A stretch of DNA of 64,000 bases, from positions 39,082 to 103,081 of the forward strand of contig MFFQ01000066.1 in assembly GCA_001780165.1 (NCBI GenBank), given 5' to 3'. The position numbers were made by a program, and so were the translations under genes. This document shows positions 1 to 64,000 of this stretch, one piece after another; positions within the stretch are counted from its first letter, which is position 1, and every line of letters begins with the position of its first letter. The DNA is from Candidatus Eisenbacteria bacterium RBG_16_71_46. GTDB taxonomy: Bacteria > Eisenbacteria > RBG-16-71-46. A model generated the notes under the pieces. That model was not told the DNA's origin and made no database searches. It saw only the letters and a program-made list of their open reading frames with translations.

Positions 1-748
1 CGTGGTCGCCGTGTTCGGCTCGGTCAAGCTCGGCCCGCGGGCCTCCGTGCGGGGCGACGCCGTCGCGGTCGGCGGCCTGCTGCAGCAAGCCGACAGCGCG
101 AAGGTCGGCGGGCAGACCGTCTCGGTGGGGTTCCTGCCCATCAGCTTCGGGCTGCCCGGCGTCTCCCTGATGCTCCTCATGCTGCTCTCGGGCCTGGTGC
201 TCACCCTGCTGCTGGGCTGGCTGCTGCAGCTCATCATGCCCGAGCGCATGCTGCGCGTCGCCGTCACCTGCTCGCGGCGCACCGGCGCATCGTTGGGGCT
301 CGGGCTGATCCTGCCCGCGCTCGTCACGTTCTCCGGCCTGCTGCTGATGGTCACCGTGATCGGGCTGCCGCTCGGCCTGCTGCTGCCCGTCCTCTACGGG
401 CTGGTGCTGTGGGGCGGCCACATCGCCGCGTCCTACGTGCTCGGCAGCAAGGTGCTGCGGCGACCGCTCGGGGAGGGCGGATTCATGCTCCCGTTGCTCG
501 TCGGTCAGCTCTTCGTGACGGCGTTCTTCGTGGCGGGAGTGCTGATCGGGGGCCCTCCCGGGCTCGTCCGGTCGCTGGCGCTGTTCTTCTCGCTACTCGG
601 CGTGCTGCTCTGCGTCGGACTGGCCACGATCGGCAGCGGGGCGTTCGTCATCTCGCGCTTCGGCGGCAGGCCCACGGACGTGGGCCTCAACCCGCCGCAG
701 CCGGCCCCGGTCGGACCACCGCCCGCGCCCGGCGCCGTGACGCCCTAG
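1..748 (+). CDS. Membrane protein, 5'-partial at window edge. N-terminal region is bactofilin-like (GSVKLGPRASVRGDAVAVGG), followed by several hydrophobic TM segments and a Pro-rich tail.
   Basis: ORF 2..748 runs in from the window edge. Strongly hydrophobic stretches of LLLGWLLQL/LPLGLLLPVLYGLVLWG type. No start visible. Confidence 0.4.
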   Translation, partial: VVAVFGSVKLGPRASVRGDAVAVGGLLQQADSAKVGGQTVSVGFLPISFGLPGVSLMLLMLLSGLVLTLLLGWLLQLIMPERMLRVAVTCSRRTGASLGLGLILPALVTFSGLLLMVTVIGLPLGLLLPVLYGLVLWGGHIAASYVLGSKVLRRPLGEGGFMLPLLVGQLFVTAFFVAGVLIGGPPGLVRSLALFFSLLGVLLCVGLATIGSGAFVISRFGGRPTDVGLNPPQPAPVGPPPAPGAVTP

Positions 749-1124
749 GGGGGGTGAGAGCGCCGATCCCGGCGTCTGCCGGCCGCGTCGCGCTGGCCCG
801 CGGGCCGGGCCCCCCGCGCGCCGCCGCGAAGGCCACACCCGTGCCGCGGGCGCCGCCGAGGCGCTGAACGCGCCCGGAGGCGGCGGCCGCGCGCCGTTAT
901 ACTCGGGCCATGACCCGACACCCGGCAGCCGCCCGCGCCTGGGTGCGTCCGCCCAGACCGGACGCGATCTTTGGGAGCTTTACCCCGGCCGCCGGCAAAT
1001 GCGTTCGATCGCGCTTCGGCGCCCGAGCGCGCGCGGTCACCCAGTCGGAAGCTGAACGCCCTGCGATTCAACGCGTTGCACCCCGCGCCCGGCGCCCGGC
1101 CGCGGCCTCGTCGCTGCACCGCGC

Positions 1125-2171
1125 ATGGCACGGATGTGGCGTTTGCGCATGGTGATGGGATCCCGCTCTCGCATCCGCCCGCTGCTGGCCGCGCTCCTCG
1201 CCACCGCGATCGTACTCGCCGGCGCCCCCGCCGGCGCGCGCGCGGACGAGCTCTCCGCCACCGGACGCGCCGGCGGCATCGTGCTCCACTCGGCCGCTGA
1301 GACCCTGCGCGACTACTGCCGGCGGGATGCCGCCAACCGGCTGTGGCTGGTGCTTCCCGGCGGGGCGCGCTTCGAGCTCGTGACCTCGACCGCGGACCCC
1401 GCGATCGCGAATCCCGGCGACGGGGCCTTCCATCCCTTCGACCCCGGCGAGGTGCGCGCGGCGCTCGCCGGCCTGCGCTATCCCCTCGACGGGCTGCGGG
1501 CGGACATCTATGTCCTGCCCTACCCGCGCCGGAACGGCCTGACGTCCGCGACCGGCCCGCGGCTGATCCTGCTCTCGCCCGGCGTTCGGCCGCTGATCCC
1601 CGGGCACCAGCACGCCGAGGTGGCGCACGAGATCGGCCACATCGTCCACTTCGAGCACCTGCCGGACGGCGACCGCACGGGCTGGAGCGCCTACCGGCGC
1701 TTGCGCGGCATCGAGGACGAGCAGGTCTATTCGGCGGCCAGCGCCCACGCCTTTCGCCCCCACGAGATCTTCGCCGAGGACTTCCGCGCGCTGTTCGGCG
1801 ACGCGCTCGCGAACTACTCCGGTTCGATCGAGAACTCGGCGCTCACGCCGCCGAGCCACGTCCCGGAGCTGGCTGCGTTCATGGTGAAGCTCTCGCAGCT
1901 CGCCGCGGGGCCGTCCGATCTCGCGGCCTTTCCCAATCCCAGTCGGGGCAGCCTCACCCTGGCGCGGGCGGGCGGTGCGACGACCCCGGTGGACCTCTTC
2001 GATCTCGCCGGCCGGCGCATCGCCACGCTCGAGCCGCAGGCGGGAGGCGGGAGCGTGAGCTGGAGCTGGGACCGCCGCGACCGCTTCGGCCGACCGGTCG
2101 GGCCGGGCGTGCTGCTCGCGCGGGCGCGCGACGGCGGCGGTCGGGTCGCGCGGATCACGCTGCTGCCCTGA
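1125..2171 (+). CDS. Secreted protein with an HExxH-like motif (HEIGHIVHFEH) and a C-terminal T9SS-type sorting / FlgD-Ig-like beta-sandwich domain.
   Basis: Signal peptide (LLAALLATAIVLAGAPAGARA). HEIGH motif. C-terminus FPNPSRGSLTL...VDLFDLAGRRIATLE...GPGVLLARARDGGGRVARITLLP resembles the Por_Secre_tail (TIGR04183) pattern. Start could also be the ATG at 1152. Confidence 0.5.
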   Translation: MARMWRLRMVMGSRSRIRPLLAALLATAIVLAGAPAGARADELSATGRAGGIVLHSAAETLRDYCRRDAANRLWLVLPGGARFELVTSTADPAIANPGDGAFHPFDPGEVRAALAGLRYPLDGLRADIYVLPYPRRNGLTSATGPRLILLSPGVRPLIPGHQHAEVAHEIGHIVHFEHLPDGDRTGWSAYRRLRGIEDEQVYSAASAHAFRPHEIFAEDFRALFGDALANYSGSIENSALTPPSHVPELAAFMVKLSQLAAGPSDLAAFPNPSRGSLTLARAGGATTPVDLFDLAGRRIATLEPQAGGGSVSWSWDRRDRFGRPVGPGVLLARARDGGGRVARITLLP

Positions 2172-2211
2172 CGCGGATCGCGTCGCCGGTCGCACCCCGC
2201 CCCCGCCGCGG

Positions 2212-2916
2212 TCAGGGCTGGCGGCCGCCCGGGAACAGGTCCTCGAGTCTGAAATCCGCCGTGCCGGCACGCGCGCGCTGGTCGCCGAAGCCGGCGAGAT
2301 TGCGCGCGGCGTCGAAGATGGCGTGGGGCAGTTGCGTGATGATGCCCAGACCCGAGCGACGCTTGCTCTCCACTTCGCCCGAGAGCCATCCCTCGGCCTC
2401 CTCGACGTCCTCCACGGTCAACGGCCGGAGCACCGCCGAGGCCACCACGTAGTAGCGCGAGGCCGGCTGCAGATCCCCCACCCGACCGACCGGGATCGCG
2501 AAGGCGCGTGACAGCGCGAGGCGCACCGAGTCGAGGGTGCCGTAGGTCACCGGCGGCGCGCCGGAGCGCTCCACGCGAAAGGTGTCCTTCCACACGTCGA
2601 AGCGGACGCGCACCGAGCCGTGGAAGGTGTTTTCGAGGCGGTCGAACCAGGCGGTTCGCCGGCGCCACAGCTCGGCATGGATCTCGAGCGTCGCCGGCAT
2701 GCCGCGCGACAGGCTCTCCGCGACCCGCGTGGAGAAGACGTCGTCGAGCGTGACGTCCACCCAGACGTAGCCGCCGCGCTCGGACGGGGGATCGAGCGAG
2801 ATCTCGATCGCCCGCGCGCTCCCGGCGGCGCCGAGCAGTGCGACGACCAGCAACGCGGCCACGCCCCAGCGCGGGGGCCGGATCCGGAGGCGAGGAGCGG
2901 GGAGCGGAAGGCGCAC
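2212..2916 (-). CDS. DUF4390-like periplasmic protein.
   Basis: C-terminal ~220 aa of ORF 2212..4047 gives a coherent protein (signal peptide LLVVALLGAAGSARA, then IEISLDP...). The upstream part of that ORF is the wrong-frame overlap with the OMP gene. Proposed GTG start at 2916, 14 nt after the OMP stop. Confidence 0.5.
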   Translation of the reverse strand: MRLPLPAPRLRIRPPRWGVAALLVVALLGAAGSARAIEISLDPPSERGGYVWVDVTLDDVFSTRVAESLSRGMPATLEIHAELWRRRTAWFDRLENTFHGSVRVRFDVWKDTFRVERSGAPPVTYGTLDSVRLALSRAFAIPVGRVGDLQPASRYYVVASAVLRPLTVEDVEEAEGWLSGEVESKRRSGLGIITQLPHAIFDAARNLAGFGDQRARAGTADFRLEDLFPGGRQP

Positions 2917-2930
2917 GCGGGTTCCGGGCC

Positions 2931-4346
2931 CTAGAAGGGGCGCTGCAGCCTCACGCTGACCAGGAAGTGCGCATCGGACTCCTGCAGGTCCCGCGCGAAG
3001 TAGACGCGCAGCCGGTTGTCGGAGAGCCCGATCCCCACGCCGCCATCCGCCGCCAGCCGCTGGCGGCCCAGGTCGTAGCGCCCGGCGCGATCGAACCAGG
3101 CACGTCCGGCGTCGATGAACGCGATCGCGCACAGTCCACCGTGCACCGCGCTGCCGCGTAACGGCCAGACGTCGAGCTGATACTCCGCCTGCGCCAGGAG
3201 CACCTGGTCGCCACGGAACTCGCCGAACGCGTGGGCGCGCAGGCCGTCCACCCCGCCGACCACGAACTGCTTCTGAAACGGCAGCGCGCCGTCGAAGGTG
3301 TGTCCGCCCAGCGCGCGCAGCGCGAGCGTCGTGGCCGGTGACAGGCGGACCACGCTGCGCACGTCGGCCAGGATCCGCGCGTAGGTGAAATCCCCGCCCA
3401 GGCGATCGCCGGCGCGCTCCAGCTCGATCCAGTGGTACACCCCGGCGCGGGTCCGGTCGCTGCGGTGGGCGGCACGTTCCAGCCGCAGGGCGGCGGCGTG
3501 GACCTCGCCCTCGTCGATCGCCGGGTTGTCCCGCAGCGCGCGGTCGCGCGCGAACCAGGAGCGCGTCCGGGAATTGAGCGGCAACGAGCGGTAGGTGTCG
3601 CGGCGCAGATACAGCCCGACGGTGGAGAAGTCGGGCACCCTCCAGGCGACGTAGGCGCCCATGCCTTCGCGCTCGAAGTAATCGCGATAGTCCTGACGCC
3701 CGAACAGCAGAGCGATGGAACTCTCGAGGTCGTCGACCTGCTGGAGCTCGCTGTGATCGGTGCCGCGCACCAGCGAGGCTCCGACCGCCAGCCGCCCGGA
3801 GCGGGCCAGCGGCTGCTCGATCTGGAGTCCGTAGAGCACGCGCTTGCGGTCGAACGCGAATTCGAGACGCGCGCCCACGCGCGGGACCATCGGCTGGGCG
3901 GGCTGGATCTGGTAGCCCAGGCCGAGCCGCAGGCGATCGACGCGGTTGTAGTCGAGGCGCGGCGAGGACGCCCCGAAACCCTGGGCGCTCGCCCGCCATT
4001 CCTCGGGATCGGTGAGCAGCGGGTCGCCGAAGCGGGCGCGCAGCCACTCGTCGCGGCCGGTTCCCTCGAAGTCCGATCCGGCGCCGGGATCGTCGCGGTC
4101 ATCTTCGCCCGGATGCGGCGCGAACTGGAGCGGGCCGCGCGCGGAGTCCGCCGCCACGGCGGCGGCCAGGACCGGCGCCGTCGCGGCGGCGGGGTGCGCG
4201 CCCGCGGCCGCCGCCACGAGCGCGAGGGCGAGGGCCAGCGCCCGGGTGACGCGCGGCGCCGGCGAGTGCGTGCGGGATCTCACGGTGCCTCCTCTCGCAG
4301 GGGATTGACGGGGTGCGCTCCCGGCGGGTCGCAAGCCGCGTACCAT
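2931..4346 (-). CDS. Outer-membrane beta-barrel protein (surface-antigen/BamA-like fold; C-terminal Phe).
   Basis: 471-aa ORF ending ...VSVRLQRPF, with an Ala-rich signal peptide and alternating amphipathic beta-strand pattern. Start may be internal to the annotated M. Confidence 0.55.
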   Translation of the reverse strand: MVRGLRPAGSAPRQSPARGGTVRSRTHSPAPRVTRALALALALVAAAAGAHPAAATAPVLAAAVAADSARGPLQFAPHPGEDDRDDPGAGSDFEGTGRDEWLRARFGDPLLTDPEEWRASAQGFGASSPRLDYNRVDRLRLGLGYQIQPAQPMVPRVGARLEFAFDRKRVLYGLQIEQPLARSGRLAVGASLVRGTDHSELQQVDDLESSIALLFGRQDYRDYFEREGMGAYVAWRVPDFSTVGLYLRRDTYRSLPLNSRTRSWFARDRALRDNPAIDEGEVHAAALRLERAAHRSDRTRAGVYHWIELERAGDRLGGDFTYARILADVRSVVRLSPATTLALRALGGHTFDGALPFQKQFVVGGVDGLRAHAFGEFRGDQVLLAQAEYQLDVWPLRGSAVHGGLCAIAFIDAGRAWFDRAGRYDLGRQRLAADGGVGIGLSDNRLRVYFARDLQESDAHFLVSVRLQRPF

Positions 4347-4485
4347 GCCTCAGACCTCCCCCGGCCGCCTTCCCGGTCGCGCGGCGTTGCGGGTCGCCGG
4401 CGACGGCGGGTGTGGCGCCCGCCCCACGGCGGCGGCCGCGCCGCTGCGGTCCTCCGGAGCGCGCCGACCTCGCGCGCGGGCGCGC

Positions 4486-5832
4486 TCAATGCCGTTCGAT
4501 GCCGTACTTGCGCATCTTGCGATGCAGGTTGGTGCGGTCGATGCCCAGGTTCGCCGCCGCCTGCGTGACGTTGTGCTTGGCCTGCTCGAGCGCGCGGCGA
4601 ATCGCCTCCGCCTCGCGCCGCTCGATCTCGCCGCGGAGCCCCGCGCCGCCGTCGCGCGCCGTCGCGCTCTCGAGCCAGGTGGCGAGATCCTCGGCCCGCA
4701 CCGCGTCGCCCTCGACCAGGATCGCGGCGCGTTCCATGAGGTTGCGCAGCTCGCGCACGTTTCCCGGCCAGGGGTAGTCCTCGAGCAGTACCAGCGCCTC
4801 GTCCGAGAGCTGCTTGGGCGGTTTGCCCTCGGCCGCGCAGAACTGCGCGAGGAAGTGCCTGGCCAGCAGCGCGACGTCGCCCCGGCGCTCGCGCAGCGCC
4901 GGCACCCGCAACGGCACGACGTTCAGCCGGTAGAACAGGTCCTCACGGAAGTCTCCGCCCTCGATCGCCGCCGCGAGGTCCTTGTTGGTGGCCGAGACGA
5001 TGCGCACGTCGAAGCTGAGCGTGCGCGTGGCCCCGACCCGCTCGAGCTCGCCGGACTCGATCGCCCGCAGCAGCTTGGCTTGCGCCTCGAGCGACAGGTC
5101 GCCGATCTCGTCGAGGAAGAGCGTGCCGCCGTCCGCCGCCTCGAGGCGTCCCTTCTTGCCCTGCACCGCTCCGGTGAAGGCCCCGCGCTCGTAGCCGAAC
5201 AACTCGCTCTCGACCAGGTCGCGGGGGATCGCCGCGCAGTTGATCTTGGCGAACGGCCCGAGGGCGCGCTTCGACAGGCGGTGGATCGCCGCCGCGACCA
5301 GCTCCTTGCCGGAGCCGTTCTCGCCGCTGATCAGCACCCGTCCCTGCGACGGGGCCACGCGTCGGATCTCGGCGATCAGCGCCTCGACCGCGGGGCTGCG
5401 GCCGACGATGCCGAGATCCGCGTCCCCCGGTTGCGGCACGCTGCGCCGCAGCCGGGTCACCCGCACCGCCTCGATCACGACCTCGAGCAGGTGCACGACG
5501 TCGCCGACCGGCTTCTCGATGAAATCGAACGCGCCCCGCTGGGCGGCCTTGAACGCGTTCTCCGTCGTCTTCTCGCCGGTGACGACGATCACCGCGGTGT
5601 CCGGCGCCATCTCGCGGATGCGGGTCAGCGCGTCCAGCCCGTGCATGCCGCGCATGTTGAGATCGAGCAGCACGGCGTCCGCCTGCTTCTCCGCCAGCAG
5701 CTCGACGGCGCGGTCGCCGCTCTCGGCCTCCGAGACCCGGTGGCCCTCGTCCTCCAGCACCCCGCGCAGCTGGCGCCGGATGGTCTCGTCGTCGTCGACC
5801 ACCAGGATCTCGAGCGCACCCGTCCGGTTCAC
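4486..5832 (-). CDS. Sigma54-dependent two-component response regulator (NtrC family): receiver, AAA+ sigma54-interaction domain and Fis-type HTH.
   Basis: ILVVDDDETIRRQL...DLNMRGMHGLD receiver. GENGSGKELVAAAIH Walker A. GAFTGA motif. ESELFGYERGAFTGA. C-terminal HTH NLGIDRTNLHRKMRKYGI. GTG start overlaps the kinase stop (GTGA). Confidence 0.9.
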   Translation of the reverse strand: MNRTGALEILVVDDDETIRRQLRGVLEDEGHRVSEAESGDRAVELLAEKQADAVLLDLNMRGMHGLDALTRIREMAPDTAVIVVTGEKTTENAFKAAQRGAFDFIEKPVGDVVHLLEVVIEAVRVTRLRRSVPQPGDADLGIVGRSPAVEALIAEIRRVAPSQGRVLISGENGSGKELVAAAIHRLSKRALGPFAKINCAAIPRDLVESELFGYERGAFTGAVQGKKGRLEAADGGTLFLDEIGDLSLEAQAKLLRAIESGELERVGATRTLSFDVRIVSATNKDLAAAIEGGDFREDLFYRLNVVPLRVPALRERRGDVALLARHFLAQFCAAEGKPPKQLSDEALVLLEDYPWPGNVRELRNLMERAAILVEGDAVRAEDLATWLESATARDGGAGLRGEIERREAEAIRRALEQAKHNVTQAAANLGIDRTNLHRKMRKYGIERH

Positions 5833-7361
5833 GTCGTCACCTCCCCGCCGTCCGCGGCCACGAGCGGCAGGAGAAGGCGCGCGAGCGCCCCATCGACGCG
5901 GTTTTCGATCGTCACGGTGCCCTCGTGTTGGATGGCGATGTCGCGCACCAGGGAAAGCCCCAGCCCGCTGCCGCGCTTCTTGGTGCTGACGTAGGGCTCG
6001 AAGACGCGCCCGACGAGATCGGGGGGCACGCCCGGCCCCTGGTCCAGCACTTCGAGCACGGCGTTGCCGCCTTCGGCGCTGGTCCGCACCTCGACCTGTC
6101 CGCCCCGCGGACTGGCCTCGCAGGCGTTCAGCACCAAGTTGTGGATCGCACGGGAAAGTAGCAGAGAATCGCCCCGCACGGGCAGCCGCGACCCGGCGCG
6201 CAGGGTGACCTCGATCCCTTCGTGCTCGTGCAGTTCCACCGCCGCGCGGGCCACGTCCGTCAGGTCGAGGGTCTCGAAGCGGGGGTCGGGCAGGCGCGCG
6301 TACTCGGAGAACTGCTGGGCCAGCCGCGCGAGCTGCTCGACGCCCCCGTCGAGCGCCCCGATGCCGCTGCGCACCACGTCGCGCTGGTCCTCCGCCACCG
6401 CATCGGTACGCCGCCGCAGCCGGTGCAGCGAGAGCGACATCGGGGTGAGGATGTTCTTGAACTCGTGCGCGAGGCGGCGCGCGACCTCGCGCCATGCCGC
6501 GTCGCGCTCCGCTTCGCGCAGCGCGTCGCGCGCGTCGGCCAGGCGTCCCGTCATGGCGTTGAATGCCGTGCCCAGGGTGCGCATCTCGCGCGCGCCGCGC
6601 GGGTTCACCCGCACGGCGAGGTCGCCGGCGGCCACCTGCTCGAGCGCGCCTGCAAGATCGCGCAGCGGCCGCGCGATCGCGCGTGCGAGCACGTGGGCGA
6701 CCGCGAGCGCCAGCGCCGCCACGCCGAGCACCAGCAGCGCGACCAGCAGCCAGATCGACCGTCGCTGGACGTCCACGACGACGCCCAGGCGGCGGTAGTA
6801 GCCGAGGGCGACGCCGATGCTGTCCAGCTGCGCGAAGTACCCGGGCGGAGCCCACATCGCGGCGGCCACGGCCTCGTCCTCGCCCAGCGGACTCACCCCC
6901 GCCAGCGCTCCCCGGTCGTCGTGAATGACGCGGGTGCTGTGCAGCACGCTCGCGATCTCCGCCGAGAAGTCGGGCGGCTCGGGGAGGAGGATCCCGGGTG
7001 CGACGACCTGCTGGGTCAACGTCCAGCCGCCCGTCTTGCGGCGATAGAACTGCACCACGTCCGTCCCGGACGCGCGCAGCAGGCCCTCGGCGAGCGTGCG
7101 CCGCTCCGCGTCGCGCGCGGGGCCTCCCGTGCGCCCCACGCGGCTCGCGAGCTCGTCCGCCAGCGCCAGGACCGTGCTCTCCATGCGGATCAAGCCGTGC
7201 TTCGAGACCTCGACGGCCTCCTCCAGGGCGCGGTGGACGCCGGGGCGGAACCAGCGCTCCGCGGATCGCCCGAGCTGGTCGAGCGTGAAGAGGGTGAAGA
7301 CGAGGGTCGGGAGCAGCGCGAGGGCCAGCAGCGACAGCAGGAGTCGCGCGCGCAGGCTCAC
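5829..7361 (-). CDS. Sensor histidine kinase (TM, HAMP, HisKA, HATPase_c), NtrY-like.
   Basis: N-terminal TM segments. H-box HEFKNILTPMSLSL. C-terminal ATPase G-boxes (DQGPGVPPDLVGRVFEPYVSTKKRGSGLGLSLV). Translationally coupled to the downstream response regulator. Confidence 0.85.
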   Translation of the reverse strand: MSLRARLLLSLLALALLPTLVFTLFTLDQLGRSAERWFRPGVHRALEEAVEVSKHGLIRMESTVLALADELASRVGRTGGPARDAERRTLAEGLLRASGTDVVQFYRRKTGGWTLTQQVVAPGILLPEPPDFSAEIASVLHSTRVIHDDRGALAGVSPLGEDEAVAAAMWAPPGYFAQLDSIGVALGYYRRLGVVVDVQRRSIWLLVALLVLGVAALALAVAHVLARAIARPLRDLAGALEQVAAGDLAVRVNPRGAREMRTLGTAFNAMTGRLADARDALREAERDAAWREVARRLAHEFKNILTPMSLSLHRLRRRTDAVAEDQRDVVRSGIGALDGGVEQLARLAQQFSEYARLPDPRFETLDLTDVARAAVELHEHEGIEVTLRAGSRLPVRGDSLLLSRAIHNLVLNACEASPRGGQVEVRTSAEGGNAVLEVLDQGPGVPPDLVGRVFEPYVSTKKRGSGLGLSLVRDIAIQHEGTVTIENRVDGALARLLLPLVAADGGEVTT

Positions 7362-7386
7362 GGTGACGCCGAAACCCGGGTGGTGC

Positions 7387-8460
7387 TCATGCCCCCGCGC
7401 TCAGGCCCCCGAGCTGGCCACAGGCGGCCCAGATCTCGCCTCCGAGCGTCTGCCGCACCATGACCGCCGGGGCGCGCGGGTAGAGGCTCAACGCGAACGC
7501 CTCGACCGCCTCGGGGCTCGGGCGGAGGTAGGGGAGGCCGGGGACCGGGTTATACGGGATGAGGTTGACCTTGCTCGGCAGGTCGCGGGCGATCGCCCCC
7601 AGACGCTCGGCGTCCTCGGGGCGGTCGTTGACGCCCGCGAGCAGCGTGTACTCGAGCGTGACGCGCCGTCCGCTGCGGCGGCCGTAGTCGCGCGCCGCGG
7701 CCAGCACCACGTCCAGCGGCCAGCGGCGGTTGACCGGCACCAGCTCGTCGCGCAACGCGTCGGTGGTGGCGTGCAGCGACAGCGCGAGCCCGACCGCGAG
7801 GTCTTCCTCCGCCAGCTGTCGGATTTGGGGTGCCAGGCCGCTGGTGGAGACCGTGAGGCGGCGCGCCCCGAGGTTGAGACCCCGCGCGTCGTGCAGGATG
7901 CGGATGGCGTCCACCACCGCGCGGTAGTTCGCGAGCGGCTCGCCCATGCCCATGAAGACCAGGTTGAAGCGCTCGTCGGACCAGGCGGTGTGGTCGCCCA
8001 TGATCACGACCTGGGCCACGATCTCCTCCGGGCGCAGGTTGCGGCGCAACCCCATCAGGCCCGTGGCGCAGAACGAGCACTTGAGCGCGCATCCCACCTG
8101 GCTCGAGATGCAGAAGGTCAGGCGCCGCGGCGTGCGCATGGCCACGCACTCGACGCGCGCGCCGTCCGAGAGCTCGAGCACGAATTTGTGGGTCCGGCCG
8201 TCGGGGCTGGCGTGGAGGCTGGCGACCGGCGGCAGCGCGAGGTCGCAGTAGCGCGACAGATCACGGCGCAGGGCCCCGGGCAGGTCGGTCATCCCGTCGG
8301 CGCCGCGCTGGCGCTTGCGGTAGACCCACGAGAACAGCTGGCCGGCGCGATAGGCGGGCTCGCCGCGTTCGAGGAAGCGCTCGGCGAGCGCGGCGCGACC
8401 GAGTCCGAAAAAGCTCGGCGCCGCGGGATCGCCGCTGGCGTGGGCGGATAGGCTGGACAT
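7387..8460 (-). CDS. rlmN: 23S rRNA (adenine2503-C2)-methyltransferase RlmN (radical SAM).
   Basis: CISSQVGCALKCSFCATG radical-SAM cysteine motif. Typical RlmN length and conserved blocks (GMGEPLAN, TVSTSG, NLIPYNP). Confidence 0.9.
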   Translation of the reverse strand: MSSLSAHASGDPAAPSFFGLGRAALAERFLERGEPAYRAGQLFSWVYRKRQRGADGMTDLPGALRRDLSRYCDLALPPVASLHASPDGRTHKFVLELSDGARVECVAMRTPRRLTFCISSQVGCALKCSFCATGLMGLRRNLRPEEIVAQVVIMGDHTAWSDERFNLVFMGMGEPLANYRAVVDAIRILHDARGLNLGARRLTVSTSGLAPQIRQLAEEDLAVGLALSLHATTDALRDELVPVNRRWPLDVVLAAARDYGRRSGRRVTLEYTLLAGVNDRPEDAERLGAIARDLPSKVNLIPYNPVPGLPYLRPSPEAVEAFALSLYPRAPAVMVRQTLGGEIWAACGQLGGLSAGA

Positions 8461-8532
8461 GGGATGGTTCCGGGACGGGAAGACGCGCGAAGCACGCTAT
8501 CAGAGCCCGGGAGTTGCGGTCAACGCCCGCGA

Positions 8533-9195
8533 ATGATATGCATGGTCATGCACATGCGCGCCACGGACCGCACCCGCCACCTGCTCGCCTGTCTCGGGGA
8601 TGCCTCGCGCTTCCGCATCGTCGTGCGGCTTGCCGCCGGTCCGCGCTGCGTCACCGAGATCGCCGCGCAGGTCGGCCTGTCGCAGTCGTGCACCACGCGT
8701 CACCTCCAGGCGCTGCGCCGCGAGGGACTGGCGCGGAGCGCGCGCCTGGGCAAGCGGGTGGTCTACCGCCTGCGAGACGACGACCCCGAGGCGCGCCAGC
8801 TGCTCGCGTGGGCGATGAGCGAGCGCGGACGCGCGGCGCGCCGCCCCGCGAGGACCCCCGAGCGCCGGGCCGCGTCCGCCGGCCCGCGACCCGCGGGAGA
8901 CCGGCGCCCTCCCCGGTCGCGGGCGGTGGAGGCCCCGGGCCGCAGGGACCGCGGTGGGCCCCCCGCGATCGCTCCCCGGAGGTCCGCCTCCGAGGGCGGG
9001 CGCACCCCTAAGGCCTCCGAGGCGAGCCGCCCGGGGGGCCCCGGCGCTGCCCCCGTGGGGGACGCATCCCCGGGCGCGCGGGCCCCGCATGATCCGCCGG
9101 GGCCGCCCGCCGCGCCGGAGCCTGCCCCCGACGTCGCGGATCCGGCCTCGGCCCCGGCGCGGCAGTTCACCGAGCTCGAGGACTACCTCCTGTGA
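8533..9195 (+). CDS. ArsR/SmtB-family HTH transcriptional regulator with a long Pro/Ala/Arg-rich disordered C-terminal tail.
   Basis: RFRIVVRLAAGPRCVTEIAAQVGLSQSCTTRHLQALRREGL matches the ArsR winged helix. Start codon uncertain (cluster of ATGs at 8533-8554). Confidence 0.55.
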   Translation: MICMVMHMRATDRTRHLLACLGDASRFRIVVRLAAGPRCVTEIAAQVGLSQSCTTRHLQALRREGLARSARLGKRVVYRLRDDDPEARQLLAWAMSERGRAARRPARTPERRAASAGPRPAGDRRPPRSRAVEAPGRRDRGGPPAIAPRRSASEGGRTPKASEASRPGGPGAAPVGDASPGARAPHDPPGPPAAPEPAPDVADPASAPARQFTELEDYLL

Positions 9196-9209
9196 GGCCC
9201 GCGAATCAT

Positions 9210-10166
9210 ATGCGTGTCGGTGCAATTGATATCGGCTCGAATTCGGTTCGCCTGCTGGTGGCGGAGTTCCCCGACGGCCCCTGGAGCCGGGAGGTGATCA
9301 CGGTGGCGCGGGCCGGCGAAGCCTGCCGGCTGGGCCGGGGTCTCGGCCGCACGGGGAGGATCGAGCCCGGGACCGCCGAGCGCGCGGCGGTCCTGGCGGC
9401 CGAGTTCGCCAGGCGGGCGCGGGGGCTCGGAGCCGCGACGATCCTGATCGGCGCCACGGCCGCGCTGCGCGAGGCCGAGAACGGCGGCGAGGTGGCGGCC
9501 GCGATCGGCGGGCGTGCCGGGATCCCGGTGCGGGTGCTGAGCGGCGACGAGGAAGCCCGCATGGTCTATCGCGCCGTGGTGCTGGGGCTCGGTCCCACCG
9601 CCCGGGAGAGCTCGTGCGTGGTGTTCGACATCGGCGGCGGCAGCACCGAGGTGGTGAGCGGGGCGGGGGAGCGGACGGGACGCTGGACCAGCCTGCCGTT
9701 CGGTGCCGTGAGCCTCACCGAGCGCCACCTGACGTCGAACCCGATCACGGACGCCGAAGTCGCCGCACTCCGCGCCGAGGTCCGCTCTTCAATTATGCAT
9801 CAATGTGCATATATGCCAGAGCGTTCCCCGCTGTTCGCGGGGGTGGGAGGCACCATCACGGTGCTGGGCCTGCTCGACCGCGAGCTGTCGAGCTACGATC
9901 CGGGACTGCTGGAGGGCTGGTGCATCCGGCGCGGGCGGCTCGAGGCGCTGATCGGGCGCCTGCTCCGCTCGAGCCAGGACGAGCGCCGGGGCTGGCCGGC
10001 GATGAGCGAGGGGCGGGCCGACATCGTGGTGGCCGGGGCCCTGGTGGTCGGGTTGCTCGCGGAGCGGTTCCCCTCGGAGGGGCTGTTCTGCTCGACCCAG
10101 GGCCTTCGTTACGGGCTCGCGCGGCTGGCCGCGCAGGAGGCGCTGGACGGGGGGGCGTCGCCGTAA
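9210..10166 (+). CDS. ppx: Exopolyphosphatase / guanosine pentaphosphate phosphohydrolase (Ppx/GppA family).
   Basis: N-terminal AIDIGSNSVRLLV motif and DIGGGSTE second phosphate-binding motif, both typical of the Ppx/GppA ASKHA fold. Confidence 0.8.
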   Translation: MRVGAIDIGSNSVRLLVAEFPDGPWSREVITVARAGEACRLGRGLGRTGRIEPGTAERAAVLAAEFARRARGLGAATILIGATAALREAENGGEVAAAIGGRAGIPVRVLSGDEEARMVYRAVVLGLGPTARESSCVVFDIGGGSTEVVSGAGERTGRWTSLPFGAVSLTERHLTSNPITDAEVAALRAEVRSSIMHQCAYMPERSPLFAGVGGTITVLGLLDRELSSYDPGLLEGWCIRRGRLEALIGRLLRSSQDERRGWPAMSEGRADIVVAGALVVGLLAERFPSEGLFCSTQGLRYGLARLAAQEALDGGASP

Positions 10167-10345
10167 TCCGGAGCGAATGAGGCGTTGACGCCTTGCCGGG
10201 GCGGGCGGATACTTGACGCAGGCTCGACACAGGAAAAGACGAACCTGAGGTCCCCGCTTCAGAAGCAAGTCCCGCTGGTCTTCCTCCGGACCACGCCGCG
10301 GGACGTCGTTTTCTCTCACCGCTAACGCGGAGGAGCAGGTAGCGC

Positions 10346-10663
10346 ATGAACGTACTCAGGAAGCTCGTGGTCACCCTGGCCCTGGTAATCGCAGTGGCCG
10401 TCGCCGCGGGCGCGCCGAGCGCGCACGCCGCGAGGGTTCATCTGGGCGTGATCACGAACAGTTACGCGGATGCCCGCCAGCCCGGCATCGGTGGCAACAG
10501 CGGCGAACCCGACGTGGGTCAGACCGCGACGCCGATCAAGACCCCGGAGATCGGATCGCGGACGCACGCGGGCGAGCTGCGGCAGCCGGACCGAGCGCGA
10601 AGCGTGCTGTTCGCGTGGAGAGGGTGGCTGTGGGCGACGCGTTTCCCGGGAATCAGGTTGTAG
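10346..10663 (+). CDS. Small secreted protein of unknown function (105 aa).
   Basis: Strong RBS (GGAGGAGCAGGTAGCGC-ATG), clear signal peptide (LVVTLALVIAVAVAAGAPSAHA). Lower-GC segment. Confidence 0.4.
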   Translation: MNVLRKLVVTLALVIAVAVAAGAPSAHAARVHLGVITNSYADARQPGIGGNSGEPDVGQTATPIKTPEIGSRTHAGELRQPDRARSVLFAWRGWLWATRFPGIRL

Positions 10664-10773
10664 CTCTCCGTCACCACGCGGAGCCCGAAATCCCGGCAGT
10701 CTCGTGTCCTATGCGCCGGTCCGATTCGCCGGAGCATACTCGCGTGATGAGAATGTAAATCGAGGAATCAAAC

Positions 10774-13700
10774 GTGCAGCGAGCGATCCCCCCCGATCTG
10801 ACGCCTGCCCATCTTCCCTCGAAGGAAGGTGCCGAACAGCGCGAAGCGATCGGCGACCTGCATCTGGCAGCAGACAACTTTCCGGGCGCGGTGGAGGCCT
10901 ACACCGCGGCGCTCCGGGATGCCGGCCCCGGGCAGCCCACCGACCGCACCCGCGTGCTGCTCCGCCTGGCCGAGGCGCAAACCCGCCGCGGCGACTATGA
11001 GGCCGCCCTGCGCGCGCTGCGCGAGGCGCGCGGCCTCTCCCGACTGCTCCACGACCCGCGGCTCAATGCCCGCATCGCCGCGCGCATCGCCGACGCCCTG
11101 ATCGAGCAGGGCGAGTACCGGCACAGCCGGCGCTACGCGCTGTACGCCTACGCCGCCTTGCGCGACACCGACGAGCACCGCACGGTCGGCCAGGTGGCGG
11201 TGGCCCTCGGGTTGTGCGCGGTGCGTCTCGGGCGAGCGAACGAGGCGATCGAGTGGCTCCAGAACGCCGCCGCCACCTTCCGCCGCATCGACGACGTGGA
11301 CGGGCTGGTGACGGCGCTCAACAACCTCGGCCTGGTGTACAAGAACCTGCGGGAGTGGCGCGAGGCCACGCGCTTCCTCGAGCAGGCGCTGCGTCTCGAC
11401 GAGCGTGCGGGACTCTACGCGCGGATGCGCGGCCACAACCAAAACCTCGGCCTGATCCGCTTCCGCCTCGGCCAGTGGGATCTCGCGGAAGAGAACTTCC
11501 ACCAGTCGCTCAAGATCTCGCGTGAGACCGGCCACCTGCAGGGCGAGTCCGTCGCCCTGCTGGCGCTGGGCATGCTGTTCCGCCGCCGCCGGCAGCTCGA
11601 GCGCGCCGAGGAGAACTTCCGCCGCTCGCTCGCGCTCGCCGTGCAGGTGGGCGCCCAGCGCGAGTCGCTGCTCGCGCGCGAGTTCCTCGCCGAGATCGAG
11701 CTCGACCGCGGTCACGCGCAGGGTGCCAGGGAGCTGCTCGAGCCCGCGCTGCAGGAGGCGATCGAGCTGGCGCCGGAGGGCGACCTGGTGGCCGAGATCG
11801 AGATCCGCCTCGGGCTCGCCTTGCTGGCCGACTCCGCGCGCGACGCCGCCGAGATCCATCTGCTGCGGGGTGCGGCGGTGGCCGAGCAGATCGGCGACCG
11901 CATCGAGCAGGCGGTGGCCGAGCGCGGGCTGGCGCGCCTCGAGGCGATGCGCGGCAACGCCGTCGGCCTCGAGGCCCGCATCCGGGCGGCGGCCCACAGC
12001 TTCGAGCTGCTGAGCGAGACCTACGAGCTCGCCACCACGCTCGCCGCCTGGGGCGAATACCTGCTGCTGCTGCCCTCCAGCACGCGGATGCGGCTCCCGC
12101 TCGACGCGGTGATCGACTCCAACCGCCGCGGTTCCGCACTGTTCCGCCGGCTGGGCCTGACCGCGCACGCCGCCGAGGCGCTGCTGACGCTGGCGCGGCT
12201 CGAAGCCGAACGCGAGCACTACGACCAGGCGCTGTCGCTGCTGGAGCGGGCCGAGGAATGGCTCGCCGACGCGGCGCCCGCCGACGGCGGCTCGCCCGAG
12301 GCGGCGGAGCGCGCGATCGAGCTGCGGCGCCAGATCGAGCAGCAGTACGTGGCGGTGTCGCTCTCGACCTGCAACGAATTCCGCGCGCTGGAGGACGCCA
12401 ACCGACTGTTCCGCGAAACCGCCGACATGAACGGACTGCTCGCCCAGACCGTGAAGCTCGCGGTCGAGCAGAGCGGCGGCGACCGCGGGTTCGTGGCCTT
12501 CAGCTCGAACGGCAACCGGCTCGACGTGGTGGCCCAGCACGGGCTCGGGCGTGATCGCGCCCGCCGCATGATGCGCGCGATCGAAAGCGTCGGCGGCAGC
12601 CGCCTGGTCGAGAACGGCCCGCTGTTCTCGAGCCGCGTGACGGCCGATTCGCGCTTCGCCTCGGCGCTCACCGACGCGCTCGAGGGGGTGGGGTCGCTGG
12701 TGTGCGTCCCGCTCAACTTCCCGTCCCAGGCCATCGGACTGGTGTACGTGGACCGGCTCAACGACAACCTTCTCGGCGCGTTCAAGCAGCGCGAGCTCAA
12801 CCTGCTCGCGGTGCTCGCCAACAGCGCCGCGGTCGCGATCGTCGAGGCGCAGCGCTCGCTGTTGCTGATGGAGAACCGTGAGCTGCGCGACCGGCTGCGG
12901 CCGAGCCCCGCCGTCCAGCGCGTGGTCGGGCAGTCGCGCGAGATGGCCAACATCATGAACCTGCTGGCGAAGGTCGGCGACAGCAACGCCACCGTGCTCT
13001 TCATGGGCGAGACCGGCACCGGCAAGGGACTGCTCGCGCAGGTCGTGCACGAGATCTCCAACCGCCGCGACCGGGCCCTGGTGCAGGTGAACTGTGCGGC
13101 GATCCCCGAGCAACTGCTCGAGAGCGAGCTGTTCGGTCACGTGCAGGGCGCCTTCACCGGCGCCACGCGCGACAAGACCGGCCTCTTCGAGGAGGCCGAA
13201 GGCGGGACGATCTTCCTCGACGAGATCGAGAAGGTGCCCGAGTCGGTCCAGGCCAAGCTGCTCCACGTGCTCGATCGCAGCGAGATCCGCCCGGTGGGCT
13301 CGACCCGCAGCCGCAAGGTCAACACGCGGGTCATCTGCGCCACCGGCTGCGACCTTCGCGACCGCATCAAGGAGGGGCGGTTCCTCGAGGACCTCTACTA
13401 TCGCCTCAACGACATCACCGTGCGGGTGCCGACCTTGCGCGAGCGGCGCGAGGACATCCCGGTGCTGGCCCAGCACTTCCTCGCGGTGTACTCGCGACAG
13501 ATGGAGAAGGAGCTGCGGGGCTTCTCGCCCGAGGTCATGCGCGTATTCCTCGAGCACGAGTGGCGCGGCAACGTGCGCGAGCTCGAGAAGACCGTCAAGC
13601 GTATGATCGTCCTCGCCGACGACGGCGGGCTGCTCGACGTCGAGCTGCTGCCGGCCGAGACCCGCGAGGCCACGACGGCCGCGGAGCCGGCGCCCGCCGC

Positions 13701-13875
13701 GGGCGGCAGGACCCTGCGCTCCAACGTCACGCAGCTCGAGCGCCGCATGATCGCCGAGGCGCTCGATCGCAATCGCTGGAACAAGGCGCGCACCGCGCGC
13801 GAGCTCGGCCTCAGCTATCCCACGCTGCTCTCGAGAATCCGCAGCTTCAAGATCGAGCGGCGCCGTCCGGCGTAG
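10774..13875 (+). CDS. Sigma54-dependent transcriptional activator (bacterial enhancer-binding protein) with N-terminal TPR repeats, a GAF domain, an AAA+ sigma54-interaction domain and a C-terminal Fis-type HTH.
   Basis: TPR-like repeats in residues 1-480. GAF-like block (~res 540-700). GETGTGKGLLAQVVH Walker A. ESELFGHVQGAFTGA (GAFTGA). C-terminal ELGLSYPTLLSRIRSF HTH. GTG start with GAGGA RBS. Confidence 0.85.
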   Translation: MQRAIPPDLTPAHLPSKEGAEQREAIGDLHLAADNFPGAVEAYTAALRDAGPGQPTDRTRVLLRLAEAQTRRGDYEAALRALREARGLSRLLHDPRLNARIAARIADALIEQGEYRHSRRYALYAYAALRDTDEHRTVGQVAVALGLCAVRLGRANEAIEWLQNAAATFRRIDDVDGLVTALNNLGLVYKNLREWREATRFLEQALRLDERAGLYARMRGHNQNLGLIRFRLGQWDLAEENFHQSLKISRETGHLQGESVALLALGMLFRRRRQLERAEENFRRSLALAVQVGAQRESLLAREFLAEIELDRGHAQGARELLEPALQEAIELAPEGDLVAEIEIRLGLALLADSARDAAEIHLLRGAAVAEQIGDRIEQAVAERGLARLEAMRGNAVGLEARIRAAAHSFELLSETYELATTLAAWGEYLLLLPSSTRMRLPLDAVIDSNRRGSALFRRLGLTAHAAEALLTLARLEAEREHYDQALSLLERAEEWLADAAPADGGSPEAAERAIELRRQIEQQYVAVSLSTCNEFRALEDANRLFRETADMNGLLAQTVKLAVEQSGGDRGFVAFSSNGNRLDVVAQHGLGRDRARRMMRAIESVGGSRLVENGPLFSSRVTADSRFASALTDALEGVGSLVCVPLNFPSQAIGLVYVDRLNDNLLGAFKQRELNLLAVLANSAAVAIVEAQRSLLLMENRELRDRLRPSPAVQRVVGQSREMANIMNLLAKVGDSNATVLFMGETGTGKGLLAQVVHEISNRRDRALVQVNCAAIPEQLLESELFGHVQGAFTGATRDKTGLFEEAEGGTIFLDEIEKVPESVQAKLLHVLDRSEIRPVGSTRSRKVNTRVICATGCDLRDRIKEGRFLEDLYYRLNDITVRVPTLRERREDIPVLAQHFLAVYSRQMEKELRGFSPEVMRVFLEHEWRGNVRELEKTVKRMIVLADDGGLLDVELLPAETREATTAAEPAPAAGGRTLRSNVTQLERRMIAEALDRNRWNKARTARELGLSYPTLLSRIRSFKIERRRPA

Positions 13876-14091
13876 GACACGCTGGATCCTTTCCAATCCT
13901 CCTGTAAAACTCCTTAACAACCAATCCCTTCCCGGGGGCCGACTTAGCCCGAAGGCGTCGGGATTCGTAATTCGGTTACGAGAATGTGTCCCCGCGGACC
14001 CCCGCCGCGGTCTCCCACCGGACCACGATTCGCTCCCTCAAGAACGTGCAGAGCAATCTGTTGCGCGATTCATCGCGGTCTCGCGTGTCTC

Positions 14092-14107
14092 TGGCACGCC
14101 GGGTGCT
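14092..14107 (+). promoter_or_regulatory. Sigma54 (-24/-12) promoter P1: TGGCACGccggGTGCT.
   Basis: GG at 14093-14094 and GC at 14105-14106 with canonical 10-nt spacing. TGGCACG matches the consensus exactly. Predicted TSS ~14118. A 14-bp palindrome CGCGATTCATCGCG (14064-14077) lies just upstream. Confidence 0.5.
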
Positions 14108-14117
14108 CATGATCACC

Positions 14118-14544
14118 CAGCGGAGGGGGGGGACCTCCAAACCGTTCAGCCGCTTCGGCGGTTGGACCACCATCTGGGCTAGCCGGTTCCGCGGAGGATC
14201 CGGTCGAGGGTACGAGCCCCGGTCTTGAGACAACGCACCGTCCTCTCGGTCCGGCTAGCTTGGAGTGAATCCGATTCCCGGGGAGCGGCCCGTTCGAGTG
14301 GTTGGGACCGCGTAAGCAATCCCGGTCCAGTAGGTTACAGACCCGGAACACAGCGCACTTGGGTGTAGGACACCGGCTCGAAACGCGACGTGGGCCAACA
14401 CTGGGGGATGTCGAGGCTCTTGTCTCGTGATGCTTCGGCCGGTGTCCTCGTTTTGAGGGTGTAGCGCGTACCGCACAACCGCGACGCCGCTGCACACCCT
14501 CCAGCCGCTCCCGGAGAGTTCCCCGGGGGCGGCTTTATTCGTTT
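14118..14544 (+). ncRNA. Candidate sigma54-dependent structured ncRNA (~420 nt), or a long untranslated transcript, between P1 and an intrinsic terminator. Family not identified.
   Basis: No credible ORF on either strand. GC drops to roughly 58-60%. Two C(U)UCGG tetraloop hairpins (CCGCUUCGGCGG 14150-14161; GCUUCGGC ~14432). A 10-bp long-range helix GGACACCGGC (14368-14377) / GCCGGUGUCC (14438-14447). Bounded by promoter P1 and the terminator at 14503-14544. Confidence 0.3.
14503..14544 (+). terminator. Rho-independent terminator-like hairpin: 12-bp stem AGCCGCUCCCGG/CCGGGGGCGGCU (one G-U pair), 8-nt loop, then UUAUUCGUUU.
   Basis: Inverted repeat read directly from the sequence, followed by a T-rich tract. 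Sits ~60 nt upstream of promoter P2. Confidence 0.45.
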
Positions 14545-14605
14545 AGTCCATGCGGGCGAGGGGGATAGACTGGGTCGAGGCGGATCGGCTGGGGGCCGAT
14601 CGTGC

Positions 14606-14620
14606 GTGGCACGGGGGTTG
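14606..14620 (+). promoter_or_regulatory. Sigma54 (-24/-12) promoter P2: TGGCACGggggTTGCC, driving the lipoprotein/secreted-protein operon.
   Basis: Near-perfect match to TGGCACG-N4-TTGCW. Predicted TSS ~14632, 45 nt upstream of the ATG at 14677 (RBS GGAGG at 14663). The -12 element is embedded in a perfect 9-bp inverted repeat GCACGGGGG-TTG-CCCCCGTGC. A 7-bp inverted repeat GATCGGC-N5-GCCGATC (14582-14600) abuts the -24 element. Confidence 0.6.
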
Positions 14621-14676
14621 CCCCCGTGCGCGGACAGGGTTTTCAAGACGCCGTCCCCCGATGGAGGTCTCCTCGG

Positions 14677-15510
14677 ATGCTCAAGCTCTGGCTACCCCTT
14701 GCTTGCGGCCTGCTGCTGCTGGCGGGCTGCGAAGATCACAACACCTCACCGCGCGACCTGACCCCGCCCGCCGCACCCCGCGGGCTCTACAGCGTGACCG
14801 GGGACCGGGGGGTCCGCCTCTACTGGCTCGACAACACCGAAGCGGACGTCGAGGGCTACCGGATCTACGCGTCCCCCTGCGCGAGCGGCGACCAGTGCCC
14901 CTACACCCGGGTCGGCGTCACCACCGGCACCTCGTTCGCCGTGACCAGTCTCGTCAACGGCACGACCCGCTACTTCGCGGTGGCGGCCTACGACCGCTAC
15001 GGCAACGAGAGCGATCTCTCCTACGAGGATGTGTTCGACACGCCGCGTCCGGCGGGCACCGGGCTGCTGCTCACGAACTACAACGACGATCCGTCGCGCA
15101 GCGGGTACGACTTCTCGGACTTCACCGTCCGTCCCTGGGACGACGAGCTCACCGACATCTTCTTCGACGACGACGGACGCGTGTCGCAGATCCGCACCCC
15201 CTTCACCGACACCGACATCCAGGACGCCGGCTACGCCTCGAGCCTGGACGCGGTCGACTTCGCGCCCGGCTCGGGCTGGTCGCCCACCGGCGCGGTCGAG
15301 GCGATCGCCGGCCACTGCTACGTGGTCTGGACGTACGACGACCACTACGCCAAGTTCCGGGTCACGAGCGTCACCCCCGGTCGCGTGATCGTGGACTGGG
15401 CCTATCAGGTGGACCCCGGCAATCGCGAGCTGCGCGCGCGGCCGGCGCCGGGCGCCGAGGGCCGGGTGCGGCGGCCCCTGGCCGGGGCGCCGGGAGGAGT
15501 GCCCCGGTGA
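14677..15510 (+). CDS. Lipoprotein with a fibronectin type III-like domain.
   Basis: Lipobox LLLLAGC. YRIYASP...YFAVAAYDRYGNES FN3-like pattern. Good RBS. Confidence 0.6.
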   Translation: MLKLWLPLACGLLLLAGCEDHNTSPRDLTPPAAPRGLYSVTGDRGVRLYWLDNTEADVEGYRIYASPCASGDQCPYTRVGVTTGTSFAVTSLVNGTTRYFAVAAYDRYGNESDLSYEDVFDTPRPAGTGLLLTNYNDDPSRSGYDFSDFTVRPWDDELTDIFFDDDGRVSQIRTPFTDTDIQDAGYASSLDAVDFAPGSGWSPTGAVEAIAGHCYVVWTYDDHYAKFRVTSVTPGRVIVDWAYQVDPGNRELRARPAPGAEGRVRRPLAGAPGGVPR

Positions 15511-15530
15511 GCTGGACGCGCTGGAGCGGC

Positions 15531-16055
15531 ATGGGCGCGGGCCTGCTGGCGGTGTCGGGCTGCGCCTACGGCTACGGGATGACCCGGGCGGAGGTCGCCT
15601 ACAGCGCGTCGTCGCGGCCCGATGCCAGCTATTACTGCTATGATTGTCACGGCTACCGGTACTTCGATCCCTACTACGACTGGTGCGCCGGGCTGGGCTT
15701 CCGCTACGGCTGGTCGAGTCACCCGCGCGTGATCGCGATCTACCGCCAGCGCTACGTCGGCATCCGCGAGAAGCACCCCGAGTACGGCCGCTACCGCTAC
15801 CCGCGGAATTACCGACGGTGGGATACTTATCGGAAGCCGCAGGACTACGACGGCTGGCGGAGCCGGCAACATCAGGGCACGGTCAGGGAGAGGGAGAAAG
15901 TCAGGGACGGCGGCAAGGCCCCGCGCATCGAATCGCGAAGAGAGAAGGAGCGGGACCGCAAGGAGCCGACTGGGAAAGAGGACAAGCGCCGCGAGCGCAG
16001 GAAACCCCGCGACGACGGGTCGCGCGGTTTCCTGCAGCAAGGAGTTCAATCATGA
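15531..16055 (+). CDS. Cys/Tyr/Arg-rich lipoprotein with a CYDCH...DPYY..C motif and a basic Lys/Arg/Glu-rich tail.
   Basis: Lipobox LLAVSGC. Motif YYCYDCHGYRYFDPYYDWC is shared with the next gene. Confidence 0.5.
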   Translation: MGAGLLAVSGCAYGYGMTRAEVAYSASSRPDASYYCYDCHGYRYFDPYYDWCAGLGFRYGWSSHPRVIAIYRQRYVGIREKHPEYGRYRYPRNYRRWDTYRKPQDYDGWRSRQHQGTVREREKVRDGGKAPRIESRREKERDRKEPTGKEDKRRERRKPRDDGSRGFLQQGVQS

Positions 16056-17461
16056 GCGCACGAAGGTTGTGGGTGGTGGCGCTGGCGGCCGGGCTCGCCC
16101 TCACGGCGCCGGTTCCGGCGCACGCGGGCGATCTCTCGGTCGAGGTCTGGACCGATCGCGGCAACGATGCGGTCTACCAGCCGGGGGACGCGATGCAGAT
16201 CAAGGCGCGCGCCTCGCACGACGCCTACCTGCTGGTGTACGAGATCGACGCCGAGGGGGCGGTGCACGTGCTGTTCCCCTACGAGAGCCGGCCGGCGCTG
16301 GTGGAGGGGCGGCACACCTACCGCATCCCGAGCGATGACGCCGGCGTCGACCTGGTGGTGCAGGGCCCGGTGGGCGAGGGCTACATCGTGGCCATCGCCT
16401 CGGCGGAACCGTTCAGGTCGCTGCCGTGGTACCTGCGGCCCTACGATCCCAAGGGCGAGGCGCTGGGCTACGTCGGGCAGCCCGAGGAGGAGGATGGCAT
16501 CACCGCCGAGGGCCGCATCGTCGGCGATCCCTTCGTCGCCATGGAGCGCATCCGCCGGCGCGCGGTCGAGCGCTCGGACGACACCGAAGCGTTCGCCACG
16601 GCCTACACGTCCTACTACGTCCATCACGAGGTGCGCTATCCCCGCTACGTCTGCTACGACTGCCACCGCCCGAGCCATTGGGCGTGGTGGGACGGCTTCG
16701 ATCCCTACTACGCCACCTGCTCGGTCGTGGACCTGCGGGTGAACTGGGCCTGGTCCTGGGGCCGGCCCTACTGGGTCGGCTTCGTGCCGTACTACTGCTA
16801 CTCGCCCCGAGCGGGTCTTGGGCCGAGGTACCGCCACTGGGCCTGGAACAGGGGCTGGTACTCGTCGTGGGACGGTTGGGGCCGCTGGAACAAGCTTTGG
16901 GGAGGTCCGCTGGTGCGCTACAAGTCGCCGCCCCCGCCCGGCTACCGGCCGCCCGCGGATCGAGGCCCCGGCGGCAAGGTGCGCGAAGGCGGCGGCCGGC
17001 CGCCCGGCTTCCTCGACCGCACCGTGACCCGGACGCGCTACGGGATGCAGACGTCAGTGCCGATCGGTGCCAACCGCCGTGTCCGTGACGAAGGCTCCGA
17101 TCCTCCGCGCCGCGAGCGCGCGAGCCCGGTGCTGCGCCGTGACGCGCCCGAGCGCATGCCGGTGCGCGAAGTGCGCCGCGACGACGGTGCCGGCCACCGG
17201 GTCGGCGATGCCGGCCGCCAGCGCGATGAGGTCCGGCGCCAGCCGGCCTCGCCGGCACCCCGCGTCGAGCGCGCGCCGCCGCCGAGGGTGCAACGCGCGC
17301 CCGAGGGGCGTCCGGCGCCGCGCCAGGAGTCTCCGCGCGTCGAGCGATCCCCGGAGCACAGGGCGCCCGACCCGCAGCCCGCGCGGGAGCAAATCGACCG
17401 CGCACCGCGCGAGCGGCCTCAGCGGGAACCGGCGCGGGAGAAGAGGGGTAAGAATCGCTGA
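16052..17461 (+). CDS. Secreted protein: N-terminal beta-rich domain (possibly DUF4384-like), central Cys/Trp/Tyr-rich module (YVCYDCH...DPYYATC), and a C-terminal Arg/Pro/Glu-rich low-complexity tail.
   Basis: AAGGAG RBS. Signal peptide WVVALAAGLALTAPVPAHA. Start overlaps the previous gene's stop. Confidence 0.55.
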   Translation: MSARRLWVVALAAGLALTAPVPAHAGDLSVEVWTDRGNDAVYQPGDAMQIKARASHDAYLLVYEIDAEGAVHVLFPYESRPALVEGRHTYRIPSDDAGVDLVVQGPVGEGYIVAIASAEPFRSLPWYLRPYDPKGEALGYVGQPEEEDGITAEGRIVGDPFVAMERIRRRAVERSDDTEAFATAYTSYYVHHEVRYPRYVCYDCHRPSHWAWWDGFDPYYATCSVVDLRVNWAWSWGRPYWVGFVPYYCYSPRAGLGPRYRHWAWNRGWYSSWDGWGRWNKLWGGPLVRYKSPPPPGYRPPADRGPGGKVREGGGRPPGFLDRTVTRTRYGMQTSVPIGANRRVRDEGSDPPRRERASPVLRRDAPERMPVREVRRDDGAGHRVGDAGRQRDEVRRQPASPAPRVERAPPPRVQRAPEGRPAPRQESPRVERSPEHRAPDPQPAREQIDRAPRERPQREPAREKRGKNR

Positions 17462-17488
17462 CCCTCGAACGTCGTGACGTTGCTGCGA

Positions 17489-17514
17489 AGGCGGGGCCCA
17501 CGTGGGCCCCGCCT
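17489..17514. terminator. Perfect 26-bp palindrome AGGCGGGGCCCACGTGGGCCCCGCCT (RNA hairpin with 11-bp GC stem and ACGU loop) in the intercistronic gap. Possible attenuator, RNA-stability element or protein-binding site (CACGTG core).
   Basis: Read directly. No strong U-tract follows, so a classic terminator is uncertain. Confidence 0.4.
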
Positions 17515-17532
17515 CGTGTATGCTGGAGCCCC

Positions 17533-18456
17533 ATGACTCGCGCCACGCCCATCCTCCCGCTGGTCCTTCTGGCCGTCCTCGGCCTCGGCGTTTCGCCGGC
17601 GGTGGCCGGACCGCCCGGCTTCGCCTTCCTCGAGGTTCCCGCCGGAGCCCGTGCCTCGGCGCTCGGCGGGGCCTACGCGTCCCTCGCGCGGGGCGTGGAA
17701 GCGGCGTTCTGGAATCCGGCCGGCCTCGACGAGGTGTCGGGACTTCAGGTCGCGGGGTCGCACTACGAGTTCTTCGAAAAGCTGAGGCACGACCAGTTCG
17801 CCGCTGCGGGCCGGCTGTGGGGGGGAGGCGTGAGCGCCTCGCTGCGCGCGCTCTACACCGAGCCGATCGACGAGCGCGACGAGCTGGGGAACCTGATCGG
17901 CACGTTCGGCTCGAACGATCTCGAACTCGCGATCGGCTACGGCCGGGGGGTCGCTCCGGGGGTCGCGCTCGGCGGGCTGGCGCAGATCGTGCGCGAGCGC
18001 ATCGCCAACAGCGCGGCCACGACCTACGCCTTCGGGTTCGGGGGCTCCTGGGAGCCGGCGCCGCTGCCGGGCGTGCGCCTGAGCCTGAGCGCCCACAACC
18101 TGGGACCGGCGGCCGCGTTCACCATCGATGGGGCGCAGGGTGCTGCGGTGCCGCTGCCGTCGGCCGTCCAGACGGGCGTGTCCTTCGGAGTCGCCGCGGC
18201 CCACGGACTCCAGATGCGCGGTGCGCTGGAAAGCCGCTTCACCCGCGGGCGCGGCGGTGTGGCGATGATCGGCGGCGAACTGGCCAATGCCGGCGGAGCC
18301 GCGGTGCGACTGGGCGTGCGCGTGAACGACGACGCCTCGACCCTGAGCCTGGGCGCGGGCTACGCGCTCGAGGCCATGCGCCTCGACTACGCGTTCGTCC
18401 CGATGCGGCTCGACGTCGGCGACACGCACCGGTTCTCGTTCTCCGCGCAGTTCTGA
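17533..18456 (+). CDS. Outer-membrane beta-barrel protein (C-terminal Phe), PorV/PorQ- or FadL-like small OMP.
   Basis: Signal peptide. Gly/Ala-rich alternating strands. Terminal ...FSFSAQF. Confidence 0.55.
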   Translation: MTRATPILPLVLLAVLGLGVSPAVAGPPGFAFLEVPAGARASALGGAYASLARGVEAAFWNPAGLDEVSGLQVAGSHYEFFEKLRHDQFAAAGRLWGGGVSASLRALYTEPIDERDELGNLIGTFGSNDLELAIGYGRGVAPGVALGGLAQIVRERIANSAATTYAFGFGGSWEPAPLPGVRLSLSAHNLGPAAAFTIDGAQGAAVPLPSAVQTGVSFGVAAAHGLQMRGALESRFTRGRGGVAMIGGELANAGGAAVRLGVRVNDDASTLSLGAGYALEAMRLDYAFVPMRLDVGDTHRFSFSAQF

Positions 18457-18535
18457 CACCGGCGGTGGCTGGCGCCCTCGCGGGAGTCGCGCCCGCGGCC
18501 CGGCGGGGCGCCGCGCGAGGCCGGCCCGACCGGCG

Positions 18536-19270
18536 TCAGCCTTCCGGCCAGGATTCCAGCCGGAAGCGTCCCTCCTCCAGCACGACGTAGGTGAACTGAT
18601 CGATCCAGTCGCCGAGCACGAAGAAGTCGCGGCCGTCTTCGTGCCGCTCGTAGGCGTGATGGAAGTGGCCGATCATCACCGCGTCGAAGCCCTCGGCGAA
18701 CCGCGGCAGCGCGACCTCTCGCCACATCCGCTCGCCCTCGAGCTGGCTCTCGGCTCGCGAATGGCGGGAGAGGTTGGAAAACCAGTGCGCCAGGGGAAGC
18801 CCCAGGTCCGGGTGGAGCAGGCCGTAGAGCCCGATCGCGAGCCGGCTGCGCACGACGCGCTTGAGCAGCTTGTAACCGACGTCTCCGCCCAGCAGCCCGT
18901 CGCCATGATGGAGCCAGATGCGTCGGCCCTGAAGCTCGACCGGGAGCGGCCCCTCGAGCGTGCGCAGCCCGATCTCCTCGGCGAGGAACCGACCGAGCCA
19001 GAAATCGTGGTTCCCGGTCATGCAGGTGATGTCGACGCCCGCCTCCCGAACGCGCCGGAGTGCCGCGAGCGTATGGAAATAGCGGCGTGGAATCGCGGTA
19101 CGGTACTCGTACCAGAAGTCGAACAGGTCGCCGACGACGTAGAGCGAGGCGGCGCGCCCGGGGAGCGAGGCCAGGAAGCGGTGGAGCCGCCGCACGCGGG
19201 CCGCCTCCTTCCCCGCGGGCTCCGCGCCCAGGTGGGCATCGGAGATGAAGAAGGCGACCGGCGTGAGCAT
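18536..19270 (-). CDS. lpxH: UDP-2,3-diacylglucosamine pyrophosphohydrolase LpxH (calcineurin-like phosphoesterase).
   Basis: Motifs FISDAHLG, VVGDLFDFW, GNHDFW and GHFHH are typical of LpxH. Internal ATG start (MLTPVAFFISD) chosen at 19270. Confidence 0.8.
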   Translation of the reverse strand: MLTPVAFFISDAHLGAEPAGKEAARVRRLHRFLASLPGRAASLYVVGDLFDFWYEYRTAIPRRYFHTLAALRRVREAGVDITCMTGNHDFWLGRFLAEEIGLRTLEGPLPVELQGRRIWLHHGDGLLGGDVGYKLLKRVVRSRLAIGLYGLLHPDLGLPLAHWFSNLSRHSRAESQLEGERMWREVALPRFAEGFDAVMIGHFHHAYERHEDGRDFFVLGDWIDQFTYVVLEEGRFRLESWPEG

Positions 19271-19477
19271 GGCGGCGCAGTCTAGCAACGCGTCCGCGGC
19301 CGCGCCACACAGCCGGCGGCGGAGCACGCCGGCAGGCCCGATCCCGCTTGACCGCGCGCCTCCCGCAGCCGACAGTCATCGTGGCATGTTCGAGCGCCGG
19401 TTCCGCGCGCCGTCCGGATTGCCGGCCACGATGATCGGTCGCGGAGCTTGCTGGCTTCCAATGAAGGGAGCAGGACG

Positions 19478-19672
19478 ATGGTCAGTCTCACGTGCAAACA
19501 GATGGGGATGAGCGGCTGTAACTTCAGCGCGACGGGCAAGGACGCCGAAGAGGTCAAGCAGAAGCTGCTGGCTCACGCCCGCAGCGCCCACGCGGATGTC
19601 CTCAAGGGAATGAAACCGGAGGACCTGAGCGGCCTGCAGGCGAGGCTGGATGCTCTGCTCGCCAGGCGCTAG
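19478..19672 (+). CDS. DUF1059 family small protein.
   Basis: MVSLTCKQMGMSGCNFSATGKD... matches DUF1059 small proteins. RBS GAAGGGAG. Confidence 0.6.
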   Translation: MVSLTCKQMGMSGCNFSATGKDAEEVKQKLLAHARSAHADVLKGMKPEDLSGLQARLDALLARR

Positions 19673-19826
19673 GTTCCGCCCGAGACGCCCGATTCTCGAG
19701 GGGCTCGGTCGGTTTCGGCTGCGAATTCTCCCGCGGTCACCGCTCGGCTGTCGCCGCCACTCGCCCGGCGCCCGGGCTTCTCGGACGGCACCCAGCCCGG
19801 GGCCGAGCCACCGAAATCGCGCCGGC

Positions 19827-21176
19827 GTGGCGCTGGCGCTGGCGCTCACGATACTGGCCCCGCCGCTCGCGCGCGGGGCCGCTCCACCCGCGGGGCCGCG
19901 CCCGGAAAACGTGGTGATCATGATTCCGGACGGCTGCGGGCCCGCCACCCTGGTCCTCGCCCGGCTCGCGCGAGGACGGCCGCTCTCGCTCGACAGCATC
20001 CTCGTGGGCGCCGTCGAGACCGGATCGTCCAGCTCGCGCATCACCGACTCCGCGGCGGGTGCCACCGCCTACGCTTCAGGCGTGAAGACCGCCAATCGCG
20101 TGGTGGGGATGGATCCGGCCGGGAACCCGGTCGAGACCCTGATGGAGGCCGCGGCGTCGCGCGGCATGGCGACGGGTTTCATCGTCAAGAGCAGGGTAAC
20201 GGACGCGACGCCCGCCGCGTTCGTCGCGCACGTGCGCCGACGCTCGCAGGAAGACGAGATCGCGGTGCAGGAACTCGCCCATCGCGTGAACCTCATCATG
20301 GGCGGCGGGCTGGACCGGTTCCTGCCCGAGCCCGCGGGAGGCAGGCGCGCCGACGGGCGGGATCTCGTGGCCGAGGCCCGCGGCCGCGGTGACCAGGTCG
20401 TGCTCGACCGCGCGGAGTTCGACGGCGACCTGCGCCTTCCCCTGCTCGCGCTGTTCGCGCCGGCCGAGCTGCCCTACGAGATCGACCGCGATCCGAAGCA
20501 GGCGCCGGGCCTGGTCGAGATGGTCCGCCGGGGGCTGCCCCTGCTCGCCCGCGAGCCGGGCGGGTTCCTGCTCGTGATCGAGGGCAGCCGTATCGACCAC
20601 GCCGCCCACGCCAACGATCCGGCGAGCCACGTCCGCGAAGCGCTCGAGTTCGACGACACCGTGCGCGAGGTCCTCGCCTTCGCCCGCCGCGACGGCCGCA
20701 CCCTGGTCGTGGGGGCGGCCGATCACGAGACCGGCGGCCTGTCGCTGGGGAGGCGCGTGGGCGACACCCCGCTCGAGGGCGTGTACCCCGAATCCCTGAT
20801 GGCGGTGCGCTGTTCGGCCGAGCGCATGGCCGATTCGATCCGCGCCGGTCACCCGGCGCGGGAGCTGGTGGAGCGTGAGACCGGCCTGCACCTCACCTTG
20901 GAGGAGGCGGGGATGCTCGACCGCGCGCTCCCGGGTCGCCGACTCGCGGAGGCCATTGGGGAGATCGAGAGCCGGCACGCGGCGCTCGGGTGGAGCACCT
21001 GGGGCCACACCGCCATCGACGTCGGGCTCTACGCCTTCGGTCCCGGCAGCGACCGTTTCCGCGGCGTGCTCGACAACACCGAGGTCGGGCGCCGCATCGC
21101 CGAATCGCTGGACCTGCAGGTCGGCGGGTCGCGGAGCCCGCGCGCCCCGGGGAGCGGCGGCCCCGCGACACCATGA
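19827..21176 (+). CDS. phoA: Alkaline phosphatase (PhoA family), secreted.
   Basis: VVIMIPDGCGPAT (catalytic-region metal site) and TDSAAGATAYASGVKT (active-site Ser block). DHAAHAND and DHETGG metal-ligand motifs. Start codon uncertain (GTG 19827 suggested). Confidence 0.75.
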   Translation: MALALALTILAPPLARGAAPPAGPRPENVVIMIPDGCGPATLVLARLARGRPLSLDSILVGAVETGSSSSRITDSAAGATAYASGVKTANRVVGMDPAGNPVETLMEAAASRGMATGFIVKSRVTDATPAAFVAHVRRRSQEDEIAVQELAHRVNLIMGGGLDRFLPEPAGGRRADGRDLVAEARGRGDQVVLDRAEFDGDLRLPLLALFAPAELPYEIDRDPKQAPGLVEMVRRGLPLLAREPGGFLLVIEGSRIDHAAHANDPASHVREALEFDDTVREVLAFARRDGRTLVVGAADHETGGLSLGRRVGDTPLEGVYPESLMAVRCSAERMADSIRAGHPARELVERETGLHLTLEEAGMLDRALPGRRLAEAIGEIESRHAALGWSTWGHTAIDVGLYAFGPGSDRFRGVLDNTEVGRRIAESLDLQVGGSRSPRAPGSGGPATP

Positions 21177-22654
21177 CCCGCGAACCCGCCGATCCCGGCG
21201 CCGGCGAGCCGCGCGCGGCTCCGCCGCTACCCGCTGCGCCCGACACCCATCAGAAGGCGGCGCAGGTCAATCTCGATGGGCAGAAGTACGGGACCTTCGC
21301 CGAGATCGGGGCCGGGCAGGAAGTCGCCCGCTGGTTCTTCCGCGTGGGCGGCGCCGCCGGCACGGTGGCCAAGACCATCTCGGCCTACGACATGCGCGTG
21401 AGCGACGCGATCTACGGTTCGTCCAAGCGCTACGTCAGCCGCGAGCGGCTGACGACGATGCTCAAGTACGAGTACGAGCTGCTGCTCGAGCGGCTCGACG
21501 CCGAGCGGGGCGCAGGCACCACCTTCTTTGTCTTCGCCGACACCGTCGCGGCGCGCAGCTACAGCCACCCGCTGGACTCCAACGGCTGGCTGGGCATTCG
21601 CTTCCAGGCCGCGCCCCGCGCGGCTCCGTCCGAGATCATCGCCCACGTGCTGATGCTCGACCGCGAGAACCTCCAGCAGCAGGAGGCGCTCGGGATCCTG
21701 GGCGTCAATCTGGTCCACGCCGCGCTCTTCCATCACGGGGATCCCCACAGCGTGATCGGGTCCCTGCTCGATGGGCTGAGCAGCAAGCGCGTCGCGGTCG
21801 ACATGATCAAGTTCTCGGGCCCGGCGTTCGAGGGGGTGGACAACCGGCTGATGAGCCTGCTGCTGGTGCAGCACGGCATGGCCGAAGCGGCGATGTTCAG
21901 CGCCGGCGGCGAGGTGGTTCAGGCCTCCGAGGTGCTCTACAAGCAGGCGGTGCTGGTGGAGCGCGGCCGCTTCCGCCCGGTGACGAGAGTGACGCACGAC
22001 ATGCTCTCGTACGCCCTCGCCCAGTTCCGCGACGGAGCGTCGGCCGGGGACCCGGCGCCGGTCGTGCTCATGGAGATGACCCTGCAGGATCTCGCTCACG
22101 GGGAGGACATCGACCATCAGGACTTTCTGGCGCGCGTGGACCTGCTCGGCGCGCTCGGCTGGATGGTGTTGATCAGCGGCTATTTCGAGTACTACAAGCT
22201 CGCCTCCTACCTCTCGCGCCACACGCGCGGACGCATCGGCATCGTGATGGGCGTGCCGAGCCTGCTCGACCTGCTGGACGAGCAGTACTACGCCGACCTC
22301 GACGGCGGGCTGCTCGAGTCGATCGGGCGCCTGTTCAAGAGCGACCTCAAGCTCTTCGTGTATCCCATGCGCAAGCCCGAGGACGGCTCGGTGATCACCG
22401 CCGAGACCGTGGAGGTGCCGATGAAGCTGCGCCACCTCTACGCGCACCTGCGGGAGCACGGCTACGTGGTGCCGATCCGCGACTCCAAGGAAGAGGACCT
22501 GCGGATCACGACCGACGAGGTGCTGGAGCTGATCCAGCTCGGGCGACCGGGCTGGGAGGACATGGTGCCGGCCGAGGTCGCCGGGGTGATCCGCGAGCGG
22601 AAGCTGTTCGGCTATCCCGGCGCGATCGAGGGTGGGCCCGCTCGCGGCGGTTGA
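21173..22654 (+). CDS. Conserved hypothetical cytoplasmic protein (493 aa), family not recognised.
   Basis: Long clean ORF with normal codon usage. ATGA overlap with the phoA stop. Confidence 0.5.
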   Translation: MTREPADPGAGEPRAAPPLPAAPDTHQKAAQVNLDGQKYGTFAEIGAGQEVARWFFRVGGAAGTVAKTISAYDMRVSDAIYGSSKRYVSRERLTTMLKYEYELLLERLDAERGAGTTFFVFADTVAARSYSHPLDSNGWLGIRFQAAPRAAPSEIIAHVLMLDRENLQQQEALGILGVNLVHAALFHHGDPHSVIGSLLDGLSSKRVAVDMIKFSGPAFEGVDNRLMSLLLVQHGMAEAAMFSAGGEVVQASEVLYKQAVLVERGRFRPVTRVTHDMLSYALAQFRDGASAGDPAPVVLMEMTLQDLAHGEDIDHQDFLARVDLLGALGWMVLISGYFEYYKLASYLSRHTRGRIGIVMGVPSLLDLLDEQYYADLDGGLLESIGRLFKSDLKLFVYPMRKPEDGSVITAETVEVPMKLRHLYAHLREHGYVVPIRDSKEEDLRITTDEVLELIQLGRPGWEDMVPAEVAGVIRERKLFGYPGAIEGGPARGG

Positions 22655-22796
22655 CAGCGCGGGGCGCGACTTCCTACAGTCGTCCGGCTGCTGGTTGGCG
22701 ATGCGGATTTGCGCGCGCCGACCCGCGCCGAACCCGACCGAGCCTCCAGCGGACACCTGCGGGGCGACTCCATCCACAGCGCGGGTAGCTCGACCC

Positions 22797-23795
22797 ATGA
22801 GCCAAGCTCTGAAGACCATTCGCATCGATCGATTTCACGTCAGGGTCGGGGCGGCGAGCGATCCGGGGCTGAAGCGCGCGCAGAACGAGGACAGCTTCGG
22901 CTGCTGGCTGCCCGAGGATCCCGAGGACGGCCGGCGCCGCGGACTCCTCCTGGCCGTGGCGGACGGCATGGGCGGCGCGCGCGGGGGCCAGGTCGCCAGC
23001 CGGCTGGCGATCGAGACCATCGGCTCGGCGTGGCGCCAGTCCGACGGCGCCAACCTCGCGGGCGAGCTGCGCGCGGCTCTGGCGGCGGCCAACCTCAGGA
23101 TCCACGGCGAGAGCGAGTCCCGTCCCGAGCTGGCGGGCATGGGCACCACCTGCACCGCCGCCGTCCTGAGGGACGGCGAGCTGGCCGTCGCCCATGTCGG
23201 TGACAGCCGCGCCTACCTCGTGCGCGGCGGCCGCATTCGCCAGCTCACCCACGACCACTCGCTGGTCGGGCAGCTCGTGCGGGAGCGCCAGATCACCGCC
23301 GCGCAGGCGCGCACCGACCCGCGCCGCAACGTGGTCACGCGCAGCGTCGGGGTCGGGCCCCAGGTCGAGATCGACGTCGAGGGCGCGGGCGAGAAGCTGG
23401 CGCCGGGGGACACCCTCATCCTCTGTACCGACGGCCTCCACGGTCTGGTGAGCGACGAAGAGCTGCGCGTCGGGGCGTCGGAGCCGGATCCGGATTCGGG
23501 GTGCCGCACGCTGATCTCGCTCGCGCGCGAGCGGGGCGGCCCCGACAACATCACGGTCGTCCTCGCGCGGGTCGAGTCCGCGGACGGCGCGGTGCGCGCG
23601 CGCCCGGCGCCTGCGACGGCGCGCCCCCGGCGCTCGCGGTCGAGCAAGGCGACGATGTTGCTCATCGTCGGCGCCTCGATCGTGCTGCTCCTCGCGCTGA
23701 CGGCGATCGGCCTGCTGGCCAGTCGATTGCTCCACCCCAAGCGAATGCTCGGGGCGGCTCCGGACGTCCATCACACAGGCGGAACATCGACATGA
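22797..23795 (+). CDS. PP2C-family Ser/Thr protein phosphatase with a C-terminal TM anchor (PppA/Stp1-like).
   Basis: Motifs FGCW...LLAVADGMGG, MGTT, GDSRAYLV and DGLHGLVSDEEL are canonical PP2C motifs. C-terminal hydrophobic helix LLIVGASIVLLLALTAIGLLA. Confidence 0.85.
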   Translation: MSQALKTIRIDRFHVRVGAASDPGLKRAQNEDSFGCWLPEDPEDGRRRGLLLAVADGMGGARGGQVASRLAIETIGSAWRQSDGANLAGELRAALAAANLRIHGESESRPELAGMGTTCTAAVLRDGELAVAHVGDSRAYLVRGGRIRQLTHDHSLVGQLVRERQITAAQARTDPRRNVVTRSVGVGPQVEIDVEGAGEKLAPGDTLILCTDGLHGLVSDEELRVGASEPDPDSGCRTLISLARERGGPDNITVVLARVESADGAVRARPAPATARPRRSRSSKATMLLIVGASIVLLLALTAIGLLASRLLHPKRMLGAAPDVHHTGGTST

Positions 23796-26041
23796 GCGAG
23801 CCCAAGGACTTCGGCAACTTCGAGATCCTCGAGCGCATCGGCCGCGGCGGAATGGCCTCGGTCTACCTGGCGGTCCAGAAGGCCCTGGATCGCAAGGTCG
23901 TGCTCAAGATCCTGTTCCCGCACTTGGCCGAGGACGCGAACCTGGTGGCGCGATTCGAGCGCGAGGCGCGCGCCGCGGCGCGGCTGCACCACGAGAACAT
24001 CATCCAGATCATCGATTGCGGGCGCCACGAGGACGTCTCGTACATCGCGATGGAGTTCGTGGACGGCAAGGACCTCAAGCAGTGGCTGGAGGCCACGGGC
24101 GCGCTGCCCCTGGAGATGGCGGTGCTGATCCTGCGCGAGATGTTCCGCGGGCTCGAGCACGCGCACCAGAACGGCATCGTGCATCGCGACATCAAGCCCG
24201 CGAACGTGATGCTCGCCACCGAGGGCACGGTCAAGCTGATGGACTTCGGGCTCGCGCGCCGCGACTCCGATTCCAAGGGCCTCACGGTGATGGGCTCGCT
24301 GCTCGGGACCCCGGCCTACATGTCGCCGGAGCAGGCGAAGAGCGAGCGGGTGGACGAGCGCAGCGACATCTTCTCCGCGGGCGTGGTGGCGTACGAGCTG
24401 CTCGGCGGCGGCCGCCCGTTCGACGGCAGCTCCTACGCCGGGGTGCTCAACGCGATCCTCTCGGTGCAGCCGCCGCGGCTGCGCGAGGTCAATCCCCTCG
24501 CGCCTCCGGAGCTCGAAGCCCTGGTCCAGAAGATGCTGCAGAAGGAGCCCGAGGCGCGCTACCAGAAGCTGTCGCAGGCCCGCGCCGATCTCGAGACCGT
24601 GATCGAGCGCATGGGTCTGCTGCGGGCCAAGGATCTGTTGCGCGAGTACGCCCAGCATCCGCGGGAGGTGACCGAGTCGCTGCGCGAGAAGCAGCTCCGC
24701 CTGGCGCTCGATCGCGGCCGCGTCCTGGCGGCGGCGGGACCGGACAAGATCGACGAGGCGCTGCAGGAATTCGTGAAGGCGCTCTACCTCGAGCCGCACA
24801 ACGCCGAGGCGATCGAGCAGCGGAAGAAGCTCGATCGTGCCCGCGCGGACGCCGAGGCGCGGGCCACTGCACAGGCCGAGGCCGCCGCGAAGGCGGAGGC
24901 CATGCGGGCGGCGGCCCCGCGCGCGCCCGCGCCGCCGGCACCCGCCCCGCCGGCCCCGGCGAGCGCCGCGGGCCGGGCGGTGGGCGCCCCGGAGCCCCGG
25001 GCCCAGGGACCCTCGGTGCGCCGTCCCGGGCCGTCCCGTCCCGCCGGCAAGCCGGACTCCGGCAGGTCGAAGGCCGATACGCTTCGCAAGCTCCTGTTCG
25101 CCTCGGTCGGCGCCCTGGCGCTGCTGGTGGTGGTCGCAGTGACCATTACCGTCGGTCTCCAATGCCAGAGCAAGAAGGCCGGGGAATCGGGCCGCGCCGC
25201 CGTGGAGACGCCGAGCCAGCCCGTGATCCCTCCGGTGGCGACCGAGCCCGTTCCGGAGCAGCAGGAGCCGATACCCGACATCTCCGCGATGCCGCTACCC
25301 AACGAGACCGCCGCCGGCCAGGTGGCGACGCCGACCCCCGCCGCCGGCCAGACGGGCGCCCCGGACACGCTGGCGTGGCTGGCGCTCGCCACCGACCCGC
25401 CCGGTGCGACGGTGCTGATCAACGGCCGGGCGCAGGGCAAGCTCACCAACTCGAGCTACGCCGTTCCTCCCGGGGCCCGGGTCGAAGTGCGAAAGACCGG
25501 CTACTCGCCGCGAACCCTCGAGGAGGCCGGCAAGCTCCGGCGGGGCGAGAAGCGATCGCTGCTCGTCAACCTCACGCCGGTGGACGAATTCATCGGGGCC
25601 CCGGGCCCGGGCGAGGGCGGCGTCGACATCCGCGTGCAGCCCGCGGCCCGCTTCTACATCGGCAGCACCCTGCTGCCGGGCAGCTACCAGACGCTCCAGC
25701 TGCACCTCAAGCCCGGCACCCACGTCATTCGCGCCGGGATCAGCCAGTCCGACTTCCACGACTGGACCGTCGAGGTGAGGGCGGGCGCGTCGGTGACCCT
25801 CGAGCACGTCTTCACGCCCACGGTTCCGGGTGCGATCAAGATCGACACCGGCCGGACCAAGGCTGCGGTCTACCTCAACGGGCAGGAGCAGCCGGCGAGG
25901 GCCCCGTGCACCATCGAGAACCTCAAGCCCGCCAGCTACACCCTCAAGGTCGTGGCCCAGGGCTTCCGCCCGGACTCGCAGGTCGTGACGGTGAAGGCGA
26001 AGGAAACCTCGGAAATCCGGTTCAGGCTCAAGAAGGAGTAA
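23792..26041 (+). CDS. Hanks-type Ser/Thr protein kinase with a TM segment and periplasmic PEGA domains (PpkA-like position).
   Basis: GRGGMASVY, VLK (Lys), HRDIKPANVML, DFG and APE motifs. ATGA overlap with the PP2C gene. TM segment LLFASVGALALLVVVAV. C-terminal repeats with PEGA-like signatures. Confidence 0.85.
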   Translation: MSEPKDFGNFEILERIGRGGMASVYLAVQKALDRKVVLKILFPHLAEDANLVARFEREARAAARLHHENIIQIIDCGRHEDVSYIAMEFVDGKDLKQWLEATGALPLEMAVLILREMFRGLEHAHQNGIVHRDIKPANVMLATEGTVKLMDFGLARRDSDSKGLTVMGSLLGTPAYMSPEQAKSERVDERSDIFSAGVVAYELLGGGRPFDGSSYAGVLNAILSVQPPRLREVNPLAPPELEALVQKMLQKEPEARYQKLSQARADLETVIERMGLLRAKDLLREYAQHPREVTESLREKQLRLALDRGRVLAAAGPDKIDEALQEFVKALYLEPHNAEAIEQRKKLDRARADAEARATAQAEAAAKAEAMRAAAPRAPAPPAPAPPAPASAAGRAVGAPEPRAQGPSVRRPGPSRPAGKPDSGRSKADTLRKLLFASVGALALLVVVAVTITVGLQCQSKKAGESGRAAVETPSQPVIPPVATEPVPEQQEPIPDISAMPLPNETAAGQVATPTPAAGQTGAPDTLAWLALATDPPGATVLINGRAQGKLTNSSYAVPPGARVEVRKTGYSPRTLEEAGKLRRGEKRSLLVNLTPVDEFIGAPGPGEGGVDIRVQPAARFYIGSTLLPGSYQTLQLHLKPGTHVIRAGISQSDFHDWTVEVRAGASVTLEHVFTPTVPGAIKIDTGRTKAAVYLNGQEQPARAPCTIENLKPASYTLKVVAQGFRPDSQVVTVKAKETSEIRFRLKKE

Positions 26042-26212
26042 GGGAGCAAGCTGCGCTCGGCGGCGCGGCGCTCCCGGGCGCCACGTGAGGCGCGCCGGGC
26101 GACCGCACGCCGTCCCAAGGCGCCACCGGGCGGCCCTCAGGGGCGGTGCGAGCCGGGTCCGCGGCGCGATCGCCTTGACGTCCGCACGTAAACCTCGCTA
26201 CTGTGATTGGTC

Positions 26213-26728
26213 ATGCTCCCTAACCAAGTGTGCCGAAGAACGTTCGCCCATCCCAAGGGCGCCGCGTGCGCGGCGCTGCTCCTGCTGCTCGGCGGATGCA
26301 GCTCGATGCCGTTTCTCTCGAACGAACCTCCGAGCCTCGAGTTCACGCTCGTCGCCGATCCGATGCTCAATTCGTGCGGCCAGGACCGGGGGCTCCCGCT
26401 GTTCTTCCACGTCGTGCAAGTGACGGACGCCTCGCTCCTCACCGGGACCACGCCGGAGCAGGTGTGGACTCGCGAGGACCAGATATTCGGTGACGCGCTG
26501 CTCAAGGACGCGCAGCAGAAGTCCTTCTATGAGGATTTTGTCGATCCGGGCAAGTCCAAGGTGATCGCGGTCGAGCGGAACCCGAAGGCGAAGTACGTGA
26601 TCTTTCTGGGCAACTACTGCCAGTCCCAGAACGCCTGCTGGTACTACACGTCGCCGCTGAAGAAGACGGGCGGCCAGAAGGTCAGCCTGGCTCTCGGGTC
26701 CTCCTGCGTCACCTCGATAAAGCGCTGA
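26213..26728 (+). CDS. tssJ: T6SS outer-membrane lipoprotein TssJ.
   Basis: Lipobox LLLLGGCSS. TssJ/SciN-like size and beta-sandwich pattern. Start ambiguous (TTG 26207, ATG 26213 or GTG 26228). Confidence 0.7.
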   Translation: MLPNQVCRRTFAHPKGAACAALLLLLGGCSSMPFLSNEPPSLEFTLVADPMLNSCGQDRGLPLFFHVVQVTDASLLTGTTPEQVWTREDQIFGDALLKDAQQKSFYEDFVDPGKSKVIAVERNPKAKYVIFLGNYCQSQNACWYYTSPLKKTGGQKVSLALGSSCVTSIKR

Positions 26729-26747
26729 TCTTCCACAGGACTCTCTC

Positions 26748-28103
26748 ATGTCGCGGCATCAGCCGGTGGTCTGGCACGAGGGGATGCTGCTGGCCCCGCA
26801 GCACCTCCAGCAGTGGGATCGCTACCTCCATCATCTCGTCGACGATCGCTTCCGGGCCCTGCGCGCCTTCGAGTGGGGCTTCACCGAGCTGAAGCTCGAT
26901 CGCGAATCGCTGCGCAACGGCCGTATCGCCCTGCTCGCGGCAAGCGGCGTTCTGCCCGATGGGACCCCCTTCGCCATTCCGGATGGGGATGCGCCGCCGT
27001 CCGCCCGCGCGATCGAGGGCCATTTCGACGCGAAGCAGGACGTGCTTGCGGTGCATCTCGGACTGCCCGCCGCGCGGCCGGGACGACCCCAGCTCGGCGA
27101 CGGGGCCGCATCGGGACTGCCGCGGCCTCGCTTCTCTCCGCACGACGAGGACCTCGAGGACGCGAACTCCGGCGGGGATCCTCGCCGCGTGACCGTGGCG
27201 CGGCGCAACTTCGCGATCCTGTTCCCGGACGATGCGCTGGGCGATCACGACACGCTCCAGGTGGCGGAGGTCGTTCGGGACCCCGGCTCCGGCTACGTCC
27301 TGCGCGAGACCTTCGTGCCTCCCTGTCTGTCGGTCGCGGCCTCCGAGTGGCTGATGCAGATCCTGCGCGGACTGCACAACAAGCTCAACTCGAAGAGCAC
27401 GCGGCTCACGAACGAGCGCCCCAGTCCCGGCGGGGTCGTCAACCTGGCCGGCATGGAGACCGCCGACCTGCTGGGCCTGCAGCTCGTCAACGCCGCGATC
27501 CCGGCCCTGGCGCACGTCATCGAGCACGGCCGCGCCCATCCCGAGGACGTCTACCTGCAGCTCGTGTCGCTCGCCGCAGCGCTGTGCGCGTTCGCCCCGC
27601 GCCCCCGCGCCACCGAGCTGCCGCGCTACGACCACGGCGCGCCCTTCTCGACCTTCGGGCCGCTCAACGAGACTTTGACGCAGCTGATCGAGCTGGTCGG
27701 CGGCCAGGTGAAGGTGACCGTGATCCCCCTCGAGAAGGACGAGCGTGGCCGCCACATCGGCCGGCTCCAGGATCCCCGTCTGCTCGAGCCGAGTGCCAGC
27801 TTCTTCCTCGGCGTGAGGGCCGAGGTCGAGGAGGGGACGCTCATCCGGGACTTCCCGGCCAAGAGCAAGCTCGCCTCGCTCAATCGACTCGATGCCCTGA
27901 TCGCGGCCCTGGCCCCGGGAATCGGGCTTCAGTACCTGCGGGTGACCCCCGCGGGGCTGCCGGTCAAGTCGAACATGGTCTACTTCCAGCTCGATCCCGC
28001 CAGCAGCGAGTGGGCAGACGTGCGCAAGGCCCAGAACCTCGCCCTCTTCATCGCCGCCGACTATCCCAGCCTGAGCATGGAACTCCTGGGGAAGCGAGCC
28101 TAG
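26748..28103 (+). CDS. tssK: T6SS baseplate protein TssK.
   Basis: N-terminus VVWHEGMLLAPQHLQQWDRY matches the TssK consensus (VWSEGMFLRPQHFQQ). Confidence 0.85.
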   Translation: MSRHQPVVWHEGMLLAPQHLQQWDRYLHHLVDDRFRALRAFEWGFTELKLDRESLRNGRIALLAASGVLPDGTPFAIPDGDAPPSARAIEGHFDAKQDVLAVHLGLPAARPGRPQLGDGAASGLPRPRFSPHDEDLEDANSGGDPRRVTVARRNFAILFPDDALGDHDTLQVAEVVRDPGSGYVLRETFVPPCLSVAASEWLMQILRGLHNKLNSKSTRLTNERPSPGGVVNLAGMETADLLGLQLVNAAIPALAHVIEHGRAHPEDVYLQLVSLAAALCAFAPRPRATELPRYDHGAPFSTFGPLNETLTQLIELVGGQVKVTVIPLEKDERGRHIGRLQDPRLLEPSASFFLGVRAEVEEGTLIRDFPAKSKLASLNRLDALIAALAPGIGLQYLRVTPAGLPVKSNMVYFQLDPASSEWADVRKAQNLALFIAADYPSLSMELLGKRA

Positions 28104-28104
28104 C

Positions 28105-28902
28105 GTGAGCGGCTCGCGCCCCCGTTCGCGTGCGGCGCCCCGCGCGGGAAAGTCGCCCGGCCCGCCGGGGGACCGACCGGGAGCCGACGAAGCCTGGAGC
28201 CGTGACGAGGAGGGCTCCGGCCGGGCCGCCGCGACCGGCCCCCGCCTGGTCGACCTCTGCGGCGACTGGCTCAGCCTGGTCGCGGCGCTCCGCGGCGCCT
28301 CCGGCTCCATCGACGCGGCGGCGCTGCGCACCCGGGCGCTCGAGCTGCGCGATCGGTTCGCCCTGGAGGCGCGCGCGGCGGGTTTCGCCGCGGCCGACAT
28401 CGAGGCCGCCACGTTCGCGATCGTCGCCTTCCTCGACGAGACGGTGCTCTCCTCCGGTGGCACGGCGCGCGACACGTGGATGGCGCGACCGCTGCAGCTC
28501 GAGCTGTTCGGCATCTACACCGCCGGCCAGGATTTCTTCGACCGACTCGACCGCATGCGGCGCGAACGCGAAGCGCGGATCGAGGCCCTCGAGGTGTGCT
28601 TCGCGTGCCTGGCGCTCGGCTTCGCCGGGAAGTACCGGCTCGAGTCGCTCGAGACGCTCGCGAATCTCACCGGTGAGGTCGAGCGCGACGTCGCCGCGGT
28701 GCGCGGCATCGCGCCGGGTAGCCTGTCCCCCCGCGCGGTGCGCCGCGAGGAACTGGCGATGGTGGTCGCCGAGAGCGTCCCCTCGTGGCTCGCGGTCGCG
28801 GCCTTCGTGGTCGTGGTCGGACTGACCTGGCTCGTCATCTTCCTGCTCTCCCGGCACGACGCGGCGAGCGCCGCCCGCGCGATCGAGCGGCTCGCCGGCT
28901 GA
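28105..28902 (+). CDS. tssL: T6SS membrane protein TssL (DotU/IcmH family) with a ~60-aa Arg/Pro/Gly-rich N-terminal extension.
   Basis: DotU core (LVDLCGDWLSLVAAL...FAIVAFLDETVL...EVCFACLALGFAGKY) and C-terminal TM helix. Confidence 0.8.
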   Translation: MSGSRPRSRAAPRAGKSPGPPGDRPGADEAWSRDEEGSGRAAATGPRLVDLCGDWLSLVAALRGASGSIDAAALRTRALELRDRFALEARAAGFAAADIEAATFAIVAFLDETVLSSGGTARDTWMARPLQLELFGIYTAGQDFFDRLDRMRREREARIEALEVCFACLALGFAGKYRLESLETLANLTGEVERDVAAVRGIAPGSLSPRAVRREELAMVVAESVPSWLAVAAFVVVVGLTWLVIFLLSRHDAASAARAIERLAG

Positions 28903-28905
28903 GCG

Positions 28906-31900
28906 ATGGATCTCCTGCGCCGCTTCTTCCGCCCCCGGGTCGCGATCGGCGCCGTCGTCGTCGCCGTGGCCGCGGGGACCGCCGCCCTGTGGAGCGTGAT
29001 CGGCTGGGTGGCCCTGCTCGTCTTCATGATCCTCCTCATGGTCGGGCTGGTCGTGGTCATCGTCATGCTGTGGCGGCGCTACCAGGCCGAGCGCGCGACG
29101 GAGGAGATCGAGCGCACCATCACCCGCCAGGCCGACCAGGACATCGAGCGCTCGGTCGCCGCCAAGGTGGACGAGGCCAAGGACATGAAGGCCCAGCTGC
29201 TCGAGGCCATCCAGGATCTCAGGCAGCGGGTGGGGCGTGGCGGGTTCTCGACCATTCCCTGGTACCTGGTGATGGGGCCGACGGATGCCGGCAAGAGCAC
29301 CCTCGTCCTCCGTTCCGAGCTGAGGTTTGCGGGCGACGACGAGACACGGGGCGGGCGCCCGGTGGCCGGAATCGGCGGAACCCGGCGATTCGACTGGTGG
29401 CTGAGCCAGGACGCCGTGGTGCTCGACATGGCGGGCCGGGCCCTCGGGACCTCCGCCCAGTTCGAGGACAACGAGGACTGGATCGCCTTCCTGCGCACGC
29501 TCGCCCGGCAGCGACGCGGCAAGCCGATCAACGGCGTGCTGCTGGTGGTGGGCGTCGAGCAGCTCGCCGGCCACCCCACGACCGAGCTCGACAAGCTCGC
29601 GGGCCGGGTCCGCGAGCGCCTGCAGGAGCTGGTGCACCACCTCGGCGTGGTGTTCCCGGTCTACGCCGTCGTCACGCAGATGGACCGCCTCGTCGGTTTC
29701 TCGGAGTTCTTCGCCGACCTCGGCGATCCCGAGCGCGGCCAGATCTGGGGCGCGACGCTCAAGTACCGGCAGCGCAGCGCCGAGGAGGTGGAGCAGGAAT
29801 TCGACCGGGAGTTCCAGGCGCTCGCCGGAGTGCTGGGCGAGCGGCGGCTCCGGCGGGTGGCGGCGCTCTCGGGGGACGCCGCCCGCGCCCGCGCGTTCGG
29901 ATTCCCCCTGCAGCTCGAGCGCCTGCGCGACCCGATGATCCGCTTCGTCGGCGGAGTCTTCCAGCCGGATCCGAGCGGTGACTCACCGGTGTTCCGTGGC
30001 GTCTACTTCACGAGCGCGGCCCAGGAAGGGGCACCGATCGATCTGGTCGCGGCGCCGGCGCTGGCGGCGGTCGGCGGCGCACCCGCGGGCGGCGCCAAGC
30101 CGGCGACGTCCGGCACCTTCTTCGTGCGCGACCTGTTCTCGCGCGTGCTCTCCGGCGAGGCGGGCTTGGCCGGGCTGGCGCGCGCCGAGAAGGCCCGCCA
30201 GCGGCTGCGCCGGGTCATCATCGCCGGCAGCCTGGCCGCCAGCTTCGTGCTGGTGGCGGTGCTGCTCTCGTCGTTCTCGTGCGCCAACCGGCGGGTGATC
30301 GACAGGACGCGGGACGCGGCACGCAGGGTCGCGCAGACGGTGAAGGTCCAAAGCCCGCTGGACGCCAACCTCGAGTCCCTCGACGGCCTCAGGGCCCGGC
30401 TGGTCGTGCTGGATTCGCTGGCCGAGGGAAGGCCGACGTGGCGGAAGATGGGGGCCTACTCGGGCGATGCGGTGATCGACCCGGCGCTCAAGCTCTACAC
30501 CCAGGCCGCGCTCGCCGCCGTCATCCGGCCGGCGGCGGACCGCATGGTCGACAGCCTCAGCGCGCAGACCGCCACGGGCGCCGGCGCGTTCATCGACTAC
30601 TTCGACCTCTTCCGGGCGGTGCGGCTCCTGCACAATGCGGACAAGCTGGTCGCGGACGACGCCCCCACCCTGGCGCGAGTCATGCGCCGGATGCTCGCCT
30701 CGCAGATCGCCACCGGCCCCGACGAGGATCGCCGGCGCAAGCGGAGCCTGCTCGACGCGCAGATCGAATTCCTCGCGACGCATCCCTATTGGCTCAGCAG
30801 CCTCGGGCCCAAGGCGCTGGGTCCCGAGAACCTGGAGCTGGTGGCCCGGGCCTCCACGCGGGTGCGGGACACCTGGGACCCTTCCCAGTTCTACCGCCGC
30901 ATGATCCGCGAGATCGAGCCCACGATCCCGGAGGCTTCGCTCCCCGGCCTGATGGGCAAGGCGACGCTGGTGACCGACGCGGTGGTGGTGGGCGGGCCCT
31001 TCACGCGCAGCGGGTGGAACGACCGCGTGCGGCCGGAGCTCGCGCGGCGGGGCGAGCGGATGCGCAACGACTGGATCGTGCGCGAGGTCTTCGCCGGGGA
31101 CGGCACGCCGGCCGGGCTCGAAGCGGAGATGGCGACGCGCTACGCTCGCGACTACACCGCGCACTGGGTGGCGCTGCTCGACGGGATCGAGATCGACATG
31201 CGGTCCGATCTCAACGGCGCCGTGGAGATGATGGCCAAGCTCAAGGAGCCCGACTCCCCGATCGTGCTCGGGCTCAAGGCGGTGGCCGAGCAGACCACGC
31301 TCGGGGTGGATCCCGCGCTCGCCCTCGGCCAGGTGGACAAGGACTTCGCGTTGCTCCACCAGTTCGTGAGCAGCGGGGGGGCCGGCTCCCAGGGCTCGCT
31401 GTTCCAGCGGGTCGCGCAACGCTTCGGCGCCGGGGGCTCGGCGGGCGGCGCATCCGGCGCGGGGCAGTCGGCGAGCGCCCTCTACCTCCAGGAGCTGGGC
31501 AAGGTCCAGGAGCAGGTCACCGCCGCGGCCCAGTCGGGCAGCCCGGTCCTCAAGCAGGCCATCCTCTGCGTCGGCGCCGGCACCGCGGAGAGCGCGGTGT
31601 GCAGGAGTCTCCAGTGGGTGGACTTCGTGGCCGGCGATTTCGGCGGTGCCAAGGGGACCGAGCCGGTCGCCCGGGTGTTGCGGCTGCCGATGAAGAAATG
31701 CCAGGAGTCGGTGCGCGGCAGCCCCACGAAGGTGGGGGGCTTCGGCCCGCCGATCCCGCCCACCCCGGAGATGGCCGCCGCGTGGTCGGGCCTCGTCGGC
31801 CAGTTCCAGAGCACGCTCGCCGGCAGGTACCCGCTCTCGCCGGGCCGGAGCGCGGAGGCGACGCTGCAGGACTTCGCCGGCTTCTTCAAGCCCGGTGGCG

Positions 31901-32469
31901 CCTTCTGGAGCTTCCACCAGCAGTATCTCAAGGACTACGTCAACGAGGACGGCACGCCCACTCCGGCGGCGCAGGCCGGGGTGCCGTTCACCGGAGGCCT
32001 TCCGGGCGTGGTGCGCCGGGCCTACGAGATCCGCGAGGCGCTCTTCTCGGTCAAACCCGACACCCCGTGGCTCGAGTTCACCATCAGCACCGGAACGCCG
32101 AGCGTCGAAGGTCCTCCGATCAATCCCCGCAAGGTGTTCCTCGATCTGGGGGGGCAGTCGGCGGTCTACTTCATGGGGCCCAAGCGGCCGATGCACCTGG
32201 AATGGCCGGGACCCGATCCCGCGGTGGGCGCTTCCCTGCGCGCGGAGACGGATCAGGCGCAGCCGCAGGCGCTCCGGGCCCCCGGGCCGTGGGGGCTCTT
32301 CCGGCTGCTCGACATGGGTGCGCTCAGCGGGGGAAGCGAGCCCCAGGTCACCTGGCAGCTCATCGCCGGCCAGAGCCGGATCCGCATCTCCTACGACATC
32401 CGCCCCGGATCGGCCCGGCACCCCTTCCGCCGGGGTTCGTTGAGCTTTAGCCTGCCCGGCAGCCTCTGA
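28906..32469 (+). CDS. tssM: T6SS membrane protein TssM (IcmF family).
   Basis: 1187 aa. N-terminal TM helices. Walker A GPTDAGKST. IcmF-related C-terminal domain. Confidence 0.9.
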   Translation: MDLLRRFFRPRVAIGAVVVAVAAGTAALWSVIGWVALLVFMILLMVGLVVVIVMLWRRYQAERATEEIERTITRQADQDIERSVAAKVDEAKDMKAQLLEAIQDLRQRVGRGGFSTIPWYLVMGPTDAGKSTLVLRSELRFAGDDETRGGRPVAGIGGTRRFDWWLSQDAVVLDMAGRALGTSAQFEDNEDWIAFLRTLARQRRGKPINGVLLVVGVEQLAGHPTTELDKLAGRVRERLQELVHHLGVVFPVYAVVTQMDRLVGFSEFFADLGDPERGQIWGATLKYRQRSAEEVEQEFDREFQALAGVLGERRLRRVAALSGDAARARAFGFPLQLERLRDPMIRFVGGVFQPDPSGDSPVFRGVYFTSAAQEGAPIDLVAAPALAAVGGAPAGGAKPATSGTFFVRDLFSRVLSGEAGLAGLARAEKARQRLRRVIIAGSLAASFVLVAVLLSSFSCANRRVIDRTRDAARRVAQTVKVQSPLDANLESLDGLRARLVVLDSLAEGRPTWRKMGAYSGDAVIDPALKLYTQAALAAVIRPAADRMVDSLSAQTATGAGAFIDYFDLFRAVRLLHNADKLVADDAPTLARVMRRMLASQIATGPDEDRRRKRSLLDAQIEFLATHPYWLSSLGPKALGPENLELVARASTRVRDTWDPSQFYRRMIREIEPTIPEASLPGLMGKATLVTDAVVVGGPFTRSGWNDRVRPELARRGERMRNDWIVREVFAGDGTPAGLEAEMATRYARDYTAHWVALLDGIEIDMRSDLNGAVEMMAKLKEPDSPIVLGLKAVAEQTTLGVDPALALGQVDKDFALLHQFVSSGGAGSQGSLFQRVAQRFGAGGSAGGASGAGQSASALYLQELGKVQEQVTAAAQSGSPVLKQAILCVGAGTAESAVCRSLQWVDFVAGDFGGAKGTEPVARVLRLPMKKCQESVRGSPTKVGGFGPPIPPTPEMAAAWSGLVGQFQSTLAGRYPLSPGRSAEATLQDFAGFFKPGGAFWSFHQQYLKDYVNEDGTPTPAAQAGVPFTGGLPGVVRRAYEIREALFSVKPDTPWLEFTISTGTPSVEGPPINPRKVFLDLGGQSAVYFMGPKRPMHLEWPGPDPAVGASLRAETDQAQPQALRAPGPWGLFRLLDMGALSGGSEPQVTWQLIAGQSRIRISYDIRPGSARHPFRRGSLSFSLPGSL

Positions 32470-32823
32470 ACCGGGGGGGCTTGCCCCGCGCGGAAGCCCG
32501 GAAGGGCGCGCGGGGGCTGCGCCCGGCGCCGTGCCGGAGGGCGGGACCTCCGTCGGCATTGGGGGGCGGATTCGGCTAGGTTGCCCGCGTGCTTCAGGGG
32601 CGGGAGCGGCCTGCTCCGATTCATCGCGGCAAACTTCGCTTGAAATTCATGCGCTTCCTGCCCTAAGCTGATGCGCGCGGAAGGCTGCGGAACGGGCCAA
32701 GACGGCCCAGAATATCGCGGTACGGAGCGCCAAGTTCCAACCCCACCCGCCGTTCGACGACCAAACATCACCTGTGTCGCCTCGTGAACTGGTCCCCAGC
32801 CGGGGAGTGCGAGTTTTTCCGCA

Positions 32824-33846
32824 ATGAGCCCAATCGACGTCGGCCAATTGCTGCAGGAGGTTTCCTCCGACGCCCCGTGCGGGCCCAACCTCCAATACGA
32901 CTCCGCGTTCCGTGAACTCGAGCTGGCCGCCGCCGGGAAACCCGAGCAGAGTATTGGCGAGAGCGTCATACCCGGCCAGGACCCGACCTGGCCGGACGTC
33001 AAGGACCGCGCGCTGGAGTTGCTCCGTCGTACCAAGGATCTCCGCGTCGCCGTCCAGCTGACGCACTCGCTGCTGCGAACCGACGGAATCGGCGGACTGA
33101 GCGACGGACTCTCCATCGTCAGCGGCCTGGTCGAGCGGTACTGGGACAGCGTCCACCCGCAGCTCGACCCCGAGGACGGGAACGACCCGACGCTGCGCCT
33201 CAATACGCTCGCCAACCTGGCCGACTGGGATGCCCAGGTCCGTGCGCTGCGCGAGCTGCCGCTGGTCAGCTCGAGGGTGCTGGGACGGGTGAGCCTGCGC
33301 GATGTCGAGCGGGCGAACGGCAGCGCCCCCGCGTCCGGCGAGGACGAGGACACGACGCCGCTCGACGTCGCGGCGATCGACATCGCCTTCGACGAACTGG
33401 ACGACGCCGCGCTCGAAGCCCTGGCCGTGAGCGCCCGCAGCTCGGTGGCGAGCCTGGCGAAGATCCAGTCCGTGGTTTCCGACAAGGCCGGGTCGGCGGG
33501 GTCGGTCGACCTGAGCCGCCTCTCGGACACTCTCAAGGCCATCGACCGCGTGCTGAGCGAGCAGATCGCGCGGCGCAGTCCTGCTGCCGCGGGCAATGGC
33601 GCGCCGGGTGGCGCGGGAAGGTCGGGCGGGCTGTCCGGAGAGGTCTCGAGCCGCGAGGACGTGATCCGGCTGCTCGACAAGGCCTGCGAATACTACCGGC
33701 GCCACGAGCCATCGAGCCCGATTCCGCTCCTGCTCCAGAGAGCCAAGCGCCTGGTCTCCAAGGATTTCCTCGAAATCGTGAAGGATATCGCCCCGGGCGG
33801 GCTTTCAGAGGTCCAGTCCATCGGAGGAGTTGAGAGGGAAGAATAG
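32824..33846 (+). CDS. tssA: T6SS protein TssA (ImpA N-terminal domain family).
   Basis: ImpA_N-like N-terminus (CGPNLQYDSAFRELE...WPDVKDRALELL). Typical position before tssBC. Confidence 0.75.
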   Translation: MSPIDVGQLLQEVSSDAPCGPNLQYDSAFRELELAAAGKPEQSIGESVIPGQDPTWPDVKDRALELLRRTKDLRVAVQLTHSLLRTDGIGGLSDGLSIVSGLVERYWDSVHPQLDPEDGNDPTLRLNTLANLADWDAQVRALRELPLVSSRVLGRVSLRDVERANGSAPASGEDEDTTPLDVAAIDIAFDELDDAALEALAVSARSSVASLAKIQSVVSDKAGSAGSVDLSRLSDTLKAIDRVLSEQIARRSPAAAGNGAPGGAGRSGGLSGEVSSREDVIRLLDKACEYYRRHEPSSPIPLLLQRAKRLVSKDFLEIVKDIAPGGLSEVQSIGGVEREE

Positions 33847-33948
33847 CGCCCGGGAAGGCGCATGGCTGATTCTCGCACGTGTTCCCGCGATCCACGCCGC
33901 TCCCCCCGAGCCGCCCGCCGATCGCATACCGCCGTCAGGAGGTGCCGC

Positions 33949-34485
33949 ATGGCTTCGAAGTCCAGCGCACAGAAGTTCATCGCCCGCAATCGGGCGCCGC
34001 GCGTTCAGATCGAGTACGACGTCGAGATCGGGAACGCGGAAAAGAAGGTCCAGCTGCCCTTCGTCATGGGAGTCCTGGCGGATCTCTCCGGCAATCCCGC
34101 CGAAGCGCTGCCGGCGGTCGCCGACCGGAAGGCCCTGCAGATCGATGTGGACAATTTCGACCAGCGACTCAAGGCCATGAAGCCGCGCGTCGCCTTTGCC
34201 GTTCCCAACAAGCTCACCGGCGAGGGGAATCTCAGCGTGGACATCACGTTCGAGAGCATGGACGACTTCTCGCCCGCCGCGGTGGCGCGCAAGGTGGGAG
34301 CGCTGAGCAAGCTGCTCGAGGCGCGCACCCAGCTCGCCAACCTGGCGACCTACCTGGACGGCAAGACTCGCGCCGAGGATCTGGTCGCGAAGGCCCTCAA
34401 CGATCCGACGCTGCTGCAGGCGCTGTCGTCGGCTCCCAATCCAGGCGACGAGAGCGCCGCCGGCGAGGAGAAGACCAATGGCTGA
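33949..34485 (+). CDS. tssB: T6SS contractile sheath small subunit TssB (VipA).
   Basis: RVQIEYDVEIGNAEKKVQLPFVMGVLADLSG is the canonical TssB N-terminus. RBS GGAGG. Confidence 0.85.
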   Translation: MASKSSAQKFIARNRAPRVQIEYDVEIGNAEKKVQLPFVMGVLADLSGNPAEALPAVADRKALQIDVDNFDQRLKAMKPRVAFAVPNKLTGEGNLSVDITFESMDDFSPAAVARKVGALSKLLEARTQLANLATYLDGKTRAEDLVAKALNDPTLLQALSSAPNPGDESAAGEEKTNG

Positions 34486-35971
34486 CGGGAAGGCGGCCGA
34501 ACAGGCCCAGGCGCAGGCCGGCGTCAAGACGCTCGAGCCCGGCGAGTTCGAATCCCTGCTCGGCAAGGAGTACAAGGCCGAGAAGACCAAGGAGGCCGTG
34601 CTCGACGGCGTCAAGACGCTGGCCGAGTGGGCGATGAAGTACAGCACGGTCATCTCGGACGACGCGATCAAGTCCATCGACGCCATCAAGGCCGAGATCG
34701 ACCGCCTGCTCACCGAGCAGGTGACCGTCATCCTCCACCAAGCCGAATTCCAGAAGCTCGAGGGGGCGTGGCGGGGCCTCTATCATCTGGTCAGCAACAC
34801 CGAAACCGACGAGATGCTCAAGATCCGGGTCTTCAACGTCTCGAAGAAGGACCTGCACAAGACCCTCGCGAAGTTCAAGGGCACGAACTGGGACCAGAGC
34901 CCGATCTTCAAGCAGATCTATGAAGACGGCTACGGCGTGCTGGGCGGCGAGCCCTTTGGCTGCCTGGTCGGTGACTTCCACTTCGACCACGGCCCGCAGG
35001 ACGTCGAGCTGCTGGGCGAGATGGCCAAGGTCGCGGCCGCATCGCACGCGCCGTTCATCACCGGCGCGGCTCCCGGCCTGATGGGCTTCGAGTCGTGGCA
35101 GGAGCTGAGCAATCCGCGCGACCTCGCCAAGATCCAGAGCACTCCCGAGTATGCCGCGTGGCGCTCGCTGCGCGACTCGGAAGACTCGCGCTACATCGGG
35201 CTCGCGATGCCGCGCTTCCTCGCCCGGCTCCCCTACGGGGCCAAGACCAGCCCGGTCGAGGAGTTCGATTTCGAGGAAGACACCGAGGGCGCCAAGCACG
35301 ACAACTACACGTGGGCGAATTCGGCCTACGCGATGGCCGTCAACATCAACAAGTCGTTCAAGGAGTTCGGCTGGTGCTCGCGGATTCGCGGCGTCGAATC
35401 GGGCGGAACGGTGGAGGGCCTGCCGGTCCACACCTTCCCCAGCGACGACGGCGGCGTGGACATGAAGTGCCCGACCGAGATCGCGATCACCGACCGCCGC
35501 AGCAAGGAGCTGGACGACCTCGGCATGATGCCGCTGACCCATCGCAAGGGCCAGGACGTCGCGACGTTCGTCGCGGCGCAGTCGCTCCAGAAGCCCGCCG
35601 AGTACGCGGACGCGGATGCGGCCGCGAACGCACGGCTGGCGGCCCGGCTGCCGTACCTGTTCGCGACCTGCCGGTTCGCGCACTATCTCAAGTGCATCGT
35701 CCGCGACAAGATCGGGTCCTTCAAGGAACGCGCGGACATGGAAACCTGGCTCAACAACTGGATCGTGCAATACGTGCTGGCGAATCCCTCGGTGGCCACC
35801 GAAGCGGAGAAGGCGAGAAAGCCCCTCGCCGGCGCGGAGGTCCAGGTCAAGGAAATCGAGGGGAACCCCGGCTACTACAGTTCGACGTTCTTCCTGAGGC
35901 CCCACTATCAGCTCGAGGGTCTCACCGTCTCGCTGCGCCTGGTTTCGCGGCTGCCGTCGGCCAAGAAGTAG
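34478..35971 (+). CDS. tssC: T6SS contractile sheath large subunit TssC (VipB).
   Basis: Highly conserved TssC blocks throughout (AMPRFLARLPYG, YTWANSAYAMAVNINKSF, LFATCRFAHYLK). Overlaps the tssB stop by 8 nt. Confidence 0.95.
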   Translation: MADGKAAEQAQAQAGVKTLEPGEFESLLGKEYKAEKTKEAVLDGVKTLAEWAMKYSTVISDDAIKSIDAIKAEIDRLLTEQVTVILHQAEFQKLEGAWRGLYHLVSNTETDEMLKIRVFNVSKKDLHKTLAKFKGTNWDQSPIFKQIYEDGYGVLGGEPFGCLVGDFHFDHGPQDVELLGEMAKVAAASHAPFITGAAPGLMGFESWQELSNPRDLAKIQSTPEYAAWRSLRDSEDSRYIGLAMPRFLARLPYGAKTSPVEEFDFEEDTEGAKHDNYTWANSAYAMAVNINKSFKEFGWCSRIRGVESGGTVEGLPVHTFPSDDGGVDMKCPTEIAITDRRSKELDDLGMMPLTHRKGQDVATFVAAQSLQKPAEYADADAAANARLAARLPYLFATCRFAHYLKCIVRDKIGSFKERADMETWLNNWIVQYVLANPSVATEAEKARKPLAGAEVQVKEIEGNPGYYSSTFFLRPHYQLEGLTVSLRLVSRLPSAKK

Positions 35972-36101
35972 TCCCAGGTACGGCGAATCTCACAGGCACG
36001 GAAGGGTAGGAGCCCCGTCGCGGGGCTTCCGCCCGTTCCGGCCTTCCACAGGCCAGTGCCCACCGCATGACCGCGGCCGGGGCAGAAGAAAGGAGCCGCC
36101 C

Positions 36102-36581
36102 GTGATTCTTCTGAAGTTCGACACCGAGATTAAGGGTGAGTCGCAGGTCCCGGGGCACGAGGGCTGGATCAGCGTCGACAGCTTCCAGCTCGGCGTGGGC
36201 CGGTCGATCACGTCGTCGGGCCGCGGCGGGGATCGCGACACCAGCAATCCGTCGTTCTCCGAGGCGACCTTCGCCCGCTCGACCGACAAGGCCTCCCCCG
36301 AGCTGTTCATGCAGTCCGTGTGCGGCAAGAGCCTCGGCAAGGCGACCATCCACTTCACCCAGACCGCGGGCTCCGACAAGCCGGAGCAGATCTACCTGAG
36401 CTACGAGCTGGGCGATCCGATCGTCAGCTCCTACTCGATCAGCAGCGGCGGAGACCGTCCCAGCGAGTCGTTCTCGCTCAACTTCGTCAAGATCAGCAAG
36501 AAGTACATCGCGTTCTCGGGCTCCAAGGTGGGTGCCGAGATCGAGAAGAAGTGGGATCTGGTCGCGAACAAGACCTACTGA
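36102..36581 (+). CDS. hcp: T6SS inner tube protein Hcp (TssD).
   Basis: ILLKFDTEIKGESQVPGHEGWISVDSFQLGV is a canonical Hcp N-terminus. GTG start with GAAAGGAG RBS. Confidence 0.9.
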   Translation: MILLKFDTEIKGESQVPGHEGWISVDSFQLGVGRSITSSGRGGDRDTSNPSFSEATFARSTDKASPELFMQSVCGKSLGKATIHFTQTAGSDKPEQIYLSYELGDPIVSSYSISSGGDRPSESFSLNFVKISKKYIAFSGSKVGAEIEKKWDLVANKTY

Positions 36582-36675
36582 TGACCGGGAGGGTCACGGC
36601 CGGGCGCTGACCCACCGTGGCCCATCGGTTCCAACGGGCGGCCGTGCAGCACTGCGCCCGCCGGCGGGTGACGCC

Positions 36676-46649: not shown

Positions 46650-48152
46650 TCAACTCCAGGGACCGGCCAGCGCGGCGGCGGGATCGGCGAGCGACTGGAA
46701 CCGGACCAGGCGCACCGCATTGCGATCGGGAAAGCTCATGAAGGGCATGATGCCTCGCCCCAGGATCGCCTCCAGCGCCCGCTCGGTGAGCACGACCTCG
46801 GCGCACGGCTGGAGCCGCGACTCCCCGTCGAGACGGTAGGTATGGGCCGGGAGGCTCCCGAGCTCGAGATGGTCGCCGGGGTCCATCGACCAACCGCTCT
46901 CCAGAAAGGAGTTCGCCAGCAGCGTCGCGCACGCGAAGGCGGGATTGCCCCACAGGTAAGCCTCGTGGTCGCGTTCCGGCGGCAGCTCCTCGAATGCGAA
47001 CCGCTCGGTGGCGTCGGTGCGTGGGCCGTAGGGCAGGCGCGAGAGCACGCGCGGCATCGCGAGGCCGATCCAGCGTGCCCATGCGCTGCTCCGCAGCGCC
47101 GCCCAGCGCTCCTCTTCCCCCGCCTCGAACGGGCGCCACGCCCGCGGATCCGGTGCCGCGGCCAGCGAGCCGCATCCGAGGATCGCCGGCGTCGCTGCGG
47201 CCAGGAACGGTCCTCCCGCGCGGGAGGCGATCGCCCCCAACGCACCGAGCAGTACCACGTCCTCGGGGTTACTCCCGAACGCGTAGCCGCCGACGATCAC
47301 CGACCAGGGACCGGCTCCGGGAGTGCCGGCGCCGCGCTCGACCAGTTGCCGGTAGGTGGCACTCCGCTCGAGTTCTCCGCCCGACGCGACCAGGTCCGCG
47401 GCCAGCTCCTGCCGCGTGACGTCGAGGAGCGAGACCTGGATCTCCTCACCGATCTCGATCTGCGAGAGCAGGCCCTCGATCGAGCGCCACGTGGATTCGA
47501 GCGCCTGGAAGGCGGGATGATGCAGCAGGGCGCGCGTCTGCCGGCTGATCGTGCGATCGACCGACGCGATCCACTCCGCCTGGCGCGGATCCGCCTGCGG
47601 CACGACGTCGGCGGCGATCATCCCCTTCACCATGCGCCGCACGTCCTCGCGCAGCCGGCCCTCGACGCGGACGCCCCCGAGGTCGCGGGGAGCGCTGCCG
47701 AGCAGACGGCCGATGGTCTCCGCGTCCTCCTCCGCCACGATGGTCGCGCGCGGCGTCGCGGCCTCCGCGCCGCCCAATTCCGCCGCGGTGGTCTCGAACG
47801 TGGCGGGATCCTGGAGCCGGCGCCGGGTCTCGCGCAGCGCCTCGAACAGACCGAGGCGCTGGAATAGCTCGTCGGGATGGAATTCGCCGATGCCGCCGAA
47901 TTCGATCGCCAGCTCGGGCCCCGAGGGGTCGAGCCGCAGCCGGAGCCCGGGTGCGAGGCGCGCGAAGGTCGTTTCGAGGGTCTCGTGGCTCAGGGCCATC
48001 TGCGGCCGCTCGGCCAACGGCTGTGCCGCGTCGGGCTGCCGCTGGCCGCGGCCACCGAGGTCCGCGAGGACGAGGACGCGCATCGGAGCCCCCGCGCGGG
48101 GCGCGGGGCGCGGGCTCCGATCGTCTCCGCCGAAACGGAATTCGAATCGCAT
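46650..48152 (-). CDS. Fused TssB-TssC-like contractile-sheath paralog (single ~500-aa polypeptide).
   Basis: N-terminal ~120 aa align to TssB: MRFEFRF / RVQIEYDV; VLVLADLGG / VMGVLADLSG; IEFGGIGEFHPDELFQRLGL / ITFESMDDFSPAAVARKVGA. The rest aligns to TssC: LLHHPAFQALESTWRSIEGLL / ILHQAEFQKLEGAWRGLYHLV; GLAMPRVLSRLPYGPRTDATERFAFEE / GLAMPRFLARLPYGAKTSPVEEFDFEE; YLWGNPAFACATLLANSFLESGW / YTWANSAYAMAVNINKSFKEFGW; LPAHTY / LPVHTF. Start chosen at the TssB-homologous Met (48152). Confidence 0.7.
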   Translation of the reverse strand: MRFEFRFGGDDRSPRPAPRAGAPMRVLVLADLGGRGQRQPDAAQPLAERPQMALSHETLETTFARLAPGLRLRLDPSGPELAIEFGGIGEFHPDELFQRLGLFEALRETRRRLQDPATFETTAAELGGAEAATPRATIVAEEDAETIGRLLGSAPRDLGGVRVEGRLREDVRRMVKGMIAADVVPQADPRQAEWIASVDRTISRQTRALLHHPAFQALESTWRSIEGLLSQIEIGEEIQVSLLDVTRQELAADLVASGGELERSATYRQLVERGAGTPGAGPWSVIVGGYAFGSNPEDVVLLGALGAIASRAGGPFLAAATPAILGCGSLAAAPDPRAWRPFEAGEEERWAALRSSAWARWIGLAMPRVLSRLPYGPRTDATERFAFEELPPERDHEAYLWGNPAFACATLLANSFLESGWSMDPGDHLELGSLPAHTYRLDGESRLQPCAEVVLTERALEAILGRGIMPFMSFPDRNAVRLVRFQSLADPAAALAGPWS

Positions 48153-48244
48153 CGGACCTGTCACCGACCGCCTCCCATGGTGTAATCTTCCCCGCGCACA
48201 CGATATCGTGGACCCCACCATGCCTCGAGCGCAAGGGGAGGGTG

Positions 48245-50410
48245 ATGATGAGCACCAGGCCGATCGCGGTGAAGAGCCCACTGGGTAAGGATGTCCTGCT
48301 GCTCCTCCACTTGAAGGCCAGCGAGGAGCTGGGACGCCTTTCGCTGTTCGAGCTGGAGCTCCTCAGCGAGAATCACGAGGTCAAGCTCGAGGACCTGCTC
48401 GGAAAGAGCGTGACGCTCGAGCTCGAGCGTCCCGCCGGCAAGCCGCGCTACTTCAACGGCCTGGTGACGCGCTTCTCGCAATCCGGACGGATCGGGCGCT
48501 ACTCGCGCTACCACGCCACCCTGCGCCCCTGGCTGTGGCTCCTCACTCGCACCGCCGACTGCCGCATCTTTCCCGATCCGAAGGAAGCCGAGTCGAAGAC
48601 CATTCCCGAGATCCTGAAGGACGTGTTCCGCAAGAACGGCTTCTCGGACTTCAAGGAACGGCTCCACGGGACCTACAAGCCGCGCGAGTACTGCGTCCAG
48701 TATCGGGAGACCGATTTCAACTTCGTGAGCCGGCTGATGGAGGAGGAGGGAATCTATTACTACCTCGAGCACGAGGACGGAAAGCACTTCGTCGTGCTGG
48801 CCGACTCGAGCACGTCGCACGATCCGATCCCGGGCTGCGAGAAGGTCCCCTTCATGGCGGCGACGGTCGAGAGCGCGGCGCGGGTCGATCACATCTCGGA
48901 CTGGCAGCTCGTCCACGAGCTACAGAGCGGCTCGGCCGTGCTCGACGACTACGATTTCGAGGTGTCGCGCGCGGACCTCAGCGTCCGGGCGTCGGTGCCG
49001 CGCGGCCACGCCCACGCCAAGCTGGAGATCTACGATTACCCGGGCTTCTACGTCGGCGCCTACAGCGCGCGCGGCGAGGGGACCCAGGGAGACAAGGACG
49101 CTCTCGATCGTGGCCAGCACTTCGCGCGCACGCGGATCGAGGAGGCCCAGACCGACTACGAGCAGATCCACGGCGGCGGCAACGTGCGCGGACTGGCGGT
49201 GGGAGGTGTGTTCAAGCTCACGGATTTCCATCGTGAGGATCAGAACCGCGACCACCTCGTGGTCGCGAGCGAGCTCGAGGTCCAGGTCGGCGGTTACGAG
49301 GGCTTCGACGCGGGCTCGAAAGAGACGCTCTACCGCTGCCGGTTCAGCGCCGTCCCGAGCAAGGTGCCGTTTCGGACGCGACGCATCACGCCCAAGCCGA
49401 GCATTCCCGGGCCGCAGACCGGGACCGTCGTCGGCAAGTCCGGCGAGGAGATCTGGACCGACGTGCACGGGCGGGTGAAGGTCCAGTTTCACTGGGACCG
49501 CAAGGGCGGCCACGACGAGAGCAGCTCGTGCTGGGTGAGGGTGGCGCACCCGTGGGCCGGCAAGAGCTGGGGCATCGTGCACATTCCGCGCATCGGCCAC
49601 GAGGTGGTGGTCGAATTCCTCGAGGGCGACCCCGACCGGCCGATCATCACCGGCAGCGTCTACAACGGGCAGAACAAGCCTCCCTACAAGCTGCCCGACC
49701 ACCAGACGCAGAGCGGGATCAAGTCCCGCAGCACCAAGGAAGGCGGCCCCGACAACTTCAACGAGATCCGCTTCGAGGACAAGAAGGGCGAGGAGCAGCT
49801 CTTCATCCACGCCGAGAAGAACCAGGACATCGAGGTCGAGAACGACGAGACCCACTCGGTGGGCCACGACCGCACCAAGACCATCGACCACGACGAGACG
49901 ACCCACGTCAAGAACAACCGCACCGAGACCGTGGACAAGGAGGAGAGCATCACGATCGGCGGGAGTCGGACGGAGAACGTCGCGAAGGACGAGACGATTG
50001 CTATCGGCGCGAACCGGACCGAGACCGTGGCCAAGGACGAATCGATCACGATCAGCGGTGGCCGGAAGGAGTCGGTGAGTAAGGACGAGAGCATTGCCAT
50101 CGGTGGCGGTCGTACCGAAACCGTGGCCAAGGACGAATCGATCACGATTTCCGGCAATCGCGAACTGATGGTGGCGAAGGACGAGGGTGTTTCGATCGGC
50201 GAGAAGTACAGCCAGAGCGTTGGCAAGGATGCCACGATCGATGTCGGCAAGAAGCTGACGATCCAGGCCGGAGATGAGATCACCCTGAAGACCGGATCGG
50301 CGAGCATCACGCTCAAGAAGAGTGGCGATGTCGTGATTTCCGGCGGCAAGGTAAGCGTCAAGGCGTCGGGAGACCTGACCCTCAAGGGATCGAAGATCGC
50401 GCAGAACTGA
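48245..50410 (+). CDS. vgrG: T6SS spike protein VgrG (TssI), with no C-terminal effector extension.
   Basis: gp27-like N-terminus (GLVTRFSQSGRIGRYSRYHATLRPWLWLL). gp5 OB-fold region. C-terminal beta-helix repeats. RBS AAGGGGAGG. Confidence 0.9.
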   Translation: MMSTRPIAVKSPLGKDVLLLLHLKASEELGRLSLFELELLSENHEVKLEDLLGKSVTLELERPAGKPRYFNGLVTRFSQSGRIGRYSRYHATLRPWLWLLTRTADCRIFPDPKEAESKTIPEILKDVFRKNGFSDFKERLHGTYKPREYCVQYRETDFNFVSRLMEEEGIYYYLEHEDGKHFVVLADSSTSHDPIPGCEKVPFMAATVESAARVDHISDWQLVHELQSGSAVLDDYDFEVSRADLSVRASVPRGHAHAKLEIYDYPGFYVGAYSARGEGTQGDKDALDRGQHFARTRIEEAQTDYEQIHGGGNVRGLAVGGVFKLTDFHREDQNRDHLVVASELEVQVGGYEGFDAGSKETLYRCRFSAVPSKVPFRTRRITPKPSIPGPQTGTVVGKSGEEIWTDVHGRVKVQFHWDRKGGHDESSSCWVRVAHPWAGKSWGIVHIPRIGHEVVVEFLEGDPDRPIITGSVYNGQNKPPYKLPDHQTQSGIKSRSTKEGGPDNFNEIRFEDKKGEEQLFIHAEKNQDIEVENDETHSVGHDRTKTIDHDETTHVKNNRTETVDKEESITIGGSRTENVAKDETIAIGANRTETVAKDESITISGGRKESVSKDESIAIGGGRTETVAKDESITISGNRELMVAKDEGVSIGEKYSQSVGKDATIDVGKKLTIQAGDEITLKTGSASITLKKSGDVVISGGKVSVKASGDLTLKGSKIAQN
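49921..50220 (+). repeat. Tandem ~57-nt coding repeats (19-aa units, xITIGGxRTExVAKDES) forming the VgrG C-terminal beta-helix.
   Basis: Visible DNA-level tandem repetition (GACGAATCGATCACGAT.. / ACCGTGGCCAAGGACGA.. recur). Confidence 0.5.
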
Positions 50411-50417
50411 GGCGGAC

Positions 50418-51608
50418 GTGCTTCTCGACATCCTCGAAGAACACCTGGAAGAAACCGAGATCCTGTGGTCGAGCCGACGGATCACCATGCGCTCTCCGAA
50501 CCTCGACCTGCGCGGGCTGGCAGCTCTCGAGGCGCGCCTGAGCGCGCATCTCGAGGGTCTGGCGCTGGGCGCGCGGGAATCGCGCGAGTCGCTCGAGGCC
50601 GCGCTCACGGGCTGCGATACGGATCGAGCCTTCGCAGCGGCCGCGGCCCTGCTCACGACCCGCGATCCAGGGGCGAGGCAGGGCGTCCGACAGGCGCTCG
50701 CCGTGTCGTTGCCGCCGGCGCGCCGCGGGATCACGGAAGCGCTCTGCCACATGCCCCTCAAGGACGACACACGCGCGGCGCTGGAGATCCAGCTCGAGCG
50801 GAGCGCGGGGCTCGATCCCGCCGCGATCGAGGTTCTGAGCTTCCACCGATGCCTTCCTGACGGGAATCTCGCGCTAGCCGTGCCTGGCGGGGATCGCGAA
50901 ACGCGGCGAGCCGCGGCGCGCGCGATCGGCCGCATGGGGGGCAGGGCCGACTGGGCGCAATGGCTCGTCGGGGACGACGACCAGGCGGTGAGGGACTTGG
51001 CGCTTCAGGCCGCGGCGCGATGCGGGCTGCCGTGGGCGCACCGGAAACTCCGCCTGGTCTGTGGGGATGGCGAGCGGGTCTCTCCCGAATCACTCCGACT
51101 GCTCGCGTGCCTCGGCGATCGCTCAGACATCGAGCTTCTCAGGACCTGCGCTCACCGACACGAACTTGGCGACGCGGCCGTTGCCGGTCTCGGGACGCTT
51201 GGTTACACCGGATGCGTCGACGCGCTGATGGAGGTCGTGGGAGACGCGCGTCTGGCCCGTGCCGCGGGACGGGCGTTCAAGAGGATTACCGGATTGGAGC
51301 CGCCGGTGATCGCGGAACAATCGAGCGGGCTCGAGATCGAGGACGCCACCTTCGAGGATCTGCGCCCGATTCCAGATGCCGGAGCCACGCGGGCGCTATG
51401 GCGCGAGCGGCGAGCGGGCTTCGACGCGCACATTCGCTGGCGCGACGGCGAGCCGCTCGAGACCGGGCGCTGGAAGCAGGCGCCCTATCTCGGCGATCTC
51501 TTGACGAGGCGCGAGGAGCTCACCCGTCTCTGGATGCAGGAGCCGGCCCTCTTCCCGAAACTCGAATTGGATGCACCCGTGGCCCGTCAGCGCGCGGTCA
51601 CCGCATAG
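50418..51608 (+). CDS. HEAT/ARM-like repeat protein of unknown function, immediately downstream of vgrG.
   Basis: PBS-lyase-type HEAT repeat signatures (AVRDLALQAAARCG, DRSDIELLRTCAHRHELGDAAVAGLGTLG, ARLARAAGRAFKRITG). GTG start 8 nt after the vgrG stop. Confidence 0.45.
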   Translation: MLLDILEEHLEETEILWSSRRITMRSPNLDLRGLAALEARLSAHLEGLALGARESRESLEAALTGCDTDRAFAAAAALLTTRDPGARQGVRQALAVSLPPARRGITEALCHMPLKDDTRAALEIQLERSAGLDPAAIEVLSFHRCLPDGNLALAVPGGDRETRRAAARAIGRMGGRADWAQWLVGDDDQAVRDLALQAAARCGLPWAHRKLRLVCGDGERVSPESLRLLACLGDRSDIELLRTCAHRHELGDAAVAGLGTLGYTGCVDALMEVVGDARLARAAGRAFKRITGLEPPVIAEQSSGLEIEDATFEDLRPIPDAGATRALWRERRAGFDAHIRWRDGEPLETGRWKQAPYLGDLLTRREELTRLWMQEPALFPKLELDAPVARQRAVTA

Positions 51609-51619
51609 GAGGAGCGATC

Positions 51620-52102
51620 ATGGCGATCACCGATGTGTTCAAGCGCGCCCTGGCGGGGGAACTGGGGCTTTCACGGGGGCGCGTTGTCGCGATCGAGTCC
51701 GACGGCAGGGTGCGGGTCCGCATCGGTGCCGGACGCGGACCGGATGTTCCCTGCGAGGTGCTGCAAACGGGCACGACGGCTGCGGCGCGGCTGACCGTCG
51801 GCAGCGATGTGTTGGTCGCATGCCCGGAGGAGCCGGGAAGACCGGGCGTGATCCTGGGCACCGTGGGGTCGGCGGAGGCGGTCGCGGACGCTCCAGGCGC
51901 TGCCGCCGCTCCCGCCAGCGAGCCCATGCGCCTCGTCCATCGCGACATCGTGATCGAAGCCGGTGAGGAGTTGACGCTCCGGTGTGGCGAGGCCTCGATC
52001 AAGATCCGCCGCGACGGCAAGATCGTGATCCGCGGCGAGCACATCCTGAGCCGCGCGAAGGGCACGCAGCGAATCAAGGGAGGGAGCGTGGCGATCAATT
52101 AG
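51620..52102 (+). CDS. Small gpV/gp5-OB-fold-like protein (phage baseplate assembly protein V-like).
   Basis: GRVVAIESDGRVRVRIGAGRGPDVPCEVLQ...VGSDVLVACPEEPGRPGVILGTV resembles the Phage_base_V OB-fold pattern. RBS GGAGG. Confidence 0.4.
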   Translation: MAITDVFKRALAGELGLSRGRVVAIESDGRVRVRIGAGRGPDVPCEVLQTGTTAAARLTVGSDVLVACPEEPGRPGVILGTVGSAEAVADAPGAAAAPASEPMRLVHRDIVIEAGEELTLRCGEASIKIRRDGKIVIRGEHILSRAKGTQRIKGGSVAIN

Positions 52103-52152
52103 CTGGGAGTTCGCCGCGGAAGCGCCGCCGCCGTCATACAAGCGAGGGGATC

Positions 52153-52641
52153 ATGCCAGCAACGCTGAACGTGAATTTTCTGACCGTCGTGCATGCCGGA
52201 AGCTCCGGAATGGTGGTGGGCTTCCCGGATGTGTGCCTGACGCCGTCCCCCGCGGGGCCAATCCCCATTCCGTACCCCAACATTGCCCAATCAGCCGATA
52301 CCTCGCAGGGCAGTCAGACTGTGACCGTCGACGGCAATCCCATCATGCTGAAGGACTCGGTATTCGCGACCAGTTCGGGGGACGAAGCCGGCTCGGCCGG
52401 GGGGGGCGTGGTTTCGGCCACCACCAAGGGGAAGGCTGAATTCGCGCTGTACTCGTTCGATGTCAAATTCGATGGCAAGAACGTCTGTCGCCTCAGCGAC
52501 ATCATGCTGCTGAACAAGCTATCAACCCCGAACACACCGCCATTCCCCGAGATTCAGCCGCCACTCGTCGTGCTGCCGAGCATCATGAGTGAGGATCCTG
52601 AAAAGAAGCCCGATGTCGGCATGTTCGACCGCAAACAGTAA
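52153..52641 (+). CDS. PAAR-like protein, DUF4150 family (T6SS spike-tip cap), with a short Pro-rich C-terminal extension.
   Basis: GFPDVCLTPSPAGPIPIPYPNIAQSAD...TVDGNPIMLKDSVFATSSGDEAGSAGGGVVS matches DUF4150 PAAR-like consensus blocks. Confidence 0.7.
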   Translation: MPATLNVNFLTVVHAGSSGMVVGFPDVCLTPSPAGPIPIPYPNIAQSADTSQGSQTVTVDGNPIMLKDSVFATSSGDEAGSAGGGVVSATTKGKAEFALYSFDVKFDGKNVCRLSDIMLLNKLSTPNTPPFPEIQPPLVVLPSIMSEDPEKKPDVGMFDRKQ

Positions 52642-52790
52642 CGTGCCCCGGCCGCTGTGGCACCCGGGCGATGCGCGTCCCGCGGATCGATCTGGCATGG
52701 GCCTCTCCGGTCCTCGTATGCGCGACGAGTGCCCGGAACTCCAGCCCAACCGGGCGTTGGACCGCCCTGCGGAGCTGCTCGAGGTGACGA

Positions 52791-53804
52791 GTGCTTGAGT
52801 TGCAGAACCAGACGCCCTTTGCCGCGATTCTGCTGCCGACCCTCGAACCGGATGGCAGCGATGCTTTGCTGACGATCGTCAAGGCGACCTATGAGATCCG
52901 GAGCGGCGGACCGCTCGAACTGGCGCCCCAGCAGCGGGCATTCGTCATGGCGGACGAGTTCTGGGGGGAGCCCGCGATGTCGAGCTTGCGCTATGCGAGC
53001 GATCTCGTGCCCGAGAAGCGTGGCACGGACGTCGTGCTGGTCGGCACCGCGCATGCCCCTCGAGGCCGAGCCACGCAGGTCGACGTCACCCTGGAAGTGG
53101 GCCCTCTACGCAAGACCGTTCGGGTCATCGGCGATCGTCGTTGGCGGAGATTCCTCTTCTTTTCATTCCCTTCCAGGCCGGAACCCTTCGCCACGATGCC
53201 GTTGGTCTATGAACGCGCCTTTGGCGGCGAGGACAAGAGTCGGAAGAAGCCCGGCAAGTGGGCGCACGAAGCGCGTAATCCGGTGGGTCGAGGCCTGGTC
53301 TCGAATCCCAGGCGGAAGGACCTTCGCCAGGTGTTGCTCCCCAATCTGGAGGATCCGCTGCATCGTCTGACGAAGCACTCCTCCCGCCCCCCACCGGCGT
53401 GCTTCGGATTCGTCGCGCCGAGCTGGGAGCCGAGGAGACGGTATGCCGGGACCTACGACGACGGCTGGAAGACCGGCCGTTGTCCGTTACTGCCGGCGGA
53501 CTTTGACCCGCGTTTCTACAATGCCGCTGCGCCGGATCTCGTGAGCGACGGGTTTCTTCAAGGTGGTGAGCTCGTGCGCCTGACGAACGCGTCCAAGGAC
53601 GGAACGCTGACCTTGCGGCTGCCCATCGTCAAGGTCGCCACCGAGTTCTTCATCGACGGGGCGGTGGTTTCGCAGAGGTGCGACCTCGACACGGTGCTCC
53701 TGGAGCCCGACGAAGGACAGGTCGTGTTGACGTGGCGTACGAAAGTCCGGTGTCATCGCAAGATCAAGCTCGTCGCCGGGGCCCGGACGAGGACCGTCTC
53801 CTGA
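52791..53804 (+). CDS. DUF2169 domain protein (T6SS effector-loading / adaptor-associated family).
   Basis: N-terminus LELQNQTPFAAILLPTLEPDGSDALLTIVKATYEI is the characteristic DUF2169 start. GTG start. Confidence 0.7.
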   Translation: MLELQNQTPFAAILLPTLEPDGSDALLTIVKATYEIRSGGPLELAPQQRAFVMADEFWGEPAMSSLRYASDLVPEKRGTDVVLVGTAHAPRGRATQVDVTLEVGPLRKTVRVIGDRRWRRFLFFSFPSRPEPFATMPLVYERAFGGEDKSRKKPGKWAHEARNPVGRGLVSNPRRKDLRQVLLPNLEDPLHRLTKHSSRPPPACFGFVAPSWEPRRRYAGTYDDGWKTGRCPLLPADFDPRFYNAAAPDLVSDGFLQGGELVRLTNASKDGTLTLRLPIVKVATEFFIDGAVVSQRCDLDTVLLEPDEGQVVLTWRTKVRCHRKIKLVAGARTRTVS

Positions 53805-54922
53805 GCCCGATCACTGCGAGCCAACAGCCCCTCGATCGGATCGTCATCACGGGAATCGGCCTGGTGACGTCGGTGGGGCACCGCGCCGAGGAAGCGTTCA
53901 CGTCGCTGCGCGCCGGGATCGTGCGCTTGCAGGAGTACCCGGCTTACGAGCCCCTGGTCCGCGATCCCGCCCTCTTCTTTCCGGAGAGCGTCGTGGCATC
54001 GCCGGTGACCGAACTCACGGATGGGCTCGAAGGCGTCGAGCGACTGCTCGCGCTGGCCACCCCCGCGCTGAAGGAGGCGATCTTCGATGCAAAGCTGTCC
54101 GAGACGGACATCGGCTCCACGAGTCTTCTCGTAGCGGGAAGCCAGATGCCTTCTCGCATCCCGGGCACGAGGATCGCCACGGTCCTGGTTCCCCGGCTGG
54201 CCCAGAGGGTGGCGAGGATTCCGTTTGCAGGGAAGCAGTACTACTGCGTCGGCTCGGCCGGCTGCTTCGAGGCGTTGCATCGCGCCCGGCGGTTGTTGAA
54301 CGCTGGGACCTGCAGGTACTGCATCGTGGGTGGCGTCGACTCGTGGCTCGACCCGGAGACGCTGGCCTGGCTGGACGAGGCGAGGCGCTTGAAGAGCGAC
54401 AGCACGATCGATGGATTCATTCCAGGAGAAGCGGCCGCGTTCGTCGTCGTGGAGCGCGAGGAGCAGTGCCGGGCGAGGAAGAAACTGCCATACGCGGTCT
54501 GCGGTGGCGTGGCGCTCGACGAAGAGAAGAACACGATCTGGACCGACCAGCCCTGCACCGGCGAAGGCTTGGCGCGTTGCTTGAAGACGGTGCTGGCCGA
54601 TCCGATCGGGCGGAGCCGGGGCCCAGACGTCGTCGTCTGCGATCTGAACGGCGAGAGCTATCGAGCGAGCGAGTGGGCCTACGCCGTTCCGAAGGCGTTT
54701 CAGGAGGTCAAAGTGCCCCCCTTGGTGCACCCTGCGGACTGCATCGGTGACGTCGGGGCGGCCAGCGGCGGCGTACTGCTGGGCCTGGCGGCCTGGTCGT
54801 CGAAGAAGGACCCGGCCGAATGGAGGACCGCCCTCGCATGGTGTTCATCCGACGACGGCCTGCGGGGAGCCTGCGTCATCGAGGCGTTGGGGACGAGCCA
54901 CGCGGATCCACATGGCCGTTGA
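53750..54922 (+). CDS. Beta-ketoacyl synthase-like (thiolase-fold condensing-enzyme) protein, possibly non-canonical or inactive.
   Basis: RIVITGIGLVTSVGH N-terminus. Cys-region CVGSAGCFEALHRA. GFIPGEAAAFVVVERE. C-terminal GDVGAASGG block. Start codon uncertain (GTG 53750 or 53732). Confidence 0.6.
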   Translation: MSSQDQARRRGPDEDRLLSPITASQQPLDRIVITGIGLVTSVGHRAEEAFTSLRAGIVRLQEYPAYEPLVRDPALFFPESVVASPVTELTDGLEGVERLLALATPALKEAIFDAKLSETDIGSTSLLVAGSQMPSRIPGTRIATVLVPRLAQRVARIPFAGKQYYCVGSAGCFEALHRARRLLNAGTCRYCIVGGVDSWLDPETLAWLDEARRLKSDSTIDGFIPGEAAAFVVVEREEQCRARKKLPYAVCGGVALDEEKNTIWTDQPCTGEGLARCLKTVLADPIGRSRGPDVVVCDLNGESYRASEWAYAVPKAFQEVKVPPLVHPADCIGDVGAASGGVLLGLAAWSSKKDPAEWRTALAWCSSDDGLRGACVIEALGTSHADPHGR

Positions 54923-55244
54923 GATCACCGCCAATCAAGCGACCGTGACGGTGGGCGAGGGGATCGACCTTGGCGTCAAGTTCACCCAGGAGTGCGGAAC
55001 CCCGAAGCCCGGCGCTGGCGCCGCGGGAGTGAGTGGAAACGGAGCCGGAGGAGGGCGCAGACCGGGCTCGAGTCACCGACGATTCAGGGCGGAGCGCGAG
55101 AACCCGCGCAGCCGGCCCTGCGCGGACTCCTCGGGGAGGGCTGCCGATTCTCCGTGGGCTCTCGGGAGCCCTGGGGTGCCGCGTTGCGCTTCGACTCGGT
55201 CGGGTCGGCCGAGCTTGCATGCGAATAGCGATGGACGGTCTTGA
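54912..55244 (+). pseudogene. N-terminal module-only paralog, or degenerate copy, of the 55830-56720 gene. The first ~28 aa are homologous; the remainder is low-complexity and Arg/Gly/Pro-rich.
   Basis: MAVEITANQATVTVGEGIDLGVKFTQECG vs MAVEITGATTQVSVGEKITLGVKFTKEWG, with DNA ~75% identical over ~90 nt. ATG overlaps the ketosynthase-like gene stop. Confidence 0.35.
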
Positions 55245-55792
55245 ACAGCGTGGTCTATTCTCGCCGAGTGCGCTCCTCGTTCATCAGTGCGTTGGTCGCC
55301 GTCTGCGTCGTCTGCGGCTGCACCCACCCAGTCGAAACGATCCAAGAGGAACCCAGGATGTCCGACCTAGAATGGGGCCCTGTCACGGAGTGGTGCCGCG
55401 TCTCCTTGTCAGCCGACCGCTCATCGTCCGTGGCGGGAGAGAAGATCACCGTAACGGTGGTACTCCGAAATGTTTCGGACAAGCCCGTCCAATACGAGCC
55501 TTATCCCTTCGCGCCCGGGATCGATTACAAGGTGTTCGCCGCAGAGGGCGAGTCGGCCGAGATGACGGCCTATGGCCGGCTACTTCGCGATTCTGCGGGA
55601 GTCTCCTCTTCGGCCGTCGAGACGCTGGCCCCCGGACAGGACGTCGTCTACGAGCTGCTGCTCAGCCGGGTCTACGACCTGACGGTCGCGAAGAGCTACC
55701 GGGCACAGGTCTCGCGCGTCATCGTCTCGCAAGGGCGTTCCGCGACTGCCAGCTCCAACGTGCTGAAGCTCGAGGTCTCGGAGCGCGAGTGA
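55241..55792 (+). CDS. Putative lipoprotein or secreted protein; candidate immunity protein.
   Basis: Signal/lipobox-like ISALVAVCVVCGCTHP. Lower GC. Start codon uncertain (TTG 55241, GTG 55250 or 55268). Confidence 0.45.
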   Translation: MNSVVYSRRVRSSFISALVAVCVVCGCTHPVETIQEEPRMSDLEWGPVTEWCRVSLSADRSSSVAGEKITVTVVLRNVSDKPVQYEPYPFAPGIDYKVFAAEGESAEMTAYGRLLRDSAGVSSSAVETLAPGQDVVYELLLSRVYDLTVAKSYRAQVSRVIVSQGRSATASSNVLKLEVSERE

Positions 55793-55829
55793 AGGAGGCC
55801 TCCGCTTTCGGTCTCTCCCAGAGGGTGTG

Positions 55830-56720
55830 ATGGCCGTCGAGATCACGGGCGCCACAACTCAGGTCAGCGTTGGCGAGAAGATCACGCTCGGGGTCAAGTT
55901 CACCAAGGAATGGGGCGTGCTCAAGAGCGTCGACTGGTCCATCCCCGGGAAGGTGATCAAGAATTACACGTGCAACTTCGCGCAGGGCAAGCTCGAGGTG
56001 TTTGCCCCCCCGGGCCCGGGCAAGTTCGCGGCCGAATTTCACTGGGTGGACGGGGCGGACGGCCGCGTGGTCGAGGCCAAGTGCGTGTTCACGGCCTCCG
56101 GGAAGGACGTGAACAAGACCGTTTCCGCGACTTTCGACGTCAAGCGCCCGAAGCTGGACTCGTATACGTCGGCGACCGGGAGTGTGAAGATCGACGGCGA
56201 CAAGATGGGCCTTCTCGGCCCCGGCATCACCTGGACCGCCAAGGTGTCGCCCAACGGGGCCCGCGCTGGGTTGATCGCATTCATTCAGCAAATCAAACCC
56301 CACCGGGTCTGGGTGCCGGGGAAGAAGTGGAGCTCGGGTGGCGTGTTCGTGCTCGACGGAGCCGCCGGTAAGTCGAAGATCTTCTACGCGCAACAGACCG
56401 AATCGCTGTCTGGTGGCACGGCAACGCTGACCTCCAACGACAGCCCATCGAATCCTCTGAGTGCCTTCCCGGCAGCGCTCACGAACACGGGGGAAGATGC
56501 ATTCAAGATCTTCGTGATGTACCAGTCGTCGGCCGCCGGCAGTCTCTGGGTTCCGCTGGGGGTGCTGGCGTGGAACTGGAAGGGTGAGGCGCGACGAGGG
56601 TCAACGGGTGATCCATGGGCGATGCACGGTACGCCTTCCTGGTCTGTAAACCCCTCCGGTGCAGACACACTGGATTTCCCTGAATGGAGCAAGTACTACC
56701 CGAACCTCGGCTACACGTAG
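55830..56720 (+). CDS. Novel 297-aa protein with no recognisable domain and no signal peptide; candidate T6SS cargo/effector.
   Basis: Clean ORF with RBS GAGGG. Shares its N-terminal 28-aa module with the fragment at 54912. Lower GC than the T6SS core. Confidence 0.5.
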   Translation: MAVEITGATTQVSVGEKITLGVKFTKEWGVLKSVDWSIPGKVIKNYTCNFAQGKLEVFAPPGPGKFAAEFHWVDGADGRVVEAKCVFTASGKDVNKTVSATFDVKRPKLDSYTSATGSVKIDGDKMGLLGPGITWTAKVSPNGARAGLIAFIQQIKPHRVWVPGKKWSSGGVFVLDGAAGKSKIFYAQQTESLSGGTATLTSNDSPSNPLSAFPAALTNTGEDAFKIFVMYQSSAAGSLWVPLGVLAWNWKGEARRGSTGDPWAMHGTPSWSVNPSGADTLDFPEWSKYYPNLGYT

Positions 56721-57147
56721 GGCTGTCGTTCGCCAGGGGATGGAGCCACGCCCCGCGATGGAGGCGCCGACGCCCTCCCTGCCTCCTGACGGTGTCGATC
56801 GAGGTAGGGAGGCCCGACTCCCGCAGACTTGCTGCCCGGATGATCTGCGTGCAACCGGATTGGAGCCTCGTCCGACCTGACCCCGGCGCGTGGGCCTGCG
56901 CGACGAGCGCGATGTCGGTCGCGGTCTTGGTGAGGCGCACCTCCGAGGCGTACTCGAGGCTCGACTCGCCCGGCCGCCAGACCGGCCCGCACATTCGAGG
57001 CGGGCAACCGACACGGTCGCGCGGCGGCCGCGCGCCGGAGCGCGGGCTTCCCGGACGGAGCGGCGGAGACCGCACGCCCGGGGCGGCCGGTCCACGCGGG
57101 CGGACCTTGTGACCGCCCCGCGCCGCTGATACGGTCCGCGCCGCGCC

Positions 57148-58848
57148 ATGGAATCCCAACAGGTCTCGCACTACCAGCTCGGGCGGATGCTCGGGCGCGG
57201 TGGGATGGGCGAGGTCTACGAGGCGGTGGACCTCAACCTCGATCGCCGCGTCGCCCTCAAGTTCATCGCCCCCGAGCTCGCGGCCGATCCCGAGAGCCTG
57301 CGCCGCTTCGAGCGCGAAGCGCGCTCGGCGGCCGCGCTCACGCATCCGCACATCGCGACGCTCTACGAGTTCGTGCGCGACGGCCCGCGCCCCTTCATCG
57401 CCATGGAGCTCATCACCGGGGCGAGCCTGCGCGCCAAGATCGGCGCCGGGCCACTCCCGATCGCCGAGGCGCTGGGGATCGCGCGCGACGTGGCCTCGGC
57501 GCTGGCCGCCGCCCACCGGCGCGGCATCGTGCACCGGGACATCAAGCCCGAGAACCTGATGCTCGACGAGCACGGCGCGATCAAGGTCATGGATTTCGGT
57601 CTCGCGCGCGCGACGCAGGCCTCGCGTTTGACCATGACCGGCACCACCCTCGGCACCGCCGGCTACATGGCGCCCGAGGCGATCCGCGGCGAGCCGGGGA
57701 TGCCGGCCGACGTCTTCGCGCTCGGCGCGGTGCTGCACGAGATGCTCGCCGGCGAGCTGCCGTTCAAGGGGGATAACCCGCTGGCGCTGATGTACTCGAT
57801 CTCGAACATGCCGGCCCGGCCGCTGCGCGAGGTGCGCCCCGAGACTCCCGAGGCGGTCGAGGCGCTGGTGCTGCGCGTCCTCGAGAAGGACCCGGAGCAG
57901 CGCCCCGACGCCGCGACCCTGGCGCACGAGCTGGGGGTGCTCACCGGGGTGCGCGCGGCCGGGCTCGAGGCCACGACGCTCGAGCTCGAAATCGAGCGGG
58001 TCCCGCCGTCGGTTCCGGCGAAGGTCGAAGGCGTGTTCCCCGCGCGCCGCCGGTCATGGCGCGCGCGCGCCCTGGTCGCCGCCGTCCTGGTCGTGGTGGC
58101 GGTGCTGGCCGGCTTCGGGTGGCGCGAGCGCGACCGGAGGAACGCCGTGGCGGCGCTGGACCTTCAGACCCGCGGCAAGACGGCGCACCAGGAGGGCCGC
58201 ATCGATGAGGCGCAGTCGCTCTACCAGCAGGCGCTGCGGAGAAACCCGAAGAACGCCGGAGCGCTGGGCAATCTGGCGCTGATCTACATGGACCGGGGAC
58301 GGCTCACGACCGCCGACTCGCTGCTGCGGGCGATGCTCCGCCACACGCCGCGCGACCCGGTGCTGCAGGCCGCCGCCCACGCCAGCCTGGCGGAGATCCG
58401 CATGCGCGAGCTCGCGTGGTCCGCGGCGGTCCAGGATCTCGAGCGGGCCTTCGCGCTGGATTCCTCGTCGGCGAACGCCTACAACAACCTGGGCTACGCG
58501 CTGATCCGGAACCAGCAGCTCGCCGCCGCGGTCGCGGTCCTGCGCCGGGGAGTGAAGCGCTTTCCGGGCGAGGCCTTTCTGTTCAAGAACGTCGCCGACG
58601 CGGAGCTGCAGATGGGAGAGGCGAAGGGCGCGCTCCCCGACCTCGATCGGGCGCTGGCGCTCGCCCCCGATCTCGCCTCGGCGCGCGGTCTGCGCGCCGA
58701 GGCCCGCGCGCAGGCCGGGGACCTGGCGGGTGCCAGGGCCGACTGGAGGATCTACGCCGCGGCGCGGACCGACTCGGCGGAGCGGGCGAGGATCGCCCGC
58801 GTCCTGGCCGAGCGGGGGGTCCCGCTCGAGCCCACGGAGGCGCCGTAG
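57148..58848 (+). CDS. Hanks-type Ser/Thr protein kinase with a TM segment and C-terminal TPR repeats.
   Basis: GRGGMGEVY, ALK, HRDIKPENLML, DFGLAR and APE motifs. TM segment ALVAAVLVVVAVLAGFGW. TPR-like repeats follow. Confidence 0.85.
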   Translation: MESQQVSHYQLGRMLGRGGMGEVYEAVDLNLDRRVALKFIAPELAADPESLRRFEREARSAAALTHPHIATLYEFVRDGPRPFIAMELITGASLRAKIGAGPLPIAEALGIARDVASALAAAHRRGIVHRDIKPENLMLDEHGAIKVMDFGLARATQASRLTMTGTTLGTAGYMAPEAIRGEPGMPADVFALGAVLHEMLAGELPFKGDNPLALMYSISNMPARPLREVRPETPEAVEALVLRVLEKDPEQRPDAATLAHELGVLTGVRAAGLEATTLELEIERVPPSVPAKVEGVFPARRRSWRARALVAAVLVVVAVLAGFGWRERDRRNAVAALDLQTRGKTAHQEGRIDEAQSLYQQALRRNPKNAGALGNLALIYMDRGRLTTADSLLRAMLRHTPRDPVLQAAAHASLAEIRMRELAWSAAVQDLERAFALDSSSANAYNNLGYALIRNQQLAAAVAVLRRGVKRFPGEAFLFKNVADAELQMGEAKGALPDLDRALALAPDLASARGLRAEARAQAGDLAGARADWRIYAAARTDSAERARIARVLAERGVPLEPTEAP

Positions 58849-59143
58849 GCGGCGCCGCGACCAGCCGCCCGCCAGGGGAGATTGACGAAGTCCTGACGGC
58901 TCGACCGGCCGGTGCCCGGCGACGAGGCGCCGCGAAGAGGCTACGGGGAACCCTCCGGGCGGTTCGATCGTCTAACGGCGTGTGATGCCGTCGGAGGGCG
59001 CCTCGCCGTTGACTTTTTGCCGGTCTATGACAGGCTCGCCGCCTCCGACGGTAACCTCATGGGAGCATTCAGCCGAGGGGCCCTGACGCCCGTCGCTGCG
59101 AGCGCGCTCACCGACGCGCCCACGGTCCAAACGGAGGAGATCC

Positions 59144-60631
59144 ATGACCCGCGTAACACGCGAATTCACCCGCCCGCGCAACTACTACTTGGCCGCCGCC
59201 GCCCTGATCCTGATCGGACTGTTGATCGGCCTGGGTCTGAGCGCCGGGTTCGACCTTCAGCGCGTCTCGACGGCGGCCCGAAACGGCCTCCAACTGTCGA
59301 CCAACCCCGCGGACCTGCCCGAGAGCCCGTTCGTCTCGGTGGTCGAGCGGGCGCTGCCCGCCGTGGTCTTCGTCGACGTCAAGAAGAAGGTCGCCGCCGC
59401 CGACGGCGACGATCCGCATTCCGATCTCTTCCGCCGCTTCTTCGGCGACAACCCGCAGCGTCGGATGGTGCGGCCCACCTCGGGGTCGGGCTTCATCATC
59501 GATCCGTCGGGCTACATCCTGACCAACAACCACGTGGTTTCGAATGCCGATGACATCAATGTCACGCTCAACGACGGCCGCAGCTTCAAGGCCACGGTGA
59601 TCGGCACCGATCCGGAGACCGACGTTGCGGTCATCAAGATCGAGGGCCGTAACCTGCCGGTGATCCCGCTGGGTGATTCGGACAAGCTGCGCGTGGGTGA
59701 CTACGCCATCGCGATCGGCAATCCGCTGGGCGAGCTCAAGGGCTCGGTGACCATGGGCATCATCAGCGCCCAGGGACGCTCCAACCTGAACATCTGGGGA
59801 GGGACCCCCGGGTTCCAGGACTTCATCCAGACCGACGCGTCGATCAACTTCGGCAACTCGGGCGGCCCGCTCTGCAACATCCGGGGCGAGGCGATCGGTA
59901 TCAACACCGCGATCAACCCCGGCGGGCAGGGCATCGGCTTCGCCATTCCCATCAACCTCGCCGGTCACGTGGCCGAGCAACTCGTGGCGACCGGCACCGT
60001 GAAGCGCGCCATGCTCGGGGTCTACCTCGCTCCGCTGACGCCCGAGCTGGCCGAGGGCTTCGGCATCGCCGCGACGCAGGAAGGCGTCCTGATCCAGAGC
60101 GTGAATCCCGGCTCGGCCGCTGAGAAGGCCGGCATCAAGCGCAACGACGTCATCGTCGAATTCGACGGGGTTCCGGTGGGCGATCTGCAGAAGTTCCGCC
60201 TCAAGGTGGCCGATACCCCGGTGGGCAAGCGCGTCCCGCTGGCCGTGCTTCGCGAGGGCAAGCGCGTCACCCTGAACGTCACTCTGGCCGAGCGCAGCAC
60301 CGAGGCGTTGGCCCAGGCGCGGCCCCAACCCCAGCCGACCGAGAGGCCGACGCTGGCCGGGCTGCAGGTCCGGGATCTCACCGGCAGCGAGAAGTCCGAG
60401 CTGTCGGTCAAGACCGGGGTGGTGATCACCGACGTCGAGGACGGCAGCGCCGCGAATGACGCCGGACTGCGGGCGGGCGACGTGATCGAGGAGGTCGGCG
60501 GCAAATCCGTGGCGAGCGTCGGCGACTTCACCAAGCTGGTGCGCGACGCCAGGACCCGCGGCAACTTCGCGGTCCTGCTGCGCAACCGGAACGGAGACGT
60601 GGCATTCGTTCCCCTGCGCGTCCGCGAGTAG
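59144..60631 (+). CDS. degP: Periplasmic serine endoprotease DegP/HtrA (trypsin-like domain plus two PDZ domains).
   Basis: GSGFIIDPSGYILTNNHVV (His), DVAVIKI (Asp) and GNSGGPL (Ser). Two PDZ segments. Confidence 0.9.
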   Translation: MTRVTREFTRPRNYYLAAAALILIGLLIGLGLSAGFDLQRVSTAARNGLQLSTNPADLPESPFVSVVERALPAVVFVDVKKKVAAADGDDPHSDLFRRFFGDNPQRRMVRPTSGSGFIIDPSGYILTNNHVVSNADDINVTLNDGRSFKATVIGTDPETDVAVIKIEGRNLPVIPLGDSDKLRVGDYAIAIGNPLGELKGSVTMGIISAQGRSNLNIWGGTPGFQDFIQTDASINFGNSGGPLCNIRGEAIGINTAINPGGQGIGFAIPINLAGHVAEQLVATGTVKRAMLGVYLAPLTPELAEGFGIAATQEGVLIQSVNPGSAAEKAGIKRNDVIVEFDGVPVGDLQKFRLKVADTPVGKRVPLAVLREGKRVTLNVTLAERSTEALAQARPQPQPTERPTLAGLQVRDLTGSEKSELSVKTGVVITDVEDGSAANDAGLRAGDVIEEVGGKSVASVGDFTKLVRDARTRGNFAVLLRNRNGDVAFVPLRVRE

Positions 60632-60646
60632 CAGATCCGACGAAGA

Positions 60647-60674
60647 GCCGGAGGCGGCGCCCGCCGCCTCCGGC
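60647..60674 (+). terminator. GC-rich hairpin (13-bp perfect inverted repeat GCCGGAGGCGGCG / CGCCGCCUCCGGC) downstream of degP.
   Basis: Read directly from the sequence. No strong U-tract follows. Confidence 0.4.
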
Positions 60675-60702
60675 CTCCGCCAGGGAGGGCGATCCCGCGC
60701 AG

Positions 60703-61920
60703 ATGATGAACACGGCTCTTCTTCCGCGCCGGGCTGCGACGCTGGCCACGGCGTTGCTGGTCCTGGTCGCCGTCTCAGGCGTGGCCGCGGCCGATACGGT
60801 CACGCTCACCGCGATGCGATCGTGGTCGGCTCCCGCGAACACCCGCGTGGTCCTCGACTTCACCGCTCCGGTGAACCCGGTCACCCCGGACTCGGGCGTC
60901 ACCCGCCAGCTCGTCCTCAGCATCCCCGGTGAAACGGTGGTGCGGGCCGCGGGGGTCCCCGCGGTGATGGCCGTGGGCGACAGCGTCGTCGATTCGGTGG
61001 TGGTCACCCGCGTCGACGGCGGTGCCCGGTTCCAGCTCTTCCTCGCCGACTCGATCTCCTTCCGCGTGTTCCGGCTCATGGCCGAGGACGACAAGCCGTT
61101 CCGACTCGTGATCGATGTCGCGCGCCCGGGCGCCGAGGCGGCCGAGGACCAGCGCCTCGAGGGCATCGCCGCCGTCAAGCGCCGGGAGCGAATGCGGATC
61201 GTGGTCGTCGATCCCGGCCATGGCGGCGAGGACAGCGGCGCGCGCGGGCCGGGCGGAGTGCTCGAGAAGAACGTGACCCTCGCCGTCGGCCGGATGCTGG
61301 TGGACGAGCTGAACGGTATTCCCGGCGTGAAGGCGGTGCTCACCCGCGACCGCGACTACTTCATCCCACTCCGCGACCGCTATCGGCTCGCCGAGAAGAT
61401 GCGCGCCGACGTGTTCATCAGCATCCACGCCAATTCGTCTCGCCGGCGGGGGTCGGGCAGCGGCAGCGAGGTCTACTTCCTGTCCCTGCGCGGGGCCAGC
61501 GACCAGGCCGACGCCGATCTCGCCGACCTCGAAAACGCGGCCGACCTGGTGGGCGGCGTCCCGGCCCAGTCCGAGGACGATCTGGTGAGCATCCTCTACG
61601 ACGTCAAGCGCAGCTCCGCACTGAAGCAGAGCGAGCTGCTGGCGGAATCCCTGCTCGATCAGGTGGCGAGGGACCGCCGCCTCGAATCGCGCGGGGTCAA
61701 GCAGGCCGGCTTCGTGGTGCTGAAGTCGGTCGAGTTCCCGTCGGTGCTGGTGGAGCTGGCCTTCATCAACAACCCGGTGGAGGCGCGCCTGCTCCGTAGC
61801 CCGGCGTTCCAGCGCCAGATGAGCGGGCAGCTCGCGACCGGGGTGAAGTACTACTTCCAGCGGGCCGGGATCGGTCTGCTCGATGGCGGCGGCCGCACCG
61901 GGCAGGCCCTCGGCCGCTGA
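60703..61920 (+). CDS. amiC: N-acetylmuramoyl-L-alanine amidase (Amidase_3, AmiC-like) with an N-terminal AMIN domain.
   Basis: VVVDPGHGGEDSGA, DVFISIHAN and FVVLKSVEFPSVLVELAFINN are Amidase_3 signatures. Signal peptide. Confidence 0.85.
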   Translation: MMNTALLPRRAATLATALLVLVAVSGVAAADTVTLTAMRSWSAPANTRVVLDFTAPVNPVTPDSGVTRQLVLSIPGETVVRAAGVPAVMAVGDSVVDSVVVTRVDGGARFQLFLADSISFRVFRLMAEDDKPFRLVIDVARPGAEAAEDQRLEGIAAVKRRERMRIVVVDPGHGGEDSGARGPGGVLEKNVTLAVGRMLVDELNGIPGVKAVLTRDRDYFIPLRDRYRLAEKMRADVFISIHANSSRRRGSGSGSEVYFLSLRGASDQADADLADLENAADLVGGVPAQSEDDLVSILYDVKRSSALKQSELLAESLLDQVARDRRLESRGVKQAGFVVLKSVEFPSVLVELAFINNPVEARLLRSPAFQRQMSGQLATGVKYYFQRAGIGLLDGGGRTGQALGR

Positions 61921-61953
61921 GCCGCGCCGCCCGCGGCGCCCGCGGCGCCGGGT

Positions 61954-64000
61954 TCACTCCCCGCCGACGGGCACGGCCGCGCGCTCGCGGCGGATGCGCC
62001 CGTCGAGGGACACCTCGAGCGCAGCACCTCCCCGGCAGCGGGCCGTGACGTAGGCCTCCATGGCCTCCCGCACCAGCATCCCGGTGTCCAGGCGGTTGCG
62101 GCCCCCACCCAGCGTCGCGTAGCTGTCGCCGCCGGTGGCCATGAAGTTGTTGGTGGCCACCCGGTAGACGCGCTCGAGCGGCAGCGGCGAGCCGTCGGCC
62201 AGCGTGAGGGAGGTCACCCGCTCGCCTGCCGGCGCGTCGGGATCGAACCCGTAGCGGAGGCCGCTGACCTGCGTCACCCGGTTGGTGGCGAGCCCGTCTT
62301 CCAGCGCCTGCTCGACCTCGCGCCCGCTCAATTCCAGCGTGTAGATGGTGTTGTCGAACGGCATCACCTCGTAGATGTCGCCGCGCGTGATCGGGCCCTC
62401 GCGGAGGTCGGCGCGCAGGCCCCCGGTGTTCTGCATCGCGACGTCGGCATGCACGCCCTCGCGCATGGCGTCGGCCACGAAGTCGCCGACCGCGGACTCG
62501 GGGCCGCCGCGCCCGAGCCGGCGCGCGTTGCGCCCGATGACCACCGCGGCCAGCGGGGCCACGGTCTGACTCCAGCGCTCCACCCGTGCCGCCATCGCCG
62601 AATCGGGCGTGACCGCGTCCGCGAACGTGAGCTGCAGGCGGGCGCCGTGCTCCACCACCCGATCGCGCACCGGGTCCACCACCAGGTCGCAGACCGCCAC
62701 CACCTGGCCGTGCGACCCCGCGATCATCACGGGCGCGCCGCCGATCTCGTCCTCGACCCGATTGTGGCTGTGGCCGCCGAACCATGCGTCCACGCCCCGC
62801 ACGCCCTGGGCCAGGCGCGCCAGGTCGCCGGAGACCGCGCGGCGCAGCGAGTCGGACTCGGCGGGCGTGTGTCCCACCACCAGCACGACCTCGGCCTTGT
62901 CGCGTCGCCGCAGCCGCGGCACGGCGCGCGCCACGGTCGCCGAGTCGTCCTCGAAGCGCAGGTGGGCGACGTTCGCGGCCAGCGTCACCGTGGGGGTCCG
63001 CCGGTAGCACAGGCCGAGGACGCCGACCCGCACCCCGCGGCGCACCACCAGGGTGTCGGCGCGCGCCCAGCGCGGGATCCGGCCGCCGCGGCGCTCGATC
63101 ATGTTCGCGCCGAGTGCCGCGAAACGCATTTCGTGGGCGCGTTCCACGAGGGTGTCCACCCCCCAGTCGAACTCGTGGTTGCCGACCGCGGCGGCCGCGT
63201 AGCGCAGCGCGTTCATCTGCTCCACCACCGGGCGGCCGAACTGGAGGTTCGAGATCATCGTTCCCTGGAAGCAGTCGCCGCCGTCGAGCAGCACCGTCCC
63301 CTCGGGATTCTCCGCGCGCAGCCGCTCGATCCAGGCGGCGAGCACCGCGGAGCCGCCGATCGAGCGCCGGCTGTCCCGATCGGTGGCACGCGACAGGATG
63401 GCGCCGTGAAAATCCGTGGTCTCGAGCACGCGCAGCGTCGGGAAGCGGGTGTTGGCGACGAGCCCCAAGAGCTGCGCGCGCGTGAGCCGCCCGCCGGGGT
63501 AGCCGAGGACGGCCGGCGCCAGGGAATCCGCGTTGTCGCTCACTCCGGTGAGCAGCCCGCGCCGGAACGCCGCGTCATCCGGACCCGGGGGAATCGCGTA
63601 TCCGGAGACCCGTGCGGCATTCTCGCACCAGTCGAGCGCCTCCCGCGCCGTCACGGGGCCGAAGGGGATCAGGAACTCGTTGCTCGCGGCGCGCCCCAGG
63701 ATGCCGTGTTGCAGGGCCCCGTCCACCCAGGGCTCGAGCGAGTCGGGCACGTCGGCGAAGGCACCCGAGAGCCGCTTGGCGCGCCAGCCGAACGCGCGGC
63801 CAAGCCAGTACGCGAGATCGCCGCGCAGGGCCGGGGCCTCCGGCTCCAGGCGCAACACCTCCCCGATCGGGGCCACGCCCTGGCGCACCAGCAGGTCGAT
63901 CAACGGACGTTCGGGGCTCGCGGCGTAGTCCGGGAGGATGCGCCAGCCCGGGTCGAAGGCGCCGTCCAGCTTGCCGGTTCGGCGCACGTGCTCGACCAGC
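61954..64000 (-). CDS. Bifunctional metallophosphatase / 5'-nucleotidase (UshA-like), 5'-partial (runs off the window).
   Basis: Metallophosphatase motifs (LETTDFHG, GDCFQG, GNHEFD, GHSH) followed by a 5'-nucleotidase C-terminal domain. No signal peptide visible, consistent with truncation at the window edge. Confidence 0.8.
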   Translation of the reverse strand, partial: LVEHVRRTGKLDGAFDPGWRILPDYAASPERPLIDLLVRQGVAPIGEVLRLEPEAPALRGDLAYWLGRAFGWRAKRLSGAFADVPDSLEPWVDGALQHGILGRAASNEFLIPFGPVTAREALDWCENAARVSGYAIPPGPDDAAFRRGLLTGVSDNADSLAPAVLGYPGGRLTRAQLLGLVANTRFPTLRVLETTDFHGAILSRATDRDSRRSIGGSAVLAAWIERLRAENPEGTVLLDGGDCFQGTMISNLQFGRPVVEQMNALRYAAAAVGNHEFDWGVDTLVERAHEMRFAALGANMIERRGGRIPRWARADTLVVRRGVRVGVLGLCYRRTPTVTLAANVAHLRFEDDSATVARAVPRLRRRDKAEVVLVVGHTPAESDSLRRAVSGDLARLAQGVRGVDAWFGGHSHNRVEDEIGGAPVMIAGSHGQVVAVCDLVVDPVRDRVVEHGARLQLTFADAVTPDSAMAARVERWSQTVAPLAAVVIGRNARRLGRGGPESAVGDFVADAMREGVHADVAMQNTGGLRADLREGPITRGDIYEVMPFDNTIYTLELSGREVEQALEDGLATNRVTQVSGLRYGFDPDAPAGERVTSLTLADGSPLPLERVYRVATNNFMATGGDSYATLGGGRNRLDTGMLVREAMEAYVTARCRGGAALEVSLDGRIRRERAAVPVGGE

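Follow-up and report, generated by a model that had tools for sequence, protein, structure and literature searches.

To our knowledge, regulatory RNAs that depend on sigma-54 are few (Qrr, CrcZ/CrcY, GlmY, and Pxr), and all of them come from Proteobacteria or Myxobacteria. CrcZ is ~400 nt in length, a size class similar to that of the RNA described here, while the Qrr sRNAs are ~100 nt, Hfq-dependent, and multi-copy, and use a linear seed to pair within the 5′ UTR of luxO. Recognition between complementary hairpin loops has been shown experimentally for the kissing-loop regulators OxyS-fhlA and CopA-CopT; in OxyS, two loops take part, with one site located in the fhlA coding region near the start codon.

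In Pseudomonas, the crcZ gene is located directly 3′ of cbrB, with the RpoN-dependent promoter PcrcZ and an activator site in the spacer between them, an arrangement present in all genomes of the clade (PMC5113210). The Qrr sRNAs of Vibrio are transcribed in dependence on a sigma-54 activator and pair with luxO mRNA, resulting in feedback (PMC3262071). In Myxococcus and its relatives, nla19 is followed in the intergenic region by a sigma-54 promoter and then by pxr, and no feedback on nla19 by Pxr is known to us from that work (PMC5568312).

The locus analyzed here lies in a 64-kb stretch of DNA from Candidatus Eisenbacteria, referred to below as the window, in which a candidate gene for a structured RNA follows a sigma-54 activator gene. 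As with CrcZ, the sRNA gene adjoins the gene for its presumed sigma-54 activator and, as with Pxr, it is found downstream of a sigma-54-dependent regulator gene. The arrangement is, therefore, already known from cbrB-crcZ and nla19-pxr, and it is the RNA family that is new, as judged by sequence comparison. No sequence or structure similarity to CrcZ was detected (no Rfam match at the thresholds tried), and whereas CrcZ sequesters Hfq/Crc by repeated A-rich motifs, the Eisenbacteria RNA has no repeats except two G-rich loops and has a complex, covarying fold. CbrB also carries a response-regulator receiver where the Eisenbacteria activator carries TPR and GAF domains, and the phylum differs too. 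Pxr is 108 nt long with three stem-loops, while the Eisenbacteria RNA is three times larger, contains a multi-helix junction, and is unrelated in sequence. The circuit proposed below would use the same feedback logic as Qrr-LuxO, on the basis of predicted pairing, but the contact would be loop-loop, inside the first codons, and made by a single ~340-nt RNA with two redundant loops. It differs from OxyS and CopA in that the pairing is proposed from invariant complementary loops, and in that these are G6-7/C6-7 homopolymers, which is unusual. With raiA, OLE, ROOL, and GOLLD, the RNA shares a length of several hundred nucleotides, a covarying multi-helix core, a narrow range, and discovery by comparative genomics; it matches none of them and, unlike most of them, comes with a clear promoter class, a constant neighboring gene, and a proposed target.

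Results

The gene upstream of the RNA (10774–13875, + strand) encodes a sigma-54 activator (bEBP) of 1033 aa with TPR, GAF, AAA+, and Fis-type HTH domains. Pfam matches to Sigma54_activat (1e-64), TPR_12, GAF, AAA_lid_14, and HTH_8, along with a Walker A motif at residue 745, GAFTGA at residue 792, and a Walker B motif at residue 813, agree with an earlier note on this DNA, which had placed a TPR-GAF-sigma54 activator gene just upstream of the region. A protein of Candidatus Eisenbacteria bacterium RBG_16_71_46 matches it at 100% identity. With its TPR-GAF part as the query, 277 proteins were matched, and among the 120 of these that were listed all were 67–76% identical, except for the window's own protein. 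The drop in GC content past the gene that the note had described was also seen when measured, from 0.70–0.75 within the activator gene to 0.60–0.66 over 13800–14500.

An alignment of 42 upstream regions revealed, just 3′ of the activator stop codon (13902–13965, + strand), an AT-rich palindrome followed by a hairpin and then a T-rich stretch. The palindrome has the form TATCAA-N7-TTGATA in relatives and is degenerate in the window. The hairpin (13923–13965) has a covarying stem and a conserved loop, ACUUAG, with the T-rich stretch on its 3′ side, and its stems vary between loci yet stay complementary, as in GGCCCATG/CATGGGCC compared to GAAGGGCCCCGG/CCGGGGCCCTTC. These elements are probably the terminator of the activator gene, an upstream site for the promoter that follows, or both.

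This promoter, P1 (TGGCACGCCGGGTGCT, 14092–14107, + strand), is of the sigma-54 (−24/−12) type with a predicted start at ~14118, and a further sigma-54 promoter, P2 (TGGCACGGGGGTTGCC, 14607–14622, + strand), has a predicted start at ~14633. In both, GG and GC are one helical turn apart in a TGGCAC-N5-TTGC-like context. A search for TGGCAC-N5-TTGCW with at most one mismatch returned promoters P1 and P2 as the sole matches in the whole 64-kb window, both on the + strand. Shuffled windows contained a mean of 0.71 matches, and 16 of 100 shuffles had at least two, so that the window alone suggests promoters at these sites, and it is the conservation of P1- and P2-type motifs at matching positions in 123 and 101 related loci, respectively, that supplies the proof. 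The promoter P1 motif, TGGCAY-N5-NTGCW, ends 9–12 nt 5′ of the conserved RNA in the 123 loci, and the promoter P2 motif is kept as TGGCAY-N5-TTGCS in the 101. Among the orthologues, the GG and GC of both promoters are invariant (TGGCA and TGC in alignment A1), and the N5 spacer drifts. Two sigma-54 promoters had been claimed for this region in the earlier note, and both are present and positionally conserved in more than 100 orthologous Eisenbacteria loci; the coordinates given there were exact for promoter P1 but off by 1–2 nt for promoter P2 (14606–14620). A GAFTGA-bearing enhancer-binding activator is available from the adjacent gene and, from this adjacency and the strict co-occurrence, we infer that the TPR-GAF activator turns on both promoters. 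We consider it likely that the RNA is sigma-54-dependent.

The ungapped consensus of 105 unique promoter P1 upstream regions defined an IHF-like element, TTGC-N5-CAAC-N2-GTT with a CAA-N4-TTG core, which is found at 14046–14063 (+ strand) in the window, ~30–46 nt upstream of the −24 element of promoter P1. The form CA[AC]N4TT[GA] is located at −40 to −55 in 60 of these 105 regions, and a similar element is present upstream of promoter P2. Beyond this IHF-like element, no enhancer motif common to the two promoters was found in the upstream-region alignments, and the candidate upstream sites differ, being the AT-rich palindrome for promoter P1 and GGTGTGGCG/CGCACACC for promoter P2. A conserved element 3′ of the RNA, GGTGTRGCG-N-CGCACACCTGCG-N-CGCAC (14457–14499, + strand), contains an inverted repeat and a direct repeat of CGCACACC. 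RNA helices were considered for this element and rejected on alignment evidence, since substitutions in CTGCG/CGCAC are uncompensated and its distance is fixed to promoter P2 (median 130 nt, mostly 128–134) and not to the RNA, whose 3′ helix lies at a variable 25 to 171 nt. It was, therefore, reassigned as an upstream element of promoter P2, where it is a probable enhancer (UAS); it may be transcribed too if the termination point T1, described below, is read through.

Sequence conservation begins at the predicted start of promoter P1, ~14118, and an invariant CGGAGGGGGGG(G)ACCUCCA starts ~3 nt 3′ of the predicted +1. Covariation in the MAFFT alignment A2 and the covariance model R1 define a 5′ domain of seven helices (14118–14267, + strand). 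Helix P1 is the hairpin GGAGG-GGGGGGA-CCUCC (14122–14138), helix P2 is a variable hairpin (14145–14166), and helix P3 is a 14-bp helix (14173–14186 with 14251–14264); the remaining four are helix P4 (14191–14197 with 14242–14248), helix P5 (14201–14204 with 14237–14240), helix P6, GGG-UACGAG-CCC (14208–14219), and helix P7 (14222–14231). In alignment A1, neither the length nor the sequence of the linker between the domains (14268–14366, + strand) is constrained, and the loop motif of the 3′ domain, GGGGGATG, begins 104–222 nt past the end of the 5′ domain across loci. In one relative, L035, a 727-nt insertion in the linker carries a small lipoprotein ORF and, with a gene between them, the two domains may function separately.

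The 3′ domain (14367–14448, + strand) is a long, rod-like hairpin defined by covariation in alignment A5, with the 13-bp helix S1 at its base (14367–14379 with 14436–14448), helices S2 and S3 (14383–14396 with 14415–14428), and the apical hairpin GCA-CUGGGGGA-UGU (14398–14411) at its tip. Where the earlier note had drawn a single 10-bp long-range helix, there are in fact two, helix P3 and helix S1. Of the two C(U)UCGG hairpins that it had listed, the one at 14145–14166 is real and covaries, but the second CUUCGG (14433–14438) is not a hairpin loop; in the conserved fold of the 3′ domain, its nucleotides are divided between a bulge and the 3′ strand of the basal helix.

Directly 3′ of the 3′ domain is a U-rich tail, CGUUUUGA (14449–14456, + strand), which is the probable intrinsic termination point, T1. 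Of 91 unique loci, 54 have five or more T within 8 nt here and 75 have four or more, in genomes of ~70% GC; insertions in relatives are located 3′ of this tail. The 3′ end of the RNA is most likely at T1, ~14455, for a length of ~340 nt (about 338). The terminator scan also identified a canonical intrinsic terminator, T2 (14503–14544, + strand), with a 12-bp stem containing 10 G-C pairs followed by UUUAUUCGUUU; the hairpin itself covers 14503–14534 and is followed by TTTATTCGTTT. A hairpin with a T-tail resembling T2 is present in 29 of the 91 unique loci, and T2 would serve as a back-up or fail-safe terminator in this genome, with a predicted RNA of ~425 nt (about 427). The hairpin that had earlier been taken as the terminator is, thus, present with its 12-bp stem but is not the main conserved end. 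Similarly, of the ~420-nt sigma-54-dependent RNA proposed earlier, the structured, non-coding RNA is supported by comparison, while the length is more likely ~340 nt.

The fold was evaluated by comparing the pairing in each domain to controls with partners slid and to shuffles. In the 5′ domain (alignment A2), 92.5% of cells are paired, compared to 31–52% with partners slid, and 92 double-change cells are present, compared to 30.8 in shuffles, with none of 500 reaching the observed value. In the 3′ domain (alignment A5), the corresponding values are 87.6% compared to 29–42%, and 98 double-change cells compared to 37 in shuffles (0/500). G-U cells outnumber A-C cells by 188 to 49 in the 5′ domain and by 137 to 22 in the 3′ domain, an excess of 4- to 6-fold, indicating that the constraint acts on one RNA strand. 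Covariance model R1 scores 101–158 bits on the + strand and below 21 bits on the − strand, and it detects a single copy at each of 44 genome loci and 78 metagenome loci. Single-sequence folding was not decisive, as the RNA strand (z = −3.7) and the opposite strand (z = −3.1) both folded better than their shuffles. On the strength of the covariation and the strand specificity, a real structured RNA on the + strand is highly probable.

A search of the window and nine diverse orthologous loci against Rfam 15 at the gathering thresholds produced no match. At E-values up to 10, the region gave terminator-like partial matches only (P17, 20.5 bits against 45; BcKCsr2, 13.8 against 40), and a tRNA/tmRNA search found none. 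In the literature, no publication connecting Eisenbacteria with such an RNA was found. Rfam and structure-conservation analyses had been suggested when the RNA was first noticed, and their outcome was no Rfam family together with strand-specific covariation across orthologous loci. As far as was searched, the RNA is a previously undescribed family confined to Candidatus Eisenbacteria.

Its linkage to the activator gene is strict. Among genome loci with enough sequence, the RNA is present in 44 of 44, and in the 78 metagenome loci, which were found via the RNA motif alone, the activator gene ends 240–363 nt upstream wherever the sequence suffices; the spacer in the window is 216 nt. Downstream of promoter P2 is an operon of three genes (14677–18456, + strand) that is syntenic in 32–39 loci, encoding a lipoprotein with a weak fn3-like region (14677–15510), a DUF4384 protein (15644–17461; DUF4384, 1.3e-18 by Pfam), and a PorV/PorQ-family outer-membrane protein (17533–18456; PorV_fam, 110 bits against an NCBIfam cut-off of 90), all on the + strand. 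The Shine–Dalgarno (SD) sequence of the first gene, GGAGG, is at 14663–14667. This operon was considered as the target of the RNA and rejected, as the promoter P2 5′ UTRs are short and, apart from the SD, unconserved. They also have no complementarity to the RNA, which leaves the alternative offered in the earlier note, a leader or riboregulator for the envelope operon, without support. CCCCC occurs in 2 of 81 of these 5′ UTRs compared to 8.7 expected and is, if anything, depleted, and the UCCCCC located 5′ of the SD in the window (14646–14651) is not kept in relatives.

A candidate target is found in the activator mRNA. The RNA loops GGGGGGA (14127–14133) and GGGGGAU (14403–14409), both invariant, are complementary to an invariant AUCCCCCCC (10786–10794), which lies within a proposed target hairpin, GAUC-CCCCCC-GAUC, formed by activator codons 4–8 (10783–10797, + strand). 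All 45 genome loci examined, and ~66 of 67 loci overall, carry this site in near-invariant form; in the exception, L012, AUCCCCAG is found in place of the C-run and the RNA loops are unchanged. Identity at third codon positions is 0.93–1.0 in codons 3–8, compared to 0.35–0.65 in codons 12–30, and the codons of the site are a minority in these genes (CCC 34%, CGA 3.4%, GAT 24%). Both MFE and consensus folds place the C-run in a hairpin loop. Opening of the loops costs 0.7–4.6 kcal/mol, and the hairpin-limited duplexes have energies of −26.7 and −16.7 kcal/mol; these hairpin-limited values alone were used because duplexfold of the whole RNA against the mRNA yields meaningless long-loop duplexes.

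C- and G-runs are common at 70% GC (ATCCCCCC occurs once in the window, while shuffles give 3.4 per window), so the argument for pairing rests on location and conservation and not on enrichment. In 44 loci of ~15 kb each, UCCCCC recurs at no place other than the activator start and the strand antisense to the RNA gene. Several properties of a base-pairing sRNA are, thus, seen, namely invariant seeds in predicted loops facing a unique site at +13 to +21 and, in most loci, a U-rich tail at the predicted end of the RNA. The G loops and the C-run are both invariant, leaving no compensatory changes between them, and the lengths of the G-run and C-run show a weak association (Fisher p = 0.06 with no phylogenetic correction). 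The conserved first codons of the activator could also be explained by other constraints, such as mRNA structure or translation efficiency. Given both sides, we regard the chances of feedback pairing between the RNA and the activator mRNA as about even.

Discussion

The best explanation overall, held with moderate confidence, is a folded RNA driven by promoter P1 that exerts feedback on the activator mRNA. The activator, together with sigma-54, would act at promoter P1 to produce the RNA from ~14118, and the same activator would act at promoter P2 to express the lipoprotein, DUF4384, and PorV/PorQ outer-membrane operon. The RNA would fold into the seven-helix 5′ domain and the rod-like 3′ domain with the free linker between them, and would act in trans on the mRNA that encodes the activator. 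The seeds of the RNA would be the GGGGGGA loop at its very 5′ terminus and CUGGGGGAU at the top of the 3′ rod, either of which could form a loop-loop ('kissing') duplex of 7–8 G-C-rich pairs with AUCCCCCCC. A small hairpin loop at codons 5–7, +13 to +21, would expose the C-run within the 30S footprint. The predicted outcome is a feedback loop on activator synthesis, for which a negative sign through a block of initiation, as for Qrr on luxO, is our tentative and still doubtful choice; the effect on activator synthesis may also be positive.

It was considered whether the conserved blocks could be DNA-level enhancers or operators only, with no functional RNA. Behavior typical of DNA sites is indeed seen for the element at 14457–14499, for the IHF-like elements, and for the AT-rich palindrome, and over +4 to +21 of promoter P1 the invariant 5′ hairpin doubles as a palindrome in the DNA. 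However, many compensatory changes preserve pairing while the sequence varies, the excess of G-U over A-C and the strong strand specificity of the covariance model are properties of an RNA strand, and ~250 nt of conserved helices are located downstream, not upstream, of the promoter, making this explanation very improbable. A small protein missed by the ORF scan can be dismissed with near certainty. The statement in the earlier note that neither strand holds a credible ORF needs some qualification, as mechanical ORFs of 42–141 aa do exist on both strands (e.g., 14070–14495, − strand, 141 aa), but a comparison of 37 orthologues showed no conservation of their strand, frame, or position. No frame is open throughout the orthologues, in which the longest ORFs vary in strand, frame, and position, and the lengths of the interval between promoters P1 and P2 are spread evenly modulo 3; on these grounds, a coding region was rejected. 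In addition, a 1-nt indel (7 or 8 G) falls within an invariant block, and the invariant CTAG of both strands of helix P3 creates stop codons. The absence of a conserved coding frame in orthologues, together with the conservation of the region among relatives, leaves the original suggestion of a non-coding RNA standing.

A protein-binding or sequestering RNA of the CsrB/RsmZ or CrcZ kind, which would titrate an RNA-binding protein by its two GGA-containing loops or by its invariant 5′ core, and for which the C-run match would be incidental or a second function, has several features in its favor, although we consider it unlikely. The apical hairpin GCA-CUGGGGGA-UGU ends with GGAUGU inside a CA/UG-closed loop, resembling the CsrA SELEX ligand RUACARGGAUGU, and the 5′ hairpin has GGA on the 3′ side of its loop. 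A multi-helix core such as P3–P7, with ~100 nt that barely vary across the phylum, is what one typically finds in RNAs that bind proteins or ligands, and the P6 region, UCGAGGGUACGAGCCCC, is similar to the activator SD region, UCGAGGGUUCGA, so that mimicry is possible. However, there are just two conserved GGA motifs in loops, where a sponge would be expected to have at least 4–20, and Csr/Rsm sponges usually hold many more than two. Motifs of CsrA, Hfq, and RpoN gave no match in ~1.1 Mb around the locus, a span that is uninformative for whole genomes. The cbrB-crcZ precedent is itself a sequestering RNA (PMC5113210), but sequestration leaves the synonymous-site conservation of the complementary C-run in the activator gene unexplained. 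We also considered that the promoter P1 transcript is a cis-acting leader of the outer-membrane operon, in which the 5′ domain would be a sensor and the 3′ hairpin a conditional terminator, with read-through adding to transcription from promoter P2. The RNA is always 5′ of the same operon and on the same strand, the 3′ domain is terminator-like with a U tail next to it, and in L035, where an ORF sits between the domains, the 5′ domain is truly a leader at the 5′ side and the 3′ domain forms the 3′ end. Still, the RNA is separated from the first gene by the conserved promoter P2, its upstream element at a fixed distance, and an IHF-like site, so that a promoter intervenes between RNA and ORF, and the interdomain linker is free in length and sequence, unlike riboswitch expression platforms. 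With a second terminator downstream in a third of loci, and an apical loop in the supposed terminator that is invariant and yet unneeded for termination, a leader of this kind appears improbable.

The preferred reading remains a promoter P1-driven RNA with feedback on the activator mRNA. The pairing does not account for its large and elaborate invariant 5′-domain core, which goes beyond what kissing would require and for which a further role is probable. One speculative proposal, which we think has a small chance of being correct, is that the P3–P7 core, conserved to the degree seen in ribozymes or riboswitches, does more than antisense pairing; it might, for instance, bind a metabolite or a protein and so gate the kissing of the two G loops with the C loop of the activator mRNA, making the whole a self-contained, phylum-wide autoregulatory module. 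We know of no sensor-plus-kissing sRNA; if the proposal is true, the module would be a signal-sensing RNA connected directly to the sigma-54 circuit that governs the outer membrane.

The RNA belongs to an uncultivated phylum, is unusually large and structured, and is strictly linked to its activator gene in more than 120 loci, and it would provide a first handle on regulation in Eisenbacteria. If the feedback holds, a circuit running from activator to sRNA and back to activator would have arisen independently outside Proteobacteria, by way of loop-loop recognition. The family would be an addition to Rfam, for which the covariance model and alignments are sufficient as a seed.

The activator gene and its neighbourhood

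The sigma-54 enhancer-binding protein encoded at 10774-13875 on the + strand (the activator) is a 1033-aa protein in which a domain search identified TPR repeats, a GAF domain, a Sigma54_activat AAA+ domain, an AAA lid and a Fis-type HTH. Its GAFTGA, Walker A and Walker B motifs are intact, and it is 100% identical to a protein of Candidatus Eisenbacteria bacterium RBG_16_71_46. The gene ends at 13875, and the first genuine gene on its 3′ side starts with an ATG at 14677 (not 14678), has an SD sequence, GGAGG, at 14663-14667 and encodes a lipoprotein signal peptide; between the two genes, GC falls to 0.60-0.66. With the activator protein as query, 49 loci were recovered among species-representative genomes, almost all of them Candidatus Eisenbacteria MAGs, with activators of 64-89% amino-acid identity. 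Synteny across these relatives comprises an ArsR-type regulator, Ppx/GppA, the activator, the candidate RNA, the lipoprotein, a DUF4384 protein, a PorV/PorQ-family protein and, on the opposite strand, LpxH.

Four loci (L006, L010, L022 and L049) belong to MAGs labelled Udaeobacter, Limnocylindria, Saccharimonadaceae and Gammaproteobacteria and show full Eisenbacteria synteny at 72-89% identity; probably the contigs were mis-binned or the MAGs carry wrong labels. Two long open frames were rejected as genes, one of 1050 aa antisense to the entire activator gene (10768-13920, − strand), a typical high-GC shadow ORF, and one at 14550-16055 (+), which is in a different frame from the true lipoprotein gene at 14677-15510. 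The gap of ~600 nt between Ppx/GppA and the activator (10167-10773) holds a sole, weak candidate ORF (10346-10663), for which tblastn found no match among the related loci.

A conserved structured RNA downstream of the activator

The Rfam check proposed in an earlier note on this DNA placed neither the window nor nine diverse orthologues in a known family: the window gave no match at gathering thresholds and, at E up to 10, only weak matches confined to the terminators of two sRNA models, and no model matched the orthologues. A search of the window for tRNA and tmRNA was also negative. Single-sequence folding decides nothing, because the complement (z = -3.1) as well as the candidate RNA (z = -3.7) folds better than shuffles.

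Alignment of the region between the two sigma-54 promoters, P1 and P2, revealed, from ~3 nt past the predicted start at ~14118 onwards, an invariant CGGAGGGGGGG(G)ACCUCCA, a variable hairpin, a highly conserved block, a linker free in length and sequence, and then another conserved block. The 5′ domain (14118-14267) has seven helices in all, helix P1 (14122-14138), helix P2 (14145-14166), helix P3 (14173-14186 with 14251-14264) and helices P4, P5, P6 and P7 nested inside P3. Beyond the linker (14268-14366), the 3′ domain (14367-14448) is a long rod with a basal helix (14367-14379 with 14436-14448) and the apical hairpin GCA-CUGGGGGA-UGU.

Covariation was scored on MAFFT alignments that had not been fitted to any structure. 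In the 5′ domain, 92.5% of cells were paired, compared to 31-52% when the 3′ partners were slid, and 92 double-change cells were observed against a shuffled mean of 31; the corresponding values for the 3′ domain were 87.6%, 29-42%, 98 and 37, and in neither domain did any of 500 shuffles reach the observed count. G-U cells outnumbered A-C cells by 188 to 49 in the 5′ domain and 137 to 22 in the 3′ domain. A covariance model built for the 5′ domain scored 101-158 bits on the + strand against less than 21 bits on the − strand and found a single copy in each locus. No reading frame is open across the orthologues between promoters P1 and P2, and an otherwise invariant block varies by a 1-nt indel (7 versus 8 G), in agreement with the earlier view of the region as ORF-free and holding a folded RNA. 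These results identify the predicted transcript as a genuine structured RNA of the + strand, oriented as promoter P1 dictates.

In one Eisenbacteria MAG, a 727-nt insertion of lower GC (62%; L035:9474-10200) lies in the linker between the two domains, with a well-formed SD and a ~125-aa ORF whose product has a lipoprotein-type signal peptide (MQHASPNRIYRAVVFVALATVLGVVSLTLSQC...); a gene can therefore come between the domains.

Two predicted sigma-54 promoters and the probable 3′ end of the RNA

Searching both strands of the 64-kb window for TGGCAC-N5-TTGCW, one mismatch allowed, gave exactly two matches, both on the + strand, at 14092-14107 (promoter P1) and 14607-14622 (promoter P2). As two matches were reached in 16 of 100 trials with a shuffled window, the pair taken by itself is only suggestive. 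In the relatives, both motifs recur at the same positions with GG and GC invariant and spacers variable, which bears out the two promoters first noticed in this window. Nucleotide conservation of the intergenic DNA begins at promoter P1, and a conserved IHF-like element (TTG-N5-CAAC-N2-GTT, core CAA-N4-TTG) lies ~30-46 nt upstream of its -24 element, with a similar one preceding promoter P2. It is well supported, by comparative evidence, that one conserved sigma-54-type promoter would drive the structured ncRNA beside a bona fide sigma-54 activator gene and that a second would drive the outer-membrane operon. Just 3′ of the activator stop codon is an AT-rich palindrome (TATCAA-N7-TTGATA in relatives), followed by a hairpin at 13923-13965 with a covarying stem, a conserved loop ACUUAG and a T-rich tail, probably the terminator of the activator gene. 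The strong conservation of the loop, CACUUAGCC, is unusual for a plain terminator.

The basal helix of the 3′ domain gives way directly to a tail rich in U and C, here CGUUUUGA. Of 91 unique loci, 54 have T at 5 or more of 8 positions and 75 at 4 or more, striking at 70% GC; insertions of 40-150 nt in relatives are located after this tail. The conserved block at 14457-14499 (GGTGTRGCG-N-CGCACACCTGCG-N-CGCAC) keeps a fixed distance to promoter P2 (median 130 nt), stands 25 to 171 nt from the RNA and has uncompensated substitutions, and it is read as a putative upstream activator site for P2. The earlier note had ended a ~420-nt RNA at 14503-14544, and the hairpin there (14503-14534, T-rich tail to 14544) is indeed a good canonical terminator in this genome, but a comparable one occurs in only 29 of 91 loci. 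Our best estimate is a conserved RNA of ~338 nt, with the longer species surviving as a predicted read-through form of ~427 nt in this genome.

Linkage of the RNA to the activator gene and relation to known systems

A metagenome scan with a pattern from the RNA alone (5′ hairpin plus GCTAG) returned 91 stretches, of which 80 were taken as loci, 78 of these with the full 5′ domain. Among these 78, wherever the upstream sequence extends far enough, promoter P1 stops 9-12 nt short of the conserved RNA and the end of the activator gene is 240-363 nt upstream, so that RNA and activator are inseparable across ~120 loci.

The same gene order is found in Pseudomonas, where cbrB is followed by the RpoN-dependent PcrcZ and then crcZ in all members (PMC5113210), and in myxobacteria, where nla19 is followed by a 262-nt spacer with a sigma-54 promoter and then pxr (PMC5568312). 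Pairing of Qrr sRNAs with luxO mRNA (PMC3262071) has the same logic as the RNA-activator mRNA pairing proposed here. The present RNA is outside all of these families, differing in size, fold complexity, phylum and the proposed loop-loop contact, and no paper linking Eisenbacteria to such an RNA was found in the literature searched. We therefore class it as a putative sigma-54- and activator-linked regulatory RNA.

The start of the activator mRNA as a candidate target

The downstream operon, which the earlier note had offered as the alternative object of riboregulation, was rejected as a target, as the P2 5′ UTRs are short, unconserved and not enriched in complements of the exposed loops of the RNA. 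The complement of its G-rich loops, ATCCCCCC, has a single match on the two strands of the 64-kb window, at 10786-10793, which is codons 5-7 of the activator gene. The initiation region is almost invariant in orthologues (CGAGGGTTCGAAAA GTG CAG CGA GCG ATC CCC CCC GAT), and the protein is variable immediately after VQRAIPPD. Elsewhere in the same genes, Pro is CCG in 60% and CCC in 34% of cases, Arg is CGA in 3.4% and Asp is GAT in 24%; third-position identity is 0.93-1.0 at codons 3-8 and declines to 0.35-0.65 by codons 12-30. Near-invariant third positions in minority codons indicate a constraint on nucleotides.

The C-run forms the loop of a small predicted hairpin, GAUC-CCCCCC-GAU(C/U); 8 of 35 sequences have G-U in place of its closing G-C. 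Of 67 loci with enough sequence, ~66 retain AU and then 6-7 C, L012 being the clear exception (AUCCCCAG). Across 44 loci of ~15 kb, UCCCCC recurs at two places only, the activator start and the antisense strand of the RNA gene itself. Three predicted hairpins with unrelated stems thus display GGGGGGA and GGGGGAU in the RNA and AUCCCCCC in the activator mRNA, which is the signature of loop-loop recognition and not of a shared DNA site. Loop opening was computed to cost 0.7-4.6 kcal/mol, with hairpin-limited duplexes of -26.7 and -16.7 kcal/mol. Intermolecular covariation is unscorable because all pairing partners are invariant, and the lengths of the G-run and the C-run are only weakly associated (p = 0.06, uncorrected). 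The sole other + strand C-run of at least 7 in the window is at 56005.

In the proposed mechanism, the adjacent activator would turn on both promoters, a reading weakened by the lack of an obvious enhancer motif common to P1 and P2. The G loops of the RNA would form a kissing contact with the C loop of the activator mRNA at +13 to +21. As this site is inside the 30S footprint, the RNA would exert feedback on synthesis of the activator, in the simplest case through a block of initiation; the effect may instead be positive. The loop-loop pairing leaves the invariant P3-P7 core unaccounted for, which suggests an additional partner of the RNA.

The 5′ UTR of the activator (window 10714-10772; ~5940-6000 in L001-L047) itself contains a conserved hairpin ~40 nt upstream of the SD, with a covarying stem; its loop, (A/C)CGAACC, is the complement of the GGUUCG that directly follows the SD (GAGGGUUCG). 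In the window, loop CGAUUC and flank GGAAUC have changed together with 5 pairs kept, and in L035 loop CGAGCC keeps the pairing through G-U; several other loci do not fit. A pseudoknot masking the ribosome binding site is possible. The invariant P6 region of the RNA (14204-14220), UCGAGGGUACGAGCCCC, resembles the activator ribosome-binding region of orthologues, UCGAGGGUUCGA...CGAGCGAUCCCC (e.g. L005:5982-5996), a likeness that mimicry, common descent or chance could explain; in the window itself, the SD region has diverged to UCGAGGAAUCA.

What the first reader, a model, noticed from the sequence alone, without database searches (positions are those of the whole stretch)
14677..18456. Sigma54-driven envelope operon whose two middle genes share an unusual CYDCH-x(3-9)-DPYY-x(1-2)-C module
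P2 precedes four co-oriented, tightly spaced genes: an FN3 lipoprotein, a Cys/Tyr-rich lipoprotein, a large secreted protein and an OMP beta-barrel. The second and third carry the same Cys/Tyr/Trp-rich motif (YYCYDCHGYRYFDPYYDWC and YVCYDCHRPSHWAWWDGFDPYYATC). Both end in highly charged Arg/Lys/Glu/Pro low-complexity tails. The motif looks like a small disulfide or metal-binding knot. I cannot assign it to a known family. The adjacent bEBP gene and the sigma54 promoter imply signal-controlled expression.
Basis: seen in the sequence. Interest (0 to 1): 0.5.

Follow-up and report, generated by a model that had tools for sequence, protein, structure and literature searches.

The report
Undescribed CXXCH mini-domain in envelope operon
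Two neighbouring exported proteins of an uncultured soil and groundwater bacterium (Candidatus Eisenbacteria) share a small, strictly conserved Cys/His module that no database describes and that carries the signature for covalent haem attachment; the operon, its sigma-54 promoter, its activator gene and a previously unnoticed structured RNA are conserved across the phylum.

Summary
Four co-oriented genes follow an exact sigma-54 promoter: a lipoprotein, a small lipoprotein (g2), a DUF4384 protein (g3) and a PorV/PorQ-family barrel (g4). g2 and g3 share a homologous ~42-residue module (hhalign 95.9%, E 6e-9).

The core C-x-[DE]-C-H ... DPY-x3-C is kept in all 234 distinct homologues and in distant relatives. 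No Pfam, NCBIfam, PDB or fold match exists. Only 65 cluster representatives out of 1.84 billion proteins match.

The layout activator gene, promoter, g1, (g2), g3, g4 recurs in most of 83 genome loci. g2 is present in about a third.

Best reading (confidence about 0.4): a lineage-restricted mono-haem c mini-domain on outer-membrane-associated proteins with basic disordered tails, induced through a TPR-GAF activator. Main rival: a degenerate zinc-ribbon-like knuckle. Haem binding and the physiological role are untested.

In passing: the 800-bp spacer upstream holds a ~425-nt structured RNA with its own conserved sigma-54 promoter, a terminator and covariation. It has no Rfam family and occurs once per locus in 67 loci.

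The parts
10774..13875 (+). bEBP gene (1033 aa): TPR repeats, GAF, sigma-54 AAA+ domain with GAFTGA, Fis-type HTH. No receiver domain.
   Evidence: Pfam Sigma54_activat 1e-64, TPR_12, GAF, HTH_8. GAFTGA at 13147. 62-78% identical and syntenic in the Eisenbacteria loci where the gene is complete, 41% in the two distant loci L077 and L078.
14092..14106 (+). P1, a sigma-54-type promoter (TGGCACGCCGGGTGC) in front of the RNA element. It lies outside the finding's coordinates.
   Evidence: TGGCA[CT]-N5-GTGC found at the same relative place in 47 distinct loci.
14119..14545 (+). Candidate structured ncRNA of about 425 nt, with two conserved domains and an intrinsic terminator (stem 14503-14534 plus T-run).
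   Evidence: Conserved blocks. RNAalifold: 34 pairs with 8 compensatory in the 5' domain and 21 pairs with 12 compensatory in the 3' domain. Terminator. CM R1 hits once per locus in 67 of 84 sources. No Rfam match.
14607..14621 (+). P2, the sigma-54 promoter (TGGCACGGGGGTTGC) of the operon. The predicted 5' UTR is about 44 nt with a GGAGG Shine-Dalgarno sequence at 14661-14665.
   Evidence: Only exact consensus match in the window. Present upstream of g1 in 64 of 66 loci. UTR lengths and SD.
14677..15510 (+). g1: lipoprotein (277 aa) with a weak FN3-like N-terminal domain and an unassigned C-terminal domain.
   Evidence: Lipobox LLLAGC. fn3 18.4 bits, below the cut-off. Found in nearly all loci that have upstream sequence.
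15507..16055 (+). g2: small lipoprotein (182 aa). It has the CXXCH module, an Arg/Tyr-rich helical core and a basic tail.
   Evidence: 240 homologues, none with a Pfam domain. Alignments A1 and A6. AF2 core pLDDT 73-92. No fold match.
15624..15749 (+). g2 copy of the shared module (residues 40-81). The core CYDCHGYRYFDPYYDWC is at 15636-15686.
   Evidence: hhalign-aligned stretch. Translation.
16052..17461 (+). g3: secreted protein (469 aa). It has an Ig-like DUF4384 domain (about residues 30-190), the CXXCH module, a Trp-rich stretch and a roughly 150-residue Arg/Pro/Glu tail.
   Evidence: PF14326 E 9e-19. More than 475 homologues. Alignments A2 and A5. AF2: N-terminal domain pLDDT above 85, module below 50.
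16640..16813 (+). g3 copy of the shared module (residues 197-254). The core CYDCHRPSHWAWWDGFDPYYATC is at 16652-16720.
   Evidence: hhalign. Translation.
17533..18456 (+). g4: outer-membrane beta-barrel of the PorV/PorQ family (307 aa).
   Evidence: NCBIfam NF033709, 110.4 bits against a cut-off of 90. The PorQ and PorV equivalog models score below their cut-offs. Follows g3 in 64 of 83 loci; most of the rest end at a contig edge.

Best explanation
The module is a lineage-restricted cofactor-binding mini-domain of exported proteins. It is most likely a covalent mono-haem c site.

Proposed sequence of events:
1. g2 (a lipoprotein) and g3 (Sec-secreted) cross the inner membrane unfolded.
2. The cytochrome c maturation machinery attaches haem to the two Cys of C-x-[DE]-C-H. 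The His serves as the proximal ligand.
3. The invariant DPY Tyr or the third Cys is the candidate distal ligand.
4. The haem-bearing module sits between an Ig-like DUF4384 domain (g3) or a lipid anchor (g2) and a long, net-positive disordered tail. The tail would tether the proteins to anionic envelope polymers.
5. Together with lipoprotein g1 and the PorV/PorQ-like barrel g4 they would form an outer-membrane-associated assembly.
6. The assembly is made only when the neighbouring TPR-GAF sigma-54 activator fires. That activator also drives an adjacent structured RNA from a second sigma-54 promoter.

Shown here: the homology of the two modules, the invariance of Cys, Cys, His, DPY and Cys, the export signals, the operon structure, and the conservation of the promoters and the activator.

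Inferred only: haem attachment, complex formation, the role of the tails and the physiological role. I rank redox or electron transfer or haem handling at the outer membrane first, with low confidence.
For: - CXXCH with invariant C, C and H in all 234 distinct g2/g3 segments.
- The same core is kept in 58 of the 65 representative hits; the other seven are frameshifted or degenerate family members, or repeat-protein hits.
- It is also kept in the most distant loci, including one labelled Glassbacteria. The X1 residue varies freely (Y, N, A, S, D, E, G).
- Both proteins carry export signals, and their operon partners are a lipoprotein and an outer-membrane barrel.
- System I recognises little more than CXXCH, and 12-residue peptides are matured (PMC3601427). 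An exported, conserved CXXCH is therefore a default substrate.
- Mature g2 has exactly three Cys. That cannot be an all-disulfide knot.
- AF2 places CYDCH at the start of a helix in g2. It cannot fold the g3 module (pLDDT below 50) although the neighbouring domain scores above 85. This fits a cofactor-dependent fold.
- Precedent exists for tiny, lineage-endemic CXXCH domains inside non-cytochrome proteins: magnetochrome (PMC3971196).
- Eisenbacteria MAGs are reported to encode Cyc2 and cytochrome c oxidase (PMC9769843).
- Operon and regulation: 4-bp overlaps; no terminator-like site between the RNA element's terminator (14503-14534) and position 18700; P2 in 64 of 66 loci; synteny.
Against: - No Met or second His is shared by both families as an obvious distal ligand.
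- The best PDB profile hits, though non-significant, are zinc ribbons (RPB12: YICGECH..DPIRCRECGYRIMY, E 0.15-0.98), not cytochromes.
- Cytochrome c maturation genes could not be checked in this genome. None lie in the 1.49 Mb of fetched loci, and there are no multi-CXXCH ORFs there.
- The invariant acidic X2 residue and the invariant third Cys are not explained by haem attachment alone.
Confidence: 0.4

Rival explanations
1. The module is a degenerate zinc-ribbon or rubredoxin-like knuckle. It holds a metal ion (Zn, Fe or Cu) through three Cys plus one other ligand, or it is fixed by a disulfide in the oxidising periplasm. In this reading it is a small structural or oligomerisation unit, not a redox cofactor site. 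Because each copy lacks the fourth Cys, two copies (g2 with g3, or g3 with g3) could complete a site between chains.
For: - The profile of the module finds RPB12/RPABC4 zinc ribbons as its best PDB hits. The matched pattern runs Y-x-C-x-E-C-H ... DP..C..G-Y-R-I (E 0.15-0.98).
- An aromatic residue at -2 and an acidic X2 are typical of zinc knuckles (my own knowledge).
- A 6-residue insertion between the two halves is tolerated, as in a hairpin loop.
- The low-confidence AF2 model of g3 shows short strands around the motif.
Against: - The PDB hits are not significant.
- The second knuckle has one Cys only.
- The His adjacent to the second Cys is invariant in all members. It is not needed in zinc ribbons and is sterically unsuited to ligate the same ion (my own knowledge).
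- Cys-ligated zinc sites are rare in exported proteins (my own knowledge).
- AF2 usually folds zinc ribbons confidently (my own knowledge) but did not here, and it predicts a helix at CYDCH in g2.
- An exported CXXCH would be a substrate for haem attachment anyway (PMC3601427).
Confidence: 0.27
2. The CXXC pair is a redox-active dithiol/disulfide, as in thiol-disulfide oxidoreductases, or the precursor of a cross-linked Cys/Tyr/Trp-derived cofactor. The aromatic residues and the third Cys would take part in the chemistry.
For: - In the g2 model the first Cys sits at the N-terminus of a helix, as in CXXC oxidoreductases (my own knowledge).
- The surroundings are very rich in Tyr, Trp and Arg: g2 core 19% Tyr, g3 module 11% Trp.
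- Tyr and the third Cys are invariant.
Against: - No thioredoxin-like fold or family match.
- No maturation enzyme, such as a radical SAM or a quinone-cofactor maturase, lies in the conserved operon.
- This reading does not explain the invariant His.
Confidence: 0.1
3. The resemblance between the two genes is a chance or compositional effect of Cys/Tyr-rich, low-complexity, high-GC sequence and has no specific function.
For: Both proteins are compositionally biased and the genome is about 70% GC.
Against: - hhalign E 6e-9.
- Invariance across hundreds of homologues that are only about 50% identical overall.
- The motif is kept in relatives at 30-40% identity.
Confidence: 0.01

Closest known systems
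c-type cytochromes, especially the magnetochrome mini-domain of MamP/MamE/MamT/MamX
   Same: An exported CXXCH with invariant Cys, Cys and His. A very small, lineage-endemic module embedded in multi-domain envelope proteins that are not otherwise cytochromes (PMC3971196).
   Different: No sequence or fold similarity to any cytochrome family. An extra invariant DPY...Cys element. One copy per protein rather than tandem copies. Haem binding is not shown.
Zinc ribbon of RNA polymerase subunit RPB12/RPABC4
   Same: The pattern Y-x-C-x-[DE]-C-H, a spacer, D-P, Cys, then G-[FY]-R-[IVY] aligns over about 36 residues.
   Different: E-values of 0.15-0.98 are not significant. The fourth Cys is missing. 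The proteins are exported, not cytoplasmic. His is invariant here but not in RPB12 (my own knowledge).
DUF4384 (PF14326) proteins
   Same: g3 residues 41-120 match the family above its threshold. The model is an Ig-like beta-sandwich.
   Different: The family has no known function. The CXXCH module, the Trp-rich stretch and the basic tail are not part of the Pfam domain.
PorV/PorQ outer-membrane proteins of the type IX secretion system
   Same: g4 passes the NCBIfam PorV/PorQ subfamily cut-off. A related genome encodes a cargo-like protein with a T9SS-type C-terminal domain next to the operon.
   Different: g4 scores below the cut-offs of the PorV, PorQ and PorV2 equivalogs. g2 and g3 end in low-complexity tails, not a T9SS C-terminal domain.
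Porin-cytochrome modules (Cyc2, MtrAB-type)
   Same: An outer-membrane barrel encoded together with exported CXXCH proteins. Cyc2 is reported in Eisenbacteria MAGs (PMC9769843).
   Different: This is an analogy only. Here the barrel is PorV-like and a separate gene, and each partner has one CXXCH. No homology was tested or found.
Sigma-54-dependent small RNAs encoded next to their activator (GlmY with GlrR, Qrr with LuxO)
   Same: A non-coding RNA gene with a -24/-12 promoter lies directly beside a bEBP gene, in a locus of envelope genes. The comparison with GlmY and Qrr rests on my own knowledge.
   Different: The RNA is about 425 nt, far larger. It has no sequence or structure match in Rfam, and no target is known.

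Membership tests
c-type cytochrome | C-X-X-C-H haem attachment motif | tested here: met
   Invariant in 234 distinct homologues and in distant relatives.
c-type cytochrome | Export to the periplasmic side of the membrane | tested here: met
   Lipobox in g2 and Sec signal peptide in g3, read from the sequences. No dedicated predictor was available.
c-type cytochrome | Covalently bound haem | not testable with these tools
   Needs haem staining, pyridine haemochrome assay or mass spectrometry.
c-type cytochrome | Conserved distal axial ligand (Met or His) | tested here: inconclusive
   No Met or His is shared by both families. The candidates are the invariant DPY Tyr and the third Cys.
c-type cytochrome | Sequence or fold similarity to a known cytochrome c family | tested here: not met
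c-type cytochrome | Cytochrome c maturation genes (ccm or ccsBA) in the same genome | not tested
   None in the window or in 1.49 Mb of loci. Only indirect literature is available.
Zinc ribbon | Two CXXC knuckles giving four metal ligands | tested here: not met
   Only one CXXC plus a single downstream Cys is conserved.
Zinc ribbon | Significant similarity to a zinc-ribbon family | tested here: inconclusive
   The best PDB hits are RPB12 ribbons, but E is 0.15-0.98. No Pfam hit.
DUF4384 (PF14326) | Match above the Pfam gathering score | tested here: met
   g3 scores 67.8 bits against a cut-off of 27. All listed homologues are annotated PF14326.
PorV/PorQ family (NF033709) | Match above the NCBIfam cut-off | tested here: met
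   g4 scores 110.4 bits against a cut-off of 90.
T9SS PorV or PorQ proper (equivalogs NF033710, NF033711) | Match above the equivalog cut-off | tested here: not met
   PorQ 69.3 bits against 220; PorV 17.6 bits against 250.
Fibronectin type III domain (g1) | Match above the Pfam gathering score | tested here: not met
   18.4 bits against a cut-off of 25, E 0.0025. FN3-like at best.
Sigma-54-dependent operon | -24 GG / -12 GC promoter (TGGCAC-N5-TTGC) upstream of the first gene | tested here: met
   Exact match at 14607-14621, unique in the window. Conserved in 64 of 66 loci.
Sigma-54-dependent operon | Cognate bEBP with an AAA+ domain and GAFTGA | tested here: met
   The gene is syntenic in all loci with enough upstream sequence.
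Sigma-54-dependent operon | rpoN in the genome; transcription start and co-transcription shown | not testable with these tools
   rpoN is not in the window. Co-transcription is inferred from the 4-bp overlaps and the lack of internal terminators.
Any Rfam RNA family (for the upstream RNA element) | Match at the gathering score or at a low E-value | tested here: not met
   No hit at gathering threshold. Only E of 1.9 or worse in the permissive scan.

The most novel reading that the evidence does not exclude
g2 and g3 found a new class of minimal mono-haem c domain with unusual His/Cys or His/Tyr ligation. Together with lipoprotein g1 and the PorV-like barrel they would form a split porin-cytochrome device for redox sensing or electron or haem transfer across the outer membrane. 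The device would be a phylum-wide hallmark of Eisenbacteria and near relatives. It would be switched on by a dedicated TPR-GAF sigma-54 activator together with a new roughly 425-nt structured RNA that acts in the same regulon.
Probability: 0.12. Interest if true: 0.8.

Novelty: new variant of a known kind. Interest (0 to 1): 0.55.

Why it matters
- Eisenbacteria are widespread in soils and sediments, have no cultured representative that I know of, and have almost no characterised genes (my own knowledge).
- This locus is one of their most conserved lineage-specific features. It is present once in about a hundred species-level genomes, with activator, promoters, RNA and envelope genes in fixed order.
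- If the module binds haem, it adds a new minimal cytochrome c domain beside magnetochrome. It would also show that motif-counting surveys miss or misread single-CXXCH envelope proteins.
- If it is a three-Cys knuckle, it is a rare case of a zinc-ribbon-like unit adapted to the periplasm.
- Either outcome is directly testable with one recombinant protein.
- The RNA gives a clean new case of a large sigma-54-dependent ncRNA paired with its activator.

Tried and rejected

2. A confident structure of the g3 module. AF2 with 120 sequences leaves residues 196-320 below pLDDT 50.

3. Evidence for cytochrome c maturation or other cytochromes nearby. There are no multi-CXXCH ORFs and no WWD-motif genes in the window plus 164 loci, 1.49 Mb in total. 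An apparent two-CXXCH ORF in L055 is an out-of-frame artefact.

4. The idea that the RNA's invariant G-rich loop pairs with a C-run in the g1 leader. A C-run is present in only 2 of 56 leaders.

5. A shared activator-binding motif upstream of P1 and P2. Ungapped promoter-anchored profiles show nothing beyond the promoters themselves.

6. Literature on DUF4384 and Eisenbacteria. No functional data were found.

7. Chance as an explanation for the motif. It is rejected.

Full report
**What is there**

The window is about 70% GC. It matches Candidatus Eisenbacteria bacterium RBG_16_71_46, because g2 is 100% identical to its protein A2W00_03545.

On the + strand lie the following features:
- A 1033-aa bEBP gene at 10774-13875, with TPR, GAF, Sigma54_activat and HTH_8 domains and a GAFTGA motif.
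- An 800-bp spacer.
- g1 at 14677-15510, g2 at 15507-16055, g3 at 16052-17461 and g4 at 17533-18456.

g1/g2 and g2/g3 overlap by 4 bp, and g3/g4 are 71 bp apart. The only terminator-like site between 13800 and 18700 lies upstream of P2. The next gene downstream is convergent.

TGGCACGGGGGTTGC at 14607-14621 is the only exact sigma-54 consensus match in the window. It leaves a leader of about 44 nt with a GGAGG Shine-Dalgarno sequence.

**The four proteins**

| Gene | Description | Evidence |
|---|---|---|
| g1 | Lipobox; sub-threshold FN3 match | |
| g2 | Lipobox; no family match | |
| g3 | Signal peptide; DUF4384 domain at E 9e-19 | |
| g4 | PorV/PorQ subfamily cut-off passed (110 against 90 bits); PorV and PorQ equivalog cut-offs not reached | |

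**The motif is real and homologous**

- g3 has more than 475 homologues and g2 has 240. Nearly all named ones come from Eisenbacteria.
- All 234 distinct segments contain exactly one C-x-D-C-H.
- The g2 family reads CYDCHGYRYFDPYYD[WYF]C. The g3 family reads C[YN]DCH-x11-DPY[YF]-x2-C.
- Profile-profile comparison of the families gives probability 95.9%, E 6e-9 over 42 columns. The aligned stretch extends past the motif into G-F-R-Y-x-W / D-F-R-V-N-W.
- A 52-position profile of the module, searched against 1.84 billion representatives, finds only 65 proteins at E of 0.001 or better.
- 58 of those 65 keep the C-x-[DE]-C-H core. Most, including all that are not truncated just after it, also keep the downstream [DE]P[YF]-x3-C. 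They show the same two architectures, each with a net-positive tail.
- Loci at 29-41% identity, including one labelled Glassbacteria, keep the motif too.
- Tails are net positive in 120/120 g3 homologues and 119/119 g2 homologues, although their sequences do not align.

**What the module could be**

It contains CXXCH, the haem c attachment signature. The arguments for haem are as follows:
- Both proteins are exported.
- System I recognises little more than CXXCH (PMC3601427).
- His is invariant while X1 varies.
- Mature g2 has three Cys, which excludes a pure disulfide knot.
- Magnetochrome shows that minimal, lineage-endemic CXXCH domains exist (PMC3971196).
- Eisenbacteria MAGs are reported with Cyc2 and cytochrome c oxidase (PMC9769843).

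The arguments against haem are as follows:
- No cytochrome family, structure or fold matches.
- No shared Met or His distal ligand exists.
- Maturation genes could not be checked.
- The best PDB profile hits, though non-significant, are RPB12 zinc ribbons, which share Y-x-C-x-E-C-H ... DP..C..GYRI.

AF2 gives a moderately confident helical core for g2, with CYDCH at the start of a helix. It gives no confident fold for the g3 module.

I rank the readings as follows: haem c about 0.4, a zinc-ribbon-like knuckle about 0.27, and a redox dithiol or cross-linked cofactor about 0.1.

**Conservation of the unit**

Three long contigs show the order RlmN, (Ppx), a roughly 100-aa ORF, bEBP, an 850-900 bp spacer, g1, (g2), g3, g4, then a convergent metallophosphatase, DegP and an amidase.

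In 83 genome loci the counts are:
- bEBP, g1, g3 and g4 together: 52 loci.
- g2 present: 26 loci.
- Most gaps in the pattern are contig ends.

A distant Eiseniibacteriota chromosome (L078) keeps bEBP, g1, g2 and g3. There g3 is followed by an LVIVD-repeat protein with a T9SS-type C-terminal domain.

P2 occurs in 64 of 66 loci and P1 in 47.

**The RNA, outside the given coordinates**

- P1 (14092-14106) is followed from about 14119 by blocks of up to 20 invariant bases. These are shared among species whose proteins are 50-70% identical.
- The element ends at a terminator, 14503-14534 plus a T-run.
- RNAalifold finds 34 pairs with 8 compensatory in the 5' domain. This includes a 14-bp closing helix with CG-to-GC swaps.
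- In the 3' domain it finds 21 pairs with 12 compensatory.
- A covariance model hits once per locus, on the + strand between bEBP and g1, in 67 of 84 sources.
- A 19-mer from the RNA finds 81 metagenome stretches. Of the 77 that can be assessed, 76 have the same gene context.
- No Rfam family matches.

**Verdict**

The module is an undescribed, phylum-restricted domain whose chemistry is open, with haem c leading. The physiological role of the operon is unknown.

Noticed in passing
window 14092-14545 (+): A roughly 425-nt structured RNA candidate with its own conserved sigma-54 promoter (P1) and an intrinsic terminator, lying between the bEBP gene and the operon. It shows covariation in two domains, occurs once per locus in 67 loci, and matches no Rfam family.
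   Followed up: yes
window 10343-10663 (+): A roughly 106-aa ORF directly upstream of the bEBP gene with no Pfam match. An ORF of 94-102 aa sits at the same place in L001-L003. It may be part of the regulatory module.
   Followed up: partly
loci L001, L002 and 55 others (between g1 and g3); L128: g2 is missing from about two thirds of the loci: 26 of 83 have it, and the g1-g3 gap shrinks to 109-245 bp where it is absent. One metagenome locus (L128) has bEBP, the RNA, g3 and g4 but no g1.
   Followed up: partly
L078 8855-12277 (+): In a distant Eiseniibacteriota chromosome the gene after g3 is not the PorV-like barrel. It is a 1140-aa LVIVD-repeat protein with a FlgD_ig (T9SS-type) C-terminal domain and a marginal PorZ N-terminal propeller hit.
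   Followed up: partly
L089, L099, L117, L138: The 19-mer GGTCGAGGGTACGAGCCCC from the RNA's invariant inner hairpin also occurs in four metagenome contigs that lack bEBP and g1. There only the hairpin region scores weakly with the covariance model. The context is unknown.
   Followed up: partly
window about 4350-7400 (-): A second sigma-54 activator (GAFTGA at about 5184) lies next to a HAMP/HisKA/HATPase_c histidine kinase (5829-7400). This is an NtrB/NtrC-like pair unrelated to the finding.
   Followed up: no
window 18536-19327 (-), 19650-21176 (+): Downstream neighbours are a convergent calcineurin-like metallophosphatase, conserved at this position in other loci, and an alkaline phosphatase. 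In other genomes DegP/HtrA and an Amidase_3 gene follow instead.
   Followed up: partly
window 14122-14138 (+): The RNA begins with an invariant hairpin, GGAGG-GGGGGGA-CCUCC. It carries both a Shine-Dalgarno-like and an anti-Shine-Dalgarno-like pentamer. Its meaning is unknown.
   Followed up: no

Follow-up and report, generated by a model that had tools for sequence, protein, structure and literature searches.

A PEGA-domain kinase and a PP2C phosphatase beside tssJKLM in an uncultured Candidatus Eisenbacteria member: probable FHA-less remnant of a lineage-specific module

The PP2C phosphatase and PEGA-domain kinase encoded next to the T6SS genes tssJKLM of Candidatus Eisenbacteria bacterium RBG_16_71_46 probably represent (rough probability, 0.55) a reduced derivative of an Eisenbacteria-specific kinase/phosphatase/FHA module, lacking both the FHA genes and the threonine motif of TssL. 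The branch leading from TssL phosphothreonine to an FHA reader would then be defunct, and the pair would mainly serve general envelope signaling. The locus in the window, i.e., the complete 64,000-nucleotide stretch of DNA analyzed here, is no evidence for a dedicated FHA-independent switch on TssL.

The kinase/phosphatase pair and its T6SS cluster

As the sequence-only reading of this DNA had described, a PP2C gene and a PEGA kinase gene (K1) lie directly 5' of tssJ, 171 bp before tssJKLM and on the same strand. The features of the locus are as follows.

22651-22680, + strand: sigma-70-like promoter candidate TTGACA-N18-TACAGT, 117 nt 5' of the PP2C start; consensus match only
22797-23795, + strand: PP2C Ser/Thr phosphatase, 332 aa, PstP/Stp1-like (Pfam PP2C_2, 1.5e-17; PP2C, 3.3e-13)
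23792-26041, + strand: Hanks-type Ser/Thr kinase K1, 749 aa (Pkinase, 6.6e-54; PEGA, 3.5e-17)
26042-26212, + strand: kinase-tssJ gap, 171 bp, with no terminator-like site predicted
26175-26204, + strand: promoter look-alike TTGACG-N18-TACTGT, separated from the tssJ ATG by 8 nt and below the -10 threshold of the scan
26213-26728, + strand: TssJ outer-membrane lipoprotein, 171 aa (Pfam T6SS-SciN, 3.7e-13; TIGR03352, 50.4 bits versus a cut-off of 31.6)
26748-28103, + strand: TssK baseplate protein, 451 aa (Pfam T6SS_VasE, 1.8e-115)
28105-28902, + strand: TssL (DotU), short form, 265 aa, TM at aa 229-247 (DotU, 1.1e-45, from aa 48; TIGR03349, 150.4 bits versus a cut-off of 89.95, from aa 47)
28105-28245, + strand: N-terminal extension of TssL, 47 aa, Gly/Arg/Ala/Pro-rich; DotU homology begins at aa 47-48
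28906-32469, + strand: TssM, 1187 aa (IcmF-related_N, 5.1e-72; IcmF-related, 4.3e-30; IcmF_C, 1.2e-17)
32824-50410, + strand: remaining T6SS genes by Pfam matches, i.e., tssA, tssB, tssC, hcp, tagJ/impE, tssE, tssF, tssG (TssG at 39975-40976, 7.1e-106), clpV, a lipase_3 gene and vgrG

The phosphatase passes the cut-off of the NCBIfam Stp1/IreP equivalog (235.8 bits versus 230), its DGMGG, GDSR, TDGL, and DNIT catalytic motifs are all readable in the translation, and a predicted TM at aa 288 to 306 forms its C-terminal membrane anchor. Its stop codon overlaps the kinase start by 4 nt (ATGA). A promoter scan of positions 22400 to 29000 returned one promoter-like site (22651-22680), compared with 0.2 expected from shuffles, and the tssJ start agrees with the gene call on a 99.56%-identical contig. 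The T6SS cluster, which extends to ~50.4 kb and encloses two minus-strand genes (45134-48281), is complete; neither tagF nor tagH is present in it according to Pfam.

K1 consists of a kinase domain (aa 10 to 258), a helical juxtamembrane region up to ~aa 380, an Ala/Pro-rich linker, a single predicted TM (aa 434 to 452), and an ectodomain (aa ~528 to 748) with three PEGA-like beta-sandwich repeats, in which the Pfam PEGA match comprises two stretches with the best at aa 681 to 748. The periplasmic region is thus built from PEGA rather than vWA domains, as had been proposed. The HRDIKPAN, DFG, and SPE motifs are intact, and among NCBIfam models K1 scores highest against the PknB/Stk1 kinase domain (342.5 bits). 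Judged from its sequence, K1 is a member of an Eisenbacteria-specific PEGA-kinase clade; the phylogeny leaves the origin of the window's copy at 46% bootstrap. An assignment as PpkA orthologue was rejected, K1 falling outside the PpkA-like clade.

Synteny and FHA genes in related loci

Since the window also holds a second Hanks kinase (57148-58848), the adjacency of PP2C/K1 and a T6SS in one genome could be due to chance. Six contexts, namely the window and five others (L006, L012, L093, L099, and L100), however, have a homologous PEGA-kinase module 0.2 to 6.5 kb 5' of tssJKLM and in the same orientation. That the arrangement recurs in related loci speaks against chance adjacency, and the T6SS link looks real in view of a linkage that spans TssK identities of 38 to 53%. 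From the earlier proposal of a PppA/PpkA-like gating of the T6SS, a plausible tie of the pair to the T6SS is therefore retained on grounds of synteny, but not the relationship of the kinase to PpkA.

The full module has the order small FHA protein, FHA-FHA-TM-SLT lytic transglycosylase, ectodomain-TM-FHA protein, PP2C, and PEGA kinase. Upstream of tssJKLM, L099 and L100 carry three FHA genes, PP2C, K1, and two or three further genes; L012 carries the FHA genes, PP2C, K1, and a TPR/OMP gene; L006 carries PP2C, K1, three genes, and a second kinase (K2); and L093, whose TssK is 38% identical to that of the window, carries three FHA genes, K1, two genes, K2, and one gene. In L005, K2, seen as the C terminus of a PEGA kinase, directly abuts tssJ. 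In L093, K2 arose by local duplication of K1 (81% bootstrap), which indicates that PEGA kinases were recruited beside tssJ more than once, and extra paralogues at this boundary arose at least two times. FHA genes are found in all T6SS-linked relatives with upstream DNA or a contig match. Searches returned at least 158 FHA-FHA-SLT proteins, and at least 19 contigs, paired by their identical lengths, apparently bear both such a protein and a K1-type kinase; together with the three FHA genes preceding the kinase in relatives, these shared contigs indicate that the module is normally FHA coupled.

A T6SS-independent role of the module is indicated by L003/L094 and L098, where the full module occurs with no T6SS within 10 kb, and by the Stp1/IreP-type score of the PP2C. 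It is very unlikely, though, that the pair is nothing but a housekeeping PknB/PstP-like envelope regulator whose proximity to the T6SS reflects inherited synteny with no functional link. Such a view would fit the equivalog match of the phosphatase, the affinity of the kinase domain to PknB/Stk1, the T6SS-free modules, the 12 unrelated genes that part the module from tssJ in L092/L007, the lytic transglycosylase domain of one FHA partner, which suggests a cell-wall role, and the ~80 K1-type kinases returned by searches, a number far exceeding that of the related T6SS loci found. It does not account for a linkage that persists down to 38% TssK identity, for L099, where the module travels with tssJKLM and no other T6SS gene occurs within the 2 kb seen after them, for the repeated origin of kinase paralogues at the tssJ boundary, or for the covariation of a TssL threonine motif with the FHA genes (see below).

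The absence of an FHA partner, already noticed from the sequence, holds for every frame of the window and for ~8 to 10 kb past its end, the latter represented by the 99.56%-identical contig. Pfam detected no FHA domain in all called ORFs and the six-frame pieces of gaps near the T6SS, and an FHA-signature regular expression had no match in any of the six frames of the window. A profile built iteratively with 30 FHA domains of related loci (--max, E<=50), which detects FHA domains in 21 other loci, reached a best score of only 4.2 bits over 845 six-frame pieces of the window and L096; the latter overlaps the last ~13 kb of the window and extends ~8 kb past its end, ~10 kb beyond the amidase gene. 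The 99.56%-identical contig has a LiaF-like gene after Pyr_redox, and then MOSC-HisKA-RR. PP2C-K1 sits between Pyr_redox and MOSC in L002 and L092, and the FHA genes, PP2C, and K1 immediately follow Pyr_redox in L094, L098, and L100. The three FHA genes are hence absent from the window and from their ancestral neighborhood on the same contig.

A mere relocation of the FHA genes to another part of the genome is conceivable, and a conventional but split pathway, in which readers encoded at another site act in trans with PP2C/K1 on the T6SS, is a real if clearly lesser possibility. Most relatives have an FHA-coupled module, and L002 and L092 retain PP2C-K1 but lack adjacent FHA genes, so that gene separation does occur in this sublineage. 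Numerous FHA proteins are typical of kinase-rich bacteria, and the search in this MAG covered one contig, i.e., the window plus the extension from its counterpart. Against a split pathway stands the lack of the TssL threonine expected as the reader's target and, as a weak argument, that among 120 listed of the at least 158 FHA-FHA-SLT matches, named for cluster representatives only and with 38 further matches outside the 120, none was assigned to RBG_16_71_46 or to either of the contigs of 78,335 bp and 106,004 bp.

The threonine motif of the TssL extension

The N-terminal extension of TssL is real, although it comprises 47 rather than the previously estimated ~60 residues (G8 R8 A8 P7 S6 T1). 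It must be translated, because GTG at position 28105 is the sole ATG, GTG, or TTG after the preceding stop codon and before the DotU core. A motif, G-x-L-E-T-[IVLM]-[VI], is conserved in the TssL extensions of L005, L006, L012, L093, L099, and L100, outside of which the extension sequence is unconserved; FHA genes lie directly 5' of the kinase in L012, L093, L099, and L100, for L006 a shared contig implies their presence, and in L005 the sequence does not reach further upstream. TssL of the FHA-less window and of L007 lacks the motif, and the extension itself is absent in L013 and in Planctomycetota loci. The threonine motif thus appears to covary with the FHA genes (6 versus 3 loci), but the loci are phylogenetically related and do not represent six independent events. 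The window retains a degenerate copy, G26-A-D-E-A30-W-S32 (nucleotides 28180-28200), whose Ala30 aligns to the conserved Thr column and argues against the extension serving as phosphoacceptor in the way that had been proposed. This copy could be misaligned in a short, low-complexity region, and the remaining six Ser and one Thr (T44) of the extension could be phosphorylated.

A dedicated FHA-independent switch, in which the PEGA kinase phosphorylates TssL or another membrane-complex or baseplate protein and alone gates the T6SS, with PP2C reversing the modification, is unlikely. It would agree with the intact catalytic motifs of both enzymes, their position 171 bp before tssJ on the same strand without a predicted terminator, the lack of FHA domains in the window and the contig extension, and the full-length retention of an extension with six Ser and one Thr despite the loss of the motif, and the lineage-wide linkage of kinase and tssJKLM makes some regulatory tie plausible. 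Yet all characterized T6SS phosphorylation pathways, including those acting on TssL, use an FHA reader (PMC3953482; reviews), all T6SS-linked relatives with upstream DNA or a contig match have FHA genes, the sole conserved candidate acceptor threonine is lost, and the rest of the extension is not conserved.

We therefore favor the reduced derivative. In its full form, the module, usually placed directly 5' of the membrane-complex genes tssJKLM, would most likely sense an envelope or cell-surface cue through the PEGA ectodomain of the kinase, which would phosphorylate the motif threonine of TssL; FHA proteins would read the phosphothreonine and license T6SS assembly, and PP2C would reset the switch. 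Synteny, a short motif, and the analogy to known systems are our grounds for inferring TssL phosphorylation and FHA binding. In the window genome, where the extension persists with Ala for Thr and both enzymes keep their catalytic motifs, the pair was probably retained mainly for general envelope signaling, as in relatives with no nearby T6SS, and any residual T6SS control would involve another target or an FHA protein encoded elsewhere. The PP2C-K1-tssJ juxtaposition without a terminator could equally mean tighter T6SS coupling instead of decay.

Comparison with known systems

The full module may be an analogue, built from nonorthologous parts, of the Agrobacterium PpkA/TssL-pThr14/Fha switch. 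As in Agrobacterium tumefaciens, an N-terminal extension precedes the DotU core of TssL, which begins at aa 35 in that species (PMC3953482). The TssL peptide bound by Fha in Agrobacterium is DLPpTVVEI (PMC3953482), and TssL of L099 carries DALETVVIE at the equivalent place; the Thr followed by hydrophobic residues in the Eisenbacteria relatives (LETVV, LETIV) resembles this peptide. The suggestion of a TagH-independent mechanism on the Agrobacterium precedent fails, because Fha acts there as the reader of pThr14 in TssL (Lin et al. 2014, PMC3953482) and the pathway is not FHA independent, and because the module of the relatives is normally FHA coupled. In contrast to Agrobacterium, the window has no nearby FHA gene, and its TssL carries Ala in place of the Thr and is of the short form, which lacks a peptidoglycan-binding domain. 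Unlike Agrobacterium Fha, the FHA proteins encoded in the relatives do not resemble TagH (small FHA, FHA-FHA-TM-SLT, and ectodomain-TM-FHA).

With the H1-T6SS of Pseudomonas aeruginosa (PpkA/TagE, PppA/TagG, Fha1/TagH, and TagQRST), the window shares a membrane-bound Hanks kinase, encoded together with a PP2C near tssJKLM within a T6SS cluster, as well as tagJ/impE, an accessory gene of the H1-T6SS (review). It differs in a kinase outside the PpkA-like clade with a PEGA instead of a vWA ectodomain, in the position of the pair 5' of tssJ, in the canonical tagH slot, and not after tssM with tagF, and in the lack of Fha/TagH, TagF, and TagQRST. Canonical relatives with ~35% TssK identity (L041, L055, L065, L066, L071, L079, L085, L086, and L090) are organized like H1: an FHA gene immediately precedes tssJ-K-L-M, and the PP2C and kinase genes follow tssM.

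PknB/PstP with FhaA/FhaB form an actinobacterial cell-wall and division cluster linked to rodA/pbpA, Stk1/Stp1 are corresponding pairs in Firmicutes, and the kinase ectodomain consists of PASTA domains. Unlike these, the window kinase has a PEGA ectodomain and stays below the PknB/Stk1 cut-off of 450, the genes linked to the module are tssJKLM instead of rodA/pbpA, and the host is an uncultured Candidatus Eisenbacteria member. As in PknB/PstP and Stk1/Stp1, the gene of a membrane-anchored PP2C precedes and overlaps the kinase gene, and, as with FhaA/FhaB, the FHA genes of the relatives lie immediately upstream, one of them fused to a cell-wall enzyme.

A PP2C-PEGA kinase pair at the border of the T6SS cluster

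The T6SS gene set of the window is complete, and tssJ is preceded on the same strand by the genes of a PP2C phosphatase and a Hanks kinase with a PEGA ectodomain (K1), an arrangement that the sequence-only reading had described and that is confirmed by the coordinates. The gene map near the pair was derived from frame-specific GC3 and Pfam matches and is unambiguous there (G+C content of the window, ~70%).

Features of the kinase-T6SS region and the T6SS effector region (+, plus strand)
22651-22680, sigma-70-like site TTGACA-N18-TACAGT, 5' of the PP2C gene
22797-23795 (+), PP2C phosphatase, 332 aa, C-terminal membrane anchor at aa 288-306
23792-26041, Hanks kinase K1, 749 aa, ATG overlapping the PP2C stop codon
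26175-26204 (+), promoter look-alike TTGACG-N18-TACTGT, ending 8 nt before the tssJ ATG, below the scanner threshold
26213-26728 (+), tssJ, preceded by a 171-bp gap after K1 and followed by tssK, tssL and tssM
28105-28902, tssL, between tssK and tssM
50418-51608, HEAT/TIGR02270 gene, effector region
52153-52641, PAAR-like gene, effector region
52791-53804, DUF2169 gene, effector region
53864-54922, gene with a weak ketoacyl-synthase-like match, effector region

Downstream of tssM follow tssA, tssB, tssC, hcp, tagJ/impE, tssE, tssF, tssG, clpV, a lipase_3 gene, vgrG, the PAAR-like gene and the DUF2169 gene; TagF was not found in the window. The kinase domain of K1 (aa 10-258) is followed by a helical juxtamembrane region, an Ala/Pro-rich linker, a single transmembrane segment (aa 434-452) and an ectodomain of ~300 aa with three PEGA-like repeats, two of which are detected by Pfam (best, aa 681-748), so that the earlier PEGA assignment is borne out. 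In the translations, the catalytic motifs of the kinase (HRDIKPAN, DFG, SPE) and of the phosphatase (DGMGG, GDSR, TDGL, DNIT) are intact.

The region 5' of PP2C contains an alkaline phosphatase gene and then the gene of a 493-aa protein of unknown function (21173-22654, +), which overlaps the alkaline phosphatase stop codon and lies in the slot of an FHA gene in relatives; it has no Pfam or NCBIfam match and no FHA similarity. A second Hanks kinase, whose C-terminal half is of the TPR type (57148-58848, +), is located just downstream of the effector region and shares only ~36% identity with the PEGA kinase. A further 543-aa ORF with a good coding signal (46650-48281, minus strand), divergent from vgrG, looks like a sheath protein that has been fused and truncated, with weak similarity to VipA/TssB at aa 66-158 and a VipB/TssC N-terminal domain at aa 236-530. 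It lacks the C-terminal VipB_2 domain and scores 218 for TIGR03355, below the cut-off of 271.5. Next on its strand is a TPR and SAM-methyltransferase gene (45134-46720, minus strand).

With respect to transcription, no terminator was predicted in the kinase-tssJ interval. The promoter look-alike in this interval is closely similar to the site 5' of PP2C and, if used, would give a nearly leaderless tssJ mRNA. A scan for a T6SS promoter of the sigma-54 type served by the upstream bEBP (TGGCAC-N5-TTGCW) gave 17 matches versus 15.8 expected, none of them near PP2C, tssJ or the T6SS. Two sigma-54 -24/-12 matches with one mismatch each (14092-14107 and 14607-14622, +) lie 3' of a TPR-GAF-sigma-54-activator gene (10759-13875) and 5' of an operon including a DUF4384 protein; over the whole window, such matches are no more frequent than expected by chance.

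The pair occupies the slot normally held by tagH. PP2C passes the Stp1/IreP equivalog NF033484 (235.8 bits, cut-off 230), and the best NCBIfam match of K1 is PknB/Stk1 (NF033483, 342.5 bits, below the cut-off of 450), which covers only aa 10-274. In a neighbor-joining tree of the kinase domains of all related loci examined, which is of low resolution, the PEGA kinases of Eisenbacteria cluster in a clade of their own, and the PpkA-like kinases, which in canonical T6SS loci are encoded together with PP2C downstream of tssM, fall outside it (38-42% identity). K1 is thus ruled out as a PpkA orthologue by both the tree and the best family match, and the pair is therefore not PpkA/PppA by descent. 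The kinase region of K1 shares 58-64% identity with other members of the Eisenbacterial module, which have the PP2C-kinase overlap and the PEGA ectodomain in common with it. The identity of the window K1 to all other K1s is 58-62%, and it groups with those of the related loci L002 and L092 at only 46% bootstrap, so the tree does not tell whether its closest relatives are the FHA-linked K1s or those without FHA.

Synteny of the kinase module in related loci

Related loci were gathered with two anchors, TssK and kinase homologues. The full module consists of a small FHA protein, a protein that combines two FHA domains with a transmembrane segment and a lytic transglycosylase (SLT) domain (FHA-FHA-SLT), an ectodomain-TM-FHA protein, PP2C and K1; some relatives have a second PEGA-kinase paralogue (K2).

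Layout of related loci, with the FHA-FHA-SLT gene and the motif in the TssL extension where present
L012: (FHA-FHA-SLT)-(x-TM-FHA)-PP2C-K1-TPR/OMP-tssJKLM; TssL motif G-A-L-E-T-L-V
L099: FHA-(FHA-FHA-SLT)-(x-TM-FHA)-PP2C-K1-TPR/OMP-x-tssJKLM; FHA-FHA-SLT 5856-7694; TssL motif D-A-L-E-T-V-V
L100: Pyr_redox-three FHA genes-PP2C-K1-three genes-tssJKLM; FHA-FHA-SLT 5906-7624; TssL motif G-V-L-E-T-M-I
L093: three FHA genes-K1-two genes-K2-TPR lipoprotein-tssJKLM, TssK only 38% identical to that of the window; FHA-FHA-SLT 6786-8600; TssL motif D-V-T-E-T-I-V
L006: PP2C-K1-three genes-K2-tssJKLM, FHA-FHA-SLT protein P0262 apparently on the same contig, judged from the identical length of 67,678 bp; TssL motif G-I-L-E-T-I-V
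L005: contig begins within K2, which adjoins tssJ; TssL motif G-I-L-E-T-I-V
L092/L007: Pyr_redox-PP2C-K1, 12 genes (15.6 kb), prfA-tssJKLM; without FHA
L002: beginning as in L092
L003/L094, L098: full FHA-PP2C-K1 module, no T6SS within 10 kb; FHA-FHA-SLT 5889-7571 (L003/L094)
L013, Planctomycetota loci, Polyangiaceae locus: no kinase upstream

In the window and in five relatives (L006, L012, L093, L099 and L100), tssJKLM lies downstream of the kinase module on the same strand. In L093, K2 is derived from a local duplication of K1 (81% bootstrap), and the K2 of L005 and L006 is an older paralogue. Because this linkage recurs across a deep T6SS divergence and the kinase has repeatedly been duplicated at the tssJ border, the synteny argues for a functional tie, and chance adjacency in a kinase-rich genome is ruled out as the sole explanation. 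Since the module also occurs without a T6SS, its function is not confined to T6SS regulation.

The cluster itself is a mosaic. A comparison of 26213-32469 (tssJKLM) with 32824-39978 revealed that TssA to TssF are 65-91% identical to those of L007, whereas TssJKLM reach only 31-46% and are nearer to other loci (52-56%). In L099, tssJKLM and the kinase module are followed by a DUF3857/transglutaminase gene and not by tssA. Based on these identities and this layout, the membrane-complex block seems to move together with the kinase module, apart from the sheath/baseplate block.

The FHA-FHA-SLT gene is located directly 5' of the PP2C-kinase pair in relatives, and its product, judged from its domains, could be a phosphorylation-gated peptidoglycan hydrolase. 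At least 158 homologues exist, and at least 19 contigs, paired by their identical lengths, appear to carry both this protein and a K1-type kinase; gene content thus indicates that the kinase module is normally coupled to FHA proteins.

Absence of the FHA genes and of the TssL threonine

The window lacks this coupling. PF00498 and PF16697 matched neither the called ORFs nor the six-frame pieces (X-joined and stop-free) of the unassigned gaps closest to the T6SS; gaps far upstream were covered by a regular expression for the FHA signature, which found no match in six frames of the 64-kb window, and by an FHA profile. The profile was seeded from the FHA domains of one related locus, iterated to 30 domains including TagH-type ones, and detects FHA in 21 related loci; run unfiltered at E ≤ 50, it gave no score above 4.2 bits in the window and the contig extension. 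No match to three FHA proteins of relatives was obtained by tblastn against the window, no FHA-FHA-SLT homologue was found there, and a comparison with the accessory genes found in relatives (TPR/OMP proteins, K2, FHA proteins) matched only the kinase itself. The region past the window end was read on a collinear 78-kb contig of 99.56% identity, part of which is locus L096. Since all scans were negative, the absence of FHA proteins, proposed beforehand for the locus, holds for the window and ~8 kb beyond its end. Among the 120 matches listed for the FHA-FHA-SLT protein, none was attributed to RBG_16_71_46.

This contig also sheds light on the origin of the arrangement. Past the window end it encodes Amidase_3, 5'-nucleotidase, TPR, DUF2064, Pyr_redox, a LiaF-like gene, MOSC, HisKA and a sigma-54 response regulator. 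In L002 and L092, PP2C-K1 is found between Pyr_redox and MOSC, and L094, L098 and L100 carry the FHA genes, PP2C and K1 after Pyr_redox, with genes 3' of K1 that differ from the MOSC block. In L096, the sole gene in the corresponding slot between Pyr_redox and MOSC-HisKA-response regulator (17348-21218) encodes a 129-aa LiaF-like membrane protein. An empty ancestral slot together with a PP2C-K1 pair that adjoins tssJ points to a rearrangement that brought the pair next to the T6SS, and the gene order indicates that it kept kinase, phosphatase and T6SS together and dropped the FHA genes.

The second difference concerns TssL, which consists of a DotU cytoplasmic domain (PF09850, 1.1e-45; TIGR03349, 150.4 bits, cut-off 89.95) and one C-terminal transmembrane segment (aa 229-247), as is typical of the family. 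DotU homology starts at aa 47-48. The N-terminal extension of TssL proposed in the sequence-only reading is real, because the only start codon available 5' of the DotU core is GTG 28105, which follows the tssK stop codon (28101-28103) at a distance of one base: no other ATG, GTG or TTG lies between them, which rules out a start-codon artefact. Its length is 47 aa and not ~60 aa, with a composition of G8 R8 A8 P7 S6 T1. The extensions of relatives are ATG-initiated and comprise 36-72 aa.

When the TssL N-termini of the window and the related loci were aligned, all loci whose T6SS is tied to an FHA-bearing module, plus L005, had an extension of 37-72 aa with a conserved motif. This motif, G-x-[LT]-E-T-[IVLM]-[VI], is not present in the window extension, which reads G-A-D-E-A-W-S in the alignment (A3), with alanine in the threonine column. 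The 36-aa extension of L007, which has no FHA protein and a distant kinase, lacks the motif, and TssL of L013 and the Planctomycetota loci has no extension at all. Across the aligned loci, motif and FHA genes come and go together, and the window has neither.

A probable reduced switch and its relation to known systems

In Agrobacterium, PpkA-dependent phosphorylation of TssL at Thr14, within the ~34 aa preceding the DotU core, creates the sequence DLPpTVVEI, which is bound by Fha (PMC3953482). The resemblance of the Eisenbacterial TssL motif to this site suggests, by analogy, that the full module follows the same principle: K1 would phosphorylate the TssL threonine, the FHA proteins would bind the phosphorylated residue, one of them possibly coupling its recognition to local peptidoglycan cleavage via the SLT domain, and PP2C would reset the switch.

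The most economical reading of the window is a reduced derivative that has lost the TssL-pThr/FHA branch. The pair has probably been kept for a T6SS-independent role in envelope signalling, and any control of the T6SS would proceed via a different target or an FHA protein from another part of the genome. The sequence-only reading had proposed an FHA-independent switch instead. After the loss of the FHA readers and the TssL threonine motif, the PEGA kinase could have been rewired to phosphorylate a serine of the TssL extension, TssM or TssK, with PP2C as the off-switch. The recurrent synteny makes a regulatory link between kinase and T6SS plausible, but a switch that is FHA-independent and directed at TssL is disfavoured by the normal FHA coupling of the module and the exchange of threonine for alanine, and we regard the rewired switch as improbable. 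If true, it would be the first T6SS Ser/Thr phosphorylation pathway that needs no FHA protein. With respect to the reduced derivative, the window represents a natural variant without FHA genes and TssL threonine, i.e., a comparison for asking whether the TssL-pThr/FHA step is dispensable and what else the kinase can target. For this uncultured organism, practical consequences are limited at present.

To our knowledge, post-translational gating of a T6SS through phosphorylation of Ser/Thr has been described only in Proteobacteria, and all described cases known to us run through an FHA protein. The literature searched, including reviews, contained no FHA-less T6SS phosphorylation pathway and no link between PEGA-domain kinases or Eisenbacteria and T6SS regulation. 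The arrangement in the window is a new form of this already known kind of regulation, the minimal set of which comprises tagE, tagG and tagH (2026 review, PMC13584744). The window shares with this threonine phosphorylation pathway a membrane Hanks kinase adjoining the cluster and a PP2C within it, but it lacks the FHA protein (TagH/Fha), and its kinase is not orthologous to PpkA. Canonical loci have the FHA gene just before tssJ and PP2C with a PpkA-like kinase after tssM, which is the layout of P. aeruginosa H1. Compared with the Stk1/Stp1 (PknB/PstP) pair, the window PP2C belongs to the Stp1/IreP equivalog, but K1 has a PEGA ectodomain and no PASTA repeats. In comparison with the full Eisenbacterial module, the window has retained the PP2C-PEGA kinase pair, tssJKLM and the TssL extension but neither the three FHA genes nor the TssL motif. 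Overall, the comparison suggests that Candidatus Eisenbacteria assembled a comparable switch from parts that are not orthologous: the kinase carries a PEGA ectodomain, the PP2C is PstP-like, the three FHA proteins are unusual and include a lytic transglycosylase fusion, and TssL of relatives has a threonine motif resembling the Agrobacterium site.

Follow-up and report, generated by a model that had tools for sequence, protein, structure and literature searches.

The P. aeruginosa vgrG1b island (PA0095-PA0101; PMC7970981) encodes VgrG1b, the OB-fold/DUF6484 protein PA0096, the DUF2169 protein PA0097, the thiolase-like PRK06147 protein PA0098 (TvpD), Tse7 (PA0099), Tsi7 (PA0100) and PA0101, described as a 'heat repeat-containing protein' (PMC7970981). 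This arrangement corresponds to DUF2169 'synteny type A' (Sachar 2025) and to 'Class II Tvp' (Monlezun, Earl & Coulthurst 2026). Type A accounts for 28% of DUF2169 genes and includes DUF6484, thiolase-like and armadillo-like genes, and delivery of Tse7 requires DUF2169 (PMC11883445). The pef operon of Proteus mirabilis also belongs to this type; its pefDE toxin-immunity pair alone gives no T6SS-dependent killing while the whole operon does, and insertions in pefD-G abolish this killing (PMC5714391). PRK06147 was put forward as a 'novel adaptor' (Liu 2020, PMC7714669), and a TIGR02270-PRK06147 fusion was reported in 3.8% of cases (PMC7714669). The family was subsequently named TvpD and proposed to be a PAAR-domain co-chaperone (Monlezun 2026, PMC13373197). 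An AlphaFold pre-complex of PA0096-PA0097-PA0098-Tse7 PAAR has been published for P. aeruginosa, and the published models seat TvpD on the PAAR domain, not on downstream cargo (PMC13373197).

We analyzed a window of 64,000 nucleotides from Candidatus Eisenbacteria bacterium RBG_16_71_46 (GCA_001780165.1 MFFQ01000066.1:39082-103081), which carries a complete T6SS core cluster at 26.7-43.8 kb (TssK/L/M/A/C, ImpE, TssF, ClpV). The end of this cluster is occupied by the gene for the 721-aa VgrG (TssI) spike (48245-50410, plus strand, as are all genes described below; Pfam Phage_GPD, E = 2e-97, and Gp5_trimer_C; NCBIfam TIGR03361, E = 9e-191), in which 48-nt repeats at 49868-50251 make up the beta-prism. 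The genes that an earlier note on this DNA had listed downstream of vgrG were all real and had the coordinates given there, and their content and order were borne out. These genes are an already described T6SS spike-loading set (DUF6484, DUF2169, a dead ketosynthase (KS)-like protein, HEAT). The description of the last three as a low-GC trio was not supported; the GC content of 55000-56750 (0.62-0.66) matched that of the PAAR, DUF2169 and KS genes (0.62-0.67), and the entire stretch of approximately 52000-56750 was below its flanks (0.72-0.75).

Comparison with the vgrG1b island revealed the same parts in the window. Both loci contain five families beside VgrG (DUF6484-type OB, DUF2169, PRK06147, DUF4150 tip and TIGR02270/HEAT), and both form a conserved frame with a variable toxin/immunity slot inside. 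In contrast to the island, the gene order in the window is permuted; the HEAT gene leads, and DUF6484 and DUF2169 flank the tip gene. No toxin domain is fused to the window tip, which ends in a 36-aa tail. A separate gene of an uncharacterised all-beta family encodes the putative toxin, and the putative immunity protein is not a cytoplasmic nuclease immunity protein but a lipoprotein (target in the periplasm). The module also differs in its host, being carried by Candidatus Eisenbacteria and not by Proteobacteria. We consider it likely that the locus is the effector-loading end of a Candidatus Eisenbacteria T6SS cluster of the vgrG1b-island type, with a separate toxin and lipoprotein immunity, the mechanism being drawn from published models and the homology described here. 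The small DUF6484 protein, with its last 53 residues serving as a copy of the VgrG tip, would form a trimer on which the DUF4150/PIPY PAAR-like tip is first assembled. The DUF2169 protein (TvpA) and the KS-fold protein (TvpD) would cover the hydrophobic faces of the tip, the latter acting as a scaffold or co-chaperone that has no residue for Claisen condensation, and the tip would then be passed to VgrG. The set frequently includes the TIGR02270 HEAT-repeat protein as a fifth component. In the systems studied so far the toxin domain is fused to the tip, whereas in the window a separate gene would most likely encode the toxin, as a 296-aa beta-sandwich protein; the lipoprotein encoded next to it would neutralise it in the periplasm of the producing cell.

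The first gene after vgrG (50418-51608) encodes a TIGR02270-type HEAT/armadillo-repeat protein of 396 aa. It matched NCBIfam TIGR02270 over its full length (E = 2.8e-40) with a score of 138.6 bits, below the cut-off of 206.8, and Pfam HEAT_2 (E = 4.5e-6). This protein is the counterpart of PA0101 and represents, at that sub-threshold score, the HEAT component of Class II/type A modules. The next gene (51620-52102; GGAGG 8 nt upstream of ATG 51620) encodes a small OB-fold/short beta-prism protein of 160 aa. No direct Pfam match was found for it, DUF6484 included; PF20093 DUF6484 is carried by its homologues from E = 6e-17 onward. The C-terminal 53 residues aligned end-to-end with the last 53 of the window VgrG (38% identity, E = 1e-9). 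Judged by sequence comparison, the 160-aa protein is a probable divergent DUF6484 (TvpC-type) mimic of the VgrG tip, its membership of DUF6484, and its place as the short TvpC of Class II/type A modules, being by transitive homology only.

These genes are followed by those for a stand-alone DUF4150/PIPY PAAR-like tip protein of 162 aa (52153-52641; Pfam Tox-PAAR-like, E = 7e-40) and a DUF2169 protein of 337 aa (TvpA/Tap2-type PAAR chaperone; 52791-53804; Pfam DUF2169 over the full length, E = 3e-98). The clustering of DUF2169 with a DUF4150/PIPY PAAR-like gene and vgrG that marks Class II/type A was found within 48245-53804. The PAAR-toxin fusion called typical of Class I and II in the Monlezun 2026 strain set (PMC13373197) was not found in the tip protein; the Tox-PAAR-like domain covers residues 19-126, no toxin domain is present, and the 36 residues past the domain form a tail (NTPPFPEIQPP...DVGMFDRKQ). 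Among 73 PAAR-like genes adjoining KS-like homologues (71 GTDB loci together with L001 and L002), 49 had at most 60 residues past the PAAR domain. A small, effector-less DUF4150 tip is also found in the Class III Tvp system of Serratia marcescens (TvpAB, TvpB, TvpC/DUF3540, small Paar1), which, like the window, has a pre-complex protein that mimics VgrG and, beside the spike genes, a gene for an immunity protein facing the periplasm. Unlike Class III, the window has no pentapeptide-repeat proteins and no DUF3540, its TvpC is of the short DUF6484 type, and TvpD is present.

We also compared the tails of the tip proteins. Counting the tail, the window protein shared 63-81% identity with the PAAR-like proteins of four related loci with the 296-aa family. 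The terminal peptide D(V/I)GxFDxxx was present in all five loci with this family, and an acidic run ending IE(I/F)x was present in at least 13 loci with an HExxH protein of ~480 aa. A short PAAR-like protein whose tail-end residues track the type of cargo looks new. We tentatively suggest, as a possibility of somewhat less than even weight, that a widespread variant of the module has separated the toxin from its PIPY/PAAR-like tip, and that a bipartite tail (a conserved NTPPFPExQPP hinge and the terminal peptide) recruits separately encoded cargo. If this were true, a large unnamed family (~4000 sequence clusters) that acts on the cell envelope would have in the 296-aa protein its first member delivered by a T6SS.

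The KS-like gene (53750-54922; 390 aa, PRK06147 family, TvpD) lies directly 3' of the DUF2169 gene, as in Class II/type A modules, and overlaps its end (52791-53804). GTG 53750 is the sole canonical start that retains the conserved RIVITGIGL strand. The protein matched NCBIfam PRK06147 (E = 1e-64, model positions 4-343 of 349) with 218.8 bits, below the equivalog cut-off of 342; a RefSeq-annotated KS-like protein from Caballeronia was likewise below this cut-off (188 bits). The thiolase/KAS fold recognised earlier was confirmed by an AF2 model (pLDDT 93.4, pTM 0.93), for which Foldseek returned FabF, FabB and KS/CLF structures (TM 0.72-0.80, E ~1e-17, probability 1.00, 15-19% identity). Compared with FabB/FabF, the protein retains the N-terminal VITGxG strand and the DGFxxGE loop, is ~50 residues shorter and shares 15-19% identity; in its family Cys163, His303, Lys335 and His340 are replaced by Ser/His, Asn, Ala and Asp, respectively.

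Alignment with E. coli FabF/FabB upheld both His replacements suggested in the earlier note, with N300 (54647-54649; DLNGES) at FabF His303 and D334 (54749-54751; GDVGAA) at His340. The accompanying claim that the active-site Cys is kept failed. The nucleophile Cys163 aligned with S169 (54254-54256) both in MAFFT alignments with E. coli FabF/FabB and in the alignment of the family profile with S. aureus FabF, and the equal helix length in the AF2 model also backs this register. The Cys previously read in AGCFEAL is C172 (54263-54265), 3 residues downstream of S169 and found in 1 of 46 relatives. C172 falls on the catalytic Cys only in a gapped pairwise phmmer alignment; the retained active-site Cys is a register artefact of alignment. 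Across the 46 relatives, the FabF C163 position is occupied by H (26), S (6), N (4), Q (4), T (3), R (2) and P (1), the H303 position by N in every sequence, and the H340 position by D (45) or E (1). The K335 position, A329 in the window protein (54734-54736), is occupied by A (42), S (2) or V (2). The pseudo-enzyme assignment holds, and more strongly than first proposed, in that the KS-like protein, with its KAS I/II fold, has by these alignments lost the full Cys-His-His-Lys set. By contrast, in the type II PKS chain-length factor (CLF) only the Cys is changed and the His residues are kept. A parallel case is TsmK, another ketosynthase fold that lacks catalytic residues and was co-opted as a non-enzymatic T6SS accessory. 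Unlike the KS-like protein, TsmK is a membrane-associated product of the core cluster that stabilises TssM/TssL, is mostly restricted to Acinetobacter and shows ~10% identity with KS domains and no linkage to DUF2169 or PAAR.

An adaptor or chaperone function, guessed at when the gene was first read, agrees with published proposals for PRK06147/TvpD at the spike tip. The chaperone role of TvpD is proposed on the basis of AlphaFold models of P. aeruginosa proteins and gene linkage. The former active site contains strictly conserved polar residues (C297, D298, N300, E302, H327, D330, C331 and D334), a conservation that seems to exceed the needs of a simple scaffold and counts against the co-chaperone explanation. 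The protein might instead be an enzyme with a remodelled site (Asn/Glu/Asp/His/Cys for Cys-His-His), for example an acyltransferase or hydrolase that modifies the tip, cargo or lipid during loading. Conservation within the family is highest in the replaced catalytic loops, with CDLNGE, HPADCxGDVGAA, FIPGE and R213 (near-)invariant in 46 sequences spanning 31-62% identity, and the acyltransferase subunit AmcF was the second-best NCBIfam match (E = 2.6e-16). However, the nucleophile position is variable (H, S, N, Q, T, R, P), and covalent catalysis at this position is excluded because the residue is not conserved. ACP, acyl-ligase and other lipid genes were absent from the module and the related loci examined, the protein sits on the PAAR surface in the published models, and a binding groove could equally account for the conserved loops. 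We therefore regard a remodelled enzyme as quite unlikely and favor a non-enzymatic role at the tip.

The neighbourhood of the KS-like gene was surveyed in 79 genomes with a homologue, from at least 10 phyla. DUF2169 was adjacent in 74 loci and a PAAR-like gene was nearby in 71; VgrG (~57), DUF6484 (~54) and TIGR02270 HEAT (41) genes were also found close by. A condensing fold beside spike-tip genes had been called unexpected and the module atypical; this is in fact the commonest single-domain DUF2169 arrangement (PMC11883445) and is routinely annotated in RefSeq, where a plasmid carries the series DUF6484/TIGR02270/DUF2169/beta-ketoacyl synthase N-terminal-like/PAAR-like toxin/immunity. The database name, 3-oxoacyl-ACP synthase, would fit a gene from a lipid or polyketide pathway that neighbours the spike genes by chance. 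The probability of this is negligible given the linkage to DUF2169 and PAAR-like genes in many phyla, the lack of the catalytic Cys, both His residues and Lys, and the finding of no fatty-acid/PKS genes nearby. Membership of an unrelated lipid-synthesis operon was refuted by the survey together with the residue alignment.

Further downstream, 55241-55792 encodes a predicted lipoprotein of 183 aa (signal peptide RRVRSSFISALVAVCVVCGC; lipobox read by eye) with no match in Pfam or NCBIfam, and 55830-56720 encodes a 296-aa all-beta protein without a signal peptide, a proposed T6SS cargo effector of an unnamed family. A lipoprotein homologue adjoined every 296-aa-family gene whose DNA was read, and all of these homologues had a lipobox or an N-terminal membrane helix. 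The two proteins diverged in parallel, with lipoprotein identity at 49-54% where that of the cargo was 63-68%, and at 31% where it was 38-41%. This constant pairing and parallel divergence, the position of the pair as the only variable part of the module, and the export signal on the lipoprotein but not on the 296-aa cargo make it probable that the two form an effector-immunity pair, of an unnamed family, that acts in the periplasm. As the variable part of the module, the pair looks new. Elsewhere, the 296-aa family makes up the C-terminal module in secreted enzymes of the trypsin-like peptidase, phospholipase D and VanY types, and polar conservation among 165 relatives is confined to Q154 and D205.

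The 296-aa protein might not be a toxin but have a binding or adaptor function, because it consists of beta-sandwich modules with no recognisable catalytic fold or signature and its relatives resemble accessory modules of secreted enzymes. Both it and the lipoprotein would then be accessory or structural parts, the former perhaps an Ig-like adaptor occupying the space that a small tip leaves in the baseplate cavity, and the true toxin would lie elsewhere or be the spike itself. In the Serratia small-PAAR system, bulky accessory proteins are proposed cavity fillers, a neighbouring gene proved not to be an effector, and the spike may carry toxicity (PMC13373197). We consider such a role for the pair rather improbable. 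A Sec/lipoprotein-exported partner cannot join a cytoplasmic loading complex, and the pair was missing from all 79 genomic loci with the remaining machinery, while accessory parts are conserved. The same slot, after a short-tailed PAAR, is occupied elsewhere by the ~480-aa HExxH protein and a lipoprotein, and the leftover of a replaced copy is typical of cassette turnover.

This leftover is the N-terminal fragment reported earlier, which proved to be real. It is a 32-codon 5' remnant of a 296-aa-family gene at 54912-55007, identified by tblastn/blastn against the family and homologous to the N-terminus (62% amino acid and 72% nucleotide identity). Its start codon (ATG) overlaps the KS-like stop codon, and its codon-position GC is atypical. 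No homology to the 296-aa family was detected in any frame after codon 32, and the 230 nt 3' of the fragment had neither homology nor a coding signal. Direct repeat D4 links 54951-54997 with 55869-55915 (77% identity). The fragment would be the scar of an earlier, replaced cargo gene. Most of the eight gene families of the module were also found in the relatives L085, in which no DUF6484 gene was called, and L086, which starts within a cut gene just 5' of its DUF6484 gene; the metagenomic relatives L001 and L084 contained the same eight families in permuted order.

A complete T6SS core cluster (TssK, TssL, TssM, TssA, TssC, ImpE, TssF and ClpV) was identified at 26.7-43.8 kb of the window, followed by vgrG and the genes of the module. 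The window belongs to a Candidatus Eisenbacteria metagenome-assembled genome of high GC content, and two of its products had 100% identical proteins recorded under RBG_19FT_COMBO_70_11 and RBG_16_71_46. All nine features named in an earlier note on this DNA were present on the forward strand, and the domains it had named were confirmed by Pfam and NCBIfam. Pfam/NCBIfam matches identified VgrG (48245-50410), a TIGR02270/HEAT protein (50418-51608), a 162-aa DUF4150/Tox-PAAR-like tip protein (52153-52641) and a DUF2169 protein (52791-53804); the ketosynthase (KS)-like protein (53750-54922) matched NCBIfam PRK06147. The remaining features were a small 160-aa protein (51620-52102, with GGAGG upstream), a short remnant starting at 54912, a lipoprotein (55241-55792) and a 296-aa protein (55830-56720). 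Low GC had been assigned to the last three genes; instead, the drop relative to the flanks spanned the whole of ~52-56.75 kb. A scan of 47.5-57.4 kb for promoters and terminators revealed nothing exceeding shuffled expectation, and no convincing inverted or direct repeats bordering the island were found.

The PRK06147 match (E 1e-64) covered the whole KS-like protein, with a score below the equivalog cut-off, as was also the case for one RefSeq-annotated member. Its AlphaFold2 model, built on 46 homologues, had a pLDDT of 93.4, and the top PDB matches of the model were FabF, FabB and KS/chain-length-factor pairs (TM 0.72-0.80, 15-19% identity). Residues were mapped using a MAFFT alignment of E. 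coli FabF and FabB with 46 relatives of the KS-like protein. This analysis revealed that both catalytic histidines were replaced, as the earlier note had suggested: FabF His303 corresponded to N300 in the window protein (Asn in 46/46 relatives) and His340 to D334 (Asp in 45/46). FabF Lys335 corresponded to A329 (Ala in 42/46), and the nucleophile Cys163 to S169, a position occupied in the 46 relatives by His (26), Ser (6), Asn (4), Gln (4), Thr (3), Arg (2) and Pro (1). The active-site cysteine said to be retained (AGCFEAL) was not supported, with C172 lying three residues past the nucleophile position S169 and being unique to the window sequence. Only a pairwise phmmer alignment to PDB placed C172 at the catalytic position, via a 3-residue gap. 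This placement was rejected because the family profile against S. aureus FabF, the MAFFT alignment with E. coli FabF/FabB and a helix of equal length in the AlphaFold2 model agreed on the ungapped register, with S169 at Cys163. Judged from this alignment, a protein with all four catalytic residues replaced cannot be a condensing enzyme, in line with the original pseudo-enzyme proposal. The loops that replace the catalytic ones (CDLNGE, HPADCxGDVGAA and FIPGE) were the most conserved regions of the family and must have a function, either binding or some other chemistry. The catalytic replacements were themselves nearly invariant, and thus provide exact target positions for mutagenesis. No published report of the loss of these residues was found in a non-exhaustive literature search. 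In the 53750-53866 region, the public gene call for this protein, P0001 (352 aa), begins at GTG 53864 and thereby loses the conserved N-terminal RIVITGIGL strand; GTG 53750 is the sole canonical start retaining this strand, and gives a 55-nt overlap with the DUF2169 gene.

The module had been described as atypical, but a KS-like gene beside DUF2169 and PAAR-like genes encodes a described T6SS accessory protein. From gene neighbourhoods, Liu et al. 2020 proposed that PRK06147 is probably a new adaptor, and they also recorded fusions to TIGR02270 (PMC7714669). Sachar et al. 2025 defined a DUF2169 'synteny type A' comprising DUF6484, thiolase-like and armadillo-like genes, which accounts for 28% of DUF2169 genes, and reported that Tse7 delivery requires DUF2169 (PMC11883445). 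T6SS-dependent killing by Proteus mirabilis was obtained with the whole pef operon and not with its toxin-immunity genes pefDE on their own, and insertions in pefD-G abolished it (PMC5714391). Monlezun, Earl and Coulthurst 2026 named DUF2169 TvpA, the VgrG-mimicking pre-complex protein TvpC (DUF6484 type in Class II) and PRK06147 TvpD, for which they predicted a co-chaperone role on the PAAR domain; these roles were assigned from AlphaFold models of PA0096-PA0098 with Tse7 (PMC13373197). The adaptor or chaperone role suggested earlier for the KS-like protein agrees with this predicted role, which was already published. TsmK, which serves the Acinetobacter membrane complex, is another, distinct pseudo-ketosynthase (PMC10564176).

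We surveyed gene neighbourhoods by using the conserved motifs of the KS-like family to scan GTDB, at one genome per species, which yielded 367 confirmed relatives. Within 10 kb of the KS-like gene at the loci of the best 79 of these 367, DUF2169 was found in 74/79, a PAAR-like gene in 71/79, VgrG in about 57/79, a DUF6484-type gene in about 54/79 and TIGR02270 in 41/79, in agreement with the published module. A RefSeq-annotated Caballeronia plasmid listed DUF6484, TIGR02270, DUF2169, beta-ketoacyl synthase N-terminal-like, PAAR-like toxin and immunity genes. The hosts of the best 79 loci were Myxococcota, Gamma- and Alphaproteobacteria, Desulfobacterota, Fibrobacterota, Gemmatimonadota, Planctomycetota, Verrucomicrobiota, Nitrospirota, Ignavibacteria, Zixibacteria, Acidobacteria and Eisenbacteria, showing that the module is common well beyond Proteobacteria, with occurrences in Myxococcota, Fibrobacterota, Gemmatimonadota, Planctomycetota, Verrucomicrobiota, Nitrospirota and Eisenbacteria. 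The window locus is a new non-proteobacterial member of this known T6SS loading module, in a split-cargo form whose putative cargo belongs to an uncharacterised family.

The 160-aa protein was assigned to the DUF6484 type indirectly. A direct Pfam assignment failed, with no DUF6484 match even at E 10; its homologues, from E 6e-17 onward, do reach Pfam DUF6484 and settled the question. Its last 53 residues aligned end-to-end with the C-terminal 53 residues of the window VgrG (38% identity, E 1e-9), as expected of a tip mimic.

Neither the 296-aa protein nor the lipoprotein was present at any of the 79 genomic loci (best 79 of 367 relatives). The pair recurred on metagenomic contigs carrying close relatives of the module (L001/L002, L084, L085, L086/L087 and a JGI contig). 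The lipoprotein gene preceded the 296-aa gene in the window and its nearest relatives, and the order was reversed in others. On L085, an IS1595-family transposase gene (5265-6194) splits the module by separating the lipoprotein/296-aa pair from the KS-DUF2169-PAAR genes, consistent with gene-order rearrangements among the relatives. The two proteins diverged in parallel, with lipoprotein identities of 49-54% where the 296-aa proteins shared 63-68%, and 31% where they shared 38-41%. Every lipoprotein partner had a lipobox or an N-terminal membrane helix, and the 296-aa proteins began directly with MA(V/I)EITG, without a signal peptide. At many other loci, the position behind a short-tailed tip gene was taken by the gene for a ~480-aa HExxH protein and then that for a ~200-aa lipoprotein. 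Paired recurrence, parallel divergence, export signals and the occupancy of this position suggest that the 296-aa protein is likely a cargo effector acting in the periplasm, with the lipoprotein as the corresponding immunity protein.

Searches of Pfam, NCBIfam and PDB sequences gave no match to the 296-aa family. Searching 1.84 billion cluster representatives with a profile revealed 3971 relatives, 186 of them below 1e-30, and the module formed the C-terminal ~300 residues of many longer proteins. The N-terminal parts of these comprised trypsin-like peptidases, PLD phospholipase, VanY plus a beta-lactamase-like domain, or Ig-type domains. A polymorphic-toxin C-terminal domain, as fused to Rhs, PAAR or VgrG, was considered and rejected, since the 18 longer relatives scanned carried peptidase, PLD, VanY and Ig-type domains. 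No Pfam family covered the module in the long proteins P0220, P0227, P0228, P0230, P0232, P0241, P0254 and P0244; it was C-terminal in most, and internal in P0228 and P0244. Across 165 relatives, most conserved residues were Trp, Gly or Pro, with Q154 and D205 in addition, a pattern equally compatible with a minimal active site and with a binding module. A subset of the superfamily (P0221, P0223, P0236, P0237, P0240, P0249, P0261 and P0263) had a conserved N-terminal leader, M(P/A)ERLRFERELxDLGLREYDQ, instead of a signal peptide; this leader may direct loading into a different delivery system.

The short remnant resembled this family. Its codons 1-32 (54912-55007) shared 62% amino acid and 72% nucleotide identity with the 296-aa family N-terminus, and its ATG overlaps the KS-like stop codon, as for a translationally coupled gene. 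A frameshifted full-length pseudogene was rejected because no homology was found past codon 32 in any frame. We interpret the remnant as what is left of a previous cargo gene whose place was taken by the current lipoprotein/296-aa cassette.

The HExxH proteins formed a second family of probable cargo. These ~480-aa proteins matched no Pfam family, carried HExxH (HEMGHKLGM / HEIGHKIGM) as a C-terminal motif, and were encoded directly 3' of short-tailed PAAR-like genes, with a ~200-aa lipoprotein always next; members included L004 11551-12990, L005 11578-13122, L007 8615-9826, L010 11538-12863 and L043 11484-12902, among others. They are probable metallopeptidase-type T6SS cargo. No homology was found between the 296-aa and HExxH families, or between their two lipoprotein families.

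The window tip protein consists of a PAAR-like domain and a 36-residue tail, without a toxin domain. We examined 73 PAAR-like genes beside KS-like homologues (71 GTDB loci plus metagenomic L001 and L002), a sample biased to relatives of the query. The PAAR-like domain was followed by ≤60 residues in 49/73, so that two thirds of the tips in this query-biased sample were short and without a fused toxin, which qualifies the published generalisation that Class II tips are toxin-fused. Short tails had a common hinge, NTPPFPE(V/I)QPP, and diverged after it. Across tails including those of loci L003-L063, the last ~10 residues fell into classes that tracked the downstream gene. Tails ending in D(V/I)GxFD plus three residues were found in five loci with the 296-aa family (window 52534-52641; L001, L084, L085 and L086), and an acidic run plus (I/V)xxIE(I/F)x (the ...IEIxE class) in at least 13 loci with HExxH cargo. 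This covariation suggests that the extreme C-terminus of the short tip may be a cargo docking peptide, a lead and not a result because the sample is small and phylogenetically structured. Together with the two unnamed candidate cargo families, the covariation offers leads towards new periplasm-acting effectors. A Cys-rich tail class, LCxxFCWC, was also seen in L045, L055 and L071.

Several further genes were observed around the modules. Beside vgrG, and divergent from it, lies a second sheath-like gene (46653-48362, reverse strand; 570-aa ORF, VipB/TssC N-terminal domain, Pfam E 1e-64), additional to the canonical TssC at 34307-35968. Similar genes flank related modules (L001 19734-20951 and L086 6459-8018, both reverse strand); on these other contigs, VipA and VipB domains occur within one product. 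The T6SS cluster also contains, flanked by clpV and the second sheath-like gene, a gene whose product joins a TPR-repeat protein to a class I methyltransferase domain (45137-46735, reverse strand). Directly after the island, we read from the sequence a Ser/Thr protein kinase that has TPR repeats at its C-terminus (57148-58848, forward strand) and, downstream, an HtrA/DegP-like serine protease (59144-60631, forward strand). Trypsin_2 and Pkinase genes lie immediately past the L084 module (13497-15637), and a Pkinase gene lies ~5 kb from the module on the JGI contig; these kinase and protease genes may represent a conserved regulatory neighbourhood.
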